NCBI GenBank assembly: GCA_010093605.1
Contig: MU004198.1
Coordinates: 746,726 to 810,725, forward strand
Direction: 5' to 3'
DNA from: Lophium mytilinum
Lineage: Eukaryota
Length of the DNA: 64,000 nucleotides
A program made the position numbers and the translations under genes. Below, in pieces: positions 1-64,000 of the stretch (its first letter is position 1; every line of letters starts with the position of its first letter). The notes under the pieces are model-generated. The model made no database searches, was not told where the DNA came from, and saw nothing but the letters and a program-made list of their open reading frames with translations.

Positions 1-726
1 ATTGGACATTGTCGCCAAGACCTGACAACATCGATAGTCCAGGTCGATGGCTTGATAGTTGCTGAAATACCGTAACCTTGAATTGCAGATCTCTGGTATC
101 TTGGGGGTACCCATCGCATTTCCGGCCTGTACTGGTACACCTGTATGGGTTAGAAAGCTCATGATTGAAACACGAGTCATGCATAGCGTACCTGGAACAG
201 CAAGGTTTTTTTTCATCGCATTTGACGCGTCGGATCCTATCACTTGCAGATTAGCGGTTATTCTCTACGGACCTTGGCTGTCCCGGTATCTAGTTGCATT
301 AGAGATACCTACTTGCAGGTCAAACATCCCGTCCGCACTTTGCTACCGGCCCTGCGGGTCCTCTTTGGCAGCTCGACGCGGAATACATCTGATGATTCCG
401 TGACCATATCGATGAAGTCTCCAATGATGCTTTTGTCTTGATGCGTGCCATAGCTGTGGGAGTGGAATACTCAGGAGAAGTTCGGATAGGGTTGGAGAAG
501 AACCTTGGAGGTGTAAGAGCCTAATCTGACTAAGGTATAGCCTGGGATTCAAGTATCACGTGCTTGTTACGAGCGGCCCAATCATAATCGTCAGCAGAGT
601 ATGCATTCGAAATGCATGAACGGTACTGGGATGCTATTTGGTTGCAATGTAATTTGATACCACCAAAGGTCTCCATGCATCATAGTATGCAACTACGACC
701 ATATCGAAACATCTCCGAGTACGATT

Positions 727-3700
727 TTAGGAGCCAGCTCCATATTGCCGCATCAGTTCGATCGCCGCCGGATTTCCCCAGCGCTGGACTTCCTCAAAAA
801 TGGTTTTCTGACCAGGGCAGGTCGGAGGGTCGATATTAGCTCCTGCTTCGAGTAAGATGCGCATTACCGTCACACGTCTGGCCCTCAGAGCGAGTCTCAG
901 TGCAGTGTCGAAGGTATCAGATTGGGCATTTACATCGGCTCCGTAATCAAGTAGCAGTCTAGTAATGCGTTCTGCATCTTCAATCGTGAACTTGAACTGG
1001 CCTATACTTCCAGCGATGAGATGTAGAGCGAATCTAGGCGGTTGCCAGATATGGGGGTAGTCATCCTTGGGGCTTTCAGGTATGTTCGGATCAGCTCCTA
1101 GCTCCAGCAGGGTACGAACTACGGGTTCATTTCGGTCGGCTACCGCCCAATGCAATGGGGTACGGTTGAAATACTGGCCATGGATATCCGCACCAGCTTT
1201 TACTAATGTACGTACAACTTCTGGACGGCCAAGACACGCCAGAATCGGTATGGAGGACGCAATTTGGCTGTTTGGATCAGCGCCAAGATCAATAAGCTTG
1301 TTGATCCACTGGACATCACTCCCGAGATCTTGAACAGCAAAACCAAGGGCAAAATTTCGAGCTGCTGGCGATAATAGGTCGGGCGACCACCAAGTGGATA
1401 CTGACAGCCAGAGATTATGGCGGCAGATTACCTCGCACAGGATGAAGGTTCCGCAGTCCGGCGCCAGCTCGGAGGTTTCCTTGACGCATTTTCGACGATT
1501 CCAGAATTCATAGGGTTCTTGGCAGCGGATCATGGACAAAAGATACAGCTTCAAGAGGTGTATGAGTCGGCTATCTCGTACTTTTAGACCATTGCTGAAA
1601 TGAAGATGTTCTCCCCAGTAATATCTGCAATAATCTCGAATCTTCGTTCGTGAGCGAGGATCTTTCTCCCGTGCTTCGGACCTGTAACTCGCATGCGTGC
1701 ATGGCTTCCTCAAGATAGGTTCTTCCCACGGGATTAGGACAAGCATGCAAATTTTCGAGGCGAAATGAACGTGGTCTGCCTTTGGCCAAAATCCCAAAAA
1801 ATATTCTTGCGCAGACAGATGGCAGAAACGATAGACGTTTCCATCCAAGACCACGAGATTACGGCATGCGTCTAGAATAAACTTCCAACTGACGTCCGGA
1901 TCTGGAGTAGTAAACCCATCGGTCTCCGTATCCTGGCATACTACGGCAGCAAGGACGTCTAGTGTTGGCGGTTCGTAACAAGACGCGAGCCACTGGAGGG
2001 CCCTCAAAGCGACGTCTCGTTTGCTGTCGTCCAGCTCTTGTGTGTCGTTGTATATTTCGCGATACGCGTCCGGTAGACCTTCTGGAAGTTTGCGTAAACG
2101 GTCTTGGATGTCTTGAACTCGATAACTCTTTAGGAGTCGCTTTATTTGCAGGCTGGCATACTGGAACCTAGAACAATATGAGCCCGACAGAACTACCATA
2201 GCCACAAAGAAAAAGACTAAAACTCACATATCATGGGACTTTCGTATGATAGTGTCTTTTATGTCGTTTCGTAGTGAGCCAGCTACGATCTTCTGCCATT
2301 CTTCGTCACTTTTATCCATTACCTCGTCTAGAAACGTTGCGATATCGTTCTTGTTATCTTTGGCACTGATACCGATGTTTCCGGTCCTCCCAAGTCGTAT
2401 TTGGATATCTGTGTTCTCTCTACTCGCAATCAGAATCTTTAGAGGCCTGGTTGATCCATTGGCCAGAGCGTCTAGTACTCTCATGATTTTTAGTCGGGAC
2501 TCTTGTTCACATTCATCCAAAGCGTCTAGGATAAGAGTAACCGTTGAGAACGTGTTGATGACGTGGCTCAAAAGTTCTTGCGTTTCTTCCATTCGAGGGC
2601 CAGATTGGCTACATTCAACAGCGTCCCGGTCTTTTCTCTTCGTATATGCTTCTAAGATTACTCTTTGAATAGCGTGGCCGGATCGGCTGATAGATAGCTG
2701 TCGTAGTAGGCTATTCAAAACTGAGGCTGGGTCTCTCCTACTCTCTTCTGCATTGTTGCAATAGAAATACGCGAGTCTTTCATCTTCAGGCATCGCCTTT
2801 AGTTCTTCGATCGCATTTGCCACAACATTGGTTTTCCCCGCGCCAGCTAAAGAAAGCATTAGATCAAAATGTATCAACTAAGGCTTGGCTGAAGACTTAC
2901 GGATGCCGTGAAGCCAAAGTGTAGTACTTGCTGTTGATTCTCTCCACTCGCGGTACTCAGCTCGACTCAGAAACCATTTCCCAGTCCCTTTCGCTCGTTT
3001 TTCTTGTACATAGGAATGATGATCAGCATGAGGGACTACAGAAATCCAATCAAGGATTTTTTTGTTCTCATGGCGCTCGGATCGAGCCCACAGCAAAGAA
3101 ACCTGCTCTTGTACGACGGCTATAGGCTTGGCCAGCTCATCCAGTTGCATTTGAACCCTTTGCTGGTGATCAGCTGTGCAAGTTCCGTGGTAAATCCTAG
3201 CCTCAATATCAACGTCCTGGGTGGCTTGTCGAAGCTTGTCGATAAGATCCGTGATCTTGTCTGAGTTGAGCATTGCATGAGCTGCTCTAGCGACAGTGCG
3301 GCGGTCATAAAGTAACAACGTTGCAGCAATAAAGCGAAGAGTCTCGTAATATGAGTTAACGAGACAATTCAGGAGGTTTGCTCTGGCCTGATCTGAAGAT
3401 CTGCTCATGCCGTCAAGGTAACTGCTTTCGTAAACCTTGCATCGATTCACAAGCATGCATACTATCTCTAAACCGATGAGCAGGTAGCCTGCTTGCTCGC
3501 TCTCGACGACAACAGTCTATTTTAGAGTTAGTAAATATCTCAGTGAGAAGAAGCTCATGCAAGCTCACCTGAAGTAGAAATCGGACGGCAGCCCATGGTA
3601 GAGCTACATGGACAGGATCACAAGTGGCGGCGAGGTCGCCAACGGCTTTCAGTTTCTGGACATAGCCGATGATGCTATCGGCTACATTTCGCAACACAAA

Positions 3701-4156
3701 TTCTTTACCGCCAAATGTGACTTTCCATTGTGATTGCTCGCTCTTAATTTTCTTATCCGTCGCAATTCGGCAAAGCTGATCAAGCTGCTGTACTACTGAC
3801 TCGTTGGATTGAGATTGAGGTGAGCGATATTGAGAGATGATCTCCTGTTCACGGTCCGATAGTTTTTGAATAGCGCGATCCCAGAGATTGGACGGGTTCA
3901 AGATGCCGCCTGGAATTCCGGACTGCGGAGCACTGGGCTGGTTCTGGAGAGTTGTCTCTTCGACACAGATAGCTGATGCTTTGGATTGTTCTGGGGGAGC
4001 TGATACGGCGACGCTGGATTTTGGAGGAGAAGAGGAACGTCTTCGAGCGGGGGCTGGGAGGAGTCCGGCGGGTGTGGCTGTTCTGTCGTGGCGTTCCTCC
4101 GCGGACCTCGATTTTCCTCTCCCGAACCACCAACATCGTCTTCGTCCATCAACCAT
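727..4156 (-). CDS. NLR-like protein: helical N-terminal domain + NACHT NTPase + ankyrin repeats (4 exons)
   Basis: GT-AG introns at 3517-3568, 2847-2900 and 2168-2227 join four ORFs. Splicing restores Walker A (WLHGIPGAGKT). Walker B is ILDALDEC, followed by MFQYASLQI and FCHLSAQEYF. C-terminal ankyrins include TPLHWAVA..GADPN and TALRLAL..GANID. The N-terminal ALPWAAVRFLLQ motif is typical of fungal NACHT N-terminal domains. Confidence 0.92.
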
Positions 4157-5770
4157 CTTTACTGCGCTTATCAACACGTCTTGTTAGGCTTTGATCTTGA
4201 ATCTCAACTCGCAAAGGATTGATTTTTCTGCGCAGAGTAGCAACTCTGCGGCACTTCACAAGCTCTGAGGGGTAGTCGCACATAGGGGCACGAGGAGGCA
4301 TTGCCAACTCAGCGCGTACGACTGGATGCAACGAGACACTAACGTTCGTTGCCTACCGTGGAAGGAGCGAAACGATGTTGCATAGGACTGTCATACTCCC
4401 ACAAGCGCTGCATCGGATCCGTTGCATTCACGAATAGCTGATAGGCAATTTCGAAAGGGCCCCTCTTACGAACTCAGATTGAAAACCTCATCATTGGATT
4501 CTGGTGTAGGACAGAGTAACCATGTGCTAGACCTAAAGACTCTCAGGGATGCGACTTTACCCGGTAGTATCCCCCCCTCAGGCGCATTTCGAGGCCACGT
4601 CAATCAATATCGGAGGTAGATGTATTTCACATTGTTCGCTGTGTTGATAAGCACAATAGTCGTGGCTTAATCTGTCTTGCGGTAATGGGCTATAATATGT
4701 TATTGAGTACGAATCAGCCGAGTCGAGCCAATCGTTTCCTGGGTGCGAGGACGGTACTACAGCGTCCCGCAGGCTCTCAAACAGTTTTTTGCCTTCATTT
4801 ATTCATCTCGATACAAATTGAATCGCTATGTCGCTCATTATACTGCTCCCTTGAAGTCTTGGAAATGCTATACTCTTTTTCAATATACCATCATCTCTAT
4901 ATTTCTCCAACGGTTTTCGGGAGCTCCTCAATCACGGTTCTTGACGGTCCGACTTTCTCCAGGCAATCGGGCCTCAACTTTAGCCACAAAGAATGCCGCT
5001 ATACTCATTTATTCTATGTTTAAAAAAGAGACAACTGGAAAAGAGTGTCAAACATCACTCGATATGGTAAGAGCTGGGTAGTAGGACTTCGACGAGAACC
5101 TTCATGACCAATGAGCAAGGATATGTTTGGACGGAAAGGAAGAGCTGCACACGAATTATTGATCGGCAGTCTGAAAGAATGTCGGTAACTCGTTCCCATC
5201 CACGCGTATGAAATGGGGAACTCCTCAGTCGGCGCTCTGTGGCCCGCAGAACTGGAAATCAAGATGGCAAACATCGATATGAGACCGGCCTTAGGACAAA
5301 TCATGGCGTAAACAACAAGGCAAACGTGGAGCAAGCATCTCGAAAGCTATATCTGGGCCGATGGAGCCCTTGTTGGACTCCTGACACGATTCTCAGACGG
5401 AGGTGAGGGTCGATCTGGTATAAACAAAACACCGAAATAGTTTACTGCTTGCACAATGCACCAGAACCCCTACGAAGACCCCCGCTGGGAAGTTCCCTGC
5501 CCCGTCAAACCTACCGGTGCCATCGCCGTCCCCGTTACCTGGAGAACTCAGATTCACTGGAAAAGAGCAGATTTTGGAAAGAGAGAGGCATATAAATACC
5601 CCTTTCTACCGCAGGACCACCAGGACATCTTTCCTAACACTCACAAACACCACCACACCCACCACTACACCTATCACAACGCCCAACCTAGTCTCAACTT
5701 TGTCTGTGACATTTCGGTCCTCCCACTGAGACCACAACCACTCTTCCAGATCAACGTGCTCAACAGCAAC

Positions 5771-8014
5771 ATGTTCGGCCAAGGCTCCTCGAATAACTCA
5801 AACAATGGCCGCATAAATGAGCGTATGCCAGGACAGTGGACCTCGTTCAACCATAGCTTCCACCAGCCACAGGAAACGGAGGACACGGGTCGGAATGCAG
5901 CTTCCAGCAATGATGATTCGGGGTTTCAGAACTATCAGGACGCTCATACTAGCGGCGGGCTCATGTTTGCTGGAAGCAATCAGGCCCAGGGAATGGCCAA
6001 CCTTACTGGCACTATAGGCCCTGAGCATGGATTCCTCGATCATGGGATTGCGGGTGGTTACGTTGAGCGAGGTCAGCGGGTTGGAGGCTCTACAGCTGGG
6101 GAGGGGTTTGGGGGAATGCGTATGGGGGTGGGACTCTTTGGCAGACCCACACGACCTCGCGGAGCAGCCAGACAACCCGGTTTGGGAGATGTCGCGGAGG
6201 AAGATGCCATTCCTGAGCATCAGAGCAGTGGCGGTATGTTAGGCTCGAGGCCAGATTTGAACTCGTCTGCCCAGTATCAGAGACACGAACCCAGCTTGGT
6301 CAGCGAGGGTTACGAGGGATCCCAACGAACCGGTATCTTTGCTGATAGGAGACGGCCTTATCATCTCGCGAACAGCGAAATGACGCGTCCTAGAGTTTCG
6401 CTGGCTCGAAGACGCACGGCTAATGAATCATCTCAGGGCCAGGGACCTCGAAATACTGGCGCACCCAATGCGGCCGTGACCATCAATGCTAGTTCTGTCA
6501 ACGGGAACACGATCAATGTCTCGCCACCCAGCAATTCGAACACTACTGACAATTCCGGTGGCGTTAGGCTCAGCTACCGCACTGAGAACAGGCGGCGAAG
6601 AAGGTCGTCAACTCCTCCTGAGGTTGAGGGCCTTCGAACTTCCTCCTCCGAAGTGGCCGTTGAAACCCCCCAACGGCCAGCACGACGCGCGCGATACTCT
6701 TCACCGACTGTGGACCATGTCTTACAACCCCAGTCCCGTCCTGCGAGCCAGCCCGCGCCCATTCTCAGGCCTTTTGCACCAACCCGCGTACGACCAGATC
6801 CGCCGACAACAACTGAAGTCCCTCGCCAGAGTGCCACTTCGGCGGCCTTGCTCTCCGTGTTGGACACCCCTCGACCCGTTCATCAGCCGAGCGCAACGTC
6901 TCGCGTCCTAGAATCTATCCTCAACACACACATACCCACAGCACCAGGCGCAACACCAATACGCTGGGCCGCTTCTATCCCCGGCGTGCCAGAACACCGC
7001 CCCACCGCCGACGAATTCGTCGAGATGCACCGCCGACAAGAGCTATGGGCCTCCGGAAACCCCGTGCGAACCCCCTTCACCCGCCACGAGCTCCACAATC
7101 GCCGCATGCAGAACATGGAATACTGGCGCATCGAGCAGCACCAAGAACAATTCGTCAACCGGCCCCCAGTCCCACCCATAGTGACCGAAGAGCGCCGTGG
7201 CCGCCGAGTCCCCATCCTCCAGACCCAGCCTCTCGTCCAACCTAGTCCCAACTACCGCTTCCCGCGGATGGGACCCCGCTTGACAGCCGCTCAGATGCGT
7301 CCCCACCGCCCTGAGGGATGGACCCGCCCGCGCGTCATCAATCTCCGGAACGAGACTCCATACGACCGTATGGAGTTCTACGAGAACGAGCGACGTGCAA
7401 AAGAAGACAAAGACCGTCGTCGGCTGGAGGCGCAGCAGCCAGGTCTGCGACCTCCGCCGAATCTTCTGCCGGATACGCCGGAGGGGTTCGCGAATCTGAG
7501 GTGGGCGGTGGAGCAAGGTTCCAGAGAGAACGTGACGATGCAGTTACTTGAGCAGGTCCGTGCGAGGGAGGAGGCGAACAGGGCGAGCTTTTCAGGGGCG
7601 TTCGAGACGTTCCGCCGGAAAATGGAAGCGGAGACGAAGCTGGAGAGGGATGAGGAGCGGACGGCGGAGAGGCATGCGAGCTTGCATAGGGATGAGGATG
7701 TGGCGTTGGCGAGGGATTTGCGGGAGCAGCGTGCGTTGCAGAACGCTGCAAGTGGCGCGGAAGCGCTGGAGGAGTTGAGGCTGGAGGCGTCGATGGTTTG
7801 GTGGGAGGCGGCGGAGACGGCGAGAGAGAGAGAGGCGAGGAGGACGGGGTGGATTAGAGTGGCGGCTGATGCTGCGAGGGCGGCGAGTGAGAGGATCGTG
7901 GAGAGATCCGCGAGGAATAGGATGAATCAGTTGGAAGCGGAGAGACGGGAGAGGGCACGCCGCACTATCGAGGCGTACGAGCGGAGATCGAGAGCGGCGA
8001 ATTGTCAGGGCTAG
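5771..8014 (+). CDS. Orphan low-complexity protein with R/E/A-rich C-terminal coiled coil
   Basis: Uninterrupted 2.2 kb ORF. TATAAATA at 5591-5598 suggests the start is ATG 5771 (MFGQG) rather than 5456. No domain recognised. Confidence 0.75.
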   Translation: MFGQGSSNNSNNGRINERMPGQWTSFNHSFHQPQETEDTGRNAASSNDDSGFQNYQDAHTSGGLMFAGSNQAQGMANLTGTIGPEHGFLDHGIAGGYVERGQRVGGSTAGEGFGGMRMGVGLFGRPTRPRGAARQPGLGDVAEEDAIPEHQSSGGMLGSRPDLNSSAQYQRHEPSLVSEGYEGSQRTGIFADRRRPYHLANSEMTRPRVSLARRRTANESSQGQGPRNTGAPNAAVTINASSVNGNTINVSPPSNSNTTDNSGGVRLSYRTENRRRRRSSTPPEVEGLRTSSSEVAVETPQRPARRARYSSPTVDHVLQPQSRPASQPAPILRPFAPTRVRPDPPTTTEVPRQSATSAALLSVLDTPRPVHQPSATSRVLESILNTHIPTAPGATPIRWAASIPGVPEHRPTADEFVEMHRRQELWASGNPVRTPFTRHELHNRRMQNMEYWRIEQHQEQFVNRPPVPPIVTEERRGRRVPILQTQPLVQPSPNYRFPRMGPRLTAAQMRPHRPEGWTRPRVINLRNETPYDRMEFYENERRAKEDKDRRRLEAQQPGLRPPPNLLPDTPEGFANLRWAVEQGSRENVTMQLLEQVRAREEANRASFSGAFETFRRKMEAETKLERDEERTAERHASLHRDEDVALARDLREQRALQNAASGAEALEELRLEASMVWWEAAETAREREARRTGWIRVAADAARAASERIVERSARNRMNQLEAERRERARRTIEAYERRSRAANCQG

Positions 8015-8416
8015 GGGCCAGAGTGAGGATGTAATCGACAAGATACATTGAGACATCTCGAAAATACCGTGATATCCTTACGGTTTGGAGTTTATTCGTA
8101 CGGACAAGAGCTGTAATTAGATTGAGAGAGGCTCACACTGCTATTCCTAGATCATTTTATGATAATGGTATCTCTATTACTTCAGTTACACGGAATACTG
8201 CCACATATGTCACGAGTAGTAGAATTAAAAGAGACTTAATTCTTATACACATGCAGAGACAATGACAGGATTGATACATGCAGGAGTATATCAGTGATTA
8301 CATACCGGAGAGGTGGTACAATCTACTGGTCGACCTTTTGCGTCTTGAGAGCCGTTGAACCCATGAACATTTGAAACTTACAAAATATGCTATTCATTAC
8401 TCTTTCCCCCCTTCCC

Positions 8417-10518
8417 TCAACAAGCATCCGACATGTCTACCAATATCTCCGCCCTCCTCTCCAATACCGACCTTCTCCTCGACGTCGTCGTAGTCACCAC
8501 CGCACTCACCCCCCCAATATTACTCTTCGCCTGCACACTCGCCGGCTTCTTCGTACTCCTCGCACTATACGTCCACGTCCCCGGATTCGTCCCCTTCAGC
8601 ATTACCAACTGCGTCGTGCCCCCTAGAACCAATGTCCTCGCCGTATTGCTCCCATCCACGACATTCGAGTGCGCAGTAACCGCAATCGTACCCCCTTGAC
8701 TCGACGCCCACGTGTACTTATCAAGGACCACGACGTCAAGCTTGTTCGGGTCTACTTTAATCGCTACTGTAGCGGTGCTAGAGACGCTAGAGTCAGATTT
8801 TAGGGAGATTTTGAGAAAGAAGGTGGAGGTTGTTATGGCGGTGACGGCAGGCGCGGTGAAGCTAGCTGAGGGCTTATCAGCGCCTGTGAGGGTGACTGTG
8901 GGCGAGTCGGCGGTCTGGGTCCAGGCGAAGTTGAGGTCGGCGTTGGTGAAGTCGGCTTCGGTGTTGGAGCCGACGAGGGTGACGAGGGCGCCTTTGCGGA
9001 CGTCGGCAACTGTGTTGACTTTGGCGATGGGTGTTGCGACGGGAGTTGGGTTAGTGGTGCAGGTGGACGGGGTGGCTGCTGGTGGAGAAGCACCTGGACA
9101 CGGAGGTAAGCATATATACAAGCGCATGGTATTTTGATATATTTCTTACCGGGTAATGGGCTCAGTTGACCATAGTAGTTTCCATCATCGTTGATGCCGT
9201 TGACCAAAGCCGGGATCTTCGTGAAATCAAATGGCGGTTGTTCGACACCAGGCACGTTTGGTTCTGGGAAGACCCATTCCGTGACTGGCTGCACGTATTG
9301 GCTGGCGACGATTCCATTCTTTGTTGTTACTTGAGGCGTATTGGCAGTAACACGGTACTCCCTTGTATATTTCGATAGAGTCGTCGAGTCTGCGCGGAAG
9401 ATCCATTTGCCACGAAGGTCACCAGCTTTTGGGATTGCATTCCCAATAACTCTTTCGGTGATATCGCCGGTACAGGGATCAACATCGATTGCGTTAATGG
9501 TAACGGACACTCCAGAGGACGTGAAGTCAGATAGGTAGCCGATGAACCTGGTATCCGCAAATTCTGCGGCAGGGTTGTTGTCAAAAACACCGATGAGGGC
9601 GACTTCAACTCTGATGTAATTTGGCACGGTATCGGAGGCTGTCGTAGTGATCTGGACGTTGGGCGCAACGATACTGTACACGAGCATCTCGCCGTTTGGA
9701 AGTTTAATGCCACTAAACTCAATGAAGTCACCCACGATGAATGGAGCCATAACGAGAGGATCAGGGGCCTCGCTACAATACGGTGAGCAAGCATCTCTGC
9801 CTAGGTGTGCCATGGTCTATTTACAAGCTCAATTGCCCAGCAGGGCGATTGGAGGAAGGGCATTTCGGATCGTCGCTAGACCGGGGAACGCACATGAGAA
9901 ATCCGGAAAAGGCAGTGATGCTTGGGTTCCCATCATCGGCAGTAAATAGCTCGTTGCCAGAAGTACCCTTCGAGTAGACGCCGTTTGGATCATTGATTCG
10001 AACTGTAGGACCTCCGAGAATCGACAAGGTCCCGGATGCGGTGTCTACGGCCGAGATGTAGCCTTGGCCAAACTTCAGAAGCAGTTGCGACACTTGAATC
10101 TGTCCAGCAATCGCCTTTCCATTGACCTGTGGCGAAATCAGTTTACTGCATGAGACTATCGTTTCAACTTGAACCTAGTATATTTCCGGCGACGGAGACT
10201 TCGTAGCCGCTCAGACTTGCTGCAACCAATTTGGGAAAGGGAACCCATGTTGCCGGGAATTGAGCGATTAAGTTCTTGGGAACGGTCACCGTGAAGCCGT
10301 TCACGGAGATCGTCCCTCCGGAGTTGTAGTCTGATGTATCGACGCTTCCGGGACTGTGGAAAATTAGCATAGCATTGCATCGGATCGTTTCTGTCTGGTT
10401 CATACCCATCAAGTACACCATTAACCAAGAATGGTGATATATTAGGGATTGGCGTCCCTGCCAAGACGAGAGATAGAAATGACACCAAGGGTACTATAAT
10501 GGAGAGTTGAAAGTGCAT
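8417..10518 (-). CDS. Secreted beta-rich protein with C-terminal PKD/Ig-like domain; one splice donor looks defective
   Basis: Signal peptide MHFQLSIIVPLVSFLSLVLAG. GT-AG introns at 10354-10405, 9773-9824 and 9094-9149. PKD-like segment LVTLVGS..LNFAWTQTADSPTVTLTGADKPSASFTAP. The intron ending at 10127 has no in-phase GT donor. Confidence 0.75.
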
Positions 10519-10735
10519 CTTGTCCTGTGGCACACGTAGTCCGGCTGCTCAGAGTCAAGCTTTTACTGTTCACAGCGGCATATTTAGGCCTTTTATAGTA
10601 CGAGACCCGAATCAACTGAACCACTGACCCACATAAGCCTTCAAAGCCCTAAGCTCAGCTCCGGAAACACATAGTCGATGGTTGGATGAGACGAGCGAGG
10701 TGATCTCGATTTGGATCGGGGATCCATTCGGAGTT

Positions 10736-11300
10736 CTAGCCGCTACCATCCTTCAAAATGGAGGCGAGGATTACCAAAACGCTGTCGATTCCAATATTTC
10801 CAAGAGATTCTGCATGTAGGGCTATTGGTGATATTGTCATATGGACCCAGGCGCATGGACTGGATGCTATCCTCTCGGTCTTGGCACTCAGGCGGATGCG
10901 ATCATAATCATTTTTCGCCAGGGTTTCTATGGCACGTATTTGAGTATAGAGTACCAAGGCTGCGGCTTGGTGGAACTCTTTGTCTTGGTCGTCTTGGAGC
11001 CAAGCGCGGAGACGAGCTGATAATCTGTTGGACCTCTTCCGAGAAACCCAGCGACTCAGCTGTAGGAAGGGCTCCACCGTTCCAGCCTCAGCATGGAGAG
11101 AGCCGAAAGTCCTAAGGAGGCGTTAGAGATAGCCGATACCTGGCAAATGAAGTCGCGGACGAAGTCTGTCCTTTTCAGCGCCGAGGAGAACTTCAAATTC
11201 ATGGTAGCGGTCTCCTTCCCGGGAGATCAGGCACCCGCTGCAACAAACCTCGGAGAGAATAGTAAGATCAAGCCGTGCTCAGATCTTCCAATGCTGGGAA
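10736..11300 (-). pseudogene. Degenerate coding relic of unknown family
   Basis: Protein-like frame (RLRAWLQDDQDKEFHQAAALVLYTQIRAIETLA) continues upstream through in-frame TAA at 11123-11125 and TGA at 11279-11281. Confidence 0.3.
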
Positions 11301-12445
11301 TCCGGACACGAGCACGGGAAGGTGCAGTGTAACGCGGCCAAGATCGAACACAATGACAGACGGAGAGGGGAAAAGAAGTACTATTTTTGAAAATTTCTGA
11401 ACTGACGTTCCGGGAATGAATACCAGCGACTCTTTCTAGCGTAGACTTTAGAAGGAGCTGCAGCCTTCTCGGGATGATCCCACAAGTGACGAATGAGAAG
11501 AGAGGTGTTACAGTACCCGGAGCGTCGCGCATGACACGAGGGAAGGCTAAGGATCTAGAACATGCCAGCTGAACGCGGAAAGGAATGAAAACCACGCACA
11601 ATGCGGGACGCCATAGCGATACTCGTGGCAAGCCAAGATATATTAGGACGCGAGATGGGCTGAAGGTAACTTTGTGGGGGGAGAATGGATGGGAGGATGG
11701 AGTTCGGGAGACGCGCTGGATCACGGCATGGCGTGGAGGCGCGCTAAGCTAGATATAGTAACGTGGGATTTGTGAGTCGACAGCTGCTATGTGGCTTTCA
11801 TTCACAACTATCTTTTCGCCTACAGCGAGCATGCGTAGAACACTAGACCGTTACCACATATATGGAGCCGGTTGTGGGTTTGGTGTTTTCTTTTCGTGCT
11901 GGAAGTGTGATCACGATTCCACATCGTTCTATAACTACGCAGTTTACTCAGCCTCACATGTTGGTCATGGGCAAACCAGCCTATTACTTATCTTCAGGTG
12001 GACCTTAAGAAGGAAACCTTATGTAGGAGGAGGTATATGCTTTCTGCGTCGTTTCTTAAGATATCATAGAATATTTGTTAGGCGTCTAACGAGCGCATAG
12101 AGATTATAAGTTCCATTGCACTCTCCAATACCTGAGCTTCTACGAGCGAGGATCGCTATAAGTCCCGCTGATTTTCTCTATATGGCAATTGTCCGGATCT
12201 TCTTGTCATCTAAGTACTTCCAGTCCTGCTGAGTTCTCGTCTGGTGTCTATTTGCATTCGCTGCTTCCTCTGCTCACCTGCCGTACCCAGCATTCTACGA
12301 TTCTTTTGCCAGGTTGATTTTCTTGTGCCATTGAGTAGCTCTGAGTCACAGACAATGAGCTGTGTTCATGTTGGTTTGAAAAAGCGATAACATTGTCTAT
12401 CTATTTCATGCGATGATCAAACACACGCAACCAAAGCATCTCATC

Positions 12446-12703
12446 TCAGCCTTGCAATTTCTTCAACGCGGCCTGCACCTCCTGCATCTGCGCCTTCAAC
12501 TTCTCCACCTCGTCTTCTAAAGCCAACGCCTTCGAGAACGCTATTTGCTCCATAGACTGACCACGTCCCTGACCTCCTTCCTCGCCCGGACTTCCCACTT
12601 TGCATCTCATTAGCCTAACTCTGGGTATAGTATTCGAGAGACGTGTTGAGCTCATACATTCGCTACCACTTCCTTCTTTCTCATAGTCGTCTTCGTAGCC
12701 CAT
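12446..12703 (-). CDS. Small coiled-coil protein
   Basis: ATG-started ORF ending in the heptad segment LALEDEVEKLKAQMQEVQAALKKLQG. It probably contains an internal GTATGA..CTAAT..AG intron. Confidence 0.5.
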   Translation of the reverse strand: MGYEDDYEKEGSGSECMSSTRLSNTIPRVRLMRCKVGSPGEEGGQGRGQSMEQIAFSKALALEDEVEKLKAQMQEVQAALKKLQG

Positions 12704-13265
12704 TCTGAGATGTGTGGTTTGGAATAGGGCCTGATAGGAAGATTCAGTGTGCGATGGTGGTTTGGGATGAAATTCAAGGGTTTGGAAACTGGAAGGTGAC
12801 TGTAATGGAGGAGGTGTATGGCGACGGGCCCAGCGCTTTATGGCTAAAGAGCGCTCAACGCTTCCCGCGGAGGATAGGTCCCATTTCGTATTGATTTTTC
12901 AGCCAGCTACTAACAGCATCCCGTGTTGATTTTCAGCTCACGGGGCGATCAACACCGCTTTCACAGACTCCAAGCCGATCTTTTGGCCTCAAACTGCTGT
13001 CCGATTGCATCATAGACACCCTTGCGTCGTCATGCTTTGGTAGACGCTAACGTTTAAGATCTACAGGCCTATGAGAGTTGACTGTGGCTGCTGTGACCCA
13101 ACCAGAAGTCACGCATCATCGCCTATCTTCAAGCCATTTGACAGCGAATGCAGTCTAAAGTAAAAAGAGACCCAATCTATTAGTATACATATCCCAATGA
13201 TAACCAAAACATGATCGAAGTATTTCATTTGTCGACGTCTCCATCATTAGGCCTTGCGTCATGAT

Positions 13266-13382
13266 TTACTGCATTGCTTGAACCTACTGCTCCAGTTTCT
13301 TCACCTTCTGCTCTAGCTCGCTCACTCTTGTATCTACTGTTTTCGGCCTTGGCCCCTGAATCGCCTCAAGCTTCCTCTCCAT
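13266..13382 (-). pseudogene. Disrupted small coiled-coil ORF, possible paralog of 12446-12703
   Basis: Translates as MERKLEAIQGPRPKTVDTRVSELEQKVKKLEQ*VQAMQ*. Stops are TAG 13284-13286 and TAA 13266-13268, each one C>T change from a Gln codon. Confidence 0.45.
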
Positions 13383-14811
13383 TTCTTTATTTGGTTGGCA
13401 TCTTTTTTCACTGAGTATGAATCAAGGTATCAGGGACGTGAAATTTGATGGATATGCACAGGATTGGTCCATAGCTATCAACTTCTTGAGTTCGTTTTCA
13501 TTCATCTTTACGATGTATCGTGTGGGATCAGTCGTAATAGGAAGGGGTTTAGATGGGCTTCGAGATCTTGGAAATTAAATTTGGCGGTTGATGGTAATGA
13601 CACAATTGAGCGTACATGGCTACCAGCCTGACCGTTCTATGCCTTACTGACCCCTTAGTTAGCTGGCCACGTACGGCCTCTCGTGCGTGCAAGTGACTTC
13701 TGCTCAGGATCACCTTGGCAACCTAGCCAAACTGTACCAGCTATGTCTCACGCCGTTTTAGGAAAGTTTGAGGCCCACTCCGACGGATTAGGACTGGGAA
13801 TGTAATGTTGTCTAATCGCGATGATTTTGTTGGTTTTAGCCTTTGCTCCATTCCACTCCCATACACTCCAATGAGTCCAATCCAATATTCTAACATTACT
13901 GTGAGACGCAGACGATGACGACGACGACGCGATCGCTACTCCAATCCCGGATGATGGATGATCTCTCATAGAAACCCGCTGTGGGGGCGCGTCATTATTG
14001 CCTTTCGACCTCCGACGAATAGTCGGCCTAGTTAGGATGGGGCGGTGTCTGGAAGAGGCCATAAAATTGCATTGGGTGCTGGATCCAGCCGCGGAGGGGC
14101 AAGCACTGCGTCAGGCACTAGAGTTAGACGCGCATAAGTGATTAGATTAGCGAAGAATATGCAAGACTCTTATCTCATGCCGCATGATGTAATGAGAGGG
14201 GTCAGTCTCTAGTTGCAGAGAGGGGGAACACGCTTCTCGGTTTCCCGTGGCCCTTGGTCGGAAAGCTGCGAAGAAGCGAGGACTGGGATCTAGTGAGATT
14301 ATTCTGCTGATAGGTAGTTACGTGTAAATTAGAGTAACAAGATCTGGAGATGTCGTCGAGATTGTAGGTGCAAATAAAGTTTGGCTCGCTCTGTGCTAAA
14401 GAGTCCTAGTGGACGGACATCCCGTAGCTTCCCGGAGCCAATGGGATCTGATAAATCAGATTTGAGATTGCTGGATCGACAAATCCTCCTCTGGGTGTGA
14501 TTCCGTCATAGGTTCTACAGTGCATGTACTTCCAACACCGTATTGCAGTAGTGTCACGCAATTGGAGTAGCTAGCGATCCTGTTCACACGATCAGATTAC
14601 TCCGTACTGCAACATCAATCAAATTAAGTAGCAGTGGACTCAAACGTCATCGTGTATCAAGCATCACGGCACATAAGACAATTGGTACGAATACGCCAAT
14701 TACCTGTTGTACCATTCACCTAGAACTTACACTAGTGCCCGGATCTGAAGTCAGGGGTGCAATGTATATAGTTCAGTCCAAAGAGACCCAACTCCACCTC
14801 CGCATTCAAAG

Positions 14812-16760
14812 CTATACCAGCATAACCTTTCTTAGACGAAAGTCCCCGACACCTTTTTCTCCAGAATATATGTCTCTCGGAAATTCAACACCCGCAAGCC
14901 AGCACGCTCCTATGACCTCAAAATATGTGCCATCAATTGGTCGCAGAACGATTGAGGCCGGGCACTGCAAGAAACCATAGATCTGATCACCAGGCCTTGC
15001 CTGTGGCGGCAGTCGAATAAGGCTGCCTTGTTTCGACATACCCAGACGCCACTCTCCACGGAAAAGTCGAAGTTTTTGGTTGACGGCCTGCCACACGCGC
15101 AGTTCGACTTCAATTTGGTCTTCCGTGCTCAAATTCTGAAATTCCTCGTCTAAATCTTCTGCGTCATCGCCATGCTGGTCACTTGGCTTATATTTCTGGC
15201 GCACAGCTTCCTTTGAAACGTCGGTTGAAAGAGTGTCAATCCATTCTTCTACCACGTCCTTCTTTTCCTGCAACACGACCATTGCGAAACTCACGAGAGA
15301 ATACGGCAGCGAGCTGAGGGCCCCAGGAGGTTCACTGAATTTCACGTCGCCTCCTTCGAATAGAGGAACTCCCAGTTCTAGTTTCTCGCAGAGGTCTGCG
15401 ACGAGGTTCTCTCCCCACTCCGCAAATGACGTTGAGAGGACTCCGGCAACTGCGTCTAGCTGTAGGCTATAGACGGTGAGGATTCTCGAGTCACTTGAGA
15501 GTTTTGGCCAGAGCTGCAACGCGTGCTCGCCCCAGTAACGCAAGCCGTATTCTTCCGTGTCGATTCGGACTTGGTGGAGGATGTTGTCCCAGTTAGGGAG
15601 CCAGGTTGGTAGTCCGGCCTGCCGGCGTCCCTTTTCGACCATAGCAAGAAAGGCTACCGAACCGCAAACTTCTGCCATAAACCGCGCAACATCAAGGTGT
15701 ACCTGATCGACGGACCTGCGGTAATCAATTGGAAAGTGAGCCATTGCCGCGTCTGATGGTTGTATCAAGCCGAGTACGGCGTAGATCTTGTCCCTCGGGT
15801 CAGTGGCAACGAGCTTGTGGCCATCTGTGACAGCCTGGAGAAGAGATCTATAGCGATGTCCAGAAGGGAAAGATTGCAGATCTTCGAAATTAGGTCGATT
15901 TACACCAGTTAGCAGGACATGGCCCATGAGTAATCGTTCCCAGCGTGGATCCAAGGCCACCGTGTCATCTGAAATCTTATCCGACACAAGTTCCTGAAAC
16001 TGGTGGAGCTTACTGGCGTTAATGGAGAAGTCCCGGCATTGAATGGTAAGGGTTTCCGCAAAGGCAATCTCTTGCTGAATCCAGACTCTTGTCCAATATT
16101 CATTCTCCCCTATGAGAAGGAGGGGCTCCCAAACTTCTGGGTCATCTCCAAGAACATCATGATGGCTGCTAGTCCATGCAGTCAAAACTTTTCCATCCTC
16201 TTCTGATGGTAAGTCAAATGGCATTGGCGGAAGCAGGTCTTCCAGCATCTCAAATGCGGGGAGATATATCGGTAGATCGATGTCCAGCCAAATATAAACT
16301 CTCTCCGCCTGTGAATAAATCTCTCCCATCATACGGACCTGACTTGTCCGCTCCTCCCAATTCTCTTGATCGATACATATCGCATCAATCCAGATAGAAA
16401 ACTTTTTTTTCACTAATCGTAGGTGTCTCAACGCACTCTCTGCATTCTTCGTAACGGCAAACGCCTTGTCGCCATCGAGTTCTATGTTTGCCGTTACACT
16501 CGGATCTCCCCTGCAAGAATTTCAGCACTGACTACGTCGCATTTGGTACGGCTGATGCCTGCCATCGGTATGAGAGAGCATTGTACTCGGAATGCGGCCG
16601 ATCAAGTCTTATGATGACAAGCGATCCTACCAGTGGTGCTTCTCGCGCTCCAGGCTCCAGTGTCAGGACCCGAATCTCATTCTCCTTGAGCACGCCCTGT
16701 TATCTAAAGCATTAAACCCGTCTCAGAATAGCAACAGTTGCAATACCGTACCATCATCCT
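14812..16760 (-). CDS. Heterokaryon-incompatibility (HET domain, HET-6-like) protein; start uncertain
   Basis: Motifs EIRVLTLEPG, YNALSYRWGDP (after a GC-AG intron at 16511-16562), IWIDAICIDQEN..ERTSQVRMMGEIYSQAERVYIWL, YWTRVWIQQE, ATDPRDKIYAVLGL and LPTWLPNW. Confidence 0.9.
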
Positions 16761-17668
16761 TTTGGGGTAAGCATATGCCGTCTCTTTCCGGTCGCTAGAG
16801 GGCAAATCGCTGACCACTCTAAATGGAGTTGAAGGGTTGATGCATTTGTATATGTTCCTGCCGACTTCTGATGTGGAGGTCGTCTACGGTGAAGGGGACA
16901 GTGACGAAGATCCAACGAAACGGCGGAGCCACGGAACCGCACCTCGGGTGGCGCATAAAATACGCCGGGTTTCGGACGCTTTATAAATAGCATTGCAGTA
17001 AAGCCTCGCTATAACGTTTACCCCTTCGATATACCGCCGTTAGCTCAGGCTACTATTACATTTAATATACCATCATGTTGAAAGGCTCTCTTATATAAAA
17101 AGGTATATTAAGTGGAAAATTTGCAGATGTTAGTGGCCTGTAATTCTTTGAACCCTCTCAGCAATAAATCACAGGTACTATTAATATCTAAGGCCTTCCG
17201 GCCTTTAAATTAAATTCCATGCGTTGCTTTGTTGCGTGATATCAATACGGTATAACGTTTACACCTCCCAGTCCTGATCCAAACGGTATATCGAGGTTTC
17301 ACTATATTCCGGCCAGCGTGATAAGTTGCCTTTTTCACGCCTTTTTTTCGCTCCGAAAATTCCTTCGCGCCGTGTACGACGAATCTGTTCAAGAATCTGT
17401 CGCCAATGCTACACCGTATCTTGCGGACACAGAAGGGACCTTATGTTTCGTTTGTTTTTGTCACCAAGAAGCCAATGAGCCATCGGGTAGTCACGAGCAT
17501 CCATCAGATAAAGAGCAAAATAGCGACCAAAACTACCTCTAAGAGCAAGAAAAATATACGTCAAATAGTAGCGAACTAAATTATCGGGGAAAACCAGCTG
17601 TAGCACGACTCAAGATTATACTGGAATAGTGGACAAGCGGGAAAAATACTGGCTGCGCTATATCCCAT

Positions 17669-19906
17669 CTAACCCACCGTAAGGGTGTTCAGATCCGACT
17701 TTAGGAAGTAATCGATTGGAGATATCTCCCCGTCATCAACATCATGCGTTATGATCAGTAGCCCAACTCTTCGGTATACATCTCGACTGCCGCTATCAGG
17801 CGCCAGAACCAGCCCGGACGGATAATATCCCGTCTGAAGAAGGATACAGTAAAGCTCACCATTACCAGGCCACCTTGAAGCCGGCATGTCATTCAAGATA
17901 CGGCCGAGCGGATGGCCGTTCACAGTGAATATTGAGTTACCTCGAATCCTCGGCAGTATATCTGGTGCATCCATATACACCACTTTCACAACATGGCCCC
18001 TTAAGTCGACTTCAGCTTCAGCAACATTATCGAAGCCATTTAACTTATCGTTTAGTCGAACCCTAACATCTACCACGGAGCAAGCGTCCTTCTTCGCCCC
18101 TCTTGGCAAGGTTGTCGCTTGAAACCTCACTCTCCCACTCATTTTGGCCCATGACCAAGATGGTTGGTCCTCAGCAACGTCCGTTTGCTCCCTGTTAGAA
18201 TTATACCAGGTCAACGCAGCCGGCAAATCTTCGAGCCAGATACCAGCGACATAGCTGCTTTTGCCTGTGGTTTTCTGATAGGCCTTCGCAATGCCTGATA
18301 TCGCCGGCAGTTTGTCTGATGCGAATGTCAAATGGCGCCTTGTGTACTCTTCTACGAGCTGTGTCCACCACTTGAGCGAGGACGAGTCAAGCTGAACTGT
18401 AGATGGCGGAATGGCGCTAAGCCCAAGAGCCACTTTCAAGTCTGGGAAATTGCCATACATATACAGTGCATCATCGTCGAACCGACCATCCTGGCGGAGA
18501 GTAGTCTCACAGCATTCCCAGTAGAGCTGGTCAGACCCAAAGTATAACACGCGCGGCGATAGTAGCTGCTCTTGAAAGATCCATCCTCGTTCATCGCAGG
18601 GCGAGTTGCGAACACTGTCAGCCTTCCAGTCCGGCGATCGCACGTATATCGAGCCTGTCAACGAACACTCAGCACAATCGGAACAATCCCAGGGTAGGCG
18701 GCATGCGGGTGGCTCGGGGGCTCTAGTAATGAAGCATCCAACGTTGGAGTTTGAAGCTCCCCTTGCCGAGATGTTGAGATATCCATTTCGGTATACAGCC
18801 TCCATGACTGCAGACTCCTTCTGCCAATCGGAGGCGGAGTCTTGCAAGATACATAGAGAGTCGATCCACAGGTAGCGTACACCCAGCTTACGAGTGACTA
18901 GAACTGCGTCTCGGAAAGTCTTTGGTAGCGAGTTCAACGGTATTGCACGCTCGTGCTCCTTCAAGTTCCCTGTCGTTGTTGTTAACGGGACTTTTCCGCC
19001 CCAACAATGAGTCAAAGTCACGTAGGGGCCGTGTTCACCCTTGGAATCAAGTAGACATGGTTCCAATTTATCATCCGGGGAGCCAACGTCAATGACTCTG
19101 GTGGGTAAGGGTGTCCTTGGGCGAGGTTTGCGACAACGTGAATGCTGAGAGCAGCATTGAGAGAGCCATTCCTCGATCAACGCAAAATCGTCGTCAGAAT
19201 CTCCTGGGGTCGTGGGCAGCGGACGACCGTTGACCTGACCATGCCAAGCTGCAGCGTCATCTTGCATTATTTGTAAGAAGCTACATATTAAGAATGACGA
19301 GTTCGCGATCTCCAATTACATACCTCTATAAGTATAGATTTGAACTACGCCTTGTAGAGCGATCTGATGGTTTGGATGCATAGTTGGGTCATCGATACCA
19401 TCGACACCATCGTCTGGTATGTCTCCTGTAGTTATAACGTGTATGCGGTCGAGGTTTTTCCCGGCTCCTCCCCAAGCTACGAGTGATATGCCACGGCCGG
19501 GATACTCGACTGATACTTGCGCTAAAGCGGCAGCGCTCTCATCGCCGTCTCCTCTGCTGAGAGCGACGCAAAAGAATTGGCATAGTCGACATCCTGCCTC
19601 GGCGGATAGCTTCAGCGCGAGATAGCTTGGCTGATGAGGCTGCATCTGATCGAGAAAGGGTCCGCGCATCTTCTTTACAGAGATGGTCTGGCATAACGAG
19701 CAGAGAGACGTGGTGTTTGTGACTTGGACGTCTGATTCGTTTTGTTCGTGCCGGATTTCAGCTTCAAGATTGCTTGACGTGGGGCGAAAGCGAGCTATCA
19801 AAAAAGCAACTGCAGCTGAAGCATGAGATCGAAAACGCCATCGCCGCCACGCGAAGCGGGAACCTGGAGATGCCCCGAAAAAGTAAATCTTCCTGAATAA
19901 ACGCAT
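17669..19906 (-). CDS. HET domain protein (TOL-like)
   Basis: Intron 19261-19323 joins two ORFs. Motifs LCSLC, WLSQCCSQHSRC, LPTRVIDV, YVTLTHCWG, LPKTFRDAV..LGVRYLWIDSLCILQD, RGWIFQE.LLSPR, DKLPAISGIA and PSWSWA. Confidence 0.93.
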
Positions 19907-20724
19907 CGTTGGCAATCAGTCGGTGGTACATACAATTATCATAGAACGTGCCCCGCAGGCCGCCTTGGGAAAAATCTCACCTACAAGGCTGGGTTGACGA
20001 CGACGAGGTGCTCAAGCTGGTTATATGCAGCCAAGCATACGCTTACAACATCACTCCGATGCCAAATTTCCACTGGTTCGTTCCCTGTTAGCCCCATGCG
20101 CTCGCTGGATACGCCACGGCAGGGTTCTCGTCGATGGGTTGCAAGCACAACCAATTGGGGGCTACAGCTTGGGGGGCGGCGTCGGGCTGAGATTTGCATT
20201 CTCAGATCGCATCTCCTGTTCAGCATCAGCGCCTTATATAAACTTGAGGTTAGTGTGTTCCAAAATCAACCAATTGATTGTAGACAACGGGCTGGCATAT
20301 CAATAGGCTCTGCGCGTAGATTCAGACCTCCAATCCTACCACACCCGTCATGTCTACATATAAACAGAGCGACCACGTTCTTAAGACGAAGCTGGACCGC
20401 GGTTACGCTTTATGGCCTCGGGCTGGTTTCATCATACCCTTTTGGTTAGGCATTGGGACGTAATTGATCAACGATATCAAATGAACGAAGGTAGTTCATG
20501 TGTACAAAAAAGCAATGTTATCATTGGTGCGCCGCACAGTCCGCGACTTCGAGATATGCTACCAACGGGCATTGCTCGAAACTACCTTCTAACTAATGAT
20601 ACAGTCTTGAATGAACAAATGAGAGATGCCTTTGATGAAAACGCTACGGTAGACGGATGGGCCTAGATACCCAATTGTCTATTGGAGGGCCTGGAAATGT
20701 TGTCTAGCATTTCTCATGTGCCAG

Positions 20725-22544
20725 CTACGCCTCTCTACCAACCTGCTTTCCTTTAACAGACTTCCACTCCACGAACCATGACGCCACAAACGCAAAGCCC
20801 GACACCCCAAGAGCACAATAAAAGACATTATTGATTCCCTCATTATACGCAGCTAGAAGAATCGGAAGCTGGCTTGGGGGGACCAGCTTCGAGAAGTCCG
20901 TCGCCCCAGAATTCGAGATCGATGACACTTCCAGTCCTGGTATTTGCTGAGCGAGCTTGGATCGAAGTGTGCTGGACAAGATGCCCTGACAAATACTGAC
21001 GAAAATAGTGCCGCCAACGAAATTGCCAAAGTTTATGATCGTGATGCCAATGGGGATATCTTCGCGAGCTAAAACCGTTTGCGCTGCATTGTTGCATTGT
21101 GAGAGGCTCATGCCCATGCCAGCACCGGTAATCAACTGTCCAGGTTAGCTTCGATCCTACCTAGCGCACTATAGTCAGGAGAGGGCACTTACCTGGAAAC
21201 CAATGGACTTCGCTGTGCTGGTGTTGACTCGGAATGTCGTGAGAAGGCCGCATCCAACTGTCAGCAGAGCGGTTCCTAGTATAAGCCATGGAGTATAGTA
21301 TCCCGTCTTCGAGACGACGATACCAGAAGTGATAACGAAAAACACTGTAATGAGGAAGTAGGGGAGCATTCGTACACCAGCATCGATGGCAGAGAGTCCT
21401 TTGATGGCCTGGTACCAAATAGGCAGGTAAAACGTCACAAGAATGAGCGTGGAGCCAAATCCTAACGATACCGCAGCCCCTGCCGAAATACTTCTCTTGC
21501 GCATAATCCTTGGTGGTAGTGTCCCATTCTCTCCAGTCCAGATCTGGGAAACGAGGAAAGCAAGTATAAGCATGATGCCCACGACAAGCGTCGCCACAAC
21601 CTGAGCAGAGCCCCAATGTGAGCCATTGCTACCCCATTGAAGTGCAAGCAGGAGCAACGTCAACCCGGGTACGAGGAGTGCGGTTCCGACTGGATCGAAT
21701 GATTTCAGTTGTTCTAGAATCGACTTGTCTGATTGATCCTGCGCAGGCGGGTTGTTGGGTACAAGTAGAATCAGCACAAGAAGTGCAACTCCACCGATCG
21801 GTGCGTTTATCCAGAAACACCACCGCCACGAAACATTGGATGCGAAGACGCCGCCGAGGAGAGGTCCAGCTATAGAGGCAAGGCCGAATGTGGCGCCGAT
21901 GAAGCCTTGGTATTTTGGTCTCTTTTGTAACGGCAAGAGGTCGGCGAGGATGACATTCGCACCAGTCATATTGCCAGCACTGCCAATTCCCGCAATGGCC
22001 CGTCCAATGATGAAGGTAGTGGAGTTGGGAGCTGCAGCACAGATGATGGAACCGATTTCGAATATTGCTACGAGTACGACGAAGGCCCATTTGGCAGGAA
22101 AGAATGTCTATCGTAATTGCTGTTAGCGATGTACGAGCAGCAAGAATACCATACGTACGTATACTTTGCCAATTGGCAGTTGTAGCGCAGCAAAGGTAAG
22201 CAGATACGCGCTTTCGTACCACGCAATGTCACCAAAGGAATGGAAGTCGTTAGAAATCGCAGGTATCGTGACTCCAATAATGGTTCGATCCTGATTGGGA
22301 CAGTTGTCAGAAGGTGTATCACTGTGCTTCTTTACGAGAGACATACCAGAGCGGTGAGGAAGACTGCCAAGCATAACGAAAAAACCACAGGCAAGATGAC
22401 TTTCTGACTCGAGTGTTGAGGATCATCGCTTTCGTTCTTATACTCGGCTTTATGATCGGGGCCCTCGAGTTGCAGCTCATAACTGCTGGCCTCAGGAGCG
22501 GATTCGCCCAGACGGTGTGAATGATTAGGTCTAGGCCAACGCAT
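20725..22544 (-). CDS. MFS drug:H+ antiporter (DHA2, 14-TM efflux pump)
   Basis: Multi-exon gene with LAVFLTAL/DRTIIGVTIPAISNDFHS, WYESAYLLT, GPLLGGVF..SWRWCFWINAPIG and AYNEGINNVF. Confidence 0.93.
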
Positions 22545-22670
22545 GGTAAGTTTTGGAAAAGAAAATGGGAATACTGAACTTCATGTTGGAAATCGGCAAC
22601 ATTATATATCTGAACTCGTTGTGTGCCCTCTCCACATAAAGGAGTGTCTAGTACCAATCAGTATCTAGTG

Positions 22671-22722
22671 CCGATCGTTTCGGTTCGGTCCCGAACACGA
22701 AGTTCGGCTTTTTGACCGAACT
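22671..22722. promoter_or_regulatory. Cluster of CGG/CCG palindromes, candidate Zn2Cys6 binding sites in the shared MFS/TF promoter
   Basis: GTTCGG-N2-CCGAAC at 22683-22696 and AGTTCGG-N8-CCGAACT at 22701-22722. Six CGG/CCG triplets lie within 52 bp. Confidence 0.65.
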
Positions 22723-22884
22723 CTTTCTAAACGTTATCACCCTCATTTACATTTCAGCAATTCCTTGACGCCCCCCTAATTAAATTTTGATTACGATTGG
22801 CGATTGAACGAAAAAGGGTCTTGCAAATTACGCAGGCGCGTTTCTAGTGGCCGTCGTCTTCTGGCGTTACTTCTGTGCGTCAAT

Positions 22885-25076
22885 ATGCCCTCCGGCAAAA
22901 AGCCCGTTAGCTGTATACCATGCGCAAAACGCAAAGTACGATGCGACAAAGTTCAACCATGCTGTCATTGCAAGCGAAGGAGACAGGACACATGTGTATA
23001 TCCCGAGTTGAGTGGAACCAATCACCAGCTGCTTCGTCAGCACAGCGAACGAATCGAGAGGCTAGAGCTGTACATTCGAAGCCTCGGTGGCAACCCGAAG
23101 CTGGCTGATGAGGCACACAGCCCATCAAGCTCAGGAAGAAAAACGCCGCAGGAGAGCACAAACATAAATGGACCATATCCAAATGAGCCGACCACCCCTT
23201 CCTGGCTTCTCAATGATGAACCATCTCCTGCGAGGAGAGTCCACCGACCTGTTCCAAGGACATCAGAACTTTTGGCACATGGTGATGGTGTCGCCTGCAT
23301 TGAAACGTTAGTACAGTCTTATATGTTCCTCCTTTCTTGCTGTGCCGCTGACACAGTTTAGGCCAATGTGGTACAGCTGGAAAGGCCATGATCATTCATC
23401 GAGTCCACTTCGACCGAAAACTCAGACTTCTAATACGCACTCCCCACCAACTATTTTAAACCAACGACAAACACTGGATAGCAATGACTCTTTCACACCC
23501 CTACCGCCAGCGCTTCACCTGAATGTGTTGTGGCCAGTCTTTTTAAAGAATGTACATCCCTTAGTCAAGATATTCTTTGACTGGGAAGTAGTTCCCGTGA
23601 TCGAAAAAGCTCAGAAATACGCTTTGGCGCTATCACTCGAAGAGCAAGCACTCGTGAATGGAATCAGATTCATTGCTACGTTGACATTATCATGCGAGGA
23701 CTGTCAAGATACGTTATCCAGGTCAAAGCAAGAGCTGCTGCTTCATTGCCAGAGGAGCTTGGAACATGCCTTAAAAAGAGCTGAATATACAGAAACGACA
23801 GATAAGCGTGTATTGCAAGCTTTCATGCTGTATATTGTGAGTTCAAATATCCATTCCACTCATGCGCTGCGTCCTAAGATACTCTACACAGTTAGCAATG
23901 CGCGATCGCACGCGGCCCGCAGCCATATATCCGCTCATGGGCATCGCTAGCCGCGTTGCTGAGCGGATGGGCCTGCATCACGATGGCTCCATGTTTGGTC
24001 TGAGTATTTTACGAAGCGAAGAACGTCGGCGTATATGGTGGCAGCTGCAGTTCATGGAATTGGCTATCGCACGATTAGTGGGCACCCTCAGCTTGACGAT
24101 CTTCGCCAACTGGGACACCAGGATTCCGTCGAACCTAGAAGATGGTGACTTCAGCCCTGGCCTAGAAGTCATGCCTCGCGAACGCAGAGGCATAACAAGC
24201 ATATCGCCTTGTCTGTGGAGGTACAGCATATTGCAAATGCGTCGCGAATCGCTAGGCAGAAATAGCTTTGAAGGCATGGCTTGGATGCTTTCGCCGCACC
24301 TATCACTTGTAGAGAAGGATGCTAAGATTGACGATATTGAGAAAATGTTGGCAGTGAGATTTTTGCAACATTGCGAGCTCCTCAACCCGTTACACGTCCA
24401 CATACAGATCGGAATCCGCCAATTTATTCTCGCAGCTCGCAGCAACGCACGGCAACCAACGCTTGTGAATGCGAAGATCTCTGAAGTACCTCCGCAAACA
24501 CGTGATGATTTGCTTAAGATTTGCTCAAAGAGCTTGGAATATTTCGTTATGAGCCAAACGACCCTATCAATAGCTGGATTTAGGTGGGGAAATGACATAT
24601 TTTTCCAGGTCGCTTCTTGTAAGTACTTCAATATCGCTCACCGGGCTACAAGGTGCAGTAGACGGGCCAAACTAACAGACCTAGTCGTATACCTGGTCCT
24701 TGAAGCGCATCAAAGATATAATGACCATCAGGTCGTGGATTTATGGAGCTTGATTGGTCGTGTGTACGATGTTCATCCGGATCTGATGACCGCCGTGAAT
24801 CGTCCGGAGGTGACCTTCATCGCACGTATAACAGTCGCAGCGTGGCAGAAATATGATATTCAAATGCGACAGCAGAGGTCGGGTGTACATGGTGCAATGT
24901 CGATGGAGGCCCCCGAGTGGATTCGGCAACTGTGTTATAACTTCAATCTGCCACTGACCGACTCTCCCGCGACAACTGAAGAGGTCGCGCAATCTTTGTG
25001 CTCTGACCCAGCCCAATTACTCTCAGAGAACTTCGACTTGGACATGATCGACTGGTCGTTTTGGGAAGCGTTTTAG
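22885..25076 (+). CDS. Zn2Cys6 transcription factor with fungal-specific middle domain
   Basis: CIPCAKRKVRCDKVQPCCHCKRRRQDTC; FLKNVHPLVKI; AERMGLHHDG..EERRRIWWQL. Multi-exon. Confidence 0.93.
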
Positions 25077-25628
25077 GGCATAACGGAAAACTTTACTGAT
25101 TGATTGGTTGTCTATCCGTTCTGCCTGCTCTTGCATTATATAATCCGAAAGGGATCGAACACCGAAAAATAAAGCACATCTATCTCCACCTTTTGCGCTT
25201 GTCTAAACATGTTGCATACTTACCAGACTGTGTGATGAAGAACTGTGTTATCTAAGAGTATCGGCCGACGCAAGATGTGGTAGATACTCCTACCTGTCAT
25301 ATAGCAAGTAGTGCAATATCCTAATGTGCACCCAAGCTGTTTCATTTTTTGGAAAGTCAAACGGAGAGACAGCAGACGGACTCGGTCCACGCCGGAAGAA
25401 GCATTTCTAAGATTTCAACGAGCCCAATTTGTAGCAGATAGCGGACGAAGGAAAATGAATCAAAATAGATCATGTAGAAATGTACGCTTAGCTTTAGTAG
25501 AGTAATATATACGGGTAACATTCTAACGTCTACATAAGTCTAATCCTCCCCCGCCATACACGTTCACCCTGCCAAAAGCCGGGCCTGCTCAACAACCAAA
25601 TAAATATCGCGAGCATAAAATTGATATA

Positions 25629-25997
25629 TTATTCTGACGTGCGCAGGTCATTTTGGGACTTTTCGACGGTTTGTTCCCAGCCGTTTCCATCGGTATAGCT
25701 TAACTGACAGACTACATATCAGCATCATTCATCACAGAGCGCGTCTTTCGCGAGCAACTAATCTACAATCAACAATCATCAGCTGTATAAACTCACCTTG
25801 TAGTAAAAGCCAGTGCGCCCACGAGTGCGCGCAACAACCGTGCTCTTGATTGAGCCTTCCAAAAGATCATCGTCCGTGGTGTTGTCAAACCACGCCTCGT
25901 CTCCAACTTTGAACTCAGCTTCGTGCATATCCCCCTGGACAATGCCGTAAGTGTGCTCCTCGAGGCGAGCCAGACGTTCTTCCACAGAGTCGGACAT
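25629..25997 (-). CDS. Small (about 91 aa) protein, possible SH3/Tudor-like barrel
   Basis: Exon 25797-25997, intron 25704-25796 (GTGAGT..GCTGAT..CAG), exon 25629-25703. Spliced product includes FKVGDEAWF..STVVART..YYKLSYTDGNGWEQTVEKSQNDLRTSE. Confidence 0.65.
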
Positions 25998-27606
25998 GTT
26001 GATGTGTGGGGACGAAGGACGAGAATTTGAATGAAAAAATGGGTTGCAAGTCGAGGATTGTTGCGGTTGCGATTCGATTGGCCTATACCAAGAACCGGAG
26101 ACGATACAACAGATAAATAGCCCATCCGCCAAATCTACGTTCGTCATAGATCTCAGATCGACGGTTTGTGACATGATGCGTTGCCGAGGATTTACCAATG
26201 ATTTGGTGGATGCGGACACCGCTAGCAATTACTATCTCGCCAATCTCTACGCTATTCCACGCTATTACGCGCTATTGCACACTATGACGTTGCTCTTGCA
26301 GCTTGTGACGGTATGTTGTCAGATTATTCTACTCTTGTACAAACCGAAGACAGCGTAGGGGTAAAATGTACAACAGCGGCTTCTATACAGCAAAGTTCGT
26401 GGCTTCATTAGCTGCGCCGAGGTACTAGACGCAGCAAGACTCTATACTGCAACTTCCTCTAGCTTTATTCCTATATACATGGCGCAAGACTAGCGCGCCT
26501 ATGCAGCCTACCAGACCTTCCCTCCGTCTGCGGCGTTGTCCGGTTCTCTCACTTCCGAATTTCCTCTGGGCCTCGTCAGGACGGTGGCCCGTGGGAGTCC
26601 CCATCCCTCCTTTAAAAAAAGACACCGCAAGCGCGCGACGTCACACCAGCCCTCTTCTCTTACTACGTCCGACATCTAACTAGCAATCCACTCCTAGATG
26701 CAAGTCCTGCTAGTTTCTTCGCTGAGCCTCTCTAAGCCCGGCGCATTATATAAAGGGCCCCAATCCTCCTACAACTCTCTATCAATTATATGGGACGGTA
26801 TATTTGTGAGACGACATGTTCCTAAAATGACAGTTTCTCAGAAGAACATGTTTCCAAGATAGCTTTATTCTTAAGACCCTAATATTCGAAGACAAGGACA
26901 CTCTCTAGACACCTTTTCTCTTAAGATTAGCCGCTCTTCATCTAAACCCAGGCCTCAGCCGACCTCAGCTATAACGGCGCATGACTACGTAAGTAGCGGA
27001 GCTTGCGCATCGTGCACATTGGTATAGTATAGCAAGTTGTATAATGTTCTGATATGCACCTAAATTGTTTCCTTTCTCGTTTAGAAGACGGAGCAGCTCG
27101 TGCTCTAACATAAGTTGTGTCTGTGCGGTGGAGACCCTAACCTGAGACCGAGCAGCTCGATAGAACCCAGTCTTCGGCCCTCAGACCCTGGCCCTGTAGT
27201 TATCAGGGAGAGGTGAGACTAGGTTCCTTCCGCTACATCTAAAGACCTATTTCCGGGCTTATAGGCCTGCTAGTCTCCAGTTTCAGGGCCTACTTCTCGA
27301 GTAGACTGACCCTTCGACGCAACACAGCCGAATGCTGAGTCATCTTTTGAGATGACAACCAGGGCGGGACGATCCGAGCCAAGGTAGTGGTTTGCTAATC
27401 TACGCTGCATTTGCTATCAGACTTCGCCTATTATAGTATCCGCGGCCTTGAGATTGCTGCAGGGCCAGGGACAATACCGTGTAGCCGGGAGGTATAAATA
27501 GCCTGGCTTCGCTCTTCAATTCAGGCCATCATACACCTCTCTGGAGCAGCCAAGCAGTTTGAAGGAAATTGGAGCAAATCAGATCTCAAATCCTCATAAA
27601 CCCAAT

Positions 27607-28356
27607 ATGGCAAAGCCCATCACGCTCTACAGCTTCGCCCCTGGCCCCAACCCCTGGATCGTAGCTATCATACTCGAAGAGTACGACACACCCTACGAAA
27701 CTATATTCATGTCGAGAGAAGACATCCATCAAGAATCGTACGAGCTGAAGAATCCGAATAGAAAGGTACCGACCATCGAGGACCCGAACACTGGCATTAC
27801 ACTCTTTGAGGTGCGTTTCCAATATCCAGATCGCATGTTCCACGCAGTCTATCCTCGAATACAGCGATAATGACAACGCAGTCAGTCCGGTGCCATCATC
27901 CAATACCTCATCGACACCTACGACAAAACCAACAAACTCGTACACACCACCCTCCCACAGAAATATCTCACGCTCTCCTGGCTCAGTCTACAAATGAGCG
28001 CGCAGGGGCCGTACTTCTGGCAAGCCGCGTATTTCGCCTGCTTCCACCCAGAGAAGAGCGTCGCTGCGGCGATCGATCGCTATGTTACCGAGATGAAGCG
28101 GATCGTCGGCGTTATCGATCGTCACTTGAAACGCGCGGGGACGCAGTATCTTGTTGGCGATAAGTGCACGTTCGCGGATCTGGCGTTTGTGATGTGGGAC
28201 CAGATTATGCCGCTGCTGGTGGGTGAGTGGGATTTCAAGACTGAGGCTCCGGATTTTGCGGCTTGGAATAAGGGGCTGGTGGCGCGGGCGGTGCGGAAGG
28301 TATTGGCGGATAAGGAGAGGGCGACGTCTGCTGATCATGCTGCGCCAGCGTCTTGA
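27607..28356 (+). CDS. Glutathione S-transferase (Ure2/GST-II-like)
   Basis: APGPNPW, KNPNRKVPTIEDPN and ITLFE/SGAIIQYL across intron 27811-27885, then YLVGDKCTFADLAF. TATAAATA lies upstream near 27493. Confidence 0.93.
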
Positions 28357-28576
28357 TTGGGCGCGGGGTTGGTCATCTGAGGCACCGAATTGCGTGGGAG
28401 GTCATGAAACAGAGAATACATCCTCTATCAACCTCACTTCGTTCTCGCCGACGGTTTGATAGAATAGGAGTAAGTGCGTAAGTGGCGATCATGGTATTTG
28501 GACCGCAGTGATTACGAAATATCTTGATAAAGAAACGGGATGCAGATTTAGGAGGAACACTATAAATATGTCAATA

Positions 28577-29821
28577 CTACTGAAGCATACCACGATCCGT
28601 AAACATGATATCTGCTGCTCGAAACGCCTCATAAACCTCGTCGGGAAAGTTCCCACGATCGCGAACCGTGACGCTTTTCAGATTCGGAAAGTCGCCAGAC
28701 GCCAGCTGGATAATACGTCCCGGGACTGGCTCATACCCATTGATTGTCAAGCACTCCAAGGATGGAGGCAGGGTTTTGGCTAGACTCGGTGGGACGTTCC
28801 CAAGATGTCGAAAGATAAGAACGGTCGGGGCGAAAATTATGCGTAATCTTGAGAACTCGTGGAAGTTTACGAGACTCACTTCACTGTCGATTGGTTCGCT
28901 TGGAGAGTGAGTCGAGAGGTGGAACTGTTCCAGAGAATGCTTTTGCGCTTGAAGGTGGGACATGAGGAGCAACAGATGGTGGCTCCAGGGAAATGACCTT
29001 ATCTTGATAGTGATCGACCGAAGGGCCTTGAATGTCTTGATGATATTATTTTTCTCGGTCAAATAGGGAAGGAGATGGTCATTCGAGTGAGGGAAAAGAA
29101 TTAAATGTTCAATCGGTGACGATAGCTCTGGTAGGTACAATCTGTCTCGCTCCCAACCCTCAATCTCGAGGGTGCGGAGTGAAGTGGCTTGCAGGATTGA
29201 GATAAGGGACTCCCTTGAAACAGCCCAGCAAGTCGCGAGAGAAAGCTTTCTAAGGCGTTGAAGGCGATTGGGGTGTTCTAAGAAGGCTTCAAATGGCGGA
29301 TAAGGAGTAAGGAGTTCTGCCTCCATTGTGGATGGTGGTAGTCTCAGTGCCGTGAGTCGCGGAAGCCGAAATAAGATTGCCGTAACCCATGCGTCGACCG
29401 AAAGAACGCCCGGCATCCCAATGTCCGCTACAGCAGATGTCACTAGTTCCTGATCCTTTGGCGACAGAGACAGTTTCACTAGACTCAGCAGACTCTTCTC
29501 CTGCATTGGATCCCGCTCTTCATAGATAATTTCCACACTTCTCACACTAGTCGCCAACGCCGAGTCCCTGAGAAATACCACCGACTCTTTAAGGCTCGTG
29601 AGACTGTGCGGAGAAAGTTTGATATGTCGATAGCGGAAAGTGTCTGTCAAGCGGGACAGTTGTTTCGAGGTCAACAGTAAGCTACGGAAATCGGGCTGCG
29701 AGGTTATAGACTCCCATGATTCATCGGACGACTCGAAGATGTGGGCAATGATGTCTAAAATCAACTCTTCTGGCAGACTGGTAAGAAGGCCGTTTGGTAT
29801 GCCTTGCGCTAGATAGACCAT
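28577..29821 (-). CDS. F-box protein with leucine-rich C-terminal region
   Basis: LTSLPEELILDIIAHI..LLLTSKQLS..YRHIKL followed by LxxLxL repeats (LPRLTALRL, LRKLSL, LPPSLECLTI, FPNLKSVTV). Intronless. Confidence 0.85.
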   Translation of the reverse strand: MVYLAQGIPNGLLTSLPEELILDIIAHIFESSDESWESITSQPDFRSLLLTSKQLSRLTDTFRYRHIKLSPHSLTSLKESVVFLRDSALATSVRSVEIIYEERDPMQEKSLLSLVKLSLSPKDQELVTSAVADIGMPGVLSVDAWVTAILFRLPRLTALRLPPSTMEAELLTPYPPFEAFLEHPNRLQRLRKLSLATCWAVSRESLISILQATSLRTLEIEGWERDRLYLPELSSPIEHLILFPHSNDHLLPYLTEKNNIIKTFKALRSITIKIRSFPWSHHLLLLMSHLQAQKHSLEQFHLSTHSPSEPIDSEVSLVNFHEFSRLRIIFAPTVLIFRHLGNVPPSLAKTLPPSLECLTINGYEPVPGRIIQLASGDFPNLKSVTVRDRGNFPDEVYEAFRAADIMFTDRGMLQ

Positions 29822-30243
29822 GGTTACTGTAGGTAATGCACGATGCGTGCTGCAGGAAGAAACGATGGAAAGAGAAGAGAGGCTGCCTCATGAGGGGTGC
29901 GCAGTCAGCGGGTGGAGAAAGGTTGATGTAGAAGGCTGATGGCTGCCTGGCACCCTGGCGTGCCTGGCTGGCTGCACCAATGAATCGCGAAACCCAGAAC
30001 GAGGAAAAACTTCCCACCGATTCTCTGCGACAGCCTCGGTCGGCGCTCTTTCTAGCCACTGGTTGACATAATACCGATAATTTTGAATAGGTATGTACAT
30101 TTGAGAGTGGGCCGCAGCGGATGAGAAGCAGACCTGAGCCGAAACTAAGCGGGGCCTGAGCCGAACTTAGCTAAAGCGGTACTCTATTTTGTCACGTGAA
30201 CAGTAGGTATCCAAGGTATGCATATTAGGGTGGTATAAAAGAA

Positions 30244-30775
30244 GGCTAGTGCTAGGTGGCCAACCCTTTTTACTACTTAGCTAATGCTGTATTGCTATCT
30301 AGCCTACCCACCCCCCTATAGACCTTTTACCGCGTTCTAATTAGCTTAGATAGCTTATAGAAAGGTCTAGCTATTTACTCTATATATATAGCCTTTCTAT
30401 TTTATCTATAGTCTTTCTTTTAGTCTAGCTATATATATAGCTATCTATCTACCTACTTATCTATCTAGAAGAATGCCTAAACTATTAGTTTTATACCTAA
30501 TAGAGGCCTTCTCTCTATTACCTTTAGCCTAAAAGCACCTATATAAAGTCTTTATTAATAAGATCTTTTATATACTTATTCTTATTAGTAAGCTTATAAG
30601 CTACTTTATAAGGCTATAGCAGGCCTCTACCTATTATATTTTATCCTCTAGAGGAGCCGGCCCGGTAAATAAGCTAATTAAAATATAGTAAAAGGTCCGT
30701 AGGGGTGTAGGTAGGCTAGATAGTAATATAATATTAGCTAAATAGTAAAAAGAGGTCGGCCACCTAGCACCGGCC
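30244..30775. mobile_element. Non-autonomous TIR transposon (MITE-like), RIP-mutated, 8-bp TSD
   Basis: TIRs of about 105 bp at 30244-30348 and 30670-30775 with GG..CC ends. TAAAAGAA is duplicated at 30236-30243 and 30776-30783. The interior is TpA-rich. Confidence 0.92.
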
Positions 30776-31324
30776 TAAAAGAAAGTAATTTTAAGCTTGA
30801 ACTGGTGATTCTTGCAGCGGTGGTTGTTTTTCACGGCAATGTTTTAGAGCGAGAGAACAAAATGGGAAGGGCACGTGACTGAGGTGACAACGACGTCGCG
30901 AAGTGGAGCTATCACTCGTCCATATGAAAGGAGATCAGGCATATGCAAAAGCCAGATTGAATCTCAGCAACTACGACAGTTTGTAATGACCCTGATCACA
31001 AGCTAAAAATCTGAGAGACCTTGCCTAGGCTACTAATGCCAAGACTTTGAACTACTGAAAAGGGCATTCATAGCGCTGTTAAAAACCATGTATGCTCACG
31101 TCCTAAATTCAAAATGAACCCAAGTTTATTCATTCGTGGGCTAAGAGCTTTACGCACAAATAGATTCTTGTGCCAATGTACCAGGCGTGCAAGGCTAGGA
31201 AACACTAGCCTTTGATAGGATTTAGATGCATGAAGATGCATGATCTAACAGGCTCAAGCGAGCGGGCCGCTCCAACCTCTCGTCAACACCCAGCCAGCCT
31301 TCTCCCCACCGCAACCAACAAAAG

Positions 31325-32929
31325 ATGTCTGCCTTCAGCCCCAAAGTATCTACGGCTACTTCTCAGATTAGAGCAATGGAGATCAACCAGGCCCGGCAAC
31401 GAGTCTCCCTCGTGGATTTACTAAACCCCTCCTCCATGTACCCGGTCTTCAACAGCCTACGCGCCAGCCTTGACGCCTGCAGTATCCTTAATCTGACATC
31501 TACGTGCAAGCGTCTGCACTCCCTGCGCCACTACTTATGGGATATCAATCGATCGCTCCGCCGGTTTGTGGATGACCCTATGGAATTTCGGTCGCAGATG
31601 GGGGCAGCAGACGGCCTTATCTCGGGGAGTTTTGTACTGCAGTTCTTTGAGGGCGTGTTTTGGGAAGAGTCGGATCTGGACGTGTTCATTAGGAACGATG
31701 GGAGGGAGAGGGCATTTGCAGCGTATCTAATACACAAGGAGAGCTATGAGTGTATCAATCCGGTGGGTTCAGATGCCCAGGTGGATCCGCTGGAGTACGA
31801 GATGAAAGGAGACTTCAAGGTAAGATAATTTCACATGTTCAGACACGGATGAGCTATGCGATTATCAGCTGCTGTTGCCTGAGACATCCTAGATTGTAGT
31901 CGAAATTCAGGAAGAGATGGAAGTCACGTGAAGGTGAGACATGAGCCTTGCTTCATACACGACAGCACGCTTCTCCAAGCATGTTGGAGTACATCAAGTA
32001 GTGGCAGACGTCATGCTATATCTCTTTTCTACACGTCGTTCTACATGAGATCCCTCAATTAGTCAACCATTATCACCATACTAATCGCTGTTTCTAAGGT
32101 GCTCACCTACCTCCGCAAGTCTTCCAACAACACTACCCATTACCCAAAGATACAAATCATAGTAACCAAGGACCTTCCCATCTTCCGCATCCTTCAGTCT
32201 TTCTACACGACTTGTGTCGTCAACGTCATCTCCTGGAACAAAGCTTACGCCATCTATGCCCGCCCCACGTTCGCAATGCACAAGACCTACTGTCTCAGAT
32301 CTGTTGACGATACCATCGGCGCCTTACTCCGGAAATACAGCGACAGAGGATGGCAGAGTCACGACGTCCTATGGCCCGAAGAGGCGCGATCACCACTCAA
32401 CCCCTTCCGGACACCGAGAAGAGTTGGCGATAGCTTCACCTGGACACTCCCACTCTCCACTACCGGCATTCGCACTTCAAAGACACCAGACTCAGTCCTC
32501 GAGTACTCCCAATTCGGCTTCGCCCATACCAACGACACCACCAACATCGACGCCCAAACCTATTCATTCCAAACCTGTTACGGCGTCGAGATCCTGCCTT
32601 TCCGCGCCCATGTCTTGCGCTACGATTACACTTTCACGTCATCCGATTCAGGATGGTGCTTCTACCTCGGGGAGCGCGTGGACCGGTTGACATACTTGGA
32701 GTTGCGGAAGATGAGGCCGGAGGACCGCCCGGAGGAGTTTGAGCAGAGTATAAGTAGGGATGGCGAGCCGCAGACAAGGTGTTTGTATACTTGGGATTTT
32801 GAGAAGCCGGCCTGGTGGACATATTATGATGCGCAGATCCCAGAATGGTATAAGCAATACGAGGAAGATCAAGTGCGGGCGAAGGGGCTGTTTCCGGATA
32901 GTGAGAGGCGGGTGTCGCGAGGGCGCTAG
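31325..32929 (+). CDS. F-box-like + Pol-beta-type nucleotidyltransferase-motif protein
   Basis: Exon 1 ends at 31819; intron 31820-32098 (GTAAGA..CTAAT..AAG); exon 2 starts at 32099. F-box-like LRASLDACSILNLTSTCKRL, then ISGS-x14-DLDVF and C-terminal SFYTTCVVN..LRKYSDRGW. Confidence 0.78.
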
Positions 32930-33383
32930 GCTAGATGCGCTATAGCGCATTGTGCACAATTCTCATTTGAATAAGAGATTTCAGGAAGGATGGGGCTAGG
33001 TTCACGGTGTCATGATTTTATAAGAAAGCAAAGACTTAAACCCTAGCGTACTAGCTCAGTCTAGGACAACAAATCTTCGAGTATTTCGACTTCTGTTGAC
33101 ATTATCGTGACAGTAACAACTGTAACAATGGGGAAGTAGGCTTTGAATAACACACAAATGAGACGTAAGGTTGAAAGAAGCCAGAATTGTAGGACCTGCC
33201 AGGGCTCCGTAAGGGTCCCATGCGCTAGACCCAATGAGTCGCGCTAAATAAGCGTCCCACGAAGCCTTTCTTCAACGTCAAGTCTATTATCTACGACCTT
33301 CCTATTCCAATGCTCTCTAAAACCCATTTGATCTTCTTAATGCATAGATAGCGAATGTAACGCCACTAGCATAGTCATCACTA

Positions 33384-34116
33384 CCTTACCGCGCTAAGCC
33401 CGTACCCGAATATAATGTTAACACCGTGATGCCGTGAAGATTATGCTAGCAAGATGTTCGAATAATATTAACATGCGTGTCCTGCCGAGCATCCTTACCC
33501 CGGCGTGTTAGTGTAATATCCTGTTAAATTTTAAGATTATTTTAAGATGAGATGGTATTAATAACATATAATTTTAATAGCATTTTAGAAGGAATACGTG
33601 TTTACTAAGAAAAGTATATTTAGGCTAAAATTATGTTTTACTAGGAAACTATGTTTAAGACCAGTTATTTTTAACTACCCCTCTTTCTCTTTCTTAGTAA
33701 TGCTGTATCTTCTACCACACTAACGCTAAAAAGCTAGATCCCGCTGAATAATGTATTTTTCCCAAAGTTTACCCTGGGGCCAAATTTTATAACGGGTGAC
33801 ATTACAGGTGGCACCACGGGTGGTATAGTGGGGGGGGGGAGGCCTAGGTATCTACTAAGGTGCAAGCTTAGGTAATGGGAAAAATACAGGCTTATATAAG
33901 CTAGCTAGAACACTATGTTTACCTAGAAAATTATATTTAGAATAGAAATTATGTTCTATAGAAAACTATGTTTAGGGCTAAAAACTGTATTAATATAATA
34001 TCTATTTAATAAGACATTATTGTCCTATTATATTTAACTTAAAATCCTATTACACCTGAAAAGCATATATACATGATGGCCACGTCGTGTTCGCGTAGCA
34101 GCTTAGCGCGGCTAGG
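33384..34116. mobile_element. Degenerate non-autonomous TIR element, RIP-mutated, possible TA target duplication
   Basis: Imperfect inverted repeat of about 45 bp (core CCGCGCTAAGC / GCTTAGCGCGG) at 33384-33428 and 34072-34116. TA flanks both ends. The AT-rich interior has 18-bp periodic repeats. Confidence 0.6.
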
Positions 34117-34295
34117 TAGCCTCCGTGACTCACCGCCGCCTCGCACAGCCTTGCTTACTTAGCGTCTCAGCCTACCCGAAATTGTACTTAAGCTACCCAT
34201 ACGAAAATCTGTCGAAAATCATAATCTTCTTATATCTACAATTGCATTTCCCTTTCTGATATAGCCAGTTCCTCATAATTTGGTCGATCATCACA

Positions 34296-35094
34296 ATGCT
34301 CATCCGCCCCCTACTCCGAGAAGACCTCCCCGCCGTCGCACCCATCGTCCACGACACCTTCTCCAACGACGAACTCTTCACATGGCTCTACCCCCATCAA
34401 GAAAAATACCCGAATGACCTCCGCCGCTTCCAGCTCATCCGGCTGCGCTCGCGCCTCGTCCAGCTCGGCTCCCACGGCTTCGTCGCAGAATCGGAAGCAG
34501 GTGACGCGGAATGGAACGGCGCGCCCGAAATCCTAGGTTTCGCGTTCTATATCCGCGAAGGGAACGACGAGAAGGCTGCCAAATGGCGGCAGGACTCGAT
34601 CGCGAAGCGTACGTTGCGAAGAGCGATTTGGGTTGTGTTGTGCTGATTGGATGGCAGGGTTGGATAGGTATCTACTCAGCTGGGAGCAGTGGTATGAGGA
34701 GAAGGCGTTAGACCGGGCCTCAGATCCCGCCCGGGCGAAGATGATGCATGCTGCGACGCAGTACAGCTTTTATTCGCAATTGGAGTCGTACTGGTATCTG
34801 GGGTTGCTCGGCGTGTCTCCCAAGCACCAGCGCAGGGGTATCGGCGCGAGGCTTGTGGCGCATGGGCAGAAGATTGCTGCGGAGGATAAGATGCCTGTGA
34901 CGCTGGAGGCGAGTGTGATGGGGCGGGGGTTGTATGCGAAGCTGGGCTTTTTGGAGATTGAGAGGTTGAAGATTGTAGACGGGCTGGAGGGGGTAGCGAT
35001 GCTTTGGGAGCCGGAGGGGACGGAGGGAACGTGGTTGGTGAGAGGGGAAGGTGAGAAGGCGAAGTTGAAAAAGAAGGAAACGGAATCGTCGTAG
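34296..35094 (+). CDS. GNAT family N-acetyltransferase
   Basis: MLIRPLLREDL start, intron 34609-34657, motif A WYLGLLGVSPKHQRRGIGARLV and motif B LEASVMGRGLYAKLGF. Confidence 0.92.
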
Positions 35095-35399
35095 CCGTAT
35101 TGAGATGGCTGATCTCCTCGCATACGACCGCAAACGGGTGCCAGGCAGCTAGACAAGTGCCAACTTTTCATGCGACAAACGCTGCCCTCTCTGAGATGAC
35201 CGCAACGTAAAGCAAGCAGGATATGTGTCTTTGGTGAGCTATCATGAATAGTATTCATATATCAAAGAGCCATCTGATTGGTTAACTGTTCATCTCACAC
35301 TCAGTTCTAGATCTCAGTAATCTCCGTCCAATCTCTCAATGTACTTCTTCAAGTGCGTAGTCTGCGCAGGCAACGCGATTCACCACAACCATAACACGC

Positions 35400-36387
35400 T
35401 CAGATCTCCCCCAGTTCCCAACCCACGAAGGAAACTCCACCGAGCTTAGTATCCAGTAGGTCAGTGCTCAAAATTTCCTTCTTTCTGGCCTTCAATTCAT
35501 CTACGTCCCAGTTCACCCACACAAACTTACCCCTGAGAAACTCGGCCTCGGAGCTGACCAGCCACAAGCAGAAGTGGCCAGGCAAATCGACTGCCGCGCG
35601 TTTAGTTTTCAAAGTGCTTAAATAGGTTCATGGGGCGCAAGAAATACAGCGAGCGAAGCAGTAAGAAGATTTGAGGTAACTTACTATGATCCATGCCACC
35701 ATGGCCGCTCTTGCGACTCATGTTGGTATCAACAAGGCCGGGGTGGACGTTGACGACGTGAAGCTCAGGATTTTCGAACGCTATGTAGTCGAACAACTTT
35801 GCCGCCGCGGCCTTGCTTGCAGCATAGGCGGACACACCAGGCTCTAGCGGTGGCATGTGGCCAATAGCAGTAGAGATGTGCAGAATATGCGCTCCTTCGG
35901 CTGCATATTTGACGAATCCTTTGACTGTGTACAGCGCTCCCAGAATGTTGGTGTTAAACGCGGTCCACCAGTCCTGCACATCGAAATCTGGGCTGAGTAC
36001 AGGTCGAGGGACTGGCATAAACGCGGAGTTGCAGATCAAGACATCGATCTTATCAAAGATTTGGCTGATCTTCAGGAAGGCACCATCGACCTGCTTCGCG
36101 TTCGTTATGTCGGTAGGCACGGCCAAGACTTCGGTGCCTAGGAATTCTTCTTCGATAGCATGTTTGGTCGCGAGAAGGTTCTTCTCGGTTCGGCTGATGA
36201 TAGCTATCTTAGTGCTTCCGCCAGCTGCGAAGGCCTTTGCGATGCTGGCGCCGATGCCGCTTCCACCGCCGGTGATAACAACAGTCTTGTCTTTGACTGA
36301 GAGCTCAGGACGGGATGGTGATATGGCGGGGTATGATTCGCTATGCGACAGTTTGGTAAGAGATGGAAAAAATGAAGAAGAAGCCAT
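35400..36387 (-). CDS. Short-chain dehydrogenase/reductase
   Basis: TGGGSGIG cofactor motif, YAASK catalytic motif, VHPGLVDT, intron 35591-35684, then DLPGHFCLWL..FLRGKFVWVNWDVDEL. Confidence 0.93.
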
Positions 36388-37407
36388 ATTGGCAGGCGGG
36401 TGGGAAGGTTTGTTGGATATGATTGATGTAGCTTGACACGCAGAGTACTGGTAGACTTATTCATTGACCACTGTCTTCTTTTTAATACTTTTTCTCCAGG
36501 CTTAGCGTTCGGCCAGTTTCAATCTCTAAGTCGCGCTAGACAAATCCGGTCCACATATTTCGTGGTACATCTCCGAAGACGTTTGCTACCAAATTTCGTG
36601 ATTTTTCCAATCAACATTCCCCGATATTATTAATCAGCTTCCCTTTTCGCTTTGTGAGTTACCCTTGCTTTTCGGAAGTACGGACGATTCGTTAGTGTGC
36701 AACGCAATTGTAATAGCTTCATCACACTGCCTCCACCATCCTAGTTCAGCTGAAAGTCCCAGCAATCGTCAAATTGATTCGTGTATCAGCCGGCGCGGGG
36801 CCTTTGAAACCAGTGGATCTTGTTTAAGCTCTTCGCTCCATGTAAGCCCAGCAGGTCGTTATTGTTTAATAGTGCAATGCTACAGCCTATACTTCATTAA
36901 TCCGCATGCGAACTGAACTTATTGCGTTGTGTTTCTAGCGGTTCTTTTAACATAGCAAAAAGGGGTAACGAGGTAATTTCCGAATAAGCGGAAAGCCCAG
37001 TTAAGGGCCAATAGTAGTTCTTGTAAATTTTCACGCTCATGTAATGCGGACAGCGAAGTACGTAGTTACACGTGATCTTATATCTCAATATCTGGGGGAC
37101 TGATTTCTCTGAGAAGGAAAGAATGAAGCTATTCAATTTCTTTAGAATGCAATGACACTGTTTCCAAAAGCTCTATATAGTTTTGGTGACGATAAACTTC
37201 GTCCATTTTGGTGAGTCGGCCACTCGGGGCGGCTTTAGAAAATCATTACTAATCAAAGTGGGACGCCATTGCAGCGTACAACGGAATTCCGTAGTCAGCT
37301 TGGTACACCCCCGTTCTCTGATACACACCTAATCGTGAGACGACAAAGAATAGGATTTCTCCACCACTAGACTGTGAGATAAAGCACTTTAGTCTTATCC
37401 CACCTGA

Positions 37408-39307
37408 ATGGAGGAGCCGGTGAGCCAGCGGAGCGCACTGCACTGTCCGGTGTGTCAAAAGCTCTACACAAACGCTTCCAACTGTAAGAGACTACCGACG
37501 AAGCGAATTGACCCGGTTTGACATCATGTAGCACGAGCTAAGAGTAGGCATATCTCATACTGCCGCAAGAAACACCAATCAGGCCCCCTACCTAGAAGGA
37601 AGGCATGTGATGAATGTGTGCGGTCTAAAGTCCGCTGCAGCTCGGGTCCTAGATGCTGCTCTCGATGCGCTTCAAGGGGCATCTCATGTAGTTATCAAGA
37701 TACCCTGAACGGCCAAAATGCAGCCAACCTGGTCTCTGAAGCACATAGCGGTAGCCTTACGCGAGCCGCCTCCTTGCAGCTCACCGGCGTAGCCCCTGTC
37801 AACACCCCGGCCCAGTCTTTGAACGGTTTTATGCGCGGCATCGACAGTCCTTCTGTGGAGACTGAAGAGACATGCAGAAATAACAGTCCTTCCATTACGA
37901 ATTATACTTGGGATCATCAGATATTCGGACCTGAGTGTTCATATGTGTCTGACCTAACGACAGACTTTGGTCCAGTTGAAGGAAACCCTCTCGGATCTCA
38001 TGTCGACGCCTCTAGCATTAGCGGCGAGGCACAGTCACAGCTTGCGTCCAATGCTATTACCCTGTCAGAGCAATCACTTCAATCGTCATTCTCCATTCCA
38101 GCATCGCTGTCTTATCAAGATCCTTCCTCATTGTTTGAACGGCGCAAGTTCTCAGAGCCAGAGCTTGAGCTTACTGGCGACCTCGCACTGCACATTCTTC
38201 GCTCCTACCCATACATGATGGCCAACCAGGGCTCTGTTCCTCCTTTCATCCACCCGAAATACCAGTATTTGTCTGAAAGTGACACGGCACGTCCAAATCC
38301 TCTCGATGCAGCCCTGAACTTAGCAAAGATGTTGCTGCATGGCCGACGTATGAACAAGAGCTTGATCTGGGGATTGATTCGAATCGAACAGGAACGACTG
38401 CTTAACGAGGTACGTAGTGAGCCCCTCTATGCCAGGGCTCGGAAGCAATTAATGCAATCACACCCTCCGGTTGACCTGGGGCCAACAGTAGGGTCGTACC
38501 ACCGTGCACGGTAGTTCTTGAGGTGCAAGATCAATTCAATCGCACCCTCTGGTTAATTGATTCCGAGCTCTGCCTCAATCCGCGCTGGCAGTTAGGTGAA
38601 ACTAGATTACTGACCAGAGCCACTGCCAAATAGTACCCCAGCTTTAGCAAGTGGGAGGTTCTGGAGACGTTGCAAGCTCTCGTTATCTACATCCTCCTGA
38701 GGATTATCGAGGGACGCCATGACTATACCAACTTTGATACCCAGCTTCTGGCTTCAATTAATGTGAGCAGACATGGTACAAACCCTTAAAAAGCCCAATT
38801 TACCATACTCACGAAAAGAAATGTAAAGGCGATATGCAGGCACATCACCTCCAAATATGGTAATCTCATCAGCCCTGATGAACTTAGAGGTCGAATGATC
38901 TCATGGAAGGACTGGGTATTTTTCGAATCGCGTCGTCGGTAAGTGTTATACGAGACGGATATCCCCAGGTTAAACAGGCCTAGCTGACACGATTCATAAG
39001 AACTGCAACTGCTGTGCTTATTATAAACAGCATTATACACGCACAAATCACGACACCGTCCCAGGCCATGCCCGAGTATCCCTACTCGCCTGCACCGTCC
39101 CCTATCACGATGTGGCGTGCCGAGAACGAATTTGACTGGACCGTCGACTATACAGAATACCTACATAAGAACATGATGTATGGCATGCTCAGAAACGGCG
39201 ACCTTGTTAAGTTGAAGGAAGCAGCCGGAAGCCATCACGATAGGTGGTATGCTTATGCCGACTCGTTTGGCCTTCTAGTTACCTTAGTGGCAAACATGAT
39301 CAATTGA
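37408..39307 (+). CDS. Zn2Cys6 transcription factor with N-terminal C2HC-type finger
   Basis: Exon 1 CPVCQKLY and intron 37484-37531 lead to RHISYC..RRKACDECVRSKVRCSSGPRCCSRCASRGISC. Later motifs are PPFIHP, LQALVIY, WVFFESRRR and DSFGLLV. Confidence 0.88.
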
Positions 39308-39809
39308 AGAAGCAAGTTTGCTGTGCAATGCGAAAGGCGTAACGGTTATATCACTTTAACCTCCGAAATTGTTCTTGATTACTTTGATCTGCCCACTGCC
39401 GTGGTCTGGACGGCGACTGACTCGGATTGGTCTATGATGACACAGGTGACTACCGCACAGCAGTGTTGGGACTCTACGAGGGGAAACGGGCTCAGCTATT
39501 TTCAGTACGAGGATTATATATCAAGAGAATATGTCGCCGCCAACTTGCATGTGGGTACTATCTCCTAGATGTTATCACAGTTATTAATAAGCATCTAGAA
39601 CATATTTTGAGATGTAAGTAGACAGTATTATGAAAGATTGGTTTTTAGTGAGGTCTAGAAGATTCACGCAAGGAAAACGCTCAAAGGATACTACAGAGTG
39701 AGTTATATAAGACGTATTGCGCTGCGATAAATGGGCTATTATAATCCGCTTATGAATCCGCCATCTCTAAACCCTCGATACACCCTAGGCGCACCAAATA
39801 CTAACTCAG

Positions 39810-41317
39810 TCAGTAGTCCTCACCACGGCTAATGACTTCCTTCACGGTGGGTCGGAGCAAGATCGTCTTTAAGCTTTATTAGGAGGTATATTTCAAGCGC
39901 ACCAAGACGACTACTCACGTGCTCAAACTGGGCTGTATACGACCCCTTCTTGTCAACCAACGGCGGGTAGTCCTCAACAATCCCGGATTTGACGAGACTA
40001 TTCAGCTGCACACTTGTCAACTACTTCACATGGATACTCTAGCAAGTAGGCATCTCATACCCCGAGTAGATACTTCTCCTGCCCAATCCTATCCAAATAG
40101 CGTCGGCAAAACGGAAGAGTGCCAAAATTCTTCGTGATAGTACTCAACAGCGTCTTAGCCGACAACAACCGCAAGTCCACCTTCGGCGCATCCCTACGTA
40201 GCGCATAATGCGAGACTTCGCCTTGATCGACACATCGGCCATTACCCGTGCTACCGAACGTCTCAATAGCAAAGACGTCACCTTCCTCCATCTTCGTCGT
40301 GTCGTTCGTCTTGACCGCGGGCACGCTCTTCGTGCCGTGGATGCTATACGGTAAGATAGTATGCCCAGCGAGGCTACGAATCGCCTTGATGGGGTAAGTC
40401 GTCCCATTGATCTCACACTCGTAGCTCTCCATCGCCTCCTGGATATACCCACCCAGCTCACCGAGACGCACGTCGATCCCTGCTTCGCGGACGCCGGTAT
40501 TCGTCGCGTCTTTCACCGCGGCGAGGAGGTTGTCGTACATGGGATCGAACGACATCGTGAAGGCGCTGTCGACGATACGGCCATTTACGTGGACGCCGAT
40601 GTCAACTTTCATGACGTTGTTCTGCTGCAGCACGGTCTTGCAGCCAGCGTTTGGGCTGTAGTGGGCCGCGATGTTGTCGAGGTTCAGGCCGGTTGGGAAA
40701 CCCATGCCGGCGATTAGAGCGTCGCCTTCAGAGAGGCCATTGTGGCCGACTAGACGGCGTACGCTGTCTTCGATACCGTTCGCGATCTCGGTGAGGGTCT
40801 GACCTGGCTTGATGTGCTTTTGTGCCCATTGGCGAACCTGGCGATGCGTCTCGGCTGCTTGGCGGTAGTCGGAGAGGAAGTCGCTGTTGATATTATCTAG
40901 ATGGCGCTTTTCTTCGTTGGTGGTGCGATAGCGGTTGTCATCTTTGTATTCGACCTCTTCGCCTCTGGGGTAGGTGTTGTTTGGGAATAGGTGGGATATG
41001 AGGATTGATGGAGGTTCGGTCTGAACTGTTGGAACTGCCTTCTTCTTCTTGGGCTTCCTCTTTTTGTTCTTCTTTTTCTTCGCAGCAGTGGGTTCAGAGA
41101 CATGTTCGTCAACGTTGTCATCCGATCGTTCCCCAGAGTGTTCTGTAGCATCCCCGTTTGTAGGTCCGTTAGCACCGGTGGAGCTGTTGAGCGTGTCAGA
41201 GTCTTCTACTAGACAATCATCTATTAGTAAACTTCGCGACCCAATACATCGAGGAGACACGAGATATAGCACACCACTGAACATCTCGAGCTCATCAACT
41301 GAGGTTTTAGCAGCCAT
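39810..41317 (-). CDS. MAP2: Methionine aminopeptidase type 2
   Basis: Poly-Lys N-terminal tract, [50 protein letters not shown] and ISRGEDY*. All five metal ligands are present. Confidence 0.96.
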
Positions 41318-41636
41318 TTTGACGAACTGAATAATCTTTGTGAAATTTGGTGGAAGGAGATCGGTCAACTTTGGCGCCAGCTGTGTTCCTGCCAGATTTT
41401 AAAGATTTAGAAGCTGACGTCGCCACATGGTTCTATGCCGTATTCGATGGTCGGAGTTCAACACCGACAACCTCATTCGGATTTTAGCGAGGCGGGGCTG
41501 ACTTCTTAAACGACACTTCTGTGCTTTGACTTACACAAAACCTACCAACAACATTGTTGTGTGCTTCCATCTCTCCGGCGGCCCCTCTTTCTGTTGCCGC
41601 TGCATTGGATCCCAGAAGACAACAAGCCCTGGTACG
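41318..41636. promoter_or_regulatory. Probable bidirectional promoter shared by MetAP2 and MetAP1
   Basis: 319 bp separate the divergent ATGs. Contains TCGG-N9-CCGA at 41451-41467 and a TGACGTC CRE-like site near 41415. Confidence 0.55.
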
Positions 41637-43061
41637 ATGGACGACATGTCATCAGAACCGCCATCCAAGAGAAAGTGTCTAGGAACAGACTGTGAAAACG
41701 ATGCGGGAGCTTTACAGTGCCCGACGTGTCTGAAGCTGGGCATTAAAGACAGCTATTTCTGCTCCCAAGATTGCTTCAAGAGAAACTGGGTTTGGTTCCG
41801 TATTCGCTGCGTGCTAGGAATTTAGGCTGACAAATCACGTGATGAAGAACCAACATAAGACCATCCATAAAACAGTGCAAGGCAATACTCAGAATGGTAT
41901 GACCCGCAGGAGAATTCCTTGAAGATTGTCTCTAAGATCGATCTAGTGACCAGAACTTACAATCCTTTTCCAACGCATTCATTCACCGGCCCTGTCCGAC
42001 CAGTCTATCCGCTTTCTGCGAAGCGCAGCGTCCCGAAGTCGATAAATCACCCTGACTGGGCCGAAACCGGCATACCAAAAGGTGAAAAGCGCTTGAGTAA
42101 GACGAAAATCGACATTTTAGATGCCAAAGGGCAAGAGGCGATGCGCAAGGTGTGCAGATTAGCTCGAGAAGTCCTTGACATCACCGCCGCAGAGCTGAAA
42201 CCGGGCATTACCACCGATTATCTTGATGAGATCTGCCATAACGCTTGCGTGGAACGGAACGTAAGCTTGGCTAGCCTATGGACGATGTTTAGTACTCCTA
42301 ACCTTGACAGTCATATCCTTCTCCCTTGAACTACAATCACTTCCCCAAATCGCTGTGTACTTCTCCGAACGAAGTCGTGTGCCACGGGATTCCTGACCAG
42401 AGAGTTCTTCTAGATGGCGATATTCTCAATCTTGACATCTCGATATACCACGAGGGCTATCACGCTGACCTCAACGAAACATACTACGTAGGCGATCGGG
42501 CCAAAGCGGATCCAGATTCAGTCCGGGTCATTGAAACGACCCGGGAATGCCTAGACAAGGCGATTGAACTCGTGAAGCCCGGCACGCCCATCCGAGAGTT
42601 CGGCAAGGTCATTGAGAAGCATGCCAAGTCCAGAAATTGTAGTGTCGTTGCGACCTGGGGTGGCCATGGCATCAACACTGAGTTCCATCCCCCGCCGTGG
42701 ATACCCCATTATGCCAAAAATAGGGCGGTGGGAGTGTGCAAGCCCGGGATGACTTTCACGATCGAGCCTATTCTTACGCTTGGGAAGCCGAGCGAAGTCT
42801 ATTGGCCGGATGATTGGACGAACGCCACTGTTGATGGCAAGAGGACTGCTCAATTTGGTGCGTATAGAAAGTTTTCGCGTATAAAAGGTTCTTCGCGAAG
42901 TCGGGCCAAAGGCTAACAAGCGTGCAGAACATACTTTACTTGTCACAGAAACAGGCGTCGAGGTCTTGACTGCGGCGAACGAAAATTCGCCTGGAGGTGC
43001 TATACCGTTGCCGACGGCTCCGAATGAGACAGCAAAAGCTGATGGCAGATCCACGGTATAG
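41637..43061 (+). CDS. MAP1: Methionine aminopeptidase type 1 with N-terminal zinc finger
   Basis: CLGTDC..LQCPTCLKLG..FCSQDCFKRNW zinc finger, YPSPLNY..FPKSLCTSPNEVVCHGIPD, NLDIS..HADLNETY, GHG, FTIEP, WPDDWT and AQF/EHTLLVT. Confidence 0.96.
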
Positions 43062-43562
43062 CTCGACTTGTCGATGTCGCGTTGAACGTCACAGCAGGGT
43101 AGGGAGTACTAGGTGAACCAGTCATAGGGTATATATTTTAAAGTATTGTGGCTGCACTTCATCCGTCCTCTCTATCTCTTCACCGCCAAAGCTCTCAAAC
43201 ATTCCTATAGAAAGACAGAAAGATTCATAAGCCATGGTTCTGAGATCAATAGCGTGAGCGCGTTGTTGCAGTCGCGGCTGCGGTGAGCAAGTTAGGTGAG
43301 ATGCTCAATGAATGCGCAGCTTTAGAAGTGATGTTGATTGCCTGGGGCAGGTGTGAAAGCGCGGGGACACTCCGGGCCGAGCGCCGCGATATTTAAGGTT
43401 TGTTTGTGTGATGTCACAAATAAGGGTACTTATACCTTTTATTTTCCGGTGGTCCAATGTTGATAGGAGAAGTGGATCACTCAGTGGTTCAACAGTCATG
43501 ATTTCTCCTTGACGCCTGGGTTAAAAATGTACTAACGTCGTTGAACCGCCCACCCCTCTCAC

Positions 43563-43675
43563 ACCTTTATGGTGTGGAGGGTTAGAGGTTTTGTAGTTCG
43601 ACTCCCAGTGAGGTTGCTTTCTTTTTGCCTTTTTAGAGGTCCTGTAGTTCGACTCCCGGTGAGGTCAATCTTTTT
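43563..43675 (+). pseudogene. tRNA-derived fragment with tandemly duplicated 3' half; no anticodon arm
   Basis: A-box-like TGGTGTGGAGGG, then two 33-nt copies (43582-43614, 43633-43665) of TTAGAGGTYYTGTAGTTCGACTCCCRGTGAGGT. Each copy has a B-box-like GTTCGACTCC and a downstream T-run. Confidence 0.65.
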
Positions 43676-44363
43676 CCCTTCCCTAAAAAGGGTTTCCCCT
43701 TTACGCGTAAACCTAATAGAACACGTCTAATATAACCAACTCTCCTACTGTTTTATAGACTTACCGGTGCCGTTTCTTCTTATTTTAGCGAGCTGAATCA
43801 ATCCTAGTCCAACAAAAGTTGCGACGCTTCAAAGGCTAATACACACACACAGAACCAAAATGTTCCGTACTGGGTGTCACTCTTGCTCACTCGATGCCAC
43901 AGTACACAGTAGCTCGACTAATGCCTTACGGCCTTCTCCGTAGTCTAATTTCCTTACAATGGTCTTTACATCATACTAAAAGCTTCAAAGGTTCGTTTCC
44001 AATCCTGAGCCCTACGCTCAGGGGCAGAACCTCATACTCTGACTGACTACCTAATTCACCACCATGAAACGCCCTCGAAACCCCTGTCGCCTGCCGCCCA
44101 GCCTATTCAATAAGCTGCTCAATAGTGAACAATAGCAAGCTGCCGCCCGCGATCCCACAGGCTACGTATAATTTCCCGCGAGCAACGCACATCCACCTCC
44201 ACCTCGACGAAGCTACATCACCACCACCACGGTCATCCTCCTTGTAAATAGACCACCACAATACAGTCCCTCCCTTTTCCTCCATATTTAACAAGAAATT
44301 CAGACTCTTCTGTTCCTCGCTGCCTCCTCTCACCAAAGTTGCTCAACATCGTCATCTCCCACG

Positions 44364-46113
44364 ATGGCTCTGGGACCGGATTCGAACGCCATCAAAGGCG
44401 GCAAGACCCTCTCCATGATGCGCCCTGATGGTGAAGAGCTCGCGGGATTGGCAATGGGCGGTCAGGGCGCAAGGGGCAAGCCTGGCGGCAAGAATGCGAA
44501 GGGCAGAGCCAAGGGCAAGGGCAAGGCCAGATACAAGGCCACCAAGCAGCATCAGCCGGCCACCACCACCAACACAACCGCTCTAGCCCCTACCAGCAAC
44601 AAGGCCGAAGCCATAAACGAGGCTCTGGAGCATCACCCCGTCACCACTGACGTCGACAGTGCTCCCAGCTCCACCGCCTCCACCATCCACACGACCACCT
44701 CTATCAACAACATCGACCTATTCACCCTCGACCGCAACCGCAACCAAAACAACCTCAACCCCTTCCTCAAACCCTCCCCCTACGCTGCAACCCAGTCCTT
44801 CGAAGCCCACGAGCCTCCTTCTTCCATCTCATCCCCCTTCTACGACTGCTCACCAACCATCACCAACCGCTACGGCGTCATTGACCCCAGCATCAACGGT
44901 AGCGTCTCCATCTCCGCCTCCCCTAGCAGCAGCGGCATCGGCCATCTCGACGGCCCGACAATGCAGGGCCTGCGCGATCATCGTAGCGGATGGGGCGCGG
45001 GTCCGGCTGTCGACTGGGATGGTGCAAGCTCTACTCGACGAGGCGAGCTAGCAGATCCAATGGATATGGAGATGCAGTACGCGCCGGGCCTACCGACGCG
45101 ATATGTGCCACCATCGCCGCCTACGAGCGTCAATGGGGAGGGCGATGTGAATAACAACGGTGCTGGGCAGGGTCGGATCCCCCAGCGTGCTTACCACAGC
45201 ACTCCGCCGCTGAGCGAACCTGGAAGCGAGATATCAGAGGGTGCTGAGACGACTCTGATTCGGCGCCGTGTGGAGCTAGCGACGGGGATGGTGTGGTCGC
45301 CGACTGAGGCACCTTGCCCTCCTCATTGCGCGATGACACTGCTTTCCCCTTGTTCTCTTGGAGATGGAGAAGCTCGTGAACAGGGTCTCAAGCGTCGCAT
45401 GTCGTCGGGGGTGAGTGCGCACCTCACTGAGTGCTCCGACTACGACATGATGACTGAAGCCGGGACTTCGAAGTCTAAAACGTCCAAGAAGTCCAAAAAA
45501 TCCAAGAAGTCGCAGCGCATGTCGTCCCCGTCGCACCCGGAGTCCTACTACCCAATCCATACTATTCTCGAGGTCAGCCCTCGTATCATAGAGGCAATGG
45601 TTTCCTTGAGGTATTTTCAGCGCCTGCAGCTGAAATATATGCTGGAGGACCTGGCATGCACGCTAGGTCCGCTCGTTGGCGAGCAGCTGAATGAGGAAAC
45701 TTACAAGACGGCCCTGTTCACCATCCGAACACAAACGGCGCAGTTGCTCAACTTTCTAGCCAGCATACTTTGCGCTCCGGCCGCATCTGGGAAGTATAGC
45801 CTGGCCATGGAGTCTCTTACCAAAGCACTTGCAGAGATTGTCCTCCTAGTAACTAAACTCTGGGGTGGCGAGCATGAACAACCCATGGATCTTGATGATC
45901 CCGCGGAGAGTGCTAGAAACAAGGTTGCTTACGAGGAGACTCCCTTGTGCCTGGCCGATCTGAGGACGGCGCTGGCGAACTTGATCATCTGCATGAACGA
46001 CGCTGAGGGGCGGACTCATCGGTCCGGTCGCCAAACTGGACAGGTCGAAGGTATGTCTGGAAAGTTTGTCTAAGTACTCGTGGACTCATCTGCTAACTCA
46101 CCATACAGTTTAA
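44364..46113 (+). CDS. Orphan protein: basic/disordered N-terminal region, helical C-terminal domain
   Basis: 569-codon ORF. A probable terminal intron at 46051-46108 (GTATGT..GCTAAC..CAG) puts the stop at 46111-46113. K-rich NLS-like tracts. Confidence 0.7.
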
Positions 46114-46446
46114 ACTCCGGCCATCCTCATCCTCCTCCTCCTCTAGTGCGAACGGTTCTCGACCAACGGTTCGACGGCTTCTAATCCTTCACGATGGAAA
46201 AGAAGCCGCCTCTGAAAAATGGCTAGTTTGCACCAATTGTCCTCATGCGGTTCGAACTTACTCGATGAACAGGGGATTTTCTGGCTGGGGATTTCTTATT
46301 GTTTACGGGGGAGATAGATCATAGGGAAAATCACTTTGTAACACCCTTTGATGGGCCCAAGTATTGAAGCTGTGTGATTTGCAGTGATATCAAGCTCCTA
46401 GAGCATCTCTTTCGTTCCCAGAACTCAAATCAACATCCCTAGTACC

Positions 46447-47313
46447 TCAAGTCGCTCCCAACCTTCGCAGCTCATTCCTGTACCTATCCTGCTCTCGAAT
46501 CCACGCAGCTTGCACCAGGCTATAACCCTTCTCAAAGTTCTTATCGCACTTCCAGACAACTTCCCAAAAAATCCTCGCCATTCCCCCAAGCAGTTCCATC
46601 TTGTTCCCATCTATCTCAATACTCTTCTCATAACCCTCCCTGCCCTTCCCTACACGCAGGTATATCTGCATCTCTACTACATCTTGGTACTCTGCCGGCT
46701 TATCTTCATTATCCCTAAGTATCTGCATCCCCTCCCCATTCCCTATAGCAAGCTCTCCAACAGCTCCCCAGAAGATGTCGGCGTAGGCGGCGAGGTTAAC
46801 TGGGGATGCGCGGTTCGGCCAACCGAGAACGTCGACCGGGGGGTAGGGAACCGGCATCTCCGGAGGTTTCCTAAAGGGACAAGCAAATGTTAGCGTTTGG
46901 GATCTGGGATTGATAGCAAAGGGAAGGGCATAGATGCTAAAGGGAAAGCAGGGGAACATAAGGGTAAGAGAAGGGAAGAAGGCAGAGATTATAAGGGATA
47001 GTTATGGCCTAAGGCTGGGATATTGGGAAGGGAAGGAAACTAACCAGGTGCTGTTTGGGTGACAGTCGATGATTTCTGGGAAGACCCAAACTTCGACGGG
47101 TGGTCCAGGGAGATTGGGGACCGTGGGATGTGCCATGGTGACGTGCCTCCAGAGAGCTGAACTGGTGTGGAACCCCTTCTTCCCGCCGGCAGGACACCAG
47201 TCACAGAAGACCTCACATTTATAAAGTGAGAAGCCGCGGTGAGCGTTGTGTGTCGGCCAATGGACGGGATGGCGGTGGTGGGGATTTCTGTCCATATTGA
47301 TTCGGCAAGGCAT
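46447..47313 (-). CDS. Orphan protein with a single C2H2-type zinc finger
   Basis: CDWC..GFHTSSALWRHVTMAH. Intron 46871-47044 (GTTAGT..GCTAAC..TAG) joins it in frame to W-KPPEMPVPYPP. Confidence 0.7.
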
Positions 47314-48087
47314 TTTCGCAGAGACGCCCACGGTTGTGGAGAGTGTGGGAGTGAGTGAGAGTGAGGACAGGCGTTGGTGAAAAGATCTCAAGGAGCGAAG
47401 AACATTTGGCGCTAAAGATAGTATGAAATTGCGCGCAGTGAATGTTGGAAGTGAACACCGTGATGCTCTCTCAGCCCGCATATGGGAACATTGCCGTCTG
47501 AAGTGACCGACCGACCATCGGCATCCGAGTCACTCTCGCCAGGATGGAGAAAAGACAGAAGTAGTGTCGAGTGAGCAAGATTGAAGTCAAGTAGTAATGA
47601 TTCCGCGTGCTCAGACTCATGGCCCAGTGCTGTATCTTGTTTGGTCCAGCCGGAAAGACATGGACCGCCCAGTGAGTTCAAACGCCTTTTGGAGTGTTGA
47701 ATCCAATTTTCCAAAGTCCTAATCCAGGTTCCCAAAGTCCCAACCCGCGTCCTACATTCCCACGGAGGTTTGGCTCCAGTTACGGCCTTGTGCAGAATGC
47801 CAGCCTTACCCTCACCTGGAGGAGCCCCGGCGATCTAGGCAACCTCCTCTTAACGCCAAATCTCGGGCCTGATTCCGAGACCCGCTGACAAGAAAGGACT
47901 TTTTCGACGTAAATGATATAGAGAGAAGACTGTCTGTGCGCGACGGATGGAGCATTGAGGAGTTACGTCTCCTTTGCCTACTGTTGGTATGAGAAAAAGC
48001 AATGGGTTTGAAGAATGAGTGAGAAGCCAGACGGTGCCAAAGAGTTATACGTGCTGCTCCGAAAAAGTGTAGACCTCTGGTTCGGGG

Positions 48088-48170
48088 AGCAAAACCTGGA
48101 GCCCATAGAAGTGAGCCCATGACCCAGAACCTTCAGGTAGCAAAACCTGGGGCTCACCGTTGTGAGCCCA
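48088..48170. repeat. Two 32-bp direct repeats, the second with a perfect hairpin
   Basis: AGCAAAACCTGGRGCYCA..GTGAGCCCA at 48088-48119 and 48139-48170. Stem-loop GGGCTCAC-CGTT-GTGAGCCC at 48150-48169. Confidence 0.65.
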
Positions 48171-49474
48171 CCGCCTTTTGGTGGCCGCTGGCGAATTCCC
48201 TGGGAAGAAGCTTTTTGGAGCGATTGGTCCGCAGACCATTTGGATTTTGTTGTTGTGAGATGCTTTGAAAATAAAATGAATATATACACTACCCCAAAGA
48301 GCAAATTACCAGAACCGTGCACCTCACATACTGCCAAGCCACATTCTCCTACTTTGCGGCGTTGCAACTAGCTCTACACAGATTTGCTCGAGCTGGTTAC
48401 TAGGAAGGTACGCGTTTTACTATTTTTGAGCGACGTATCCTCGCAAACACCAGGGTCAGCCTATATACTGAGCGGCGCCTGAAAAACTTCGAAGAACGTA
48501 TCTATCGCTAGTCACATTCGGGACTAATATACCATTTTTTAAGCAAATGAAGATGGAAGACCCCTTTTTACCGGTCACGTGAGTTACACACTTCCAGATC
48601 ACAGAGCGTCTGAGAACTAAAGACATTATAGTGATGGCCACACAAACAGGCTATTGCGCCGTAGGAATATCCCTTGCTGCTATAAAGCATCTAAGTGAGC
48701 TATCGCCCATAGATCGCAAGTTTTTATTCCGATGAGCGGTTCGAGTCTTTAAGCCTTGGTCAATATCCACTCTGAGCTCGATGACATTCGAGTTTCGCTT
48801 GAGCAGAGCGGCAGCGCCGTCGTCGGCTCGCGTTATAGCTTTACGTCGGAGTCTATGGTGTAGTCTTGACCTCGAGTTCGATGCCCGTCACATATATTTC
48901 GTTGCTGATTCGCACGCAAGAAGTCGTTCAATAATTTTACTAGCTTCAGAATTAGCACGCAGCAAAGCCCTGATTCGGAGTTTCACGAATACTTAGATAT
49001 GGTTTCAATATCCACGCACATGCATGAGGCTACTCACATATTCTCAGCCCATTGGTAGGTTCTATCTCCCTATGCCTTTTTTACCGCGCGCTAGGATCAT
49101 TGCATCCAGTCAGTTGACAAGGCCTGCGTAGTTCGGTATACGCCAAACCGCTTGTTACGTTAAGGATGAAAAGTCACGCAAACGTAACAGGAAACAAACA
49201 TGGTAGGAGAGCGACTTTTAAGGCAGCCGGAACCCTCTTCCAAACCCATCCAGGCCCTATGTACAGCGAGAAGAGAACAGTCCGGGCATGAGACACCAAA
49301 TGCCCCACCTTGATGGTTCGCGGCATCATTTTTGGAATAGATGGCGTCAATTCGCATCTTCGACAGTATTCATCCCTCGTAGCGCTTTAACCAATATCCA
49401 CATTGCGACCCGTCATTTCATCGGGTAACACACAGTATGCAGCACAAACCCCCACTCCCAGCCTATGCGCCACT

Positions 49475-49894
49475 CTATCGGCCAGGCAGACCCCCCGCTT
49501 GTGCCATGGCGGCATTCTGCTCCTGGAAACGCTCTCCTAACCGCCCTTGGCTCTTGAGGTGTTTGTCGACGCAGCGCATGACGCAGCTTTCTTCCCGCGA
49601 AGTAAGCGACTTGGTCTCGAAGCTGTTGATGCAGCTGTTGAAGCAGTTCTGGACGAGGTTCGAGTAGACCTAGGCGCCGGATCCGTCAGTGGTAGTCTTC
49701 GTGCCGGAATGGGACGGGGAAGAGTGATGTCCGGCATTGAGCATTTGAGGTAGGGCTAAGACTGTCTTACGTTCATAAACTCCTTCATCTGCTTCTTCTC
49801 CATGCGGCTCTGCAGCTCACGCTGTTCTTGTTGGTTGAGTCTGGGATTGGTTAGACGGGCGGCGGACAAGGGGAGGCGGTACGCACGCGTCCAT
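49475..49894 (-). CDS. TIM9: Mitochondrial intermembrane-space chaperone Tim9
   Basis: Three exons (introns 49841-49886 and 49670-49770) give [72 protein letters not shown], with a twin CX3C motif. The ORF track misses it. Confidence 0.95.
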
Positions 49895-51009
49895 GGTGGG
49901 AATGTGGTGAAAGCTGCTTTGTGGGGTCGACGGTGGAGCGGCGCGAGATGGGGATTGGGGTTTCGAGGGCGAGAGGACGGGATTGTGGGTTGTAGGCGGG
50001 GGTGGTGGAGGGACGGGACTGATGGAGCTCTCGGCCAAGCTCTGTATAATTTGCAGCTTTGACGTCGGCGAAATCGCAGGTTTACCTACCTAGCCACTTT
50101 GTGGATTCAGCCACCGGGGAGCCGTGCGAGCATCCAGTCACCTCGACTCCATCCGTATCCGTACACTGCTGCCCCGGCGACATCAAGCTGACCTGCTCTG
50201 CTCGCCGCAGCCCTTACCAATCTGCTTACCGTTGGACATACTTGACGGCTATTGCAAGCGCTGGCCTCGTGCTCTTGTTACAGCCTCATCCCCCGGCGCC
50301 AAGCATCTTCTTTATTATTAGACGCGGTGGACAAGCGTTGGCTGCTTTTTCGAGCGCAACCAGGCCAGGCAATCAGTCTGTCAGAAGAGAGCGACACCGC
50401 AGTCGCCTCCCGCTGCGATCATCCCATCAGGCTGGGGACGGGTGCTGCTCTCTGCCTTGGAATCTTGGAACAGCGTGTGCCCATCAGACATTGGCGCGCT
50501 AAGCTGCTGTCAGGCTCTCTGCTCTCTCTGCTCTCTCTCTCCGCCCCATTATTCCACTCTGCTCCTCCGCACTCGACCCTGCATGGTGCTGTCTTCACCG
50601 GCTCCTCCACCACGAGCTTCCTTCACTGCCGCCCGCCAGCGCCCATTCCGCGCTGCAAGAGTCGCATTCACTCCACCGCGTCGCCGCTGAGCTCCCGCTT
50701 CCGCTTCGAGACGTCGAGCCCCCAAACACTCCCACCTCCCGCCTCACCAACCCGCCGACTCCTGTGCCCTCACGCTCGACCACGTCCGCTGCTCTCACCG
50801 CACCTCGTCGCCGGCACCCTACCCGTGGCGCCTGCCGCCCGCTGACTTGGGCCTCGCCGCCCGCCGAGCTTTGCATCTCGCTGCCGCCTGGCTATTTTGG
50901 GATACCCAGCTGCCGACAGCTCCCTCTCGCCGGCCCGCCTGTCAGAGCCATTGCGCGAAGGCCTCCTCGATATATTTACTGACGAGGAGCCTGCCCGTCA
51001 TCCGCCGCC

Positions 51010-54000
51010 ATGGCGAACCACGGCGCTGCGCCCATGTCGACACCGCGCGCAAGGAACGGCGAACCCCAGCCTGCTCCGCCCCAGACTGCCTCTGCCTCGA
51101 CTGCAGCCGAGCCCGCCTCGACGAAACGCGACCTGACAAGCTGGTGGAAGCAGTTCAAGCGCGGTAATCCCCGCAAGGAAGAGGAGAAAGGTAAGAATAT
51201 CTTATTTGGGTTGCGTGAGGTTGCTTAGTGCGTTGGTGGGGGGCTGGCGTTGTTGATCCATCTGATAACGGGCGAGCGTTTTGCTTTTTTTGGCGGATGA
51301 ATTTGCATTCACACATTGCTGGGTTGATATGCTAACAGTTTGTAGAACCCATCCCTCAAGGCATTTTTGGGGTTCCCCTCGATAGGAGTATAACATATGC
51401 CAATGTTGCTATATCGCTTTTCAATGAGGGAGGCGAGAGCTATATATACGGCTATGTACCCATTGTTGTCGCGAAGTGTGGTGTCTTCTTGAAGGAGAAA
51501 GGTTAGTGGAAATGTATGCAAGCTGTCTCGAAGTAAGCACTAACGTGTGCGTTCATCAGCAACCGACATCGAGGGCATATTTCGCCTTGCCGGGTCAGAG
51601 AAACGGATAAAAGAGCTGAAGGCTCAATTTGACACGCCTGATCGGTATGGCAAAGGACTGGACTGGACGGGGTATACGGTCCACGATGCCGCCAATATTC
51701 TCCGGAGATACTTCAACCAGCTCCCGGAACCTATAATACCCTTGGACTTTTACGAGCGCTTCCGACAGCCTCTCCGGAACCACCAGGCTGAAGCAGTGGG
51801 AGCCATGGATGGCCAGGCACCTTCAACCGGAGGCTTTGATGTTACTGGCGCTATCCGGATATATCAACTTCTCATCAAAGATCTACCTCCACTAAACCGG
51901 CAATTATTGCTTTACATCCTCGATCTTCTCGCAGTCTTCGCAGCCAAAGCCGACGTCAACAAGATGACGACCTCCAATCTTGCAGCTATCTTCCAGCCCG
52001 GAATTTTGTCCCATCCATCACACGATATGTCTCCTAATGAATATCGTCTAAGTCAGGATGTTTTGATATTTCTGATCGAAAACCAAGACCACTTCTTGAT
52101 CGGCATGGAAGGGACCGCGGTGGATGAGGGGACCGTCAAGCACATTGAGAGCGGTGCTTCGACCCCACAAGCTCGCACTCCAACGACACCCGCGCGGGTC
52201 AAGTCTACTGGCCTCGGGAGATCAGCATCTACAGCAAGTGCTGTCAGTGCAAGTGCCGGTGCCGACAATGTCAAAAGGTATGGCGGCGTTAGGAGGAACA
52301 TGTCTGTCTCGTCAAGGGGTTCACGGCATTCAGGTGTCGCCCCGAGTCCGGTGACGCCCTCGTTTGCAACACCAACGTCAGCATCTGGTGTTCACAGAAG
52401 TAACACTGTTCCATCGAATCGGTCGCCTGCCCTTACTCCGGCTCGGTTCTCCCGCGAGAAGCACTCTGACCCAGCAACGCCGACTGAATCTTCAGGCATC
52501 ACTTCAGTACCTGAGAAAGCTGTTGTTGCAGCGCCGGCTCCCCAGGTTCAGCAAGCCCCAGAACCTGCGCCTGTACCTGCGCCGGCACCTGCTCCGGCAT
52601 CTGTTCAACAGGCTCCGACACACGCTCAGGAAGCTCCGACACACGCTCAGCAAGCTCCGACGCACATTCAGCAAGCTCCGACGCACATTCATCAAGCTCC
52701 GACGCACATTCATCAAGCTCCGACACACGTTCAACAAGCTCCCGTGCCTGCACCAGCGCCAATTCAACCATCGACGACTCTTCCACATAGTGAATCACGG
52801 CCATCGGCAATTGTCTCTCCTCCCTCAAGTGAAGATGTAACCCCGACACCCCCTGCGGTCAGCGAGGCCAGGTCGATGTTGATGTTAGCTCCTGAGACAC
52901 AAGCTCCACGACACATTAGCCACTCGCCAGCCAGGGAAAGGTCAGAATTTGTGGAAGGCCCTTTAGACAGTCCGAAGACGCCAACGTTCGAGTCGATGCC
53001 GGGAACCGCGCGAACGTTTACTCAAATTCTCAAGAATCGACCGTCTCCTCAGTCTGCCGAGGAGAGGAAGGCCGAGGACAGGAAATTCGAGGAGAGGAAG
53101 GTCGAGGAGAAGAAGAGACCCAATAAGCTCCAGAAAAAGGGCCGCGTTCCAAGCAGTGCGAACCCAAGCGCACATAGCTCAACGCACTCTTTGTCTGGTC
53201 ACACTATGACAATGGACCAGCCGCCGTCGCCCTTGCCTCCCGGGATGTCTTCGAGTTACCACTCTGCATACTCTGGAGATCCATTCTATACGTCTCACCA
53301 AGAACCCAACCCGTCAAGGACATCAGGATCAACGCTGAAGCCCACCGCCTCACCTTCTCCATCTTTCAACTCGCACTCAACCGCAGCGGAATATTCCGAG
53401 GGTGATGACACCGGAGCTCTGAACAGCGAGAAAAGGGAGAAGAAGCGATGGCACATGCATAAGCGCGACGAAAGCAAGTCAACGGTCACGCCCACAGCCA
53501 GCCAGACTACTTTTGGGTCGGTAGTCGGGGCGGAGAAGAGCATGAGCTCGTTCAACAGCTCTAACCAAGGGCGACGCAGCCTGCAAATGGACAACAACCA
53601 GTACGGCCAATCACCACCTGAGCCATCAACCCTACCGGCCAGCTCCTCAACAGAACCAATTGGCTCTTCCAGAGACGGCGAGAAGAAGGGTCTCTTCAAC
53701 CGGTTCCGCGAGAAGATGCATGAGCGCAAGGAGGAGAAGCAGCGGTTGAAGAGTCCGCCTGGTAGCACAGTTGACTTGCCTGCGTCAGGGCAGACTCTAG
53801 GAAGGCCAATGGATCCGATGCCGGTAAGGGGGAAGAGCATGGACGTGCCAAGGGACAGCAAGCAGGAAAGGCAGGTTGAGTCTCAGCCTCAGGCTGCTCC
53901 TCCGGCTGCTCCTCCGGTTGTTGAGCAAAGACATGGCCCTGCACCAGCTCCCCCTGCCCAAGCCCAACCCTCACCTTCGGCTGCACAGCATCAACCCGTT

Positions 54001-54051
54001 CCTGGTGTACCATTTGAGCAGGGTGCGACGAGTGCTAATGCACAGACATAG
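51010..54051 (+). CDS. SAC7: Rho GTPase-activating protein (Sac7/Bag7-like)
   Basis: Exons DLTSWWKQFK / GIFGVPL..YGYVPIVVAKCGVFLKEK / ATDIEGIFRLAG..HDAANILRRYFNQLPEP..NKMTTSNLAAIFQPGIL. Introns at about 51191-51345 and 51502-51559. Confidence 0.9.
52606..52742 (+). repeat. Coding 21-bp minisatellite (QQAPTHI-type heptapeptide, about 6.5 copies)
   Basis: Units such as CAGCAAGCTCCGACGCACATT repeat in tandem within the RhoGAP ORF. Confidence 0.9.
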
Positions 54052-55716
54052 TATTCGTCTCGAGAGCCTGATGATGAGGGATGCGCTGATGACGGGTTCG
54101 GTCGAGTCGCTGCAGTGGTCTGAGCGTTGGTTGTAGGCTGTGTTTCGAATCAGAGACGTAATGAGTTTTTGGATGAATAAAGGAGTGGGGCGGTTTGAGT
54201 GTTGGTTGCAGGAACAATTGGAGAACGAACGCGACGAATGAGGTGGAAGAAATGTTTGGGTTTCGGCACGGGACGACGGCTTTGGATCACTGTTCACAGC
54301 GAGCGAGACAGGCTGAGAAAGATAGCACATGTTTCATTGGAGCGTCACAATTAGTATTTGTAGCTTATTCCCTAAGGGTAGTCTAGTGGGCTCGGTCTGG
54401 TCTGAAAACCCTTTTTCCCGACTGCTAGCCGTTAGGTTCCGTGAAGCTAAGGTCTCTCGATCGCTTTCAATAGTGTTGTTGATCGATACTCGGTCTATGT
54501 TAAGGGGTTTATCTTTGCTGTCTTGCCATATTGGTGAAGAATATTGAGGCCGCGTAGTCACTATACTCTGCTGCGCCCCAATCCACCTCCCGAGTCGTGA
54601 AGGTTATTTTTTCAGTCCGTGGTGTCGGTGGCAACGGCAAATGGTGAATGGACCGCCAAGCGGCTCTCGAGTGGCCCATGATCTATTCTTAGCATGCGAT
54701 CAGCGCACAAGTCCCCAGATGCTTGTGCATGCCTGCATAAGCCTGTTTTGCGATCTGGCGGCTTTGCGATTGGTCGAAATTTGGGGAAATGCTGGGATGG
54801 CATGCAGAGAGCAAGACAGCCTCGGTTTCTCTTCGAAGCTGTTATGCCTCGCAGGCCTATAACACAAGGAAGAGATGCGGACATGGTGGAAGTTGAGCGA
54901 GTCGTCGGTGGGGAAAATCATGACAGCGCCAGCCGCAAGGAGACGAGGGAGACGTCATGCTGGGACGGTTGGCTACCGCGGGTCGTTTGGTGGGCCGGGT
55001 GGAGCAGCTCGTGTCTGTGGGAATGCAAAAAGCAGCCGGCGCTGTGGTTGAGGTTTCAGGTGGACAAGTTTCGGCTGCGCAGGACACGAGCACACGAGAG
55101 CAGCACCGTCTCCACCACCATGTCGTGGCAACGGCAGCATCGGCAGGCCACTCGGAATGGCTAGGGTGATGACTGATGCTTGCAACGTCCTGGAGCGTGA
55201 CGGCGCGACCTCCGGCGGGTGAGATCCGGCTGGTGATGCGGGACGGTCAACCACTTGCCCTATCCTATCTACATCCTGTCTGCCCCCTCTTTCCGTGCAA
55301 CTTCTTTCGCTCTGCTGTATTTCTCTGTCCCAGGACGCCGCTCGCTTTGCATTCTACACTCGCTTTCTGCAGCCTTGTCACCCGCATCGCCGTCTCAGAT
55401 CACGCACCTCCAAGCCAATCGCTATCGCTGCCTCGTGCACTGTCCGCTACTACCCTAGCCTTCACCTCAGCCAACCGTGACGACTCCCAGCCACCGCAAT
55501 TGCAGAAGGCTTTTTGCTCCGTAAGCCCTTCTTCAACTACTACTCGTGGCTTCTTCACACAAAGAAATCTCGACTAGCCTGACACTATGCTAATGATTAC
55601 ATGACCCTGTAGATCCCACTTCCGACTATTATTTTTATTCCCCTGCAGCATCACCTCATACCGACCACTCCCACCCGCAGCCTCCCGCCGTCTCTTGTGC
55701 CACCAAAAACCTCAAG

Positions 55717-56655
55717 ATGCTCTCCCTTCGCAAATCCCTCCTCCTCGCCCTGCCCTTCGTGGCATTAGTGCTCGCCCAGGCCAGCCCCGAACCCATCCCC
55801 GAGCCCAGCGAAACAAAAGACGTCAATGTCGACCAGAACAAGGTCTTCCAGGAGCTTCTCAACGCCCTCCCCGAAGAGTCTCTACACGCTGCCCTGCACA
55901 ACCACCACCCCAAGTTCAAGGACGGCGTATGGGAACATGACAGGACCGCCGTTGAGCGAGTCCATCGCGAGAACCCATCCCTAGCAACGCGCCTCATATC
56001 CGCCGCAAAGGTAGACCTTATGAGACGCCAGGCTGGGAACGCGACTGCACCGCCCGCCTCCTCCACCCCAGCTCCCGCGGCACCGACCTCCACTGCTCCC
56101 CCGGCCGTCGTCATTCCCGTCTCAATCACGACCACTGATGCAGCCGGCAAGACTATCGTCGAGAGCTCCTCCGTCCTCTCCGCTCCCACCGTCAGCGTCG
56201 CCGTAGCTGTGACGACCACCAACGCCGCCGGTGAGACCATCGTGAAGACCACTCCCGCCCCTGGCGTCGTCTTGACAAAGACCGACGCCGCTGGCTCCAA
56301 GTTCGTCACCACTTCCGCCGTCGGCTTTGCACATACCCCCGGCCAGGTCCTCACCGAGACCAACTCCAGGGGCAGCACCTTCGTGACTACTTACACTCCC
56401 GCCGGCGGGCTGGTCAGCTCCATCGTGCTGATCACCACGACGGGGAAGAACGGCCAACCGGTCACGCTGACAAGCTACGCCTTCGTCGGCGCTGGAGCTA
56501 CAAGCACAAAGACCGTTGGCGCAGGCGAGCAGACTGGAACAAACACCGGAAAACCCGGCCTACAAACCGGCGCCGCCGGCGTCCTGTCCCGGCAATGGGG
56601 CGTCGAAGCCGCCGCGGTAATCGGTGGTGCGGTCGGCATGGCATGGATGATATAA
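55717..56655 (+). CDS. Putative GPI-anchored Ser/Thr-rich cell-wall protein
   Basis: Signal peptide, RR dibasic site, TTT.AAG repeats and a C-terminal LQTGAA + hydrophobic tail. Confidence 0.85.
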   Translation: MLSLRKSLLLALPFVALVLAQASPEPIPEPSETKDVNVDQNKVFQELLNALPEESLHAALHNHHPKFKDGVWEHDRTAVERVHRENPSLATRLISAAKVDLMRRQAGNATAPPASSTPAPAAPTSTAPPAVVIPVSITTTDAAGKTIVESSSVLSAPTVSVAVAVTTTNAAGETIVKTTPAPGVVLTKTDAAGSKFVTTSAVGFAHTPGQVLTETNSRGSTFVTTYTPAGGLVSSIVLITTTGKNGQPVTLTSYAFVGAGATSTKTVGAGEQTGTNTGKPGLQTGAAGVLSRQWGVEAAAVIGGAVGMAWMI

Positions 56656-57190
56656 CCTCCCTATATCGCCTAAACCACTACCCACTATCCGCGAAAACCG
56701 AGCCTACGGGCAAATACAGCACACACGCGACACGGCCGCCTTACGAAGAAAACGAATTTCCTTGCACTCTCCTTTTAGACGCTATACCCATTCGCTCCTT
56801 AATGTCTTTTGTGACATGCCACTATCCTTACGGCTGTTTGTATTCGATTCGGAACTGTATATTTTGAAAGTATTTCTTGTGCTTGTGCATTAGCGGGTTT
56901 GATTAGCGAGGGCATATCGGACGGCATTCCCATGCAGTGTGCGTATCAAAAGTTTGAGCAAAGAGTGGAGAGAGTGTAAGAGGGGTAGCGTGGTGTCCTT
57001 GATGCCGCGAAGGAATGGTAGAATCCGATCGTGGGGAGAGATAGTGCTGAGAGATTGAGAACGGGTAATTTTGTACAGAGTGTAGCGATTCGAAGAGGCA
57101 AGCATTGCATTGCGGCATGGTTCGGGTGTGGTACAAAGCAACAGAAATAGTAATCATAGGGGAGAAAATTGAAACTTCGTTGGAGTGCTT

Positions 57191-57651
57191 TCATTCGCAG
57201 TAGTAAGACTCAGATCTCCTGACGTCTTGTGTACAAGTTTCCCGTAACCACTCTGATATCGCCTGTACTGCGTCAAGGTCCAGAGAAGCCAGCCATAAGT
57301 TCGATGCGTCGCATCTCCAGAACCTGAACCGTAGTCGCGTATGTTCCCAAAACCGCGACCATTTCTTCCGCGGTAGTGGTGATGTGGTCAAGCTCTCCGA
57401 CATTCAAGTTGGTTAGATGCAGCGTGGCCCCAACGATATCCAGGTAACGTTTCATCGCAAGATCGGGCGCATGTGATGGGTTTGGAGAGTAGGCCTCTCC
57501 AGCTCCTTCACGTTTTCCGAGAACGCGGAGAGAGGCCACGACGACTGGAGTTTGAGTTGGTAACCCAGTCGGCGCTTTCGAAATGCAGCTGGGGATCTCC
57601 GTTGATGTTGACGCGGTATAGGCGATATCAGAGTCGTTATAGGGAACCTGT
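57191..57651. pseudogene. Degenerate gene relic with an inverted internal duplication
   Basis: The minus strand reads DAVQAISEWLRETC and the plus strand reads DAV*AISESL*GTC. The inverted repeat is 37/44 nt identical (57233-57276 vs 57608-57651). Confidence 0.55.
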
Positions 57652-58707
57652 CTCCTGTTCGCGCTATCAAGGTTACCTGACGAGGCAACGGCCCGCGCAA
57701 TATAGGCAATTAGGAATTAGGTAAAGGGTGTTTATGGGTACTGCGAAAGAGGTGTGTTCTATAGAATGGGGTATGTGTTTATAGATTCTCTGAAACTCGT
57801 TCTACATCTAAAATAATCAGATGGGTTCCCTTGCAAGGGTATATGTTTTTAAATATTCTGGCTGTGTTGAATGAGATTATCTAAACGACTCCCCTTGCTG
57901 GGTGGCAATAACATGCACTTGTGCACAGCTAGCTCTTCTTTAGTATCTCCTGTTACGGTAATATATGTCCAACAGGTGCTGTATATAGTCTTGTAGGCTG
58001 GGAATAGATCTATTAGTAAGTGAGGCATGTTCCCTAGAAACTATTTAGTACGGTAGAAGTTATCTGGATTAATCTTGATAACAACAACGCGTAGACTACA
58101 AGAGATCAGGTTAAGATTTGACCGTGCTAATCTTATGCCGAGGCCCTCCCAAACTAAAGGCTTCGGAGATATATAGTGTACGCCTTCGCGCGGGCCAAAT
58201 CAGCCGCAGGTATTAAGTTACGAACGGGTTTGAAGGTCTGAACTGTTCTCATTGCGAACGACTTTTCACTCTACTGTTTAGACGGCCATCCGGTCCACAT
58301 GTTATGTCTTCGAGTACGACGGTCCTGCGACATCTTTTGCTCGTTGATGTATGAATATAAAGCGCGACGGATTCCTCTCGCTCTCCCAGAGCACCCCTAA
58401 GGCTCCACCAATGTCATCGTAATACTTCTCCCGCTCAATTTTTCCAGATATCACGCCTCCTCCCTGTAGACCACAGCGCGAGAAACCTCAGTCGCCCTCG
58501 CCAGATAGTTCCTACTGATACGCTGCACACTCGCACCGCCGGCGAGGCGCTGAAAGCCGCAGCGGCTGGAGGTACTCAGAGAAGCCAGACGAGATTGAGG
58601 TGGGAGGGGGGAGGGGGGCACAAGCTTAAAGACTACTGACCTCAAAACTTCACGCAGCAACAAACAGTTTGCACAACCCGATTTTTGCGCATCGTCGCTC
58701 TAAGAGT

Positions 58708-60587
58708 CTACAACCTCACCCTCCCCCCCTTCCGCTCCATCCTGACCCACCACCCAAACGCCCCCGCCGCCGTCCCTACCGCCACCGCGCTCCACCCCGC
58801 CAGCCACCCAAACTGCGCCGGCGCGCTCCAGATCGCCGTGCCGATGTTGTGGCTCAGCCCGAACACGCTGACGAACGCGATCTCTGTCCCCGCGAAGCTG
58901 GAGCGTTGGTGCGCGGGCACGCGGGCTTGTGCGAGTTGCTGGGTTGAGAGCTGGAGGAGGCCGCGGCCGAGGCGGGAAGCGGAGAGGAGGAGGAGGAGGA
59001 AGAGGGAGAGGGGGAGGTGGGATGTTAGAGAGGGGGAGTCGGAGGAGGGGGGGATGGGGTAGGTGAGGGTGTGGATTAGGTAGGCGAAGAGGGGGACGGT
59101 GGGGGTCTAGGGTTGGATTGTTAGCAATGAACTGTTTTGCTGAGAAGGTGTAGGGAAGGTGGAGTAGTACCAAAGTCAGTGCCATCGAGAGGATGCCCCA
59201 GAGACCCAGCCGCGTTATGCCAGTGTTGATATCCGGCCCCGTGTTGTGGTGATTGAGAGGATCGTCGGGGTCGCCGTCCGACTCTACGTCTTCTTCATCG
59301 TCGGAGGATGTGGATGAGTCGTCTTTGGCAGAGACGGTTAGCAGCACATGCGACGCTGGCGACGCCATAGGTGAAAGTTTCCGGACGGCATAGGGCCCTA
59401 CAAATGTACTGCCGACTTCGAAAATAGCACTAGCTGTTTCGGCTACGGTCACTACCTTCATGGAGTAGCCAGAATTGAGAAGGAACACGATGAGGCTGCC
59501 GCTCACGGATAGCACGGAAGCATGCGTCGTGCACATCGCTATCGTTGGTATCCAGACTTCCGTGGAGAAGAAGAGGCGCAGGCTAGGGATATACCCGTGC
59601 CACCAAGCTTGCACGCTTTCAATCCATACAGCTAGGAATGTATTTCTGCCTTGGGAAGGATATGCGTGGCTGAGGAGGTCGCCGTTGGAATCAAATTCCA
59701 AGATCGCGGGCAGTTTCGGTTCTCTAAGGGTATGGCACTGGCTCCAAAGCCACCGTGCTGTCCAAAACTCTAGCCACAGGCTGAGTATATTCGTAGATGC
59801 GATTCCTACCACTCCGTATCGGATCGATGGGACGATGGAGAGAAATCCTGAGACGGCGATGGGAGCGAGCACCTTGCAGATCATGTCGATGCGGGCCATG
59901 GTAGCGTTAACCTGCGTGAGAGTGAAGTGGATGGCGCCTGTCTCCGGGGCGAGCACAGGCACCCAGTCGCGCTCCATCGAGATCACGTTTGCCTTTCGGG
60001 AGAGGGTTTCTATGACGCCGAGGCCTAGGCCAAAGGCGAAGACGATATGCTTCGGTGCTCCTCTCAATTCAAAAGAGGAGTCTTGGTCTAAGGGAGAACT
60101 TCGCCCGTGTAGTTTCGTGCTGGGTCCCCCGACGATCAAGAACCAGGCAAAGCAGGAGACGATAATGGTAGACCTGTTGATGATAATGGTTGCTAGGAGA
60201 GTTCTGAGACGTGAAGGGGCGTGGTCGATCCATTTTCCAACGGCAGAGGCGAAAAGAATGGCAGCGAGGCTTATAGTAATGCCACTAGTTCCAACATTAG
60301 ATATTCCCAAAACGGGTTCTCGATTTCTTGAAGTGATGATCCAGAGCTTACACGAAGGATGTAGCCCTAAGGCCGCCCGGATATGCAGCAGCTGTGAAAA
60401 GAATCTGTTTGAAGATTGTTAGACAGGCTTCTTGACGTGGGAATAGGTGCGAACAAACAGCAGCGAATTCATAAGACCTCGCATTCCACGCTGATAGTAA
60501 ATGACAGAGGTACAGAATGTAGCCTTGTTTCCGACTCAGCTCAGGGGTGCCATCGTGTGCGATTTCTGCCGAGGGCCGGTCTGGCAT
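58708..60587 (-). CDS. Ferroportin-like (SLC40/FPN1 family) transporter; 3' end uncertain
   Basis: LYLCHLLSAWNARSYEFAA, AVGKWIDH..RLRT, ANVISMERDWVPVL, NATMARIDMICKVLAP and RSSFAGTEIAF. Multi-exon. Confidence 0.88.
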
Positions 60588-62343
60588 TATACGAGAACGG
60601 CACACTTTGGACCGCTACGAAAGGAGAAGACTGAAACGTAACGATTGAAAAAGGGAAGAGAAGACATCATGGGCTTTAGTGCATATCGAAAGGTCCTGGC
60701 TCTTCATAGTGACTACTCAGTAAGCCGAAGGCTGAGAACCCTGGGGCGCAGATCTAGTGCCAAGCGCTTATGCTGCTTGGACATTCCGTCGCTCCTATTG
60801 ACGTTCAACGCACGAAGGCGTCTCAGATCCCTACTAGTAACGGAAAGTGTTTCGTGGGTGACGTGTTGCATTGATATCGTGAGAAGCTGAAGGGTTAGCC
60901 TTTCACCTACTGGACTGTGCCTGTGAAGAGCATAATAGCGATGCCATCGTGCATCGATTCCTGCCTCTACGCGGCTTTGTTGTTGTCACCCTGAAGTCGT
61001 TGGGGCCGTGTATAATGAAAAGCTCCGTAACGACTGAGAGACGCCTGTCTTACGCGCTCAAACAACCTTGGGATACAAAGGAACTTCGCGATGCTATTTC
61101 TGGAACTGCGAGAATCGGAGTCGGGATAATTCTTTTGACCTGGTTGAAAGGCCCTTTCAGTCCAGGGGTAGGACTTTCAGGACCTCCTGGCTGAAGCGAG
61201 AAGGTGGAATTGAACGAGCGATGGAAGGATTCTCTCCTCACCACTTTCAAGGCTGTCGGGAGCCCCACGTTTCCGACGCCACGTTTTGTGGCTATGTCTG
61301 TGGCTGTGCGGATCTGGAGATGCGTCCCGGCTCCCGCTGATGGTTGGAAAGTTGGAATGAAGACGAGGCTTGGCTCTGGCTTGGCCTTCATCACTTCTCT
61401 GGGCACAACAAGCCAGCAAGCTTCCAGGTCACACAATCCTGGGAACTCAATAAATACCTTCTTCACCTCTGCTGCTCCTTTCCACCAACAACTTCATCAA
61501 CGTCAAAGCACTCTACCAACCAAAACACCACCACTTAACCAATCACAATTACCATGGGTCTTATGTGGACTAAACACTTTGGTGGCCGACACGCCGGTAA
61601 GCTTCTGGCCCCCCACTTCGTTCTCAATAGCTTCTAACATCGTCATAGGCGGAGGAGTCGTCGTCGACAAGCATGGCGCTCGCCGCGCGCCTTTCAGATT
61701 CTCCCTTGGCAGATTCAGCTGCTTCCGCTAGAGTCTCACATTAGAGAACTCTCAATACTCGGTACGTTATCTCTTTCCTGAGGTTTGTCGCGACGCAGCA
61801 ACGATGCTAACAAGCCTCCTAGATCACACCAACTTCCTACTTCTTGATACCCTTAGCGACTTCCGACGACCACCATAATGACCTACGATCAGCCTCAGTT
61901 CGAACCATACCACTTCCACCGAGACTCGATCGTGCTGGCGATCCAGCGATGTAACAACAGCAGAACCTGCGGGCTGGTGTCTTGTTTAGTACCAACGGAG
62001 AAGGTAGCGGCTGCGGTAGCATACGCAAATTAGTCACAACAATGGAATCCATATTGTAGCATCACAGATTCCCCAGCTCTTCGAGCATACGTGCAAAACG
62101 CGAGGCTATTCGGCTAATCGCAGGATGCGGGTGATGTGCTGCAAGGTCTAGAACTCTCCCCTAGCTACAGCATCTTTTCTCGGACTTGTGACCTCAGATT
62201 ACATCATCTGCCAAGCGACCATCTTTACGTACGAAAAATCTATCACTCGCATAACCCCTCATTGCCCCTCAATTGACTCAGAGCTGTATCTCCAACCTCA
62301 ATTAAACTCTGCATATTCCCGGGATAGCTTCAGAGTTGAAGAA

Positions 62344-63249
62344 ATGGTCGAAATGACGAACAAAACCCACGAACGTCGCTCCATCCTCATCATCAACCCT
62401 AATTCCACTGAGTCAATGACCCGAGGCCTCGAGCCTCTCGTCGATAGCCTCAACTTCAAAGAAGTACATACACCCTTTCACTATTCCCTCTTCCCGCATT
62501 TCTCATTTCCTATATCATCCTTTCTGTTCTCTCCAATCCCAACACCACACCAATTGACAGCTTTCCCTATTCCCCATCCCATCAACACCTCCAAGAAACC
62601 CAACTAACCCCCCCTCCCCCAGACCAACCACACCTTCTTCACCTCCCCCACCGGCCCCACCAGCATAAACGACGAAACCGACGCCGCCGACTCCGCCCGC
62701 CACGCCCTCCCCCACCTGCTCCCGCTCCTCCCCCAGCACTCCGGCTTCCTCGTCGCCTGCTACTCCAAACACCCCCTCGTCCCGCTCCTTAAATCCAAAT
62801 CCCCCGCCACCCCCGTCACCGGCATCTTCGAAGCCTCCGTCGCGACGGCCCTGCAGCTCATCGCGCCCGACGAGCGCTTCGGCATCGTCAGCACCGGAAA
62901 GGTGTGGGAAGGGATCCTGAGCGAGGCGGTGGCAGACCTCCTGGGGGCCGGCGGCAGCGCGCGGTTTGCGGGGGTGGAGACCACGGGGCTGACGGCGACG
63001 GGGTTGCATGATGCGCCGGCGGAGGAGGTAAGGCGGCGGATGAAAGATGCCGTGAAGAGGCTGTTGAGGAAAGACGGGGCCAGGGTGGGCGCGGTGTGTT
63101 TGGGGTGTGCGGGCATGGCGGGCATGGGGGAGATGGTGCGGGAGGCATGTGTGGAGGAGCTTGGGGAGGAGGGGAGGCGGGTGAGGGTTGTGGACGGGGT
63201 GCAGGCGGGGGTTGCGTGGCTGGAGGGGGCAGTGAGGAGTGATTTTTAG
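62344..63249 (+). CDS. DCG1: Asp/Glu/hydantoin racemase family protein (Dcg1-like)
   Basis: ILIINPNSTESMT, intron 62464-62622, GPTSIND, LVACYSKHPL, VTGIFEAS, VCLGCAGM and VVDGVQAG. Confidence 0.9.
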
Positions 63250-63693
63250 GTGATGCGGCTTGGTTTCTGGAGTTTTGAGTCTTAAAAAGGACGGGGCTGA
63301 TACGGGTTTTGTACGGTGCATGTTGCGGAGTTATTGGTCATGAACTGCGTTTGAAACTGCTTTGAGGCAGCAAAAGTCAGCTAGATAGCTTGAATAAATT
63401 GTAATGGTACCTCCTAATAAGAGAGCGGAGTAGGTTTGCATACGACTACATGAGTTAGCGCAAAAGACAGTTCCCGACCAGAAGCCAAACGTATCCTCCA
63501 AGCTAAAATGAGAGAACCACCAATACAGCCACCCACGATTAAGCGACACATCTTGGTCCAGCTGTTCATCTTCAGGCGTCTGCGTACACTCTCTACCACT
63601 GCTTATCCACGTTTCCCGGTATCCCTTGATAGACTTCAAGCAGTGGCAACCAGGCGTACACAGATCCAGGACGAGGCAGCGTACATTCCGCAC

Positions 63694-64000
63694 TCACTTC
63701 TCGCCCGAGAAGAGCCCAGCAGCAGCCTCCTTCATGCGGTCGTGGTGTTCAGCCGGAATCCCCGCCGAGGTCGCGAACTCTTCGATTTCTAAGACGAGAT
63801 AGAGTTAGCGGAAGGTCATGGCGAGGACGCAGAGGATGACAACGCATATGAGGAGGTCTAGGTGTAACTGACTTTGGTTCAGGATCGTGTCCTCGGCCTT
63901 GGGCTCAGAGGGCTGAGATGGTGCCTCCTCTGTGGTGGAGCTGGGCTCGGCTTCCTTAGGCGCTTCATCTTGCGGTTTCTCGGCGTCTAGCGTTTGAGGA
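63694..64000 (-). CDS. 3' end of an unidentified gene entering from beyond the window
   Basis: Acidic open frame (EKPQDEAPKEAEPSS..), intron 63789-63872 (GTCAGT..GCTAAC..TAG), then IEEFATSAGIPAEHHDRMKEAAAGLFSGEK. Confidence 0.6.

Follow-up and report, generated by a model that had tools for sequence, protein, structure and literature searches.

A head-to-head MetAP2-MetAP1 gene pair in Lophium mytilinum and its relation to the methionine aminopeptidases of fumagillin-type clusters

Methionine aminopeptidase pairs in known clusters and in Lophium

The fumagillin/pseurotin supercluster of Aspergillus fumigatus carries a type 2 methionine aminopeptidase gene (MetAP2, Afu8g00410) and a type 1 gene (MetAP1, Afu8g00460), and the species has a housekeeping MetAP2, Afu2g01750, in addition to the cluster copy, as described in PMC7020470. 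According to the same source, the two cluster genes lie close together, with fumR and other cluster genes between them, and sit among biosynthetic genes. A pseurotin-related cluster of Metarhizium anisopliae contains MANI_120428 and MANI_029068, two MetAP genes that directly follow one another, and their expression reached 31 and 110 RPKM in the control while the other cluster genes were near 0, as reported in PMC5088523. This cluster is akin to the ovalicin cluster of Metarhizium robertsii. Together with their two MetAP genes, the known superclusters encode a C6 factor and a GST (PMC7020470, PMC5088523).

We analyzed a 64-kb stretch of Lophium mytilinum DNA (the window), which likewise contains one MetAP2 and one MetAP1 close together. 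Here, however, the genes are directly head to head and divergently transcribed, with an ATG-to-ATG gap of 319 bp counted from the sequence, and no biosynthetic genes accompany them in the 64 kb. Direct adjacency is shared with five species of Metarhizium and with Pochonia, in which the MetAP2 and MetAP1 proteins have consecutive accessions; those from Metarhizium are probably the MANI genes of PMC5088523. The Metarhizium pair forms part of a working cluster (PMC5088523), whereas no biosynthetic genes are seen around the Lophium pair in the 64 kb. Both MetAPs are expressed in either fungus, in Lophium without known drug challenge and in Metarhizium in the control, while the cluster is off.

Gene structure, transcription, and encoded proteins

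Both MetAP genes are intact, and the arrangement and coordinates given by a sequence-only reading of the locus proved exact (Table 1). The region between the start codons presumably serves as a shared promoter, given the divergent arrangement. It contains a TGACGTC element at 41415-41421, and a repeat scan of its 319 bp returned only short matches of chance size.

Table 1. Features of the MetAP locus and selected neighbors (positions within the 64-kb window)
Feature	Position	Strand	Length	Basis
MFS gene	20728-22228			Pfam
GST gene	27502-28353			Pfam
SDR gene	35605-36456			Pfam
Zn(2)-Cys(6) transcription factor gene	37408..39307	+		Pfam Zn_clus; start codon from sequence
MetAP2 coding region	39810..41317	-	443 or 444 aa	Exon match to deposited protein, RNA contigs, Pfam
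MetAP2 exons	39810-39866, 39919-40005, 40061-41205 (or -41208), 41275-41317	-		
MetAP2 start codon	41317-41315	-		
MetAP2 stop codon (TGA)	39812-39810	-		
Presumed shared bidirectional promoter, between start codons	41318..41636	.	319 bp	
MetAP1 (N-terminal zinc finger) coding region	41637..43061	+	398 aa	Homologue alignment and GT-AG sites
MetAP1 exons	41637-41789, 41848-41896, 41947-42260, 42311-42857, 42928-43061	+		
MetAP1 start codon (ATG)	41637	+		
MetAP1 stop codon (TAG)	43059-43061	+		

All seven introns, three in MetAP2 and four in MetAP1, were skipped exactly at the modeled positions by contigs of run X3, which is RNA-like in that its contigs skip introns and for which the RNA label is a guess. 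Contigs of the DNA run X1 retained these introns. The intron ends are CT..AC for MetAP2, as read on the forward strand, and GT..AG for MetAP1. With exon 3 ending at 41205, the MetAP2 model matches the deposited protein (P0001) exactly; an X3 contig instead splices at an acceptor lying 3 nt upstream (NAGNAG), so that the protein gains one Val. Spliced transcripts of both genes thus occur in the one RNA-like data set, for which no drug exposure is known. Housekeeping genes would be expected to behave in the same way, and the earlier suggestion that the pair is an inducible backup found no support.

The main exon of MetAP2 is 100% identical to the deposited 443-aa protein of L. mytilinum and matches Pfam Peptidase_M24 (PF00557, 6.8e-23), and the protein aligns end to end with the solved MetAP2 chains 8onz (668 bits) and human 1b6a (465 bits). 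We take the metal ligands and catalytic His of human MetAP2 to be D251, D262, H331, E364, E459, and His231, and His231 and Ala362 to be its drug-sensitivity residues. In the Lophium protein, D216, D227, H296, and E329 are invariant in alignment A1, the Glu of the FEH motif is conserved relative to 8onz, and equivalents of His231 (placed by offset to chain 1b6a), Ala362, and Glu364 are present. By domain and residue content, the product is a predicted type 2 methionine aminopeptidase (MEROPS M24A). Since the equivalents of His231 and Ala362 are kept, no insensitive-target change is visible, and the other inhibitor-pocket residues examined are also standard. A Lys-rich block is visible at the N terminus, and the ribosome-associated N-terminal parts are retained in both MetAP2 and MetAP1.

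The mainstream, ribosome-associated MetAP2 in 8onz (match named Thermochaetoides thermophila, P0420) is 74% identical to Lophium MetAP2 and shares its fold family, catalytic residues, and Lys-rich N terminus. Mainstream MetAP2s of Sordariomycetes, to which P0001 is 74-78% identical, carry NHCAAH, as does the human enzyme, whereas the Lophium lineage carries NLD-x-IAAH. We considered this motif, with Ile for human Cys228, as a marker of cluster copies and rejected it because it is common to all of the best 120 matches, including mainstream Xylariales. The A. fumigatus cluster protein, MAP2-1, is 84.3% identical to P0001 over the 369 aa of the catalytic domain and has the same AGCK motif after the reactive His, but it has Val two residues before that His where Lophium MetAP2 has Ala. 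This Ala-to-Val change, a signature of the fumagillin-type clade absent from Lophium, is a pattern seen in our alignment and not an established binding determinant. An ESM Atlas search with MetAP2 returned generic family names only; among representatives at 50% identity, the best full-length MetAP2 was 58% identical and rows of higher identity were fragments, so this set is too coarse for telling paralogues apart.

MetAP1 exon 1 matches zf-C6H2 (PF15801, 2e-18) and exon 4 matches Peptidase_M24 (PF00557, 7e-34). The spliced 398-aa model shares 87-93% identity with proteins named as MetAP1. Its domains identify the predicted product as a eukaryotic type 1 methionine aminopeptidase with an N-terminal zinc finger.

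Phylogenetic placement and pairing in other fungi

In a 60-row MetAP2 tree, the Lophium protein grouped with that of Mytilinidion (100/95) inside a clade that crosses class boundaries (100/99). The sister of these two (99/93) was a six-row clade containing A. fumigatus MAP2-1, represented by row P0118, whose sequence cluster contains MAP21_ASPFU. By this placement, Lophium MetAP2 is related to a known cluster copy, and the comparison supports a common gene lineage with the supercluster MetAP2s of A. fumigatus and Metarhizium, the latter falling in the other subclade of the class-crossing clade. The AU test rejected a single clade of the five Dothideomycete MetAP2 rows (p 0.001). A Pleosporomycetidae grouping of Lophium, Mytilinidion, Dothidotthia, and Dendryphion was not rejected (p 0.074), so the sister relation of Lophium MetAP2 to the cluster clade is not secure. 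When a combined MetAP2 tree was rooted on two distant metagenome sequences, the class-crossing clade nested among Xylariales; the long outgroup branches make this rooting unsafe, and we claim no donor.

In the MetAP1 tree, Lophium, Lepidopterella, and the paired copy of Dothidotthia grouped together (98/87), with the lichens adjoining at 85/80, and a single clade of the four Pleosporales MetAP1 rows was rejected (AU test, p 0.021). Judged from these sequences, the tree mirrors the patchy pattern of MetAP2. Terminal branches of about 0.09 indicate slow evolution of both Lophium MetAPs. The Lepidopterella MetAP1 shares the 90% cluster of the Clavicipitaceae, and we rejected a transfer from that family because this protein groups with Lophium in the trees. 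We did not recognize Afu8g00460, the MetAP1 of the fumagillin cluster, in the list of the 120 best MetAP1 matches.

The best 120 MetAP2 matches contained only five Dothideomycete species, alongside lichens, Eurotiales, and Sordariomycetes; close orthologues from Dothideomycetes and Eurotiales are thus very scarce within these matches, and the argument for a patchy spread rests on such best-120 lists without mainstream Dothideomycete and Eurotiales MetAP2 sequences. MAP2-1 is among these 120, and the housekeeping copy of A. fumigatus is not. Mainstream MetAP2s make up a grade of their own in the tree and occur beside cassette copies in Coniochaeta ligniaria (class-crossing-clade P0109 and mainstream P0409) and Ilyonectria robusta (P0053 and P0436, respectively). 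Hypoxylon cercidicola and Hypoxylon sp. FL1284 each have one paired MetAP2 and one mainstream copy. By analogy with these relatives, the Lophium pair may also be an extra copy.

Of the 32 other species with identifiers for both MetAP2 and MetAP1, 20 had them under consecutive accessions or locus tags, a fraction biased upward because the set was partly preselected for species whose two proteins came from contigs of equal length. The 20 species span three classes and comprise Monosporascus sp. 5C6A, one Dothidotthia, two Hypoxylon, two Coniochaeta, eight Teloschistaceae lichens, one Pochonia, and five Metarhizium. A survey for the same divergent pair had been proposed; what the identifiers establish is adjacency, in whatever orientation. 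Spacing varies between species, since the two genes are 5-10 genes apart in Apiospora and cluster genes intervene in A. fumigatus. Both subclades of the class-crossing clade include paired copies, and so, in one case (Monosporascus sp. 5C6A), does the mainstream of the Xylariales; the pairing is therefore old. The MetAP2-MetAP1 link is widespread as well as old. The sequence-only reading had treated the two genes as a unit related to cluster copies, and this agrees with the adjacency in 20 species, the grouping with MAP2-1, and the cluster position of the Metarhizium pair. Its premise that MAP1 and MAP2 genes are normally unlinked fails in this lineage.

Among metagenome contigs, none of 80 loci had a eukaryotic MetAP1 beside MetAP2, which has no bearing on the cassette clade; the best MetAP2s from the loci kept were only 64-74% identical and resembled the Sordariales type. 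A full-text literature search, subscription papers aside, found no description of a conserved MetAP1-MetAP2 gene pair.

Neighborhood and competing explanations

None of the 150 stop-to-stop ORFs of at least 100 aa in the 64-kb window matched KS, P450, terpene synthase, or UbiA families, and 15 unexplained ORFs had no match even in a Pfam scan with relaxed settings. Six-frame motif scans of the window found no P450 heme, KS, or AT active-site motifs, and the only ORFs with at least five membrane-like segments were the MFS transporter and a ferroportin homologue. Within the limits of these scans, the pair has no core or oxygenase gene for 40 kb on its left and 21 kb on its right, in agreement with the earlier claim that no PKS, terpene cyclase, or P450 lies nearby; in the window, the pair is neither in nor beside a set of biosynthetic genes. 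The surroundings had also been called an accessory region. This description suits the left flank (NLR, HET, MFS, GST, GNAT, SDR, and two Zn-cluster genes) but not the right, where RhoGAP, ferroportin, and racemase genes lie in DNA of higher GC.

In the reading that we prefer, and whose chances we consider to be even, the Lophium pair represents a conserved two-gene cassette standing alone, a second methionine-excision set that confers tolerance to MetAP2-directed epoxides. The pair would act beside a mainstream cytosolic set, and the cassette would raise MetAP2 dosage and supply a MetAP1 bypass. Lophium would thereby tolerate fumagillin- or ovalicin-like epoxides from its neighbors, a function suggested by the relationships described above.

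A less probable but serious alternative is that the genes are an ordinary housekeeping pair, perhaps the only cytosolic MetAPs of Lophium, in an old co-expression arrangement that has no tie to inhibitors and whose adjacency some lineages kept and others broke. Transcription and splicing without known challenge, the standard catalytic and drug-contact residues examined, the short branches, and the high match to ribosome-studied 8onz all accord with it, as do the age of the pairing (both subclades and Monosporascus sp. 5C6A), the core-genome look of the right flank, and the cluster MetAPs of M. anisopliae, which are on in the control while the other cluster genes are near 0. Housekeeping status fits poorly, however, with clade members occurring beside a separate mainstream MetAP2 in Coniochaeta, Ilyonectria, Hypoxylon, and A. 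fumigatus, with the A. fumigatus protein in the best 120 being the cluster copy, with the scarcity of close orthologues among Dothideomycetes and Eurotiales in those matches, and with rejection of the taxon clades for five Dothideomycete MetAP2 and four Pleosporales MetAP1 rows. The pair is unlikely to be the remnant of a lost fumagillin- or ovalicin-pseurotin-type cluster. The Zn-cluster factor, SDR, GST, and MFS genes would then be possible leftovers, which recalls the C6 factor and GST of the superclusters, and MetAP2 is sister to the fumagillin-type clade. Known superclusters also hold a ketoreductase. Yet the Zn-cluster factor finds generic Zn_clus look-alikes only (ESM Atlas), Lophium MetAP2 is without the Val signature, and the occurrence of the cassette in 20 other species is explained by an independent unit no less well than by repeated loss. 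Very improbable, in our judgment, is a working cluster whose genes lie beyond the window or are of a kind that the scans do not recognize: only 64 kb of DNA is visible and MetAP spacing is variable (Apiospora, A. fumigatus), but nothing like a core or tailoring oxygenase gene appears over 40 kb and 21 kb, and fungal clusters are usually much tighter than this around their resistance genes.

The preferred reading of a stand-alone tolerance cassette can be extended, speculatively, to a target-plus-bypass unit that, independently of any biosynthetic genes, moved among at least three classes of Pezizomycotina or was retained in them by selection. This cassette would have been captured by the superclusters for fumagillin and ovalicin, or they would have grown around it, and in non-producers, among them Lophium and the Teloschistaceae lichens, it would persist as an orphan defense against MetAP2-directed epoxides. 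If true, this would be a eukaryotic counterpart of the resistance genes found in non-producing bacteria. In resistance-guided genome mining, a duplicated drug target beside biosynthetic genes is a signpost to a bioactive product. If the MetAP pair is a conserved unit also outside clusters, it would mark fungi prepared for competitors' MetAP2 inhibitors and not producers, a lone MetAP duplicate would be a poor predictor of a nearby cluster, and the unit would suggest how the fumagillin and ovalicin clusters acquired two MetAP genes.

The Zn(2)-Cys(6) factor gene lies tail to tail with MetAP2 and has RNA joints of its own, at 37483/37532 and 38762/38829.

Structure, transcription, and surroundings of the pair

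The MetAP2-MetAP1 cassette of Lophium mytilinum (Dothideomycetes, Mytilinidiales) is intact, transcribed, and alone in the window. The sequence-only reading had described a head-to-head pair without visible biosynthetic genes, and our analysis confirmed this. Counted on the sequence, the two start codons lie exactly 319 bp apart. Four exons recreate the deposited Lophium MetAP2 model, a 443-aa protein that is encoded on a 1.52-Mb contig and is 100% identical to the main MetAP2 exon of the window. We modeled MetAP1 as a 398-aa protein with five exons, using homologue alignment and GT-AG sites. Three MetAP2 introns and four MetAP1 introns were absent at the modeled places from contigs of sequencing run X3 (each matching the window at 99% identity or better) and were retained in the DNA run X1. 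X3 therefore contains spliced RNA from both genes, and the exon models are correct. The single departure was a NAGNAG tandem acceptor in the first MetAP2 intron, where the RNA contig takes the upstream site (444 aa, with an extra Val) and the deposited model takes the downstream site (443 aa). The Lophium MetAP1 protein of the window was missing among the matches of the protein search (lengths 327-2000 aa); it may be absent from the public annotation, or be represented there by a shorter model, despite the RNA-backed model of 398 aa. Upstream of both genes lies a TGACGTC element, a bZIP/CRE-like core; a near copy, GCTGACTTC, is found 84 bp from it, and the two could be there by chance.

Coordinates of features in the window
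Feature	Position	Strand	Remarks
MetAP2	41317 (ATG) to 39810 (end of TGA)	minus	Read from sequence; Peptidase_M24 (Pfam)
MetAP1	41637 (ATG) to 43061 (end of TAG)	plus	Read from sequence; Peptidase_M24 (Pfam), zf-C6H2 in exon 1
NAGNAG acceptor	41206-41211		First MetAP2 intron
TGACGTC element	41415-41421
MetAP2 residues aligned for the position-229 comparison	around 40640-40680
GNAT acetyltransferase gene	34264-35233		One 49-bp intron
NLR-type gene and two HET-domain genes	730-4183 and 14815-19315		NLR: NACHT_N, NPHP3_N/NACHT, ankyrin repeats

Among 150 window ORFs of at least 100 aa, Pfam searches found no ketosynthase, P450, terpene synthase, or UbiA family, and a relaxed scan of the 15 unexplained ORFs yielded nothing more. 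Six-frame motif scans of the window detected no P450 haem, KS, or AT motifs. Only an MFS transporter and a ferroportin homologue have at least five membrane-like segments, so nothing in the window qualifies as a possible membrane-bound bergamotene cyclase. To the left of the pair, a Zn-cluster factor lies tail to tail with MetAP2, accompanied by SDR, GNAT, GST, and second Zn-cluster factor genes, the MFS gene, two HET genes, and an NLR gene; to the right lie an expressed gene of no assigned family, a RhoGAP gene, the ferroportin homologue, and a racemase gene. The NLR and HET genes are typical content of variable fungal regions. The RNA contig over the GNAT gene shows, by a wide margin, the top word depth in the stretch examined (1893), contig depth being a poor measure of expression.

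Kinship to the aminopeptidases of inhibitor clusters

According to a review (PMC7020470), the fumagillin cluster of Aspergillus fumigatus carries MetAP2 Afu8g00410 (MAP2-1), the C6 factor FumR, and MetAP1 Afu8g00460, and the housekeeping MetAP2 is Afu2g01750. The same source treats a protective role of the cluster MetAPs as a hypothesis, as yet unproven. That this cluster carries duplicated MetAP genes is already known. The A. fumigatus protein among our best 120 MetAP2 matches belongs to a sequence cluster that includes MAP21_ASPFU.

The Lophium cassette is kin to these cluster MetAPs. In a combined MetAP2 tree (128 rows, quick method), mainstream Sordariomycete copies carrying NHCAAH, as do the human enzyme and the solved chain 8onz, form a grade. 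It is followed by a large NLD-x-IAAH clade, inside which fall mainstream Xylariales lineages and a 41-row clade spanning fungal classes. The root of this tree depends on two long outgroup branches, and we read no donor from it. In a careful 60-row tree, support is 100/99 for the class-crossing clade, 98/89 for a subclade of 22 rows, and 100/95 for Lophium with Mytilinidion. The sister of the latter, at 99/93, is a six-row fumagillin-type clade holding A. fumigatus MAP2-1, A. fumigatiaffinis, Diaporthe batatas, Hypoxylon sp. CI-4A, Neopestalotiopsis, and Monosporascus sp. CRB-8-3; Teloschistaceae join next (95/90). In AU tests, a single clade of five Dothideomycete MetAP2 rows was rejected (p 0.001). 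A single clade of four Pleosporomycetidae rows was not rejected (p 0.074).

For MetAP1, the spliced Lophium sequence forms a group (98/87) with Lepidopterella palustris (Mytilinidiales) and the paired copy from Dothidotthia, adjoining the lichens (85/80), and a single clade of four Pleosporales rows was rejected (p 0.021). The two genes seem to travel together, because the paired copies of Metarhizium/Pochonia and Coniochaeta group in both trees (MetAP2 99/92, MetAP1 89/89). Elsewhere in the family, the MetAP1s of Xylariales P0195, P0201, P0208, and P0211 join Eurotiales P0189, P0180, and P0181, which look mainstream, at 99-100 SH-aLRT, a second class-crossing pattern.

Adjacency in other fungi

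The sequence-only reading had called for a survey of the divergent pair elsewhere. We set the identifiers of the top MetAP2 matches against those of the top MetAP1 matches, followed by accessions of chosen sequence clusters, an approach that reports neighbor status alone; the survey bore out adjacency, and orientation was covered within the window. Accessions or locus tags were consecutive in 20 further species of the 32 with identifiers for both, a fraction biased by the choice of many species whose MetAP2 and MetAP1 sat on equal-sized contigs. These are Monosporascus sp. 5C6A, Dothidotthia symphoricarpi, Hypoxylon cercidicola, H. sp. FL1284, Coniochaeta ligniaria, C. sp. PMI_546, eight Teloschistaceae lichens (six Xanthoria, Rusavskia elegans, Polycauliona sp. 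2), Pochonia chlamydosporia, and five Metarhizium species. The genes were not neighbors in nine: Aspergillus tanneri, A. nomiae, two Neopestalotiopsis, Seiridium cardinale, Diaporthe batatas (62 tags apart), and three Apiospora (91-150 apart). In 12 more species, mostly Xylariales, the listed genes lie on contigs of differing size. Three other Apiospora, A. arundinis (P0629/P0177), A. kogelbergensis (P0630/P0640), and A. hydei (P0115/P0643), have them 5-10 genes apart, much like the A. fumigatus cluster, and the intervening genes may form a cluster.

The pseurotin-related cluster of M. anisopliae includes two consecutive 'methionine aminopeptidase' genes, at 31.5 and 109.7 RPKM in the control, with most cluster genes at 0-2 (PMC5088523, Table 2). 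The M. robertsii version produces hydroxy-ovalicin and shows mesosynteny to the A. fumigatus supercluster, according to PMC9600275. We infer that the adjacent Metarhizium pair is the pair of the pseurotin-related cluster.

Possible roles of the pair

The reading with most support makes the pair a conserved MetAP2-MetAP1 cassette from the same lineage as the MetAPs of fumagillin and ovalicin clusters. Our literature search found no description of a directly linked unit conserved over three fungal classes, with or without a cluster. From its relatives and known cluster biology, the Lophium pair would be an extra MetAP set that acts by dosage plus MetAP1 bypass and guards against foreign inhibitors. 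The chief alternative is that Lophium simply uses these two as its working MetAP genes, with a linkage of long standing; in looks and behavior, the pair resembles housekeeping genes in every feature testable here. Less probably, the pair is the remnant of a lost cluster or belongs to an unseen one.

Numbered as in human MetAP2 via the offset to chain 1b6a, Lophium MetAP2 has His 231 (covalent fumagillin site), Ala 362 (a sensitivity position), Glu 364, Ile 228, and Ala 229. Position 229, two residues before the fumagillin-reactive His, is Val in all six members of the fumagillin-type clade (P0118, P0113, P0052, P0087, P0012, P0116), and Ala in Lophium and most other best-120 matches, with Thr or Val in a few; on alignment, this Val may be a candidate insensitivity change. 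AGCK follows the His in Lophium, the lichens, A. tanneri, Dothidotthia, section Flavi, and the fumagillin-type clade, whereas Xylariales and Hypocreales copies have AGNK. Three metagenome MetAP2 genes of Sordariales type (L001:6001-7233, L006:6001-7215, L007:6001-7215) each show 5 stop codons in single-frame translation of the matched stretch, which may be in-frame introns or decay.

Class-crossing and mainstream MetAP2s coexist in Coniochaeta ligniaria (76% identical to each other), Ilyonectria robusta (76%), and Hypoxylon cercidicola (77%), and likewise in A. fumigatus, as stated in PMC7020470. Coniochaeta sp. 2T2.1 has two cassette-type MetAP2s, P0243 and P0244, on different large contigs, plus the mainstream P0406.
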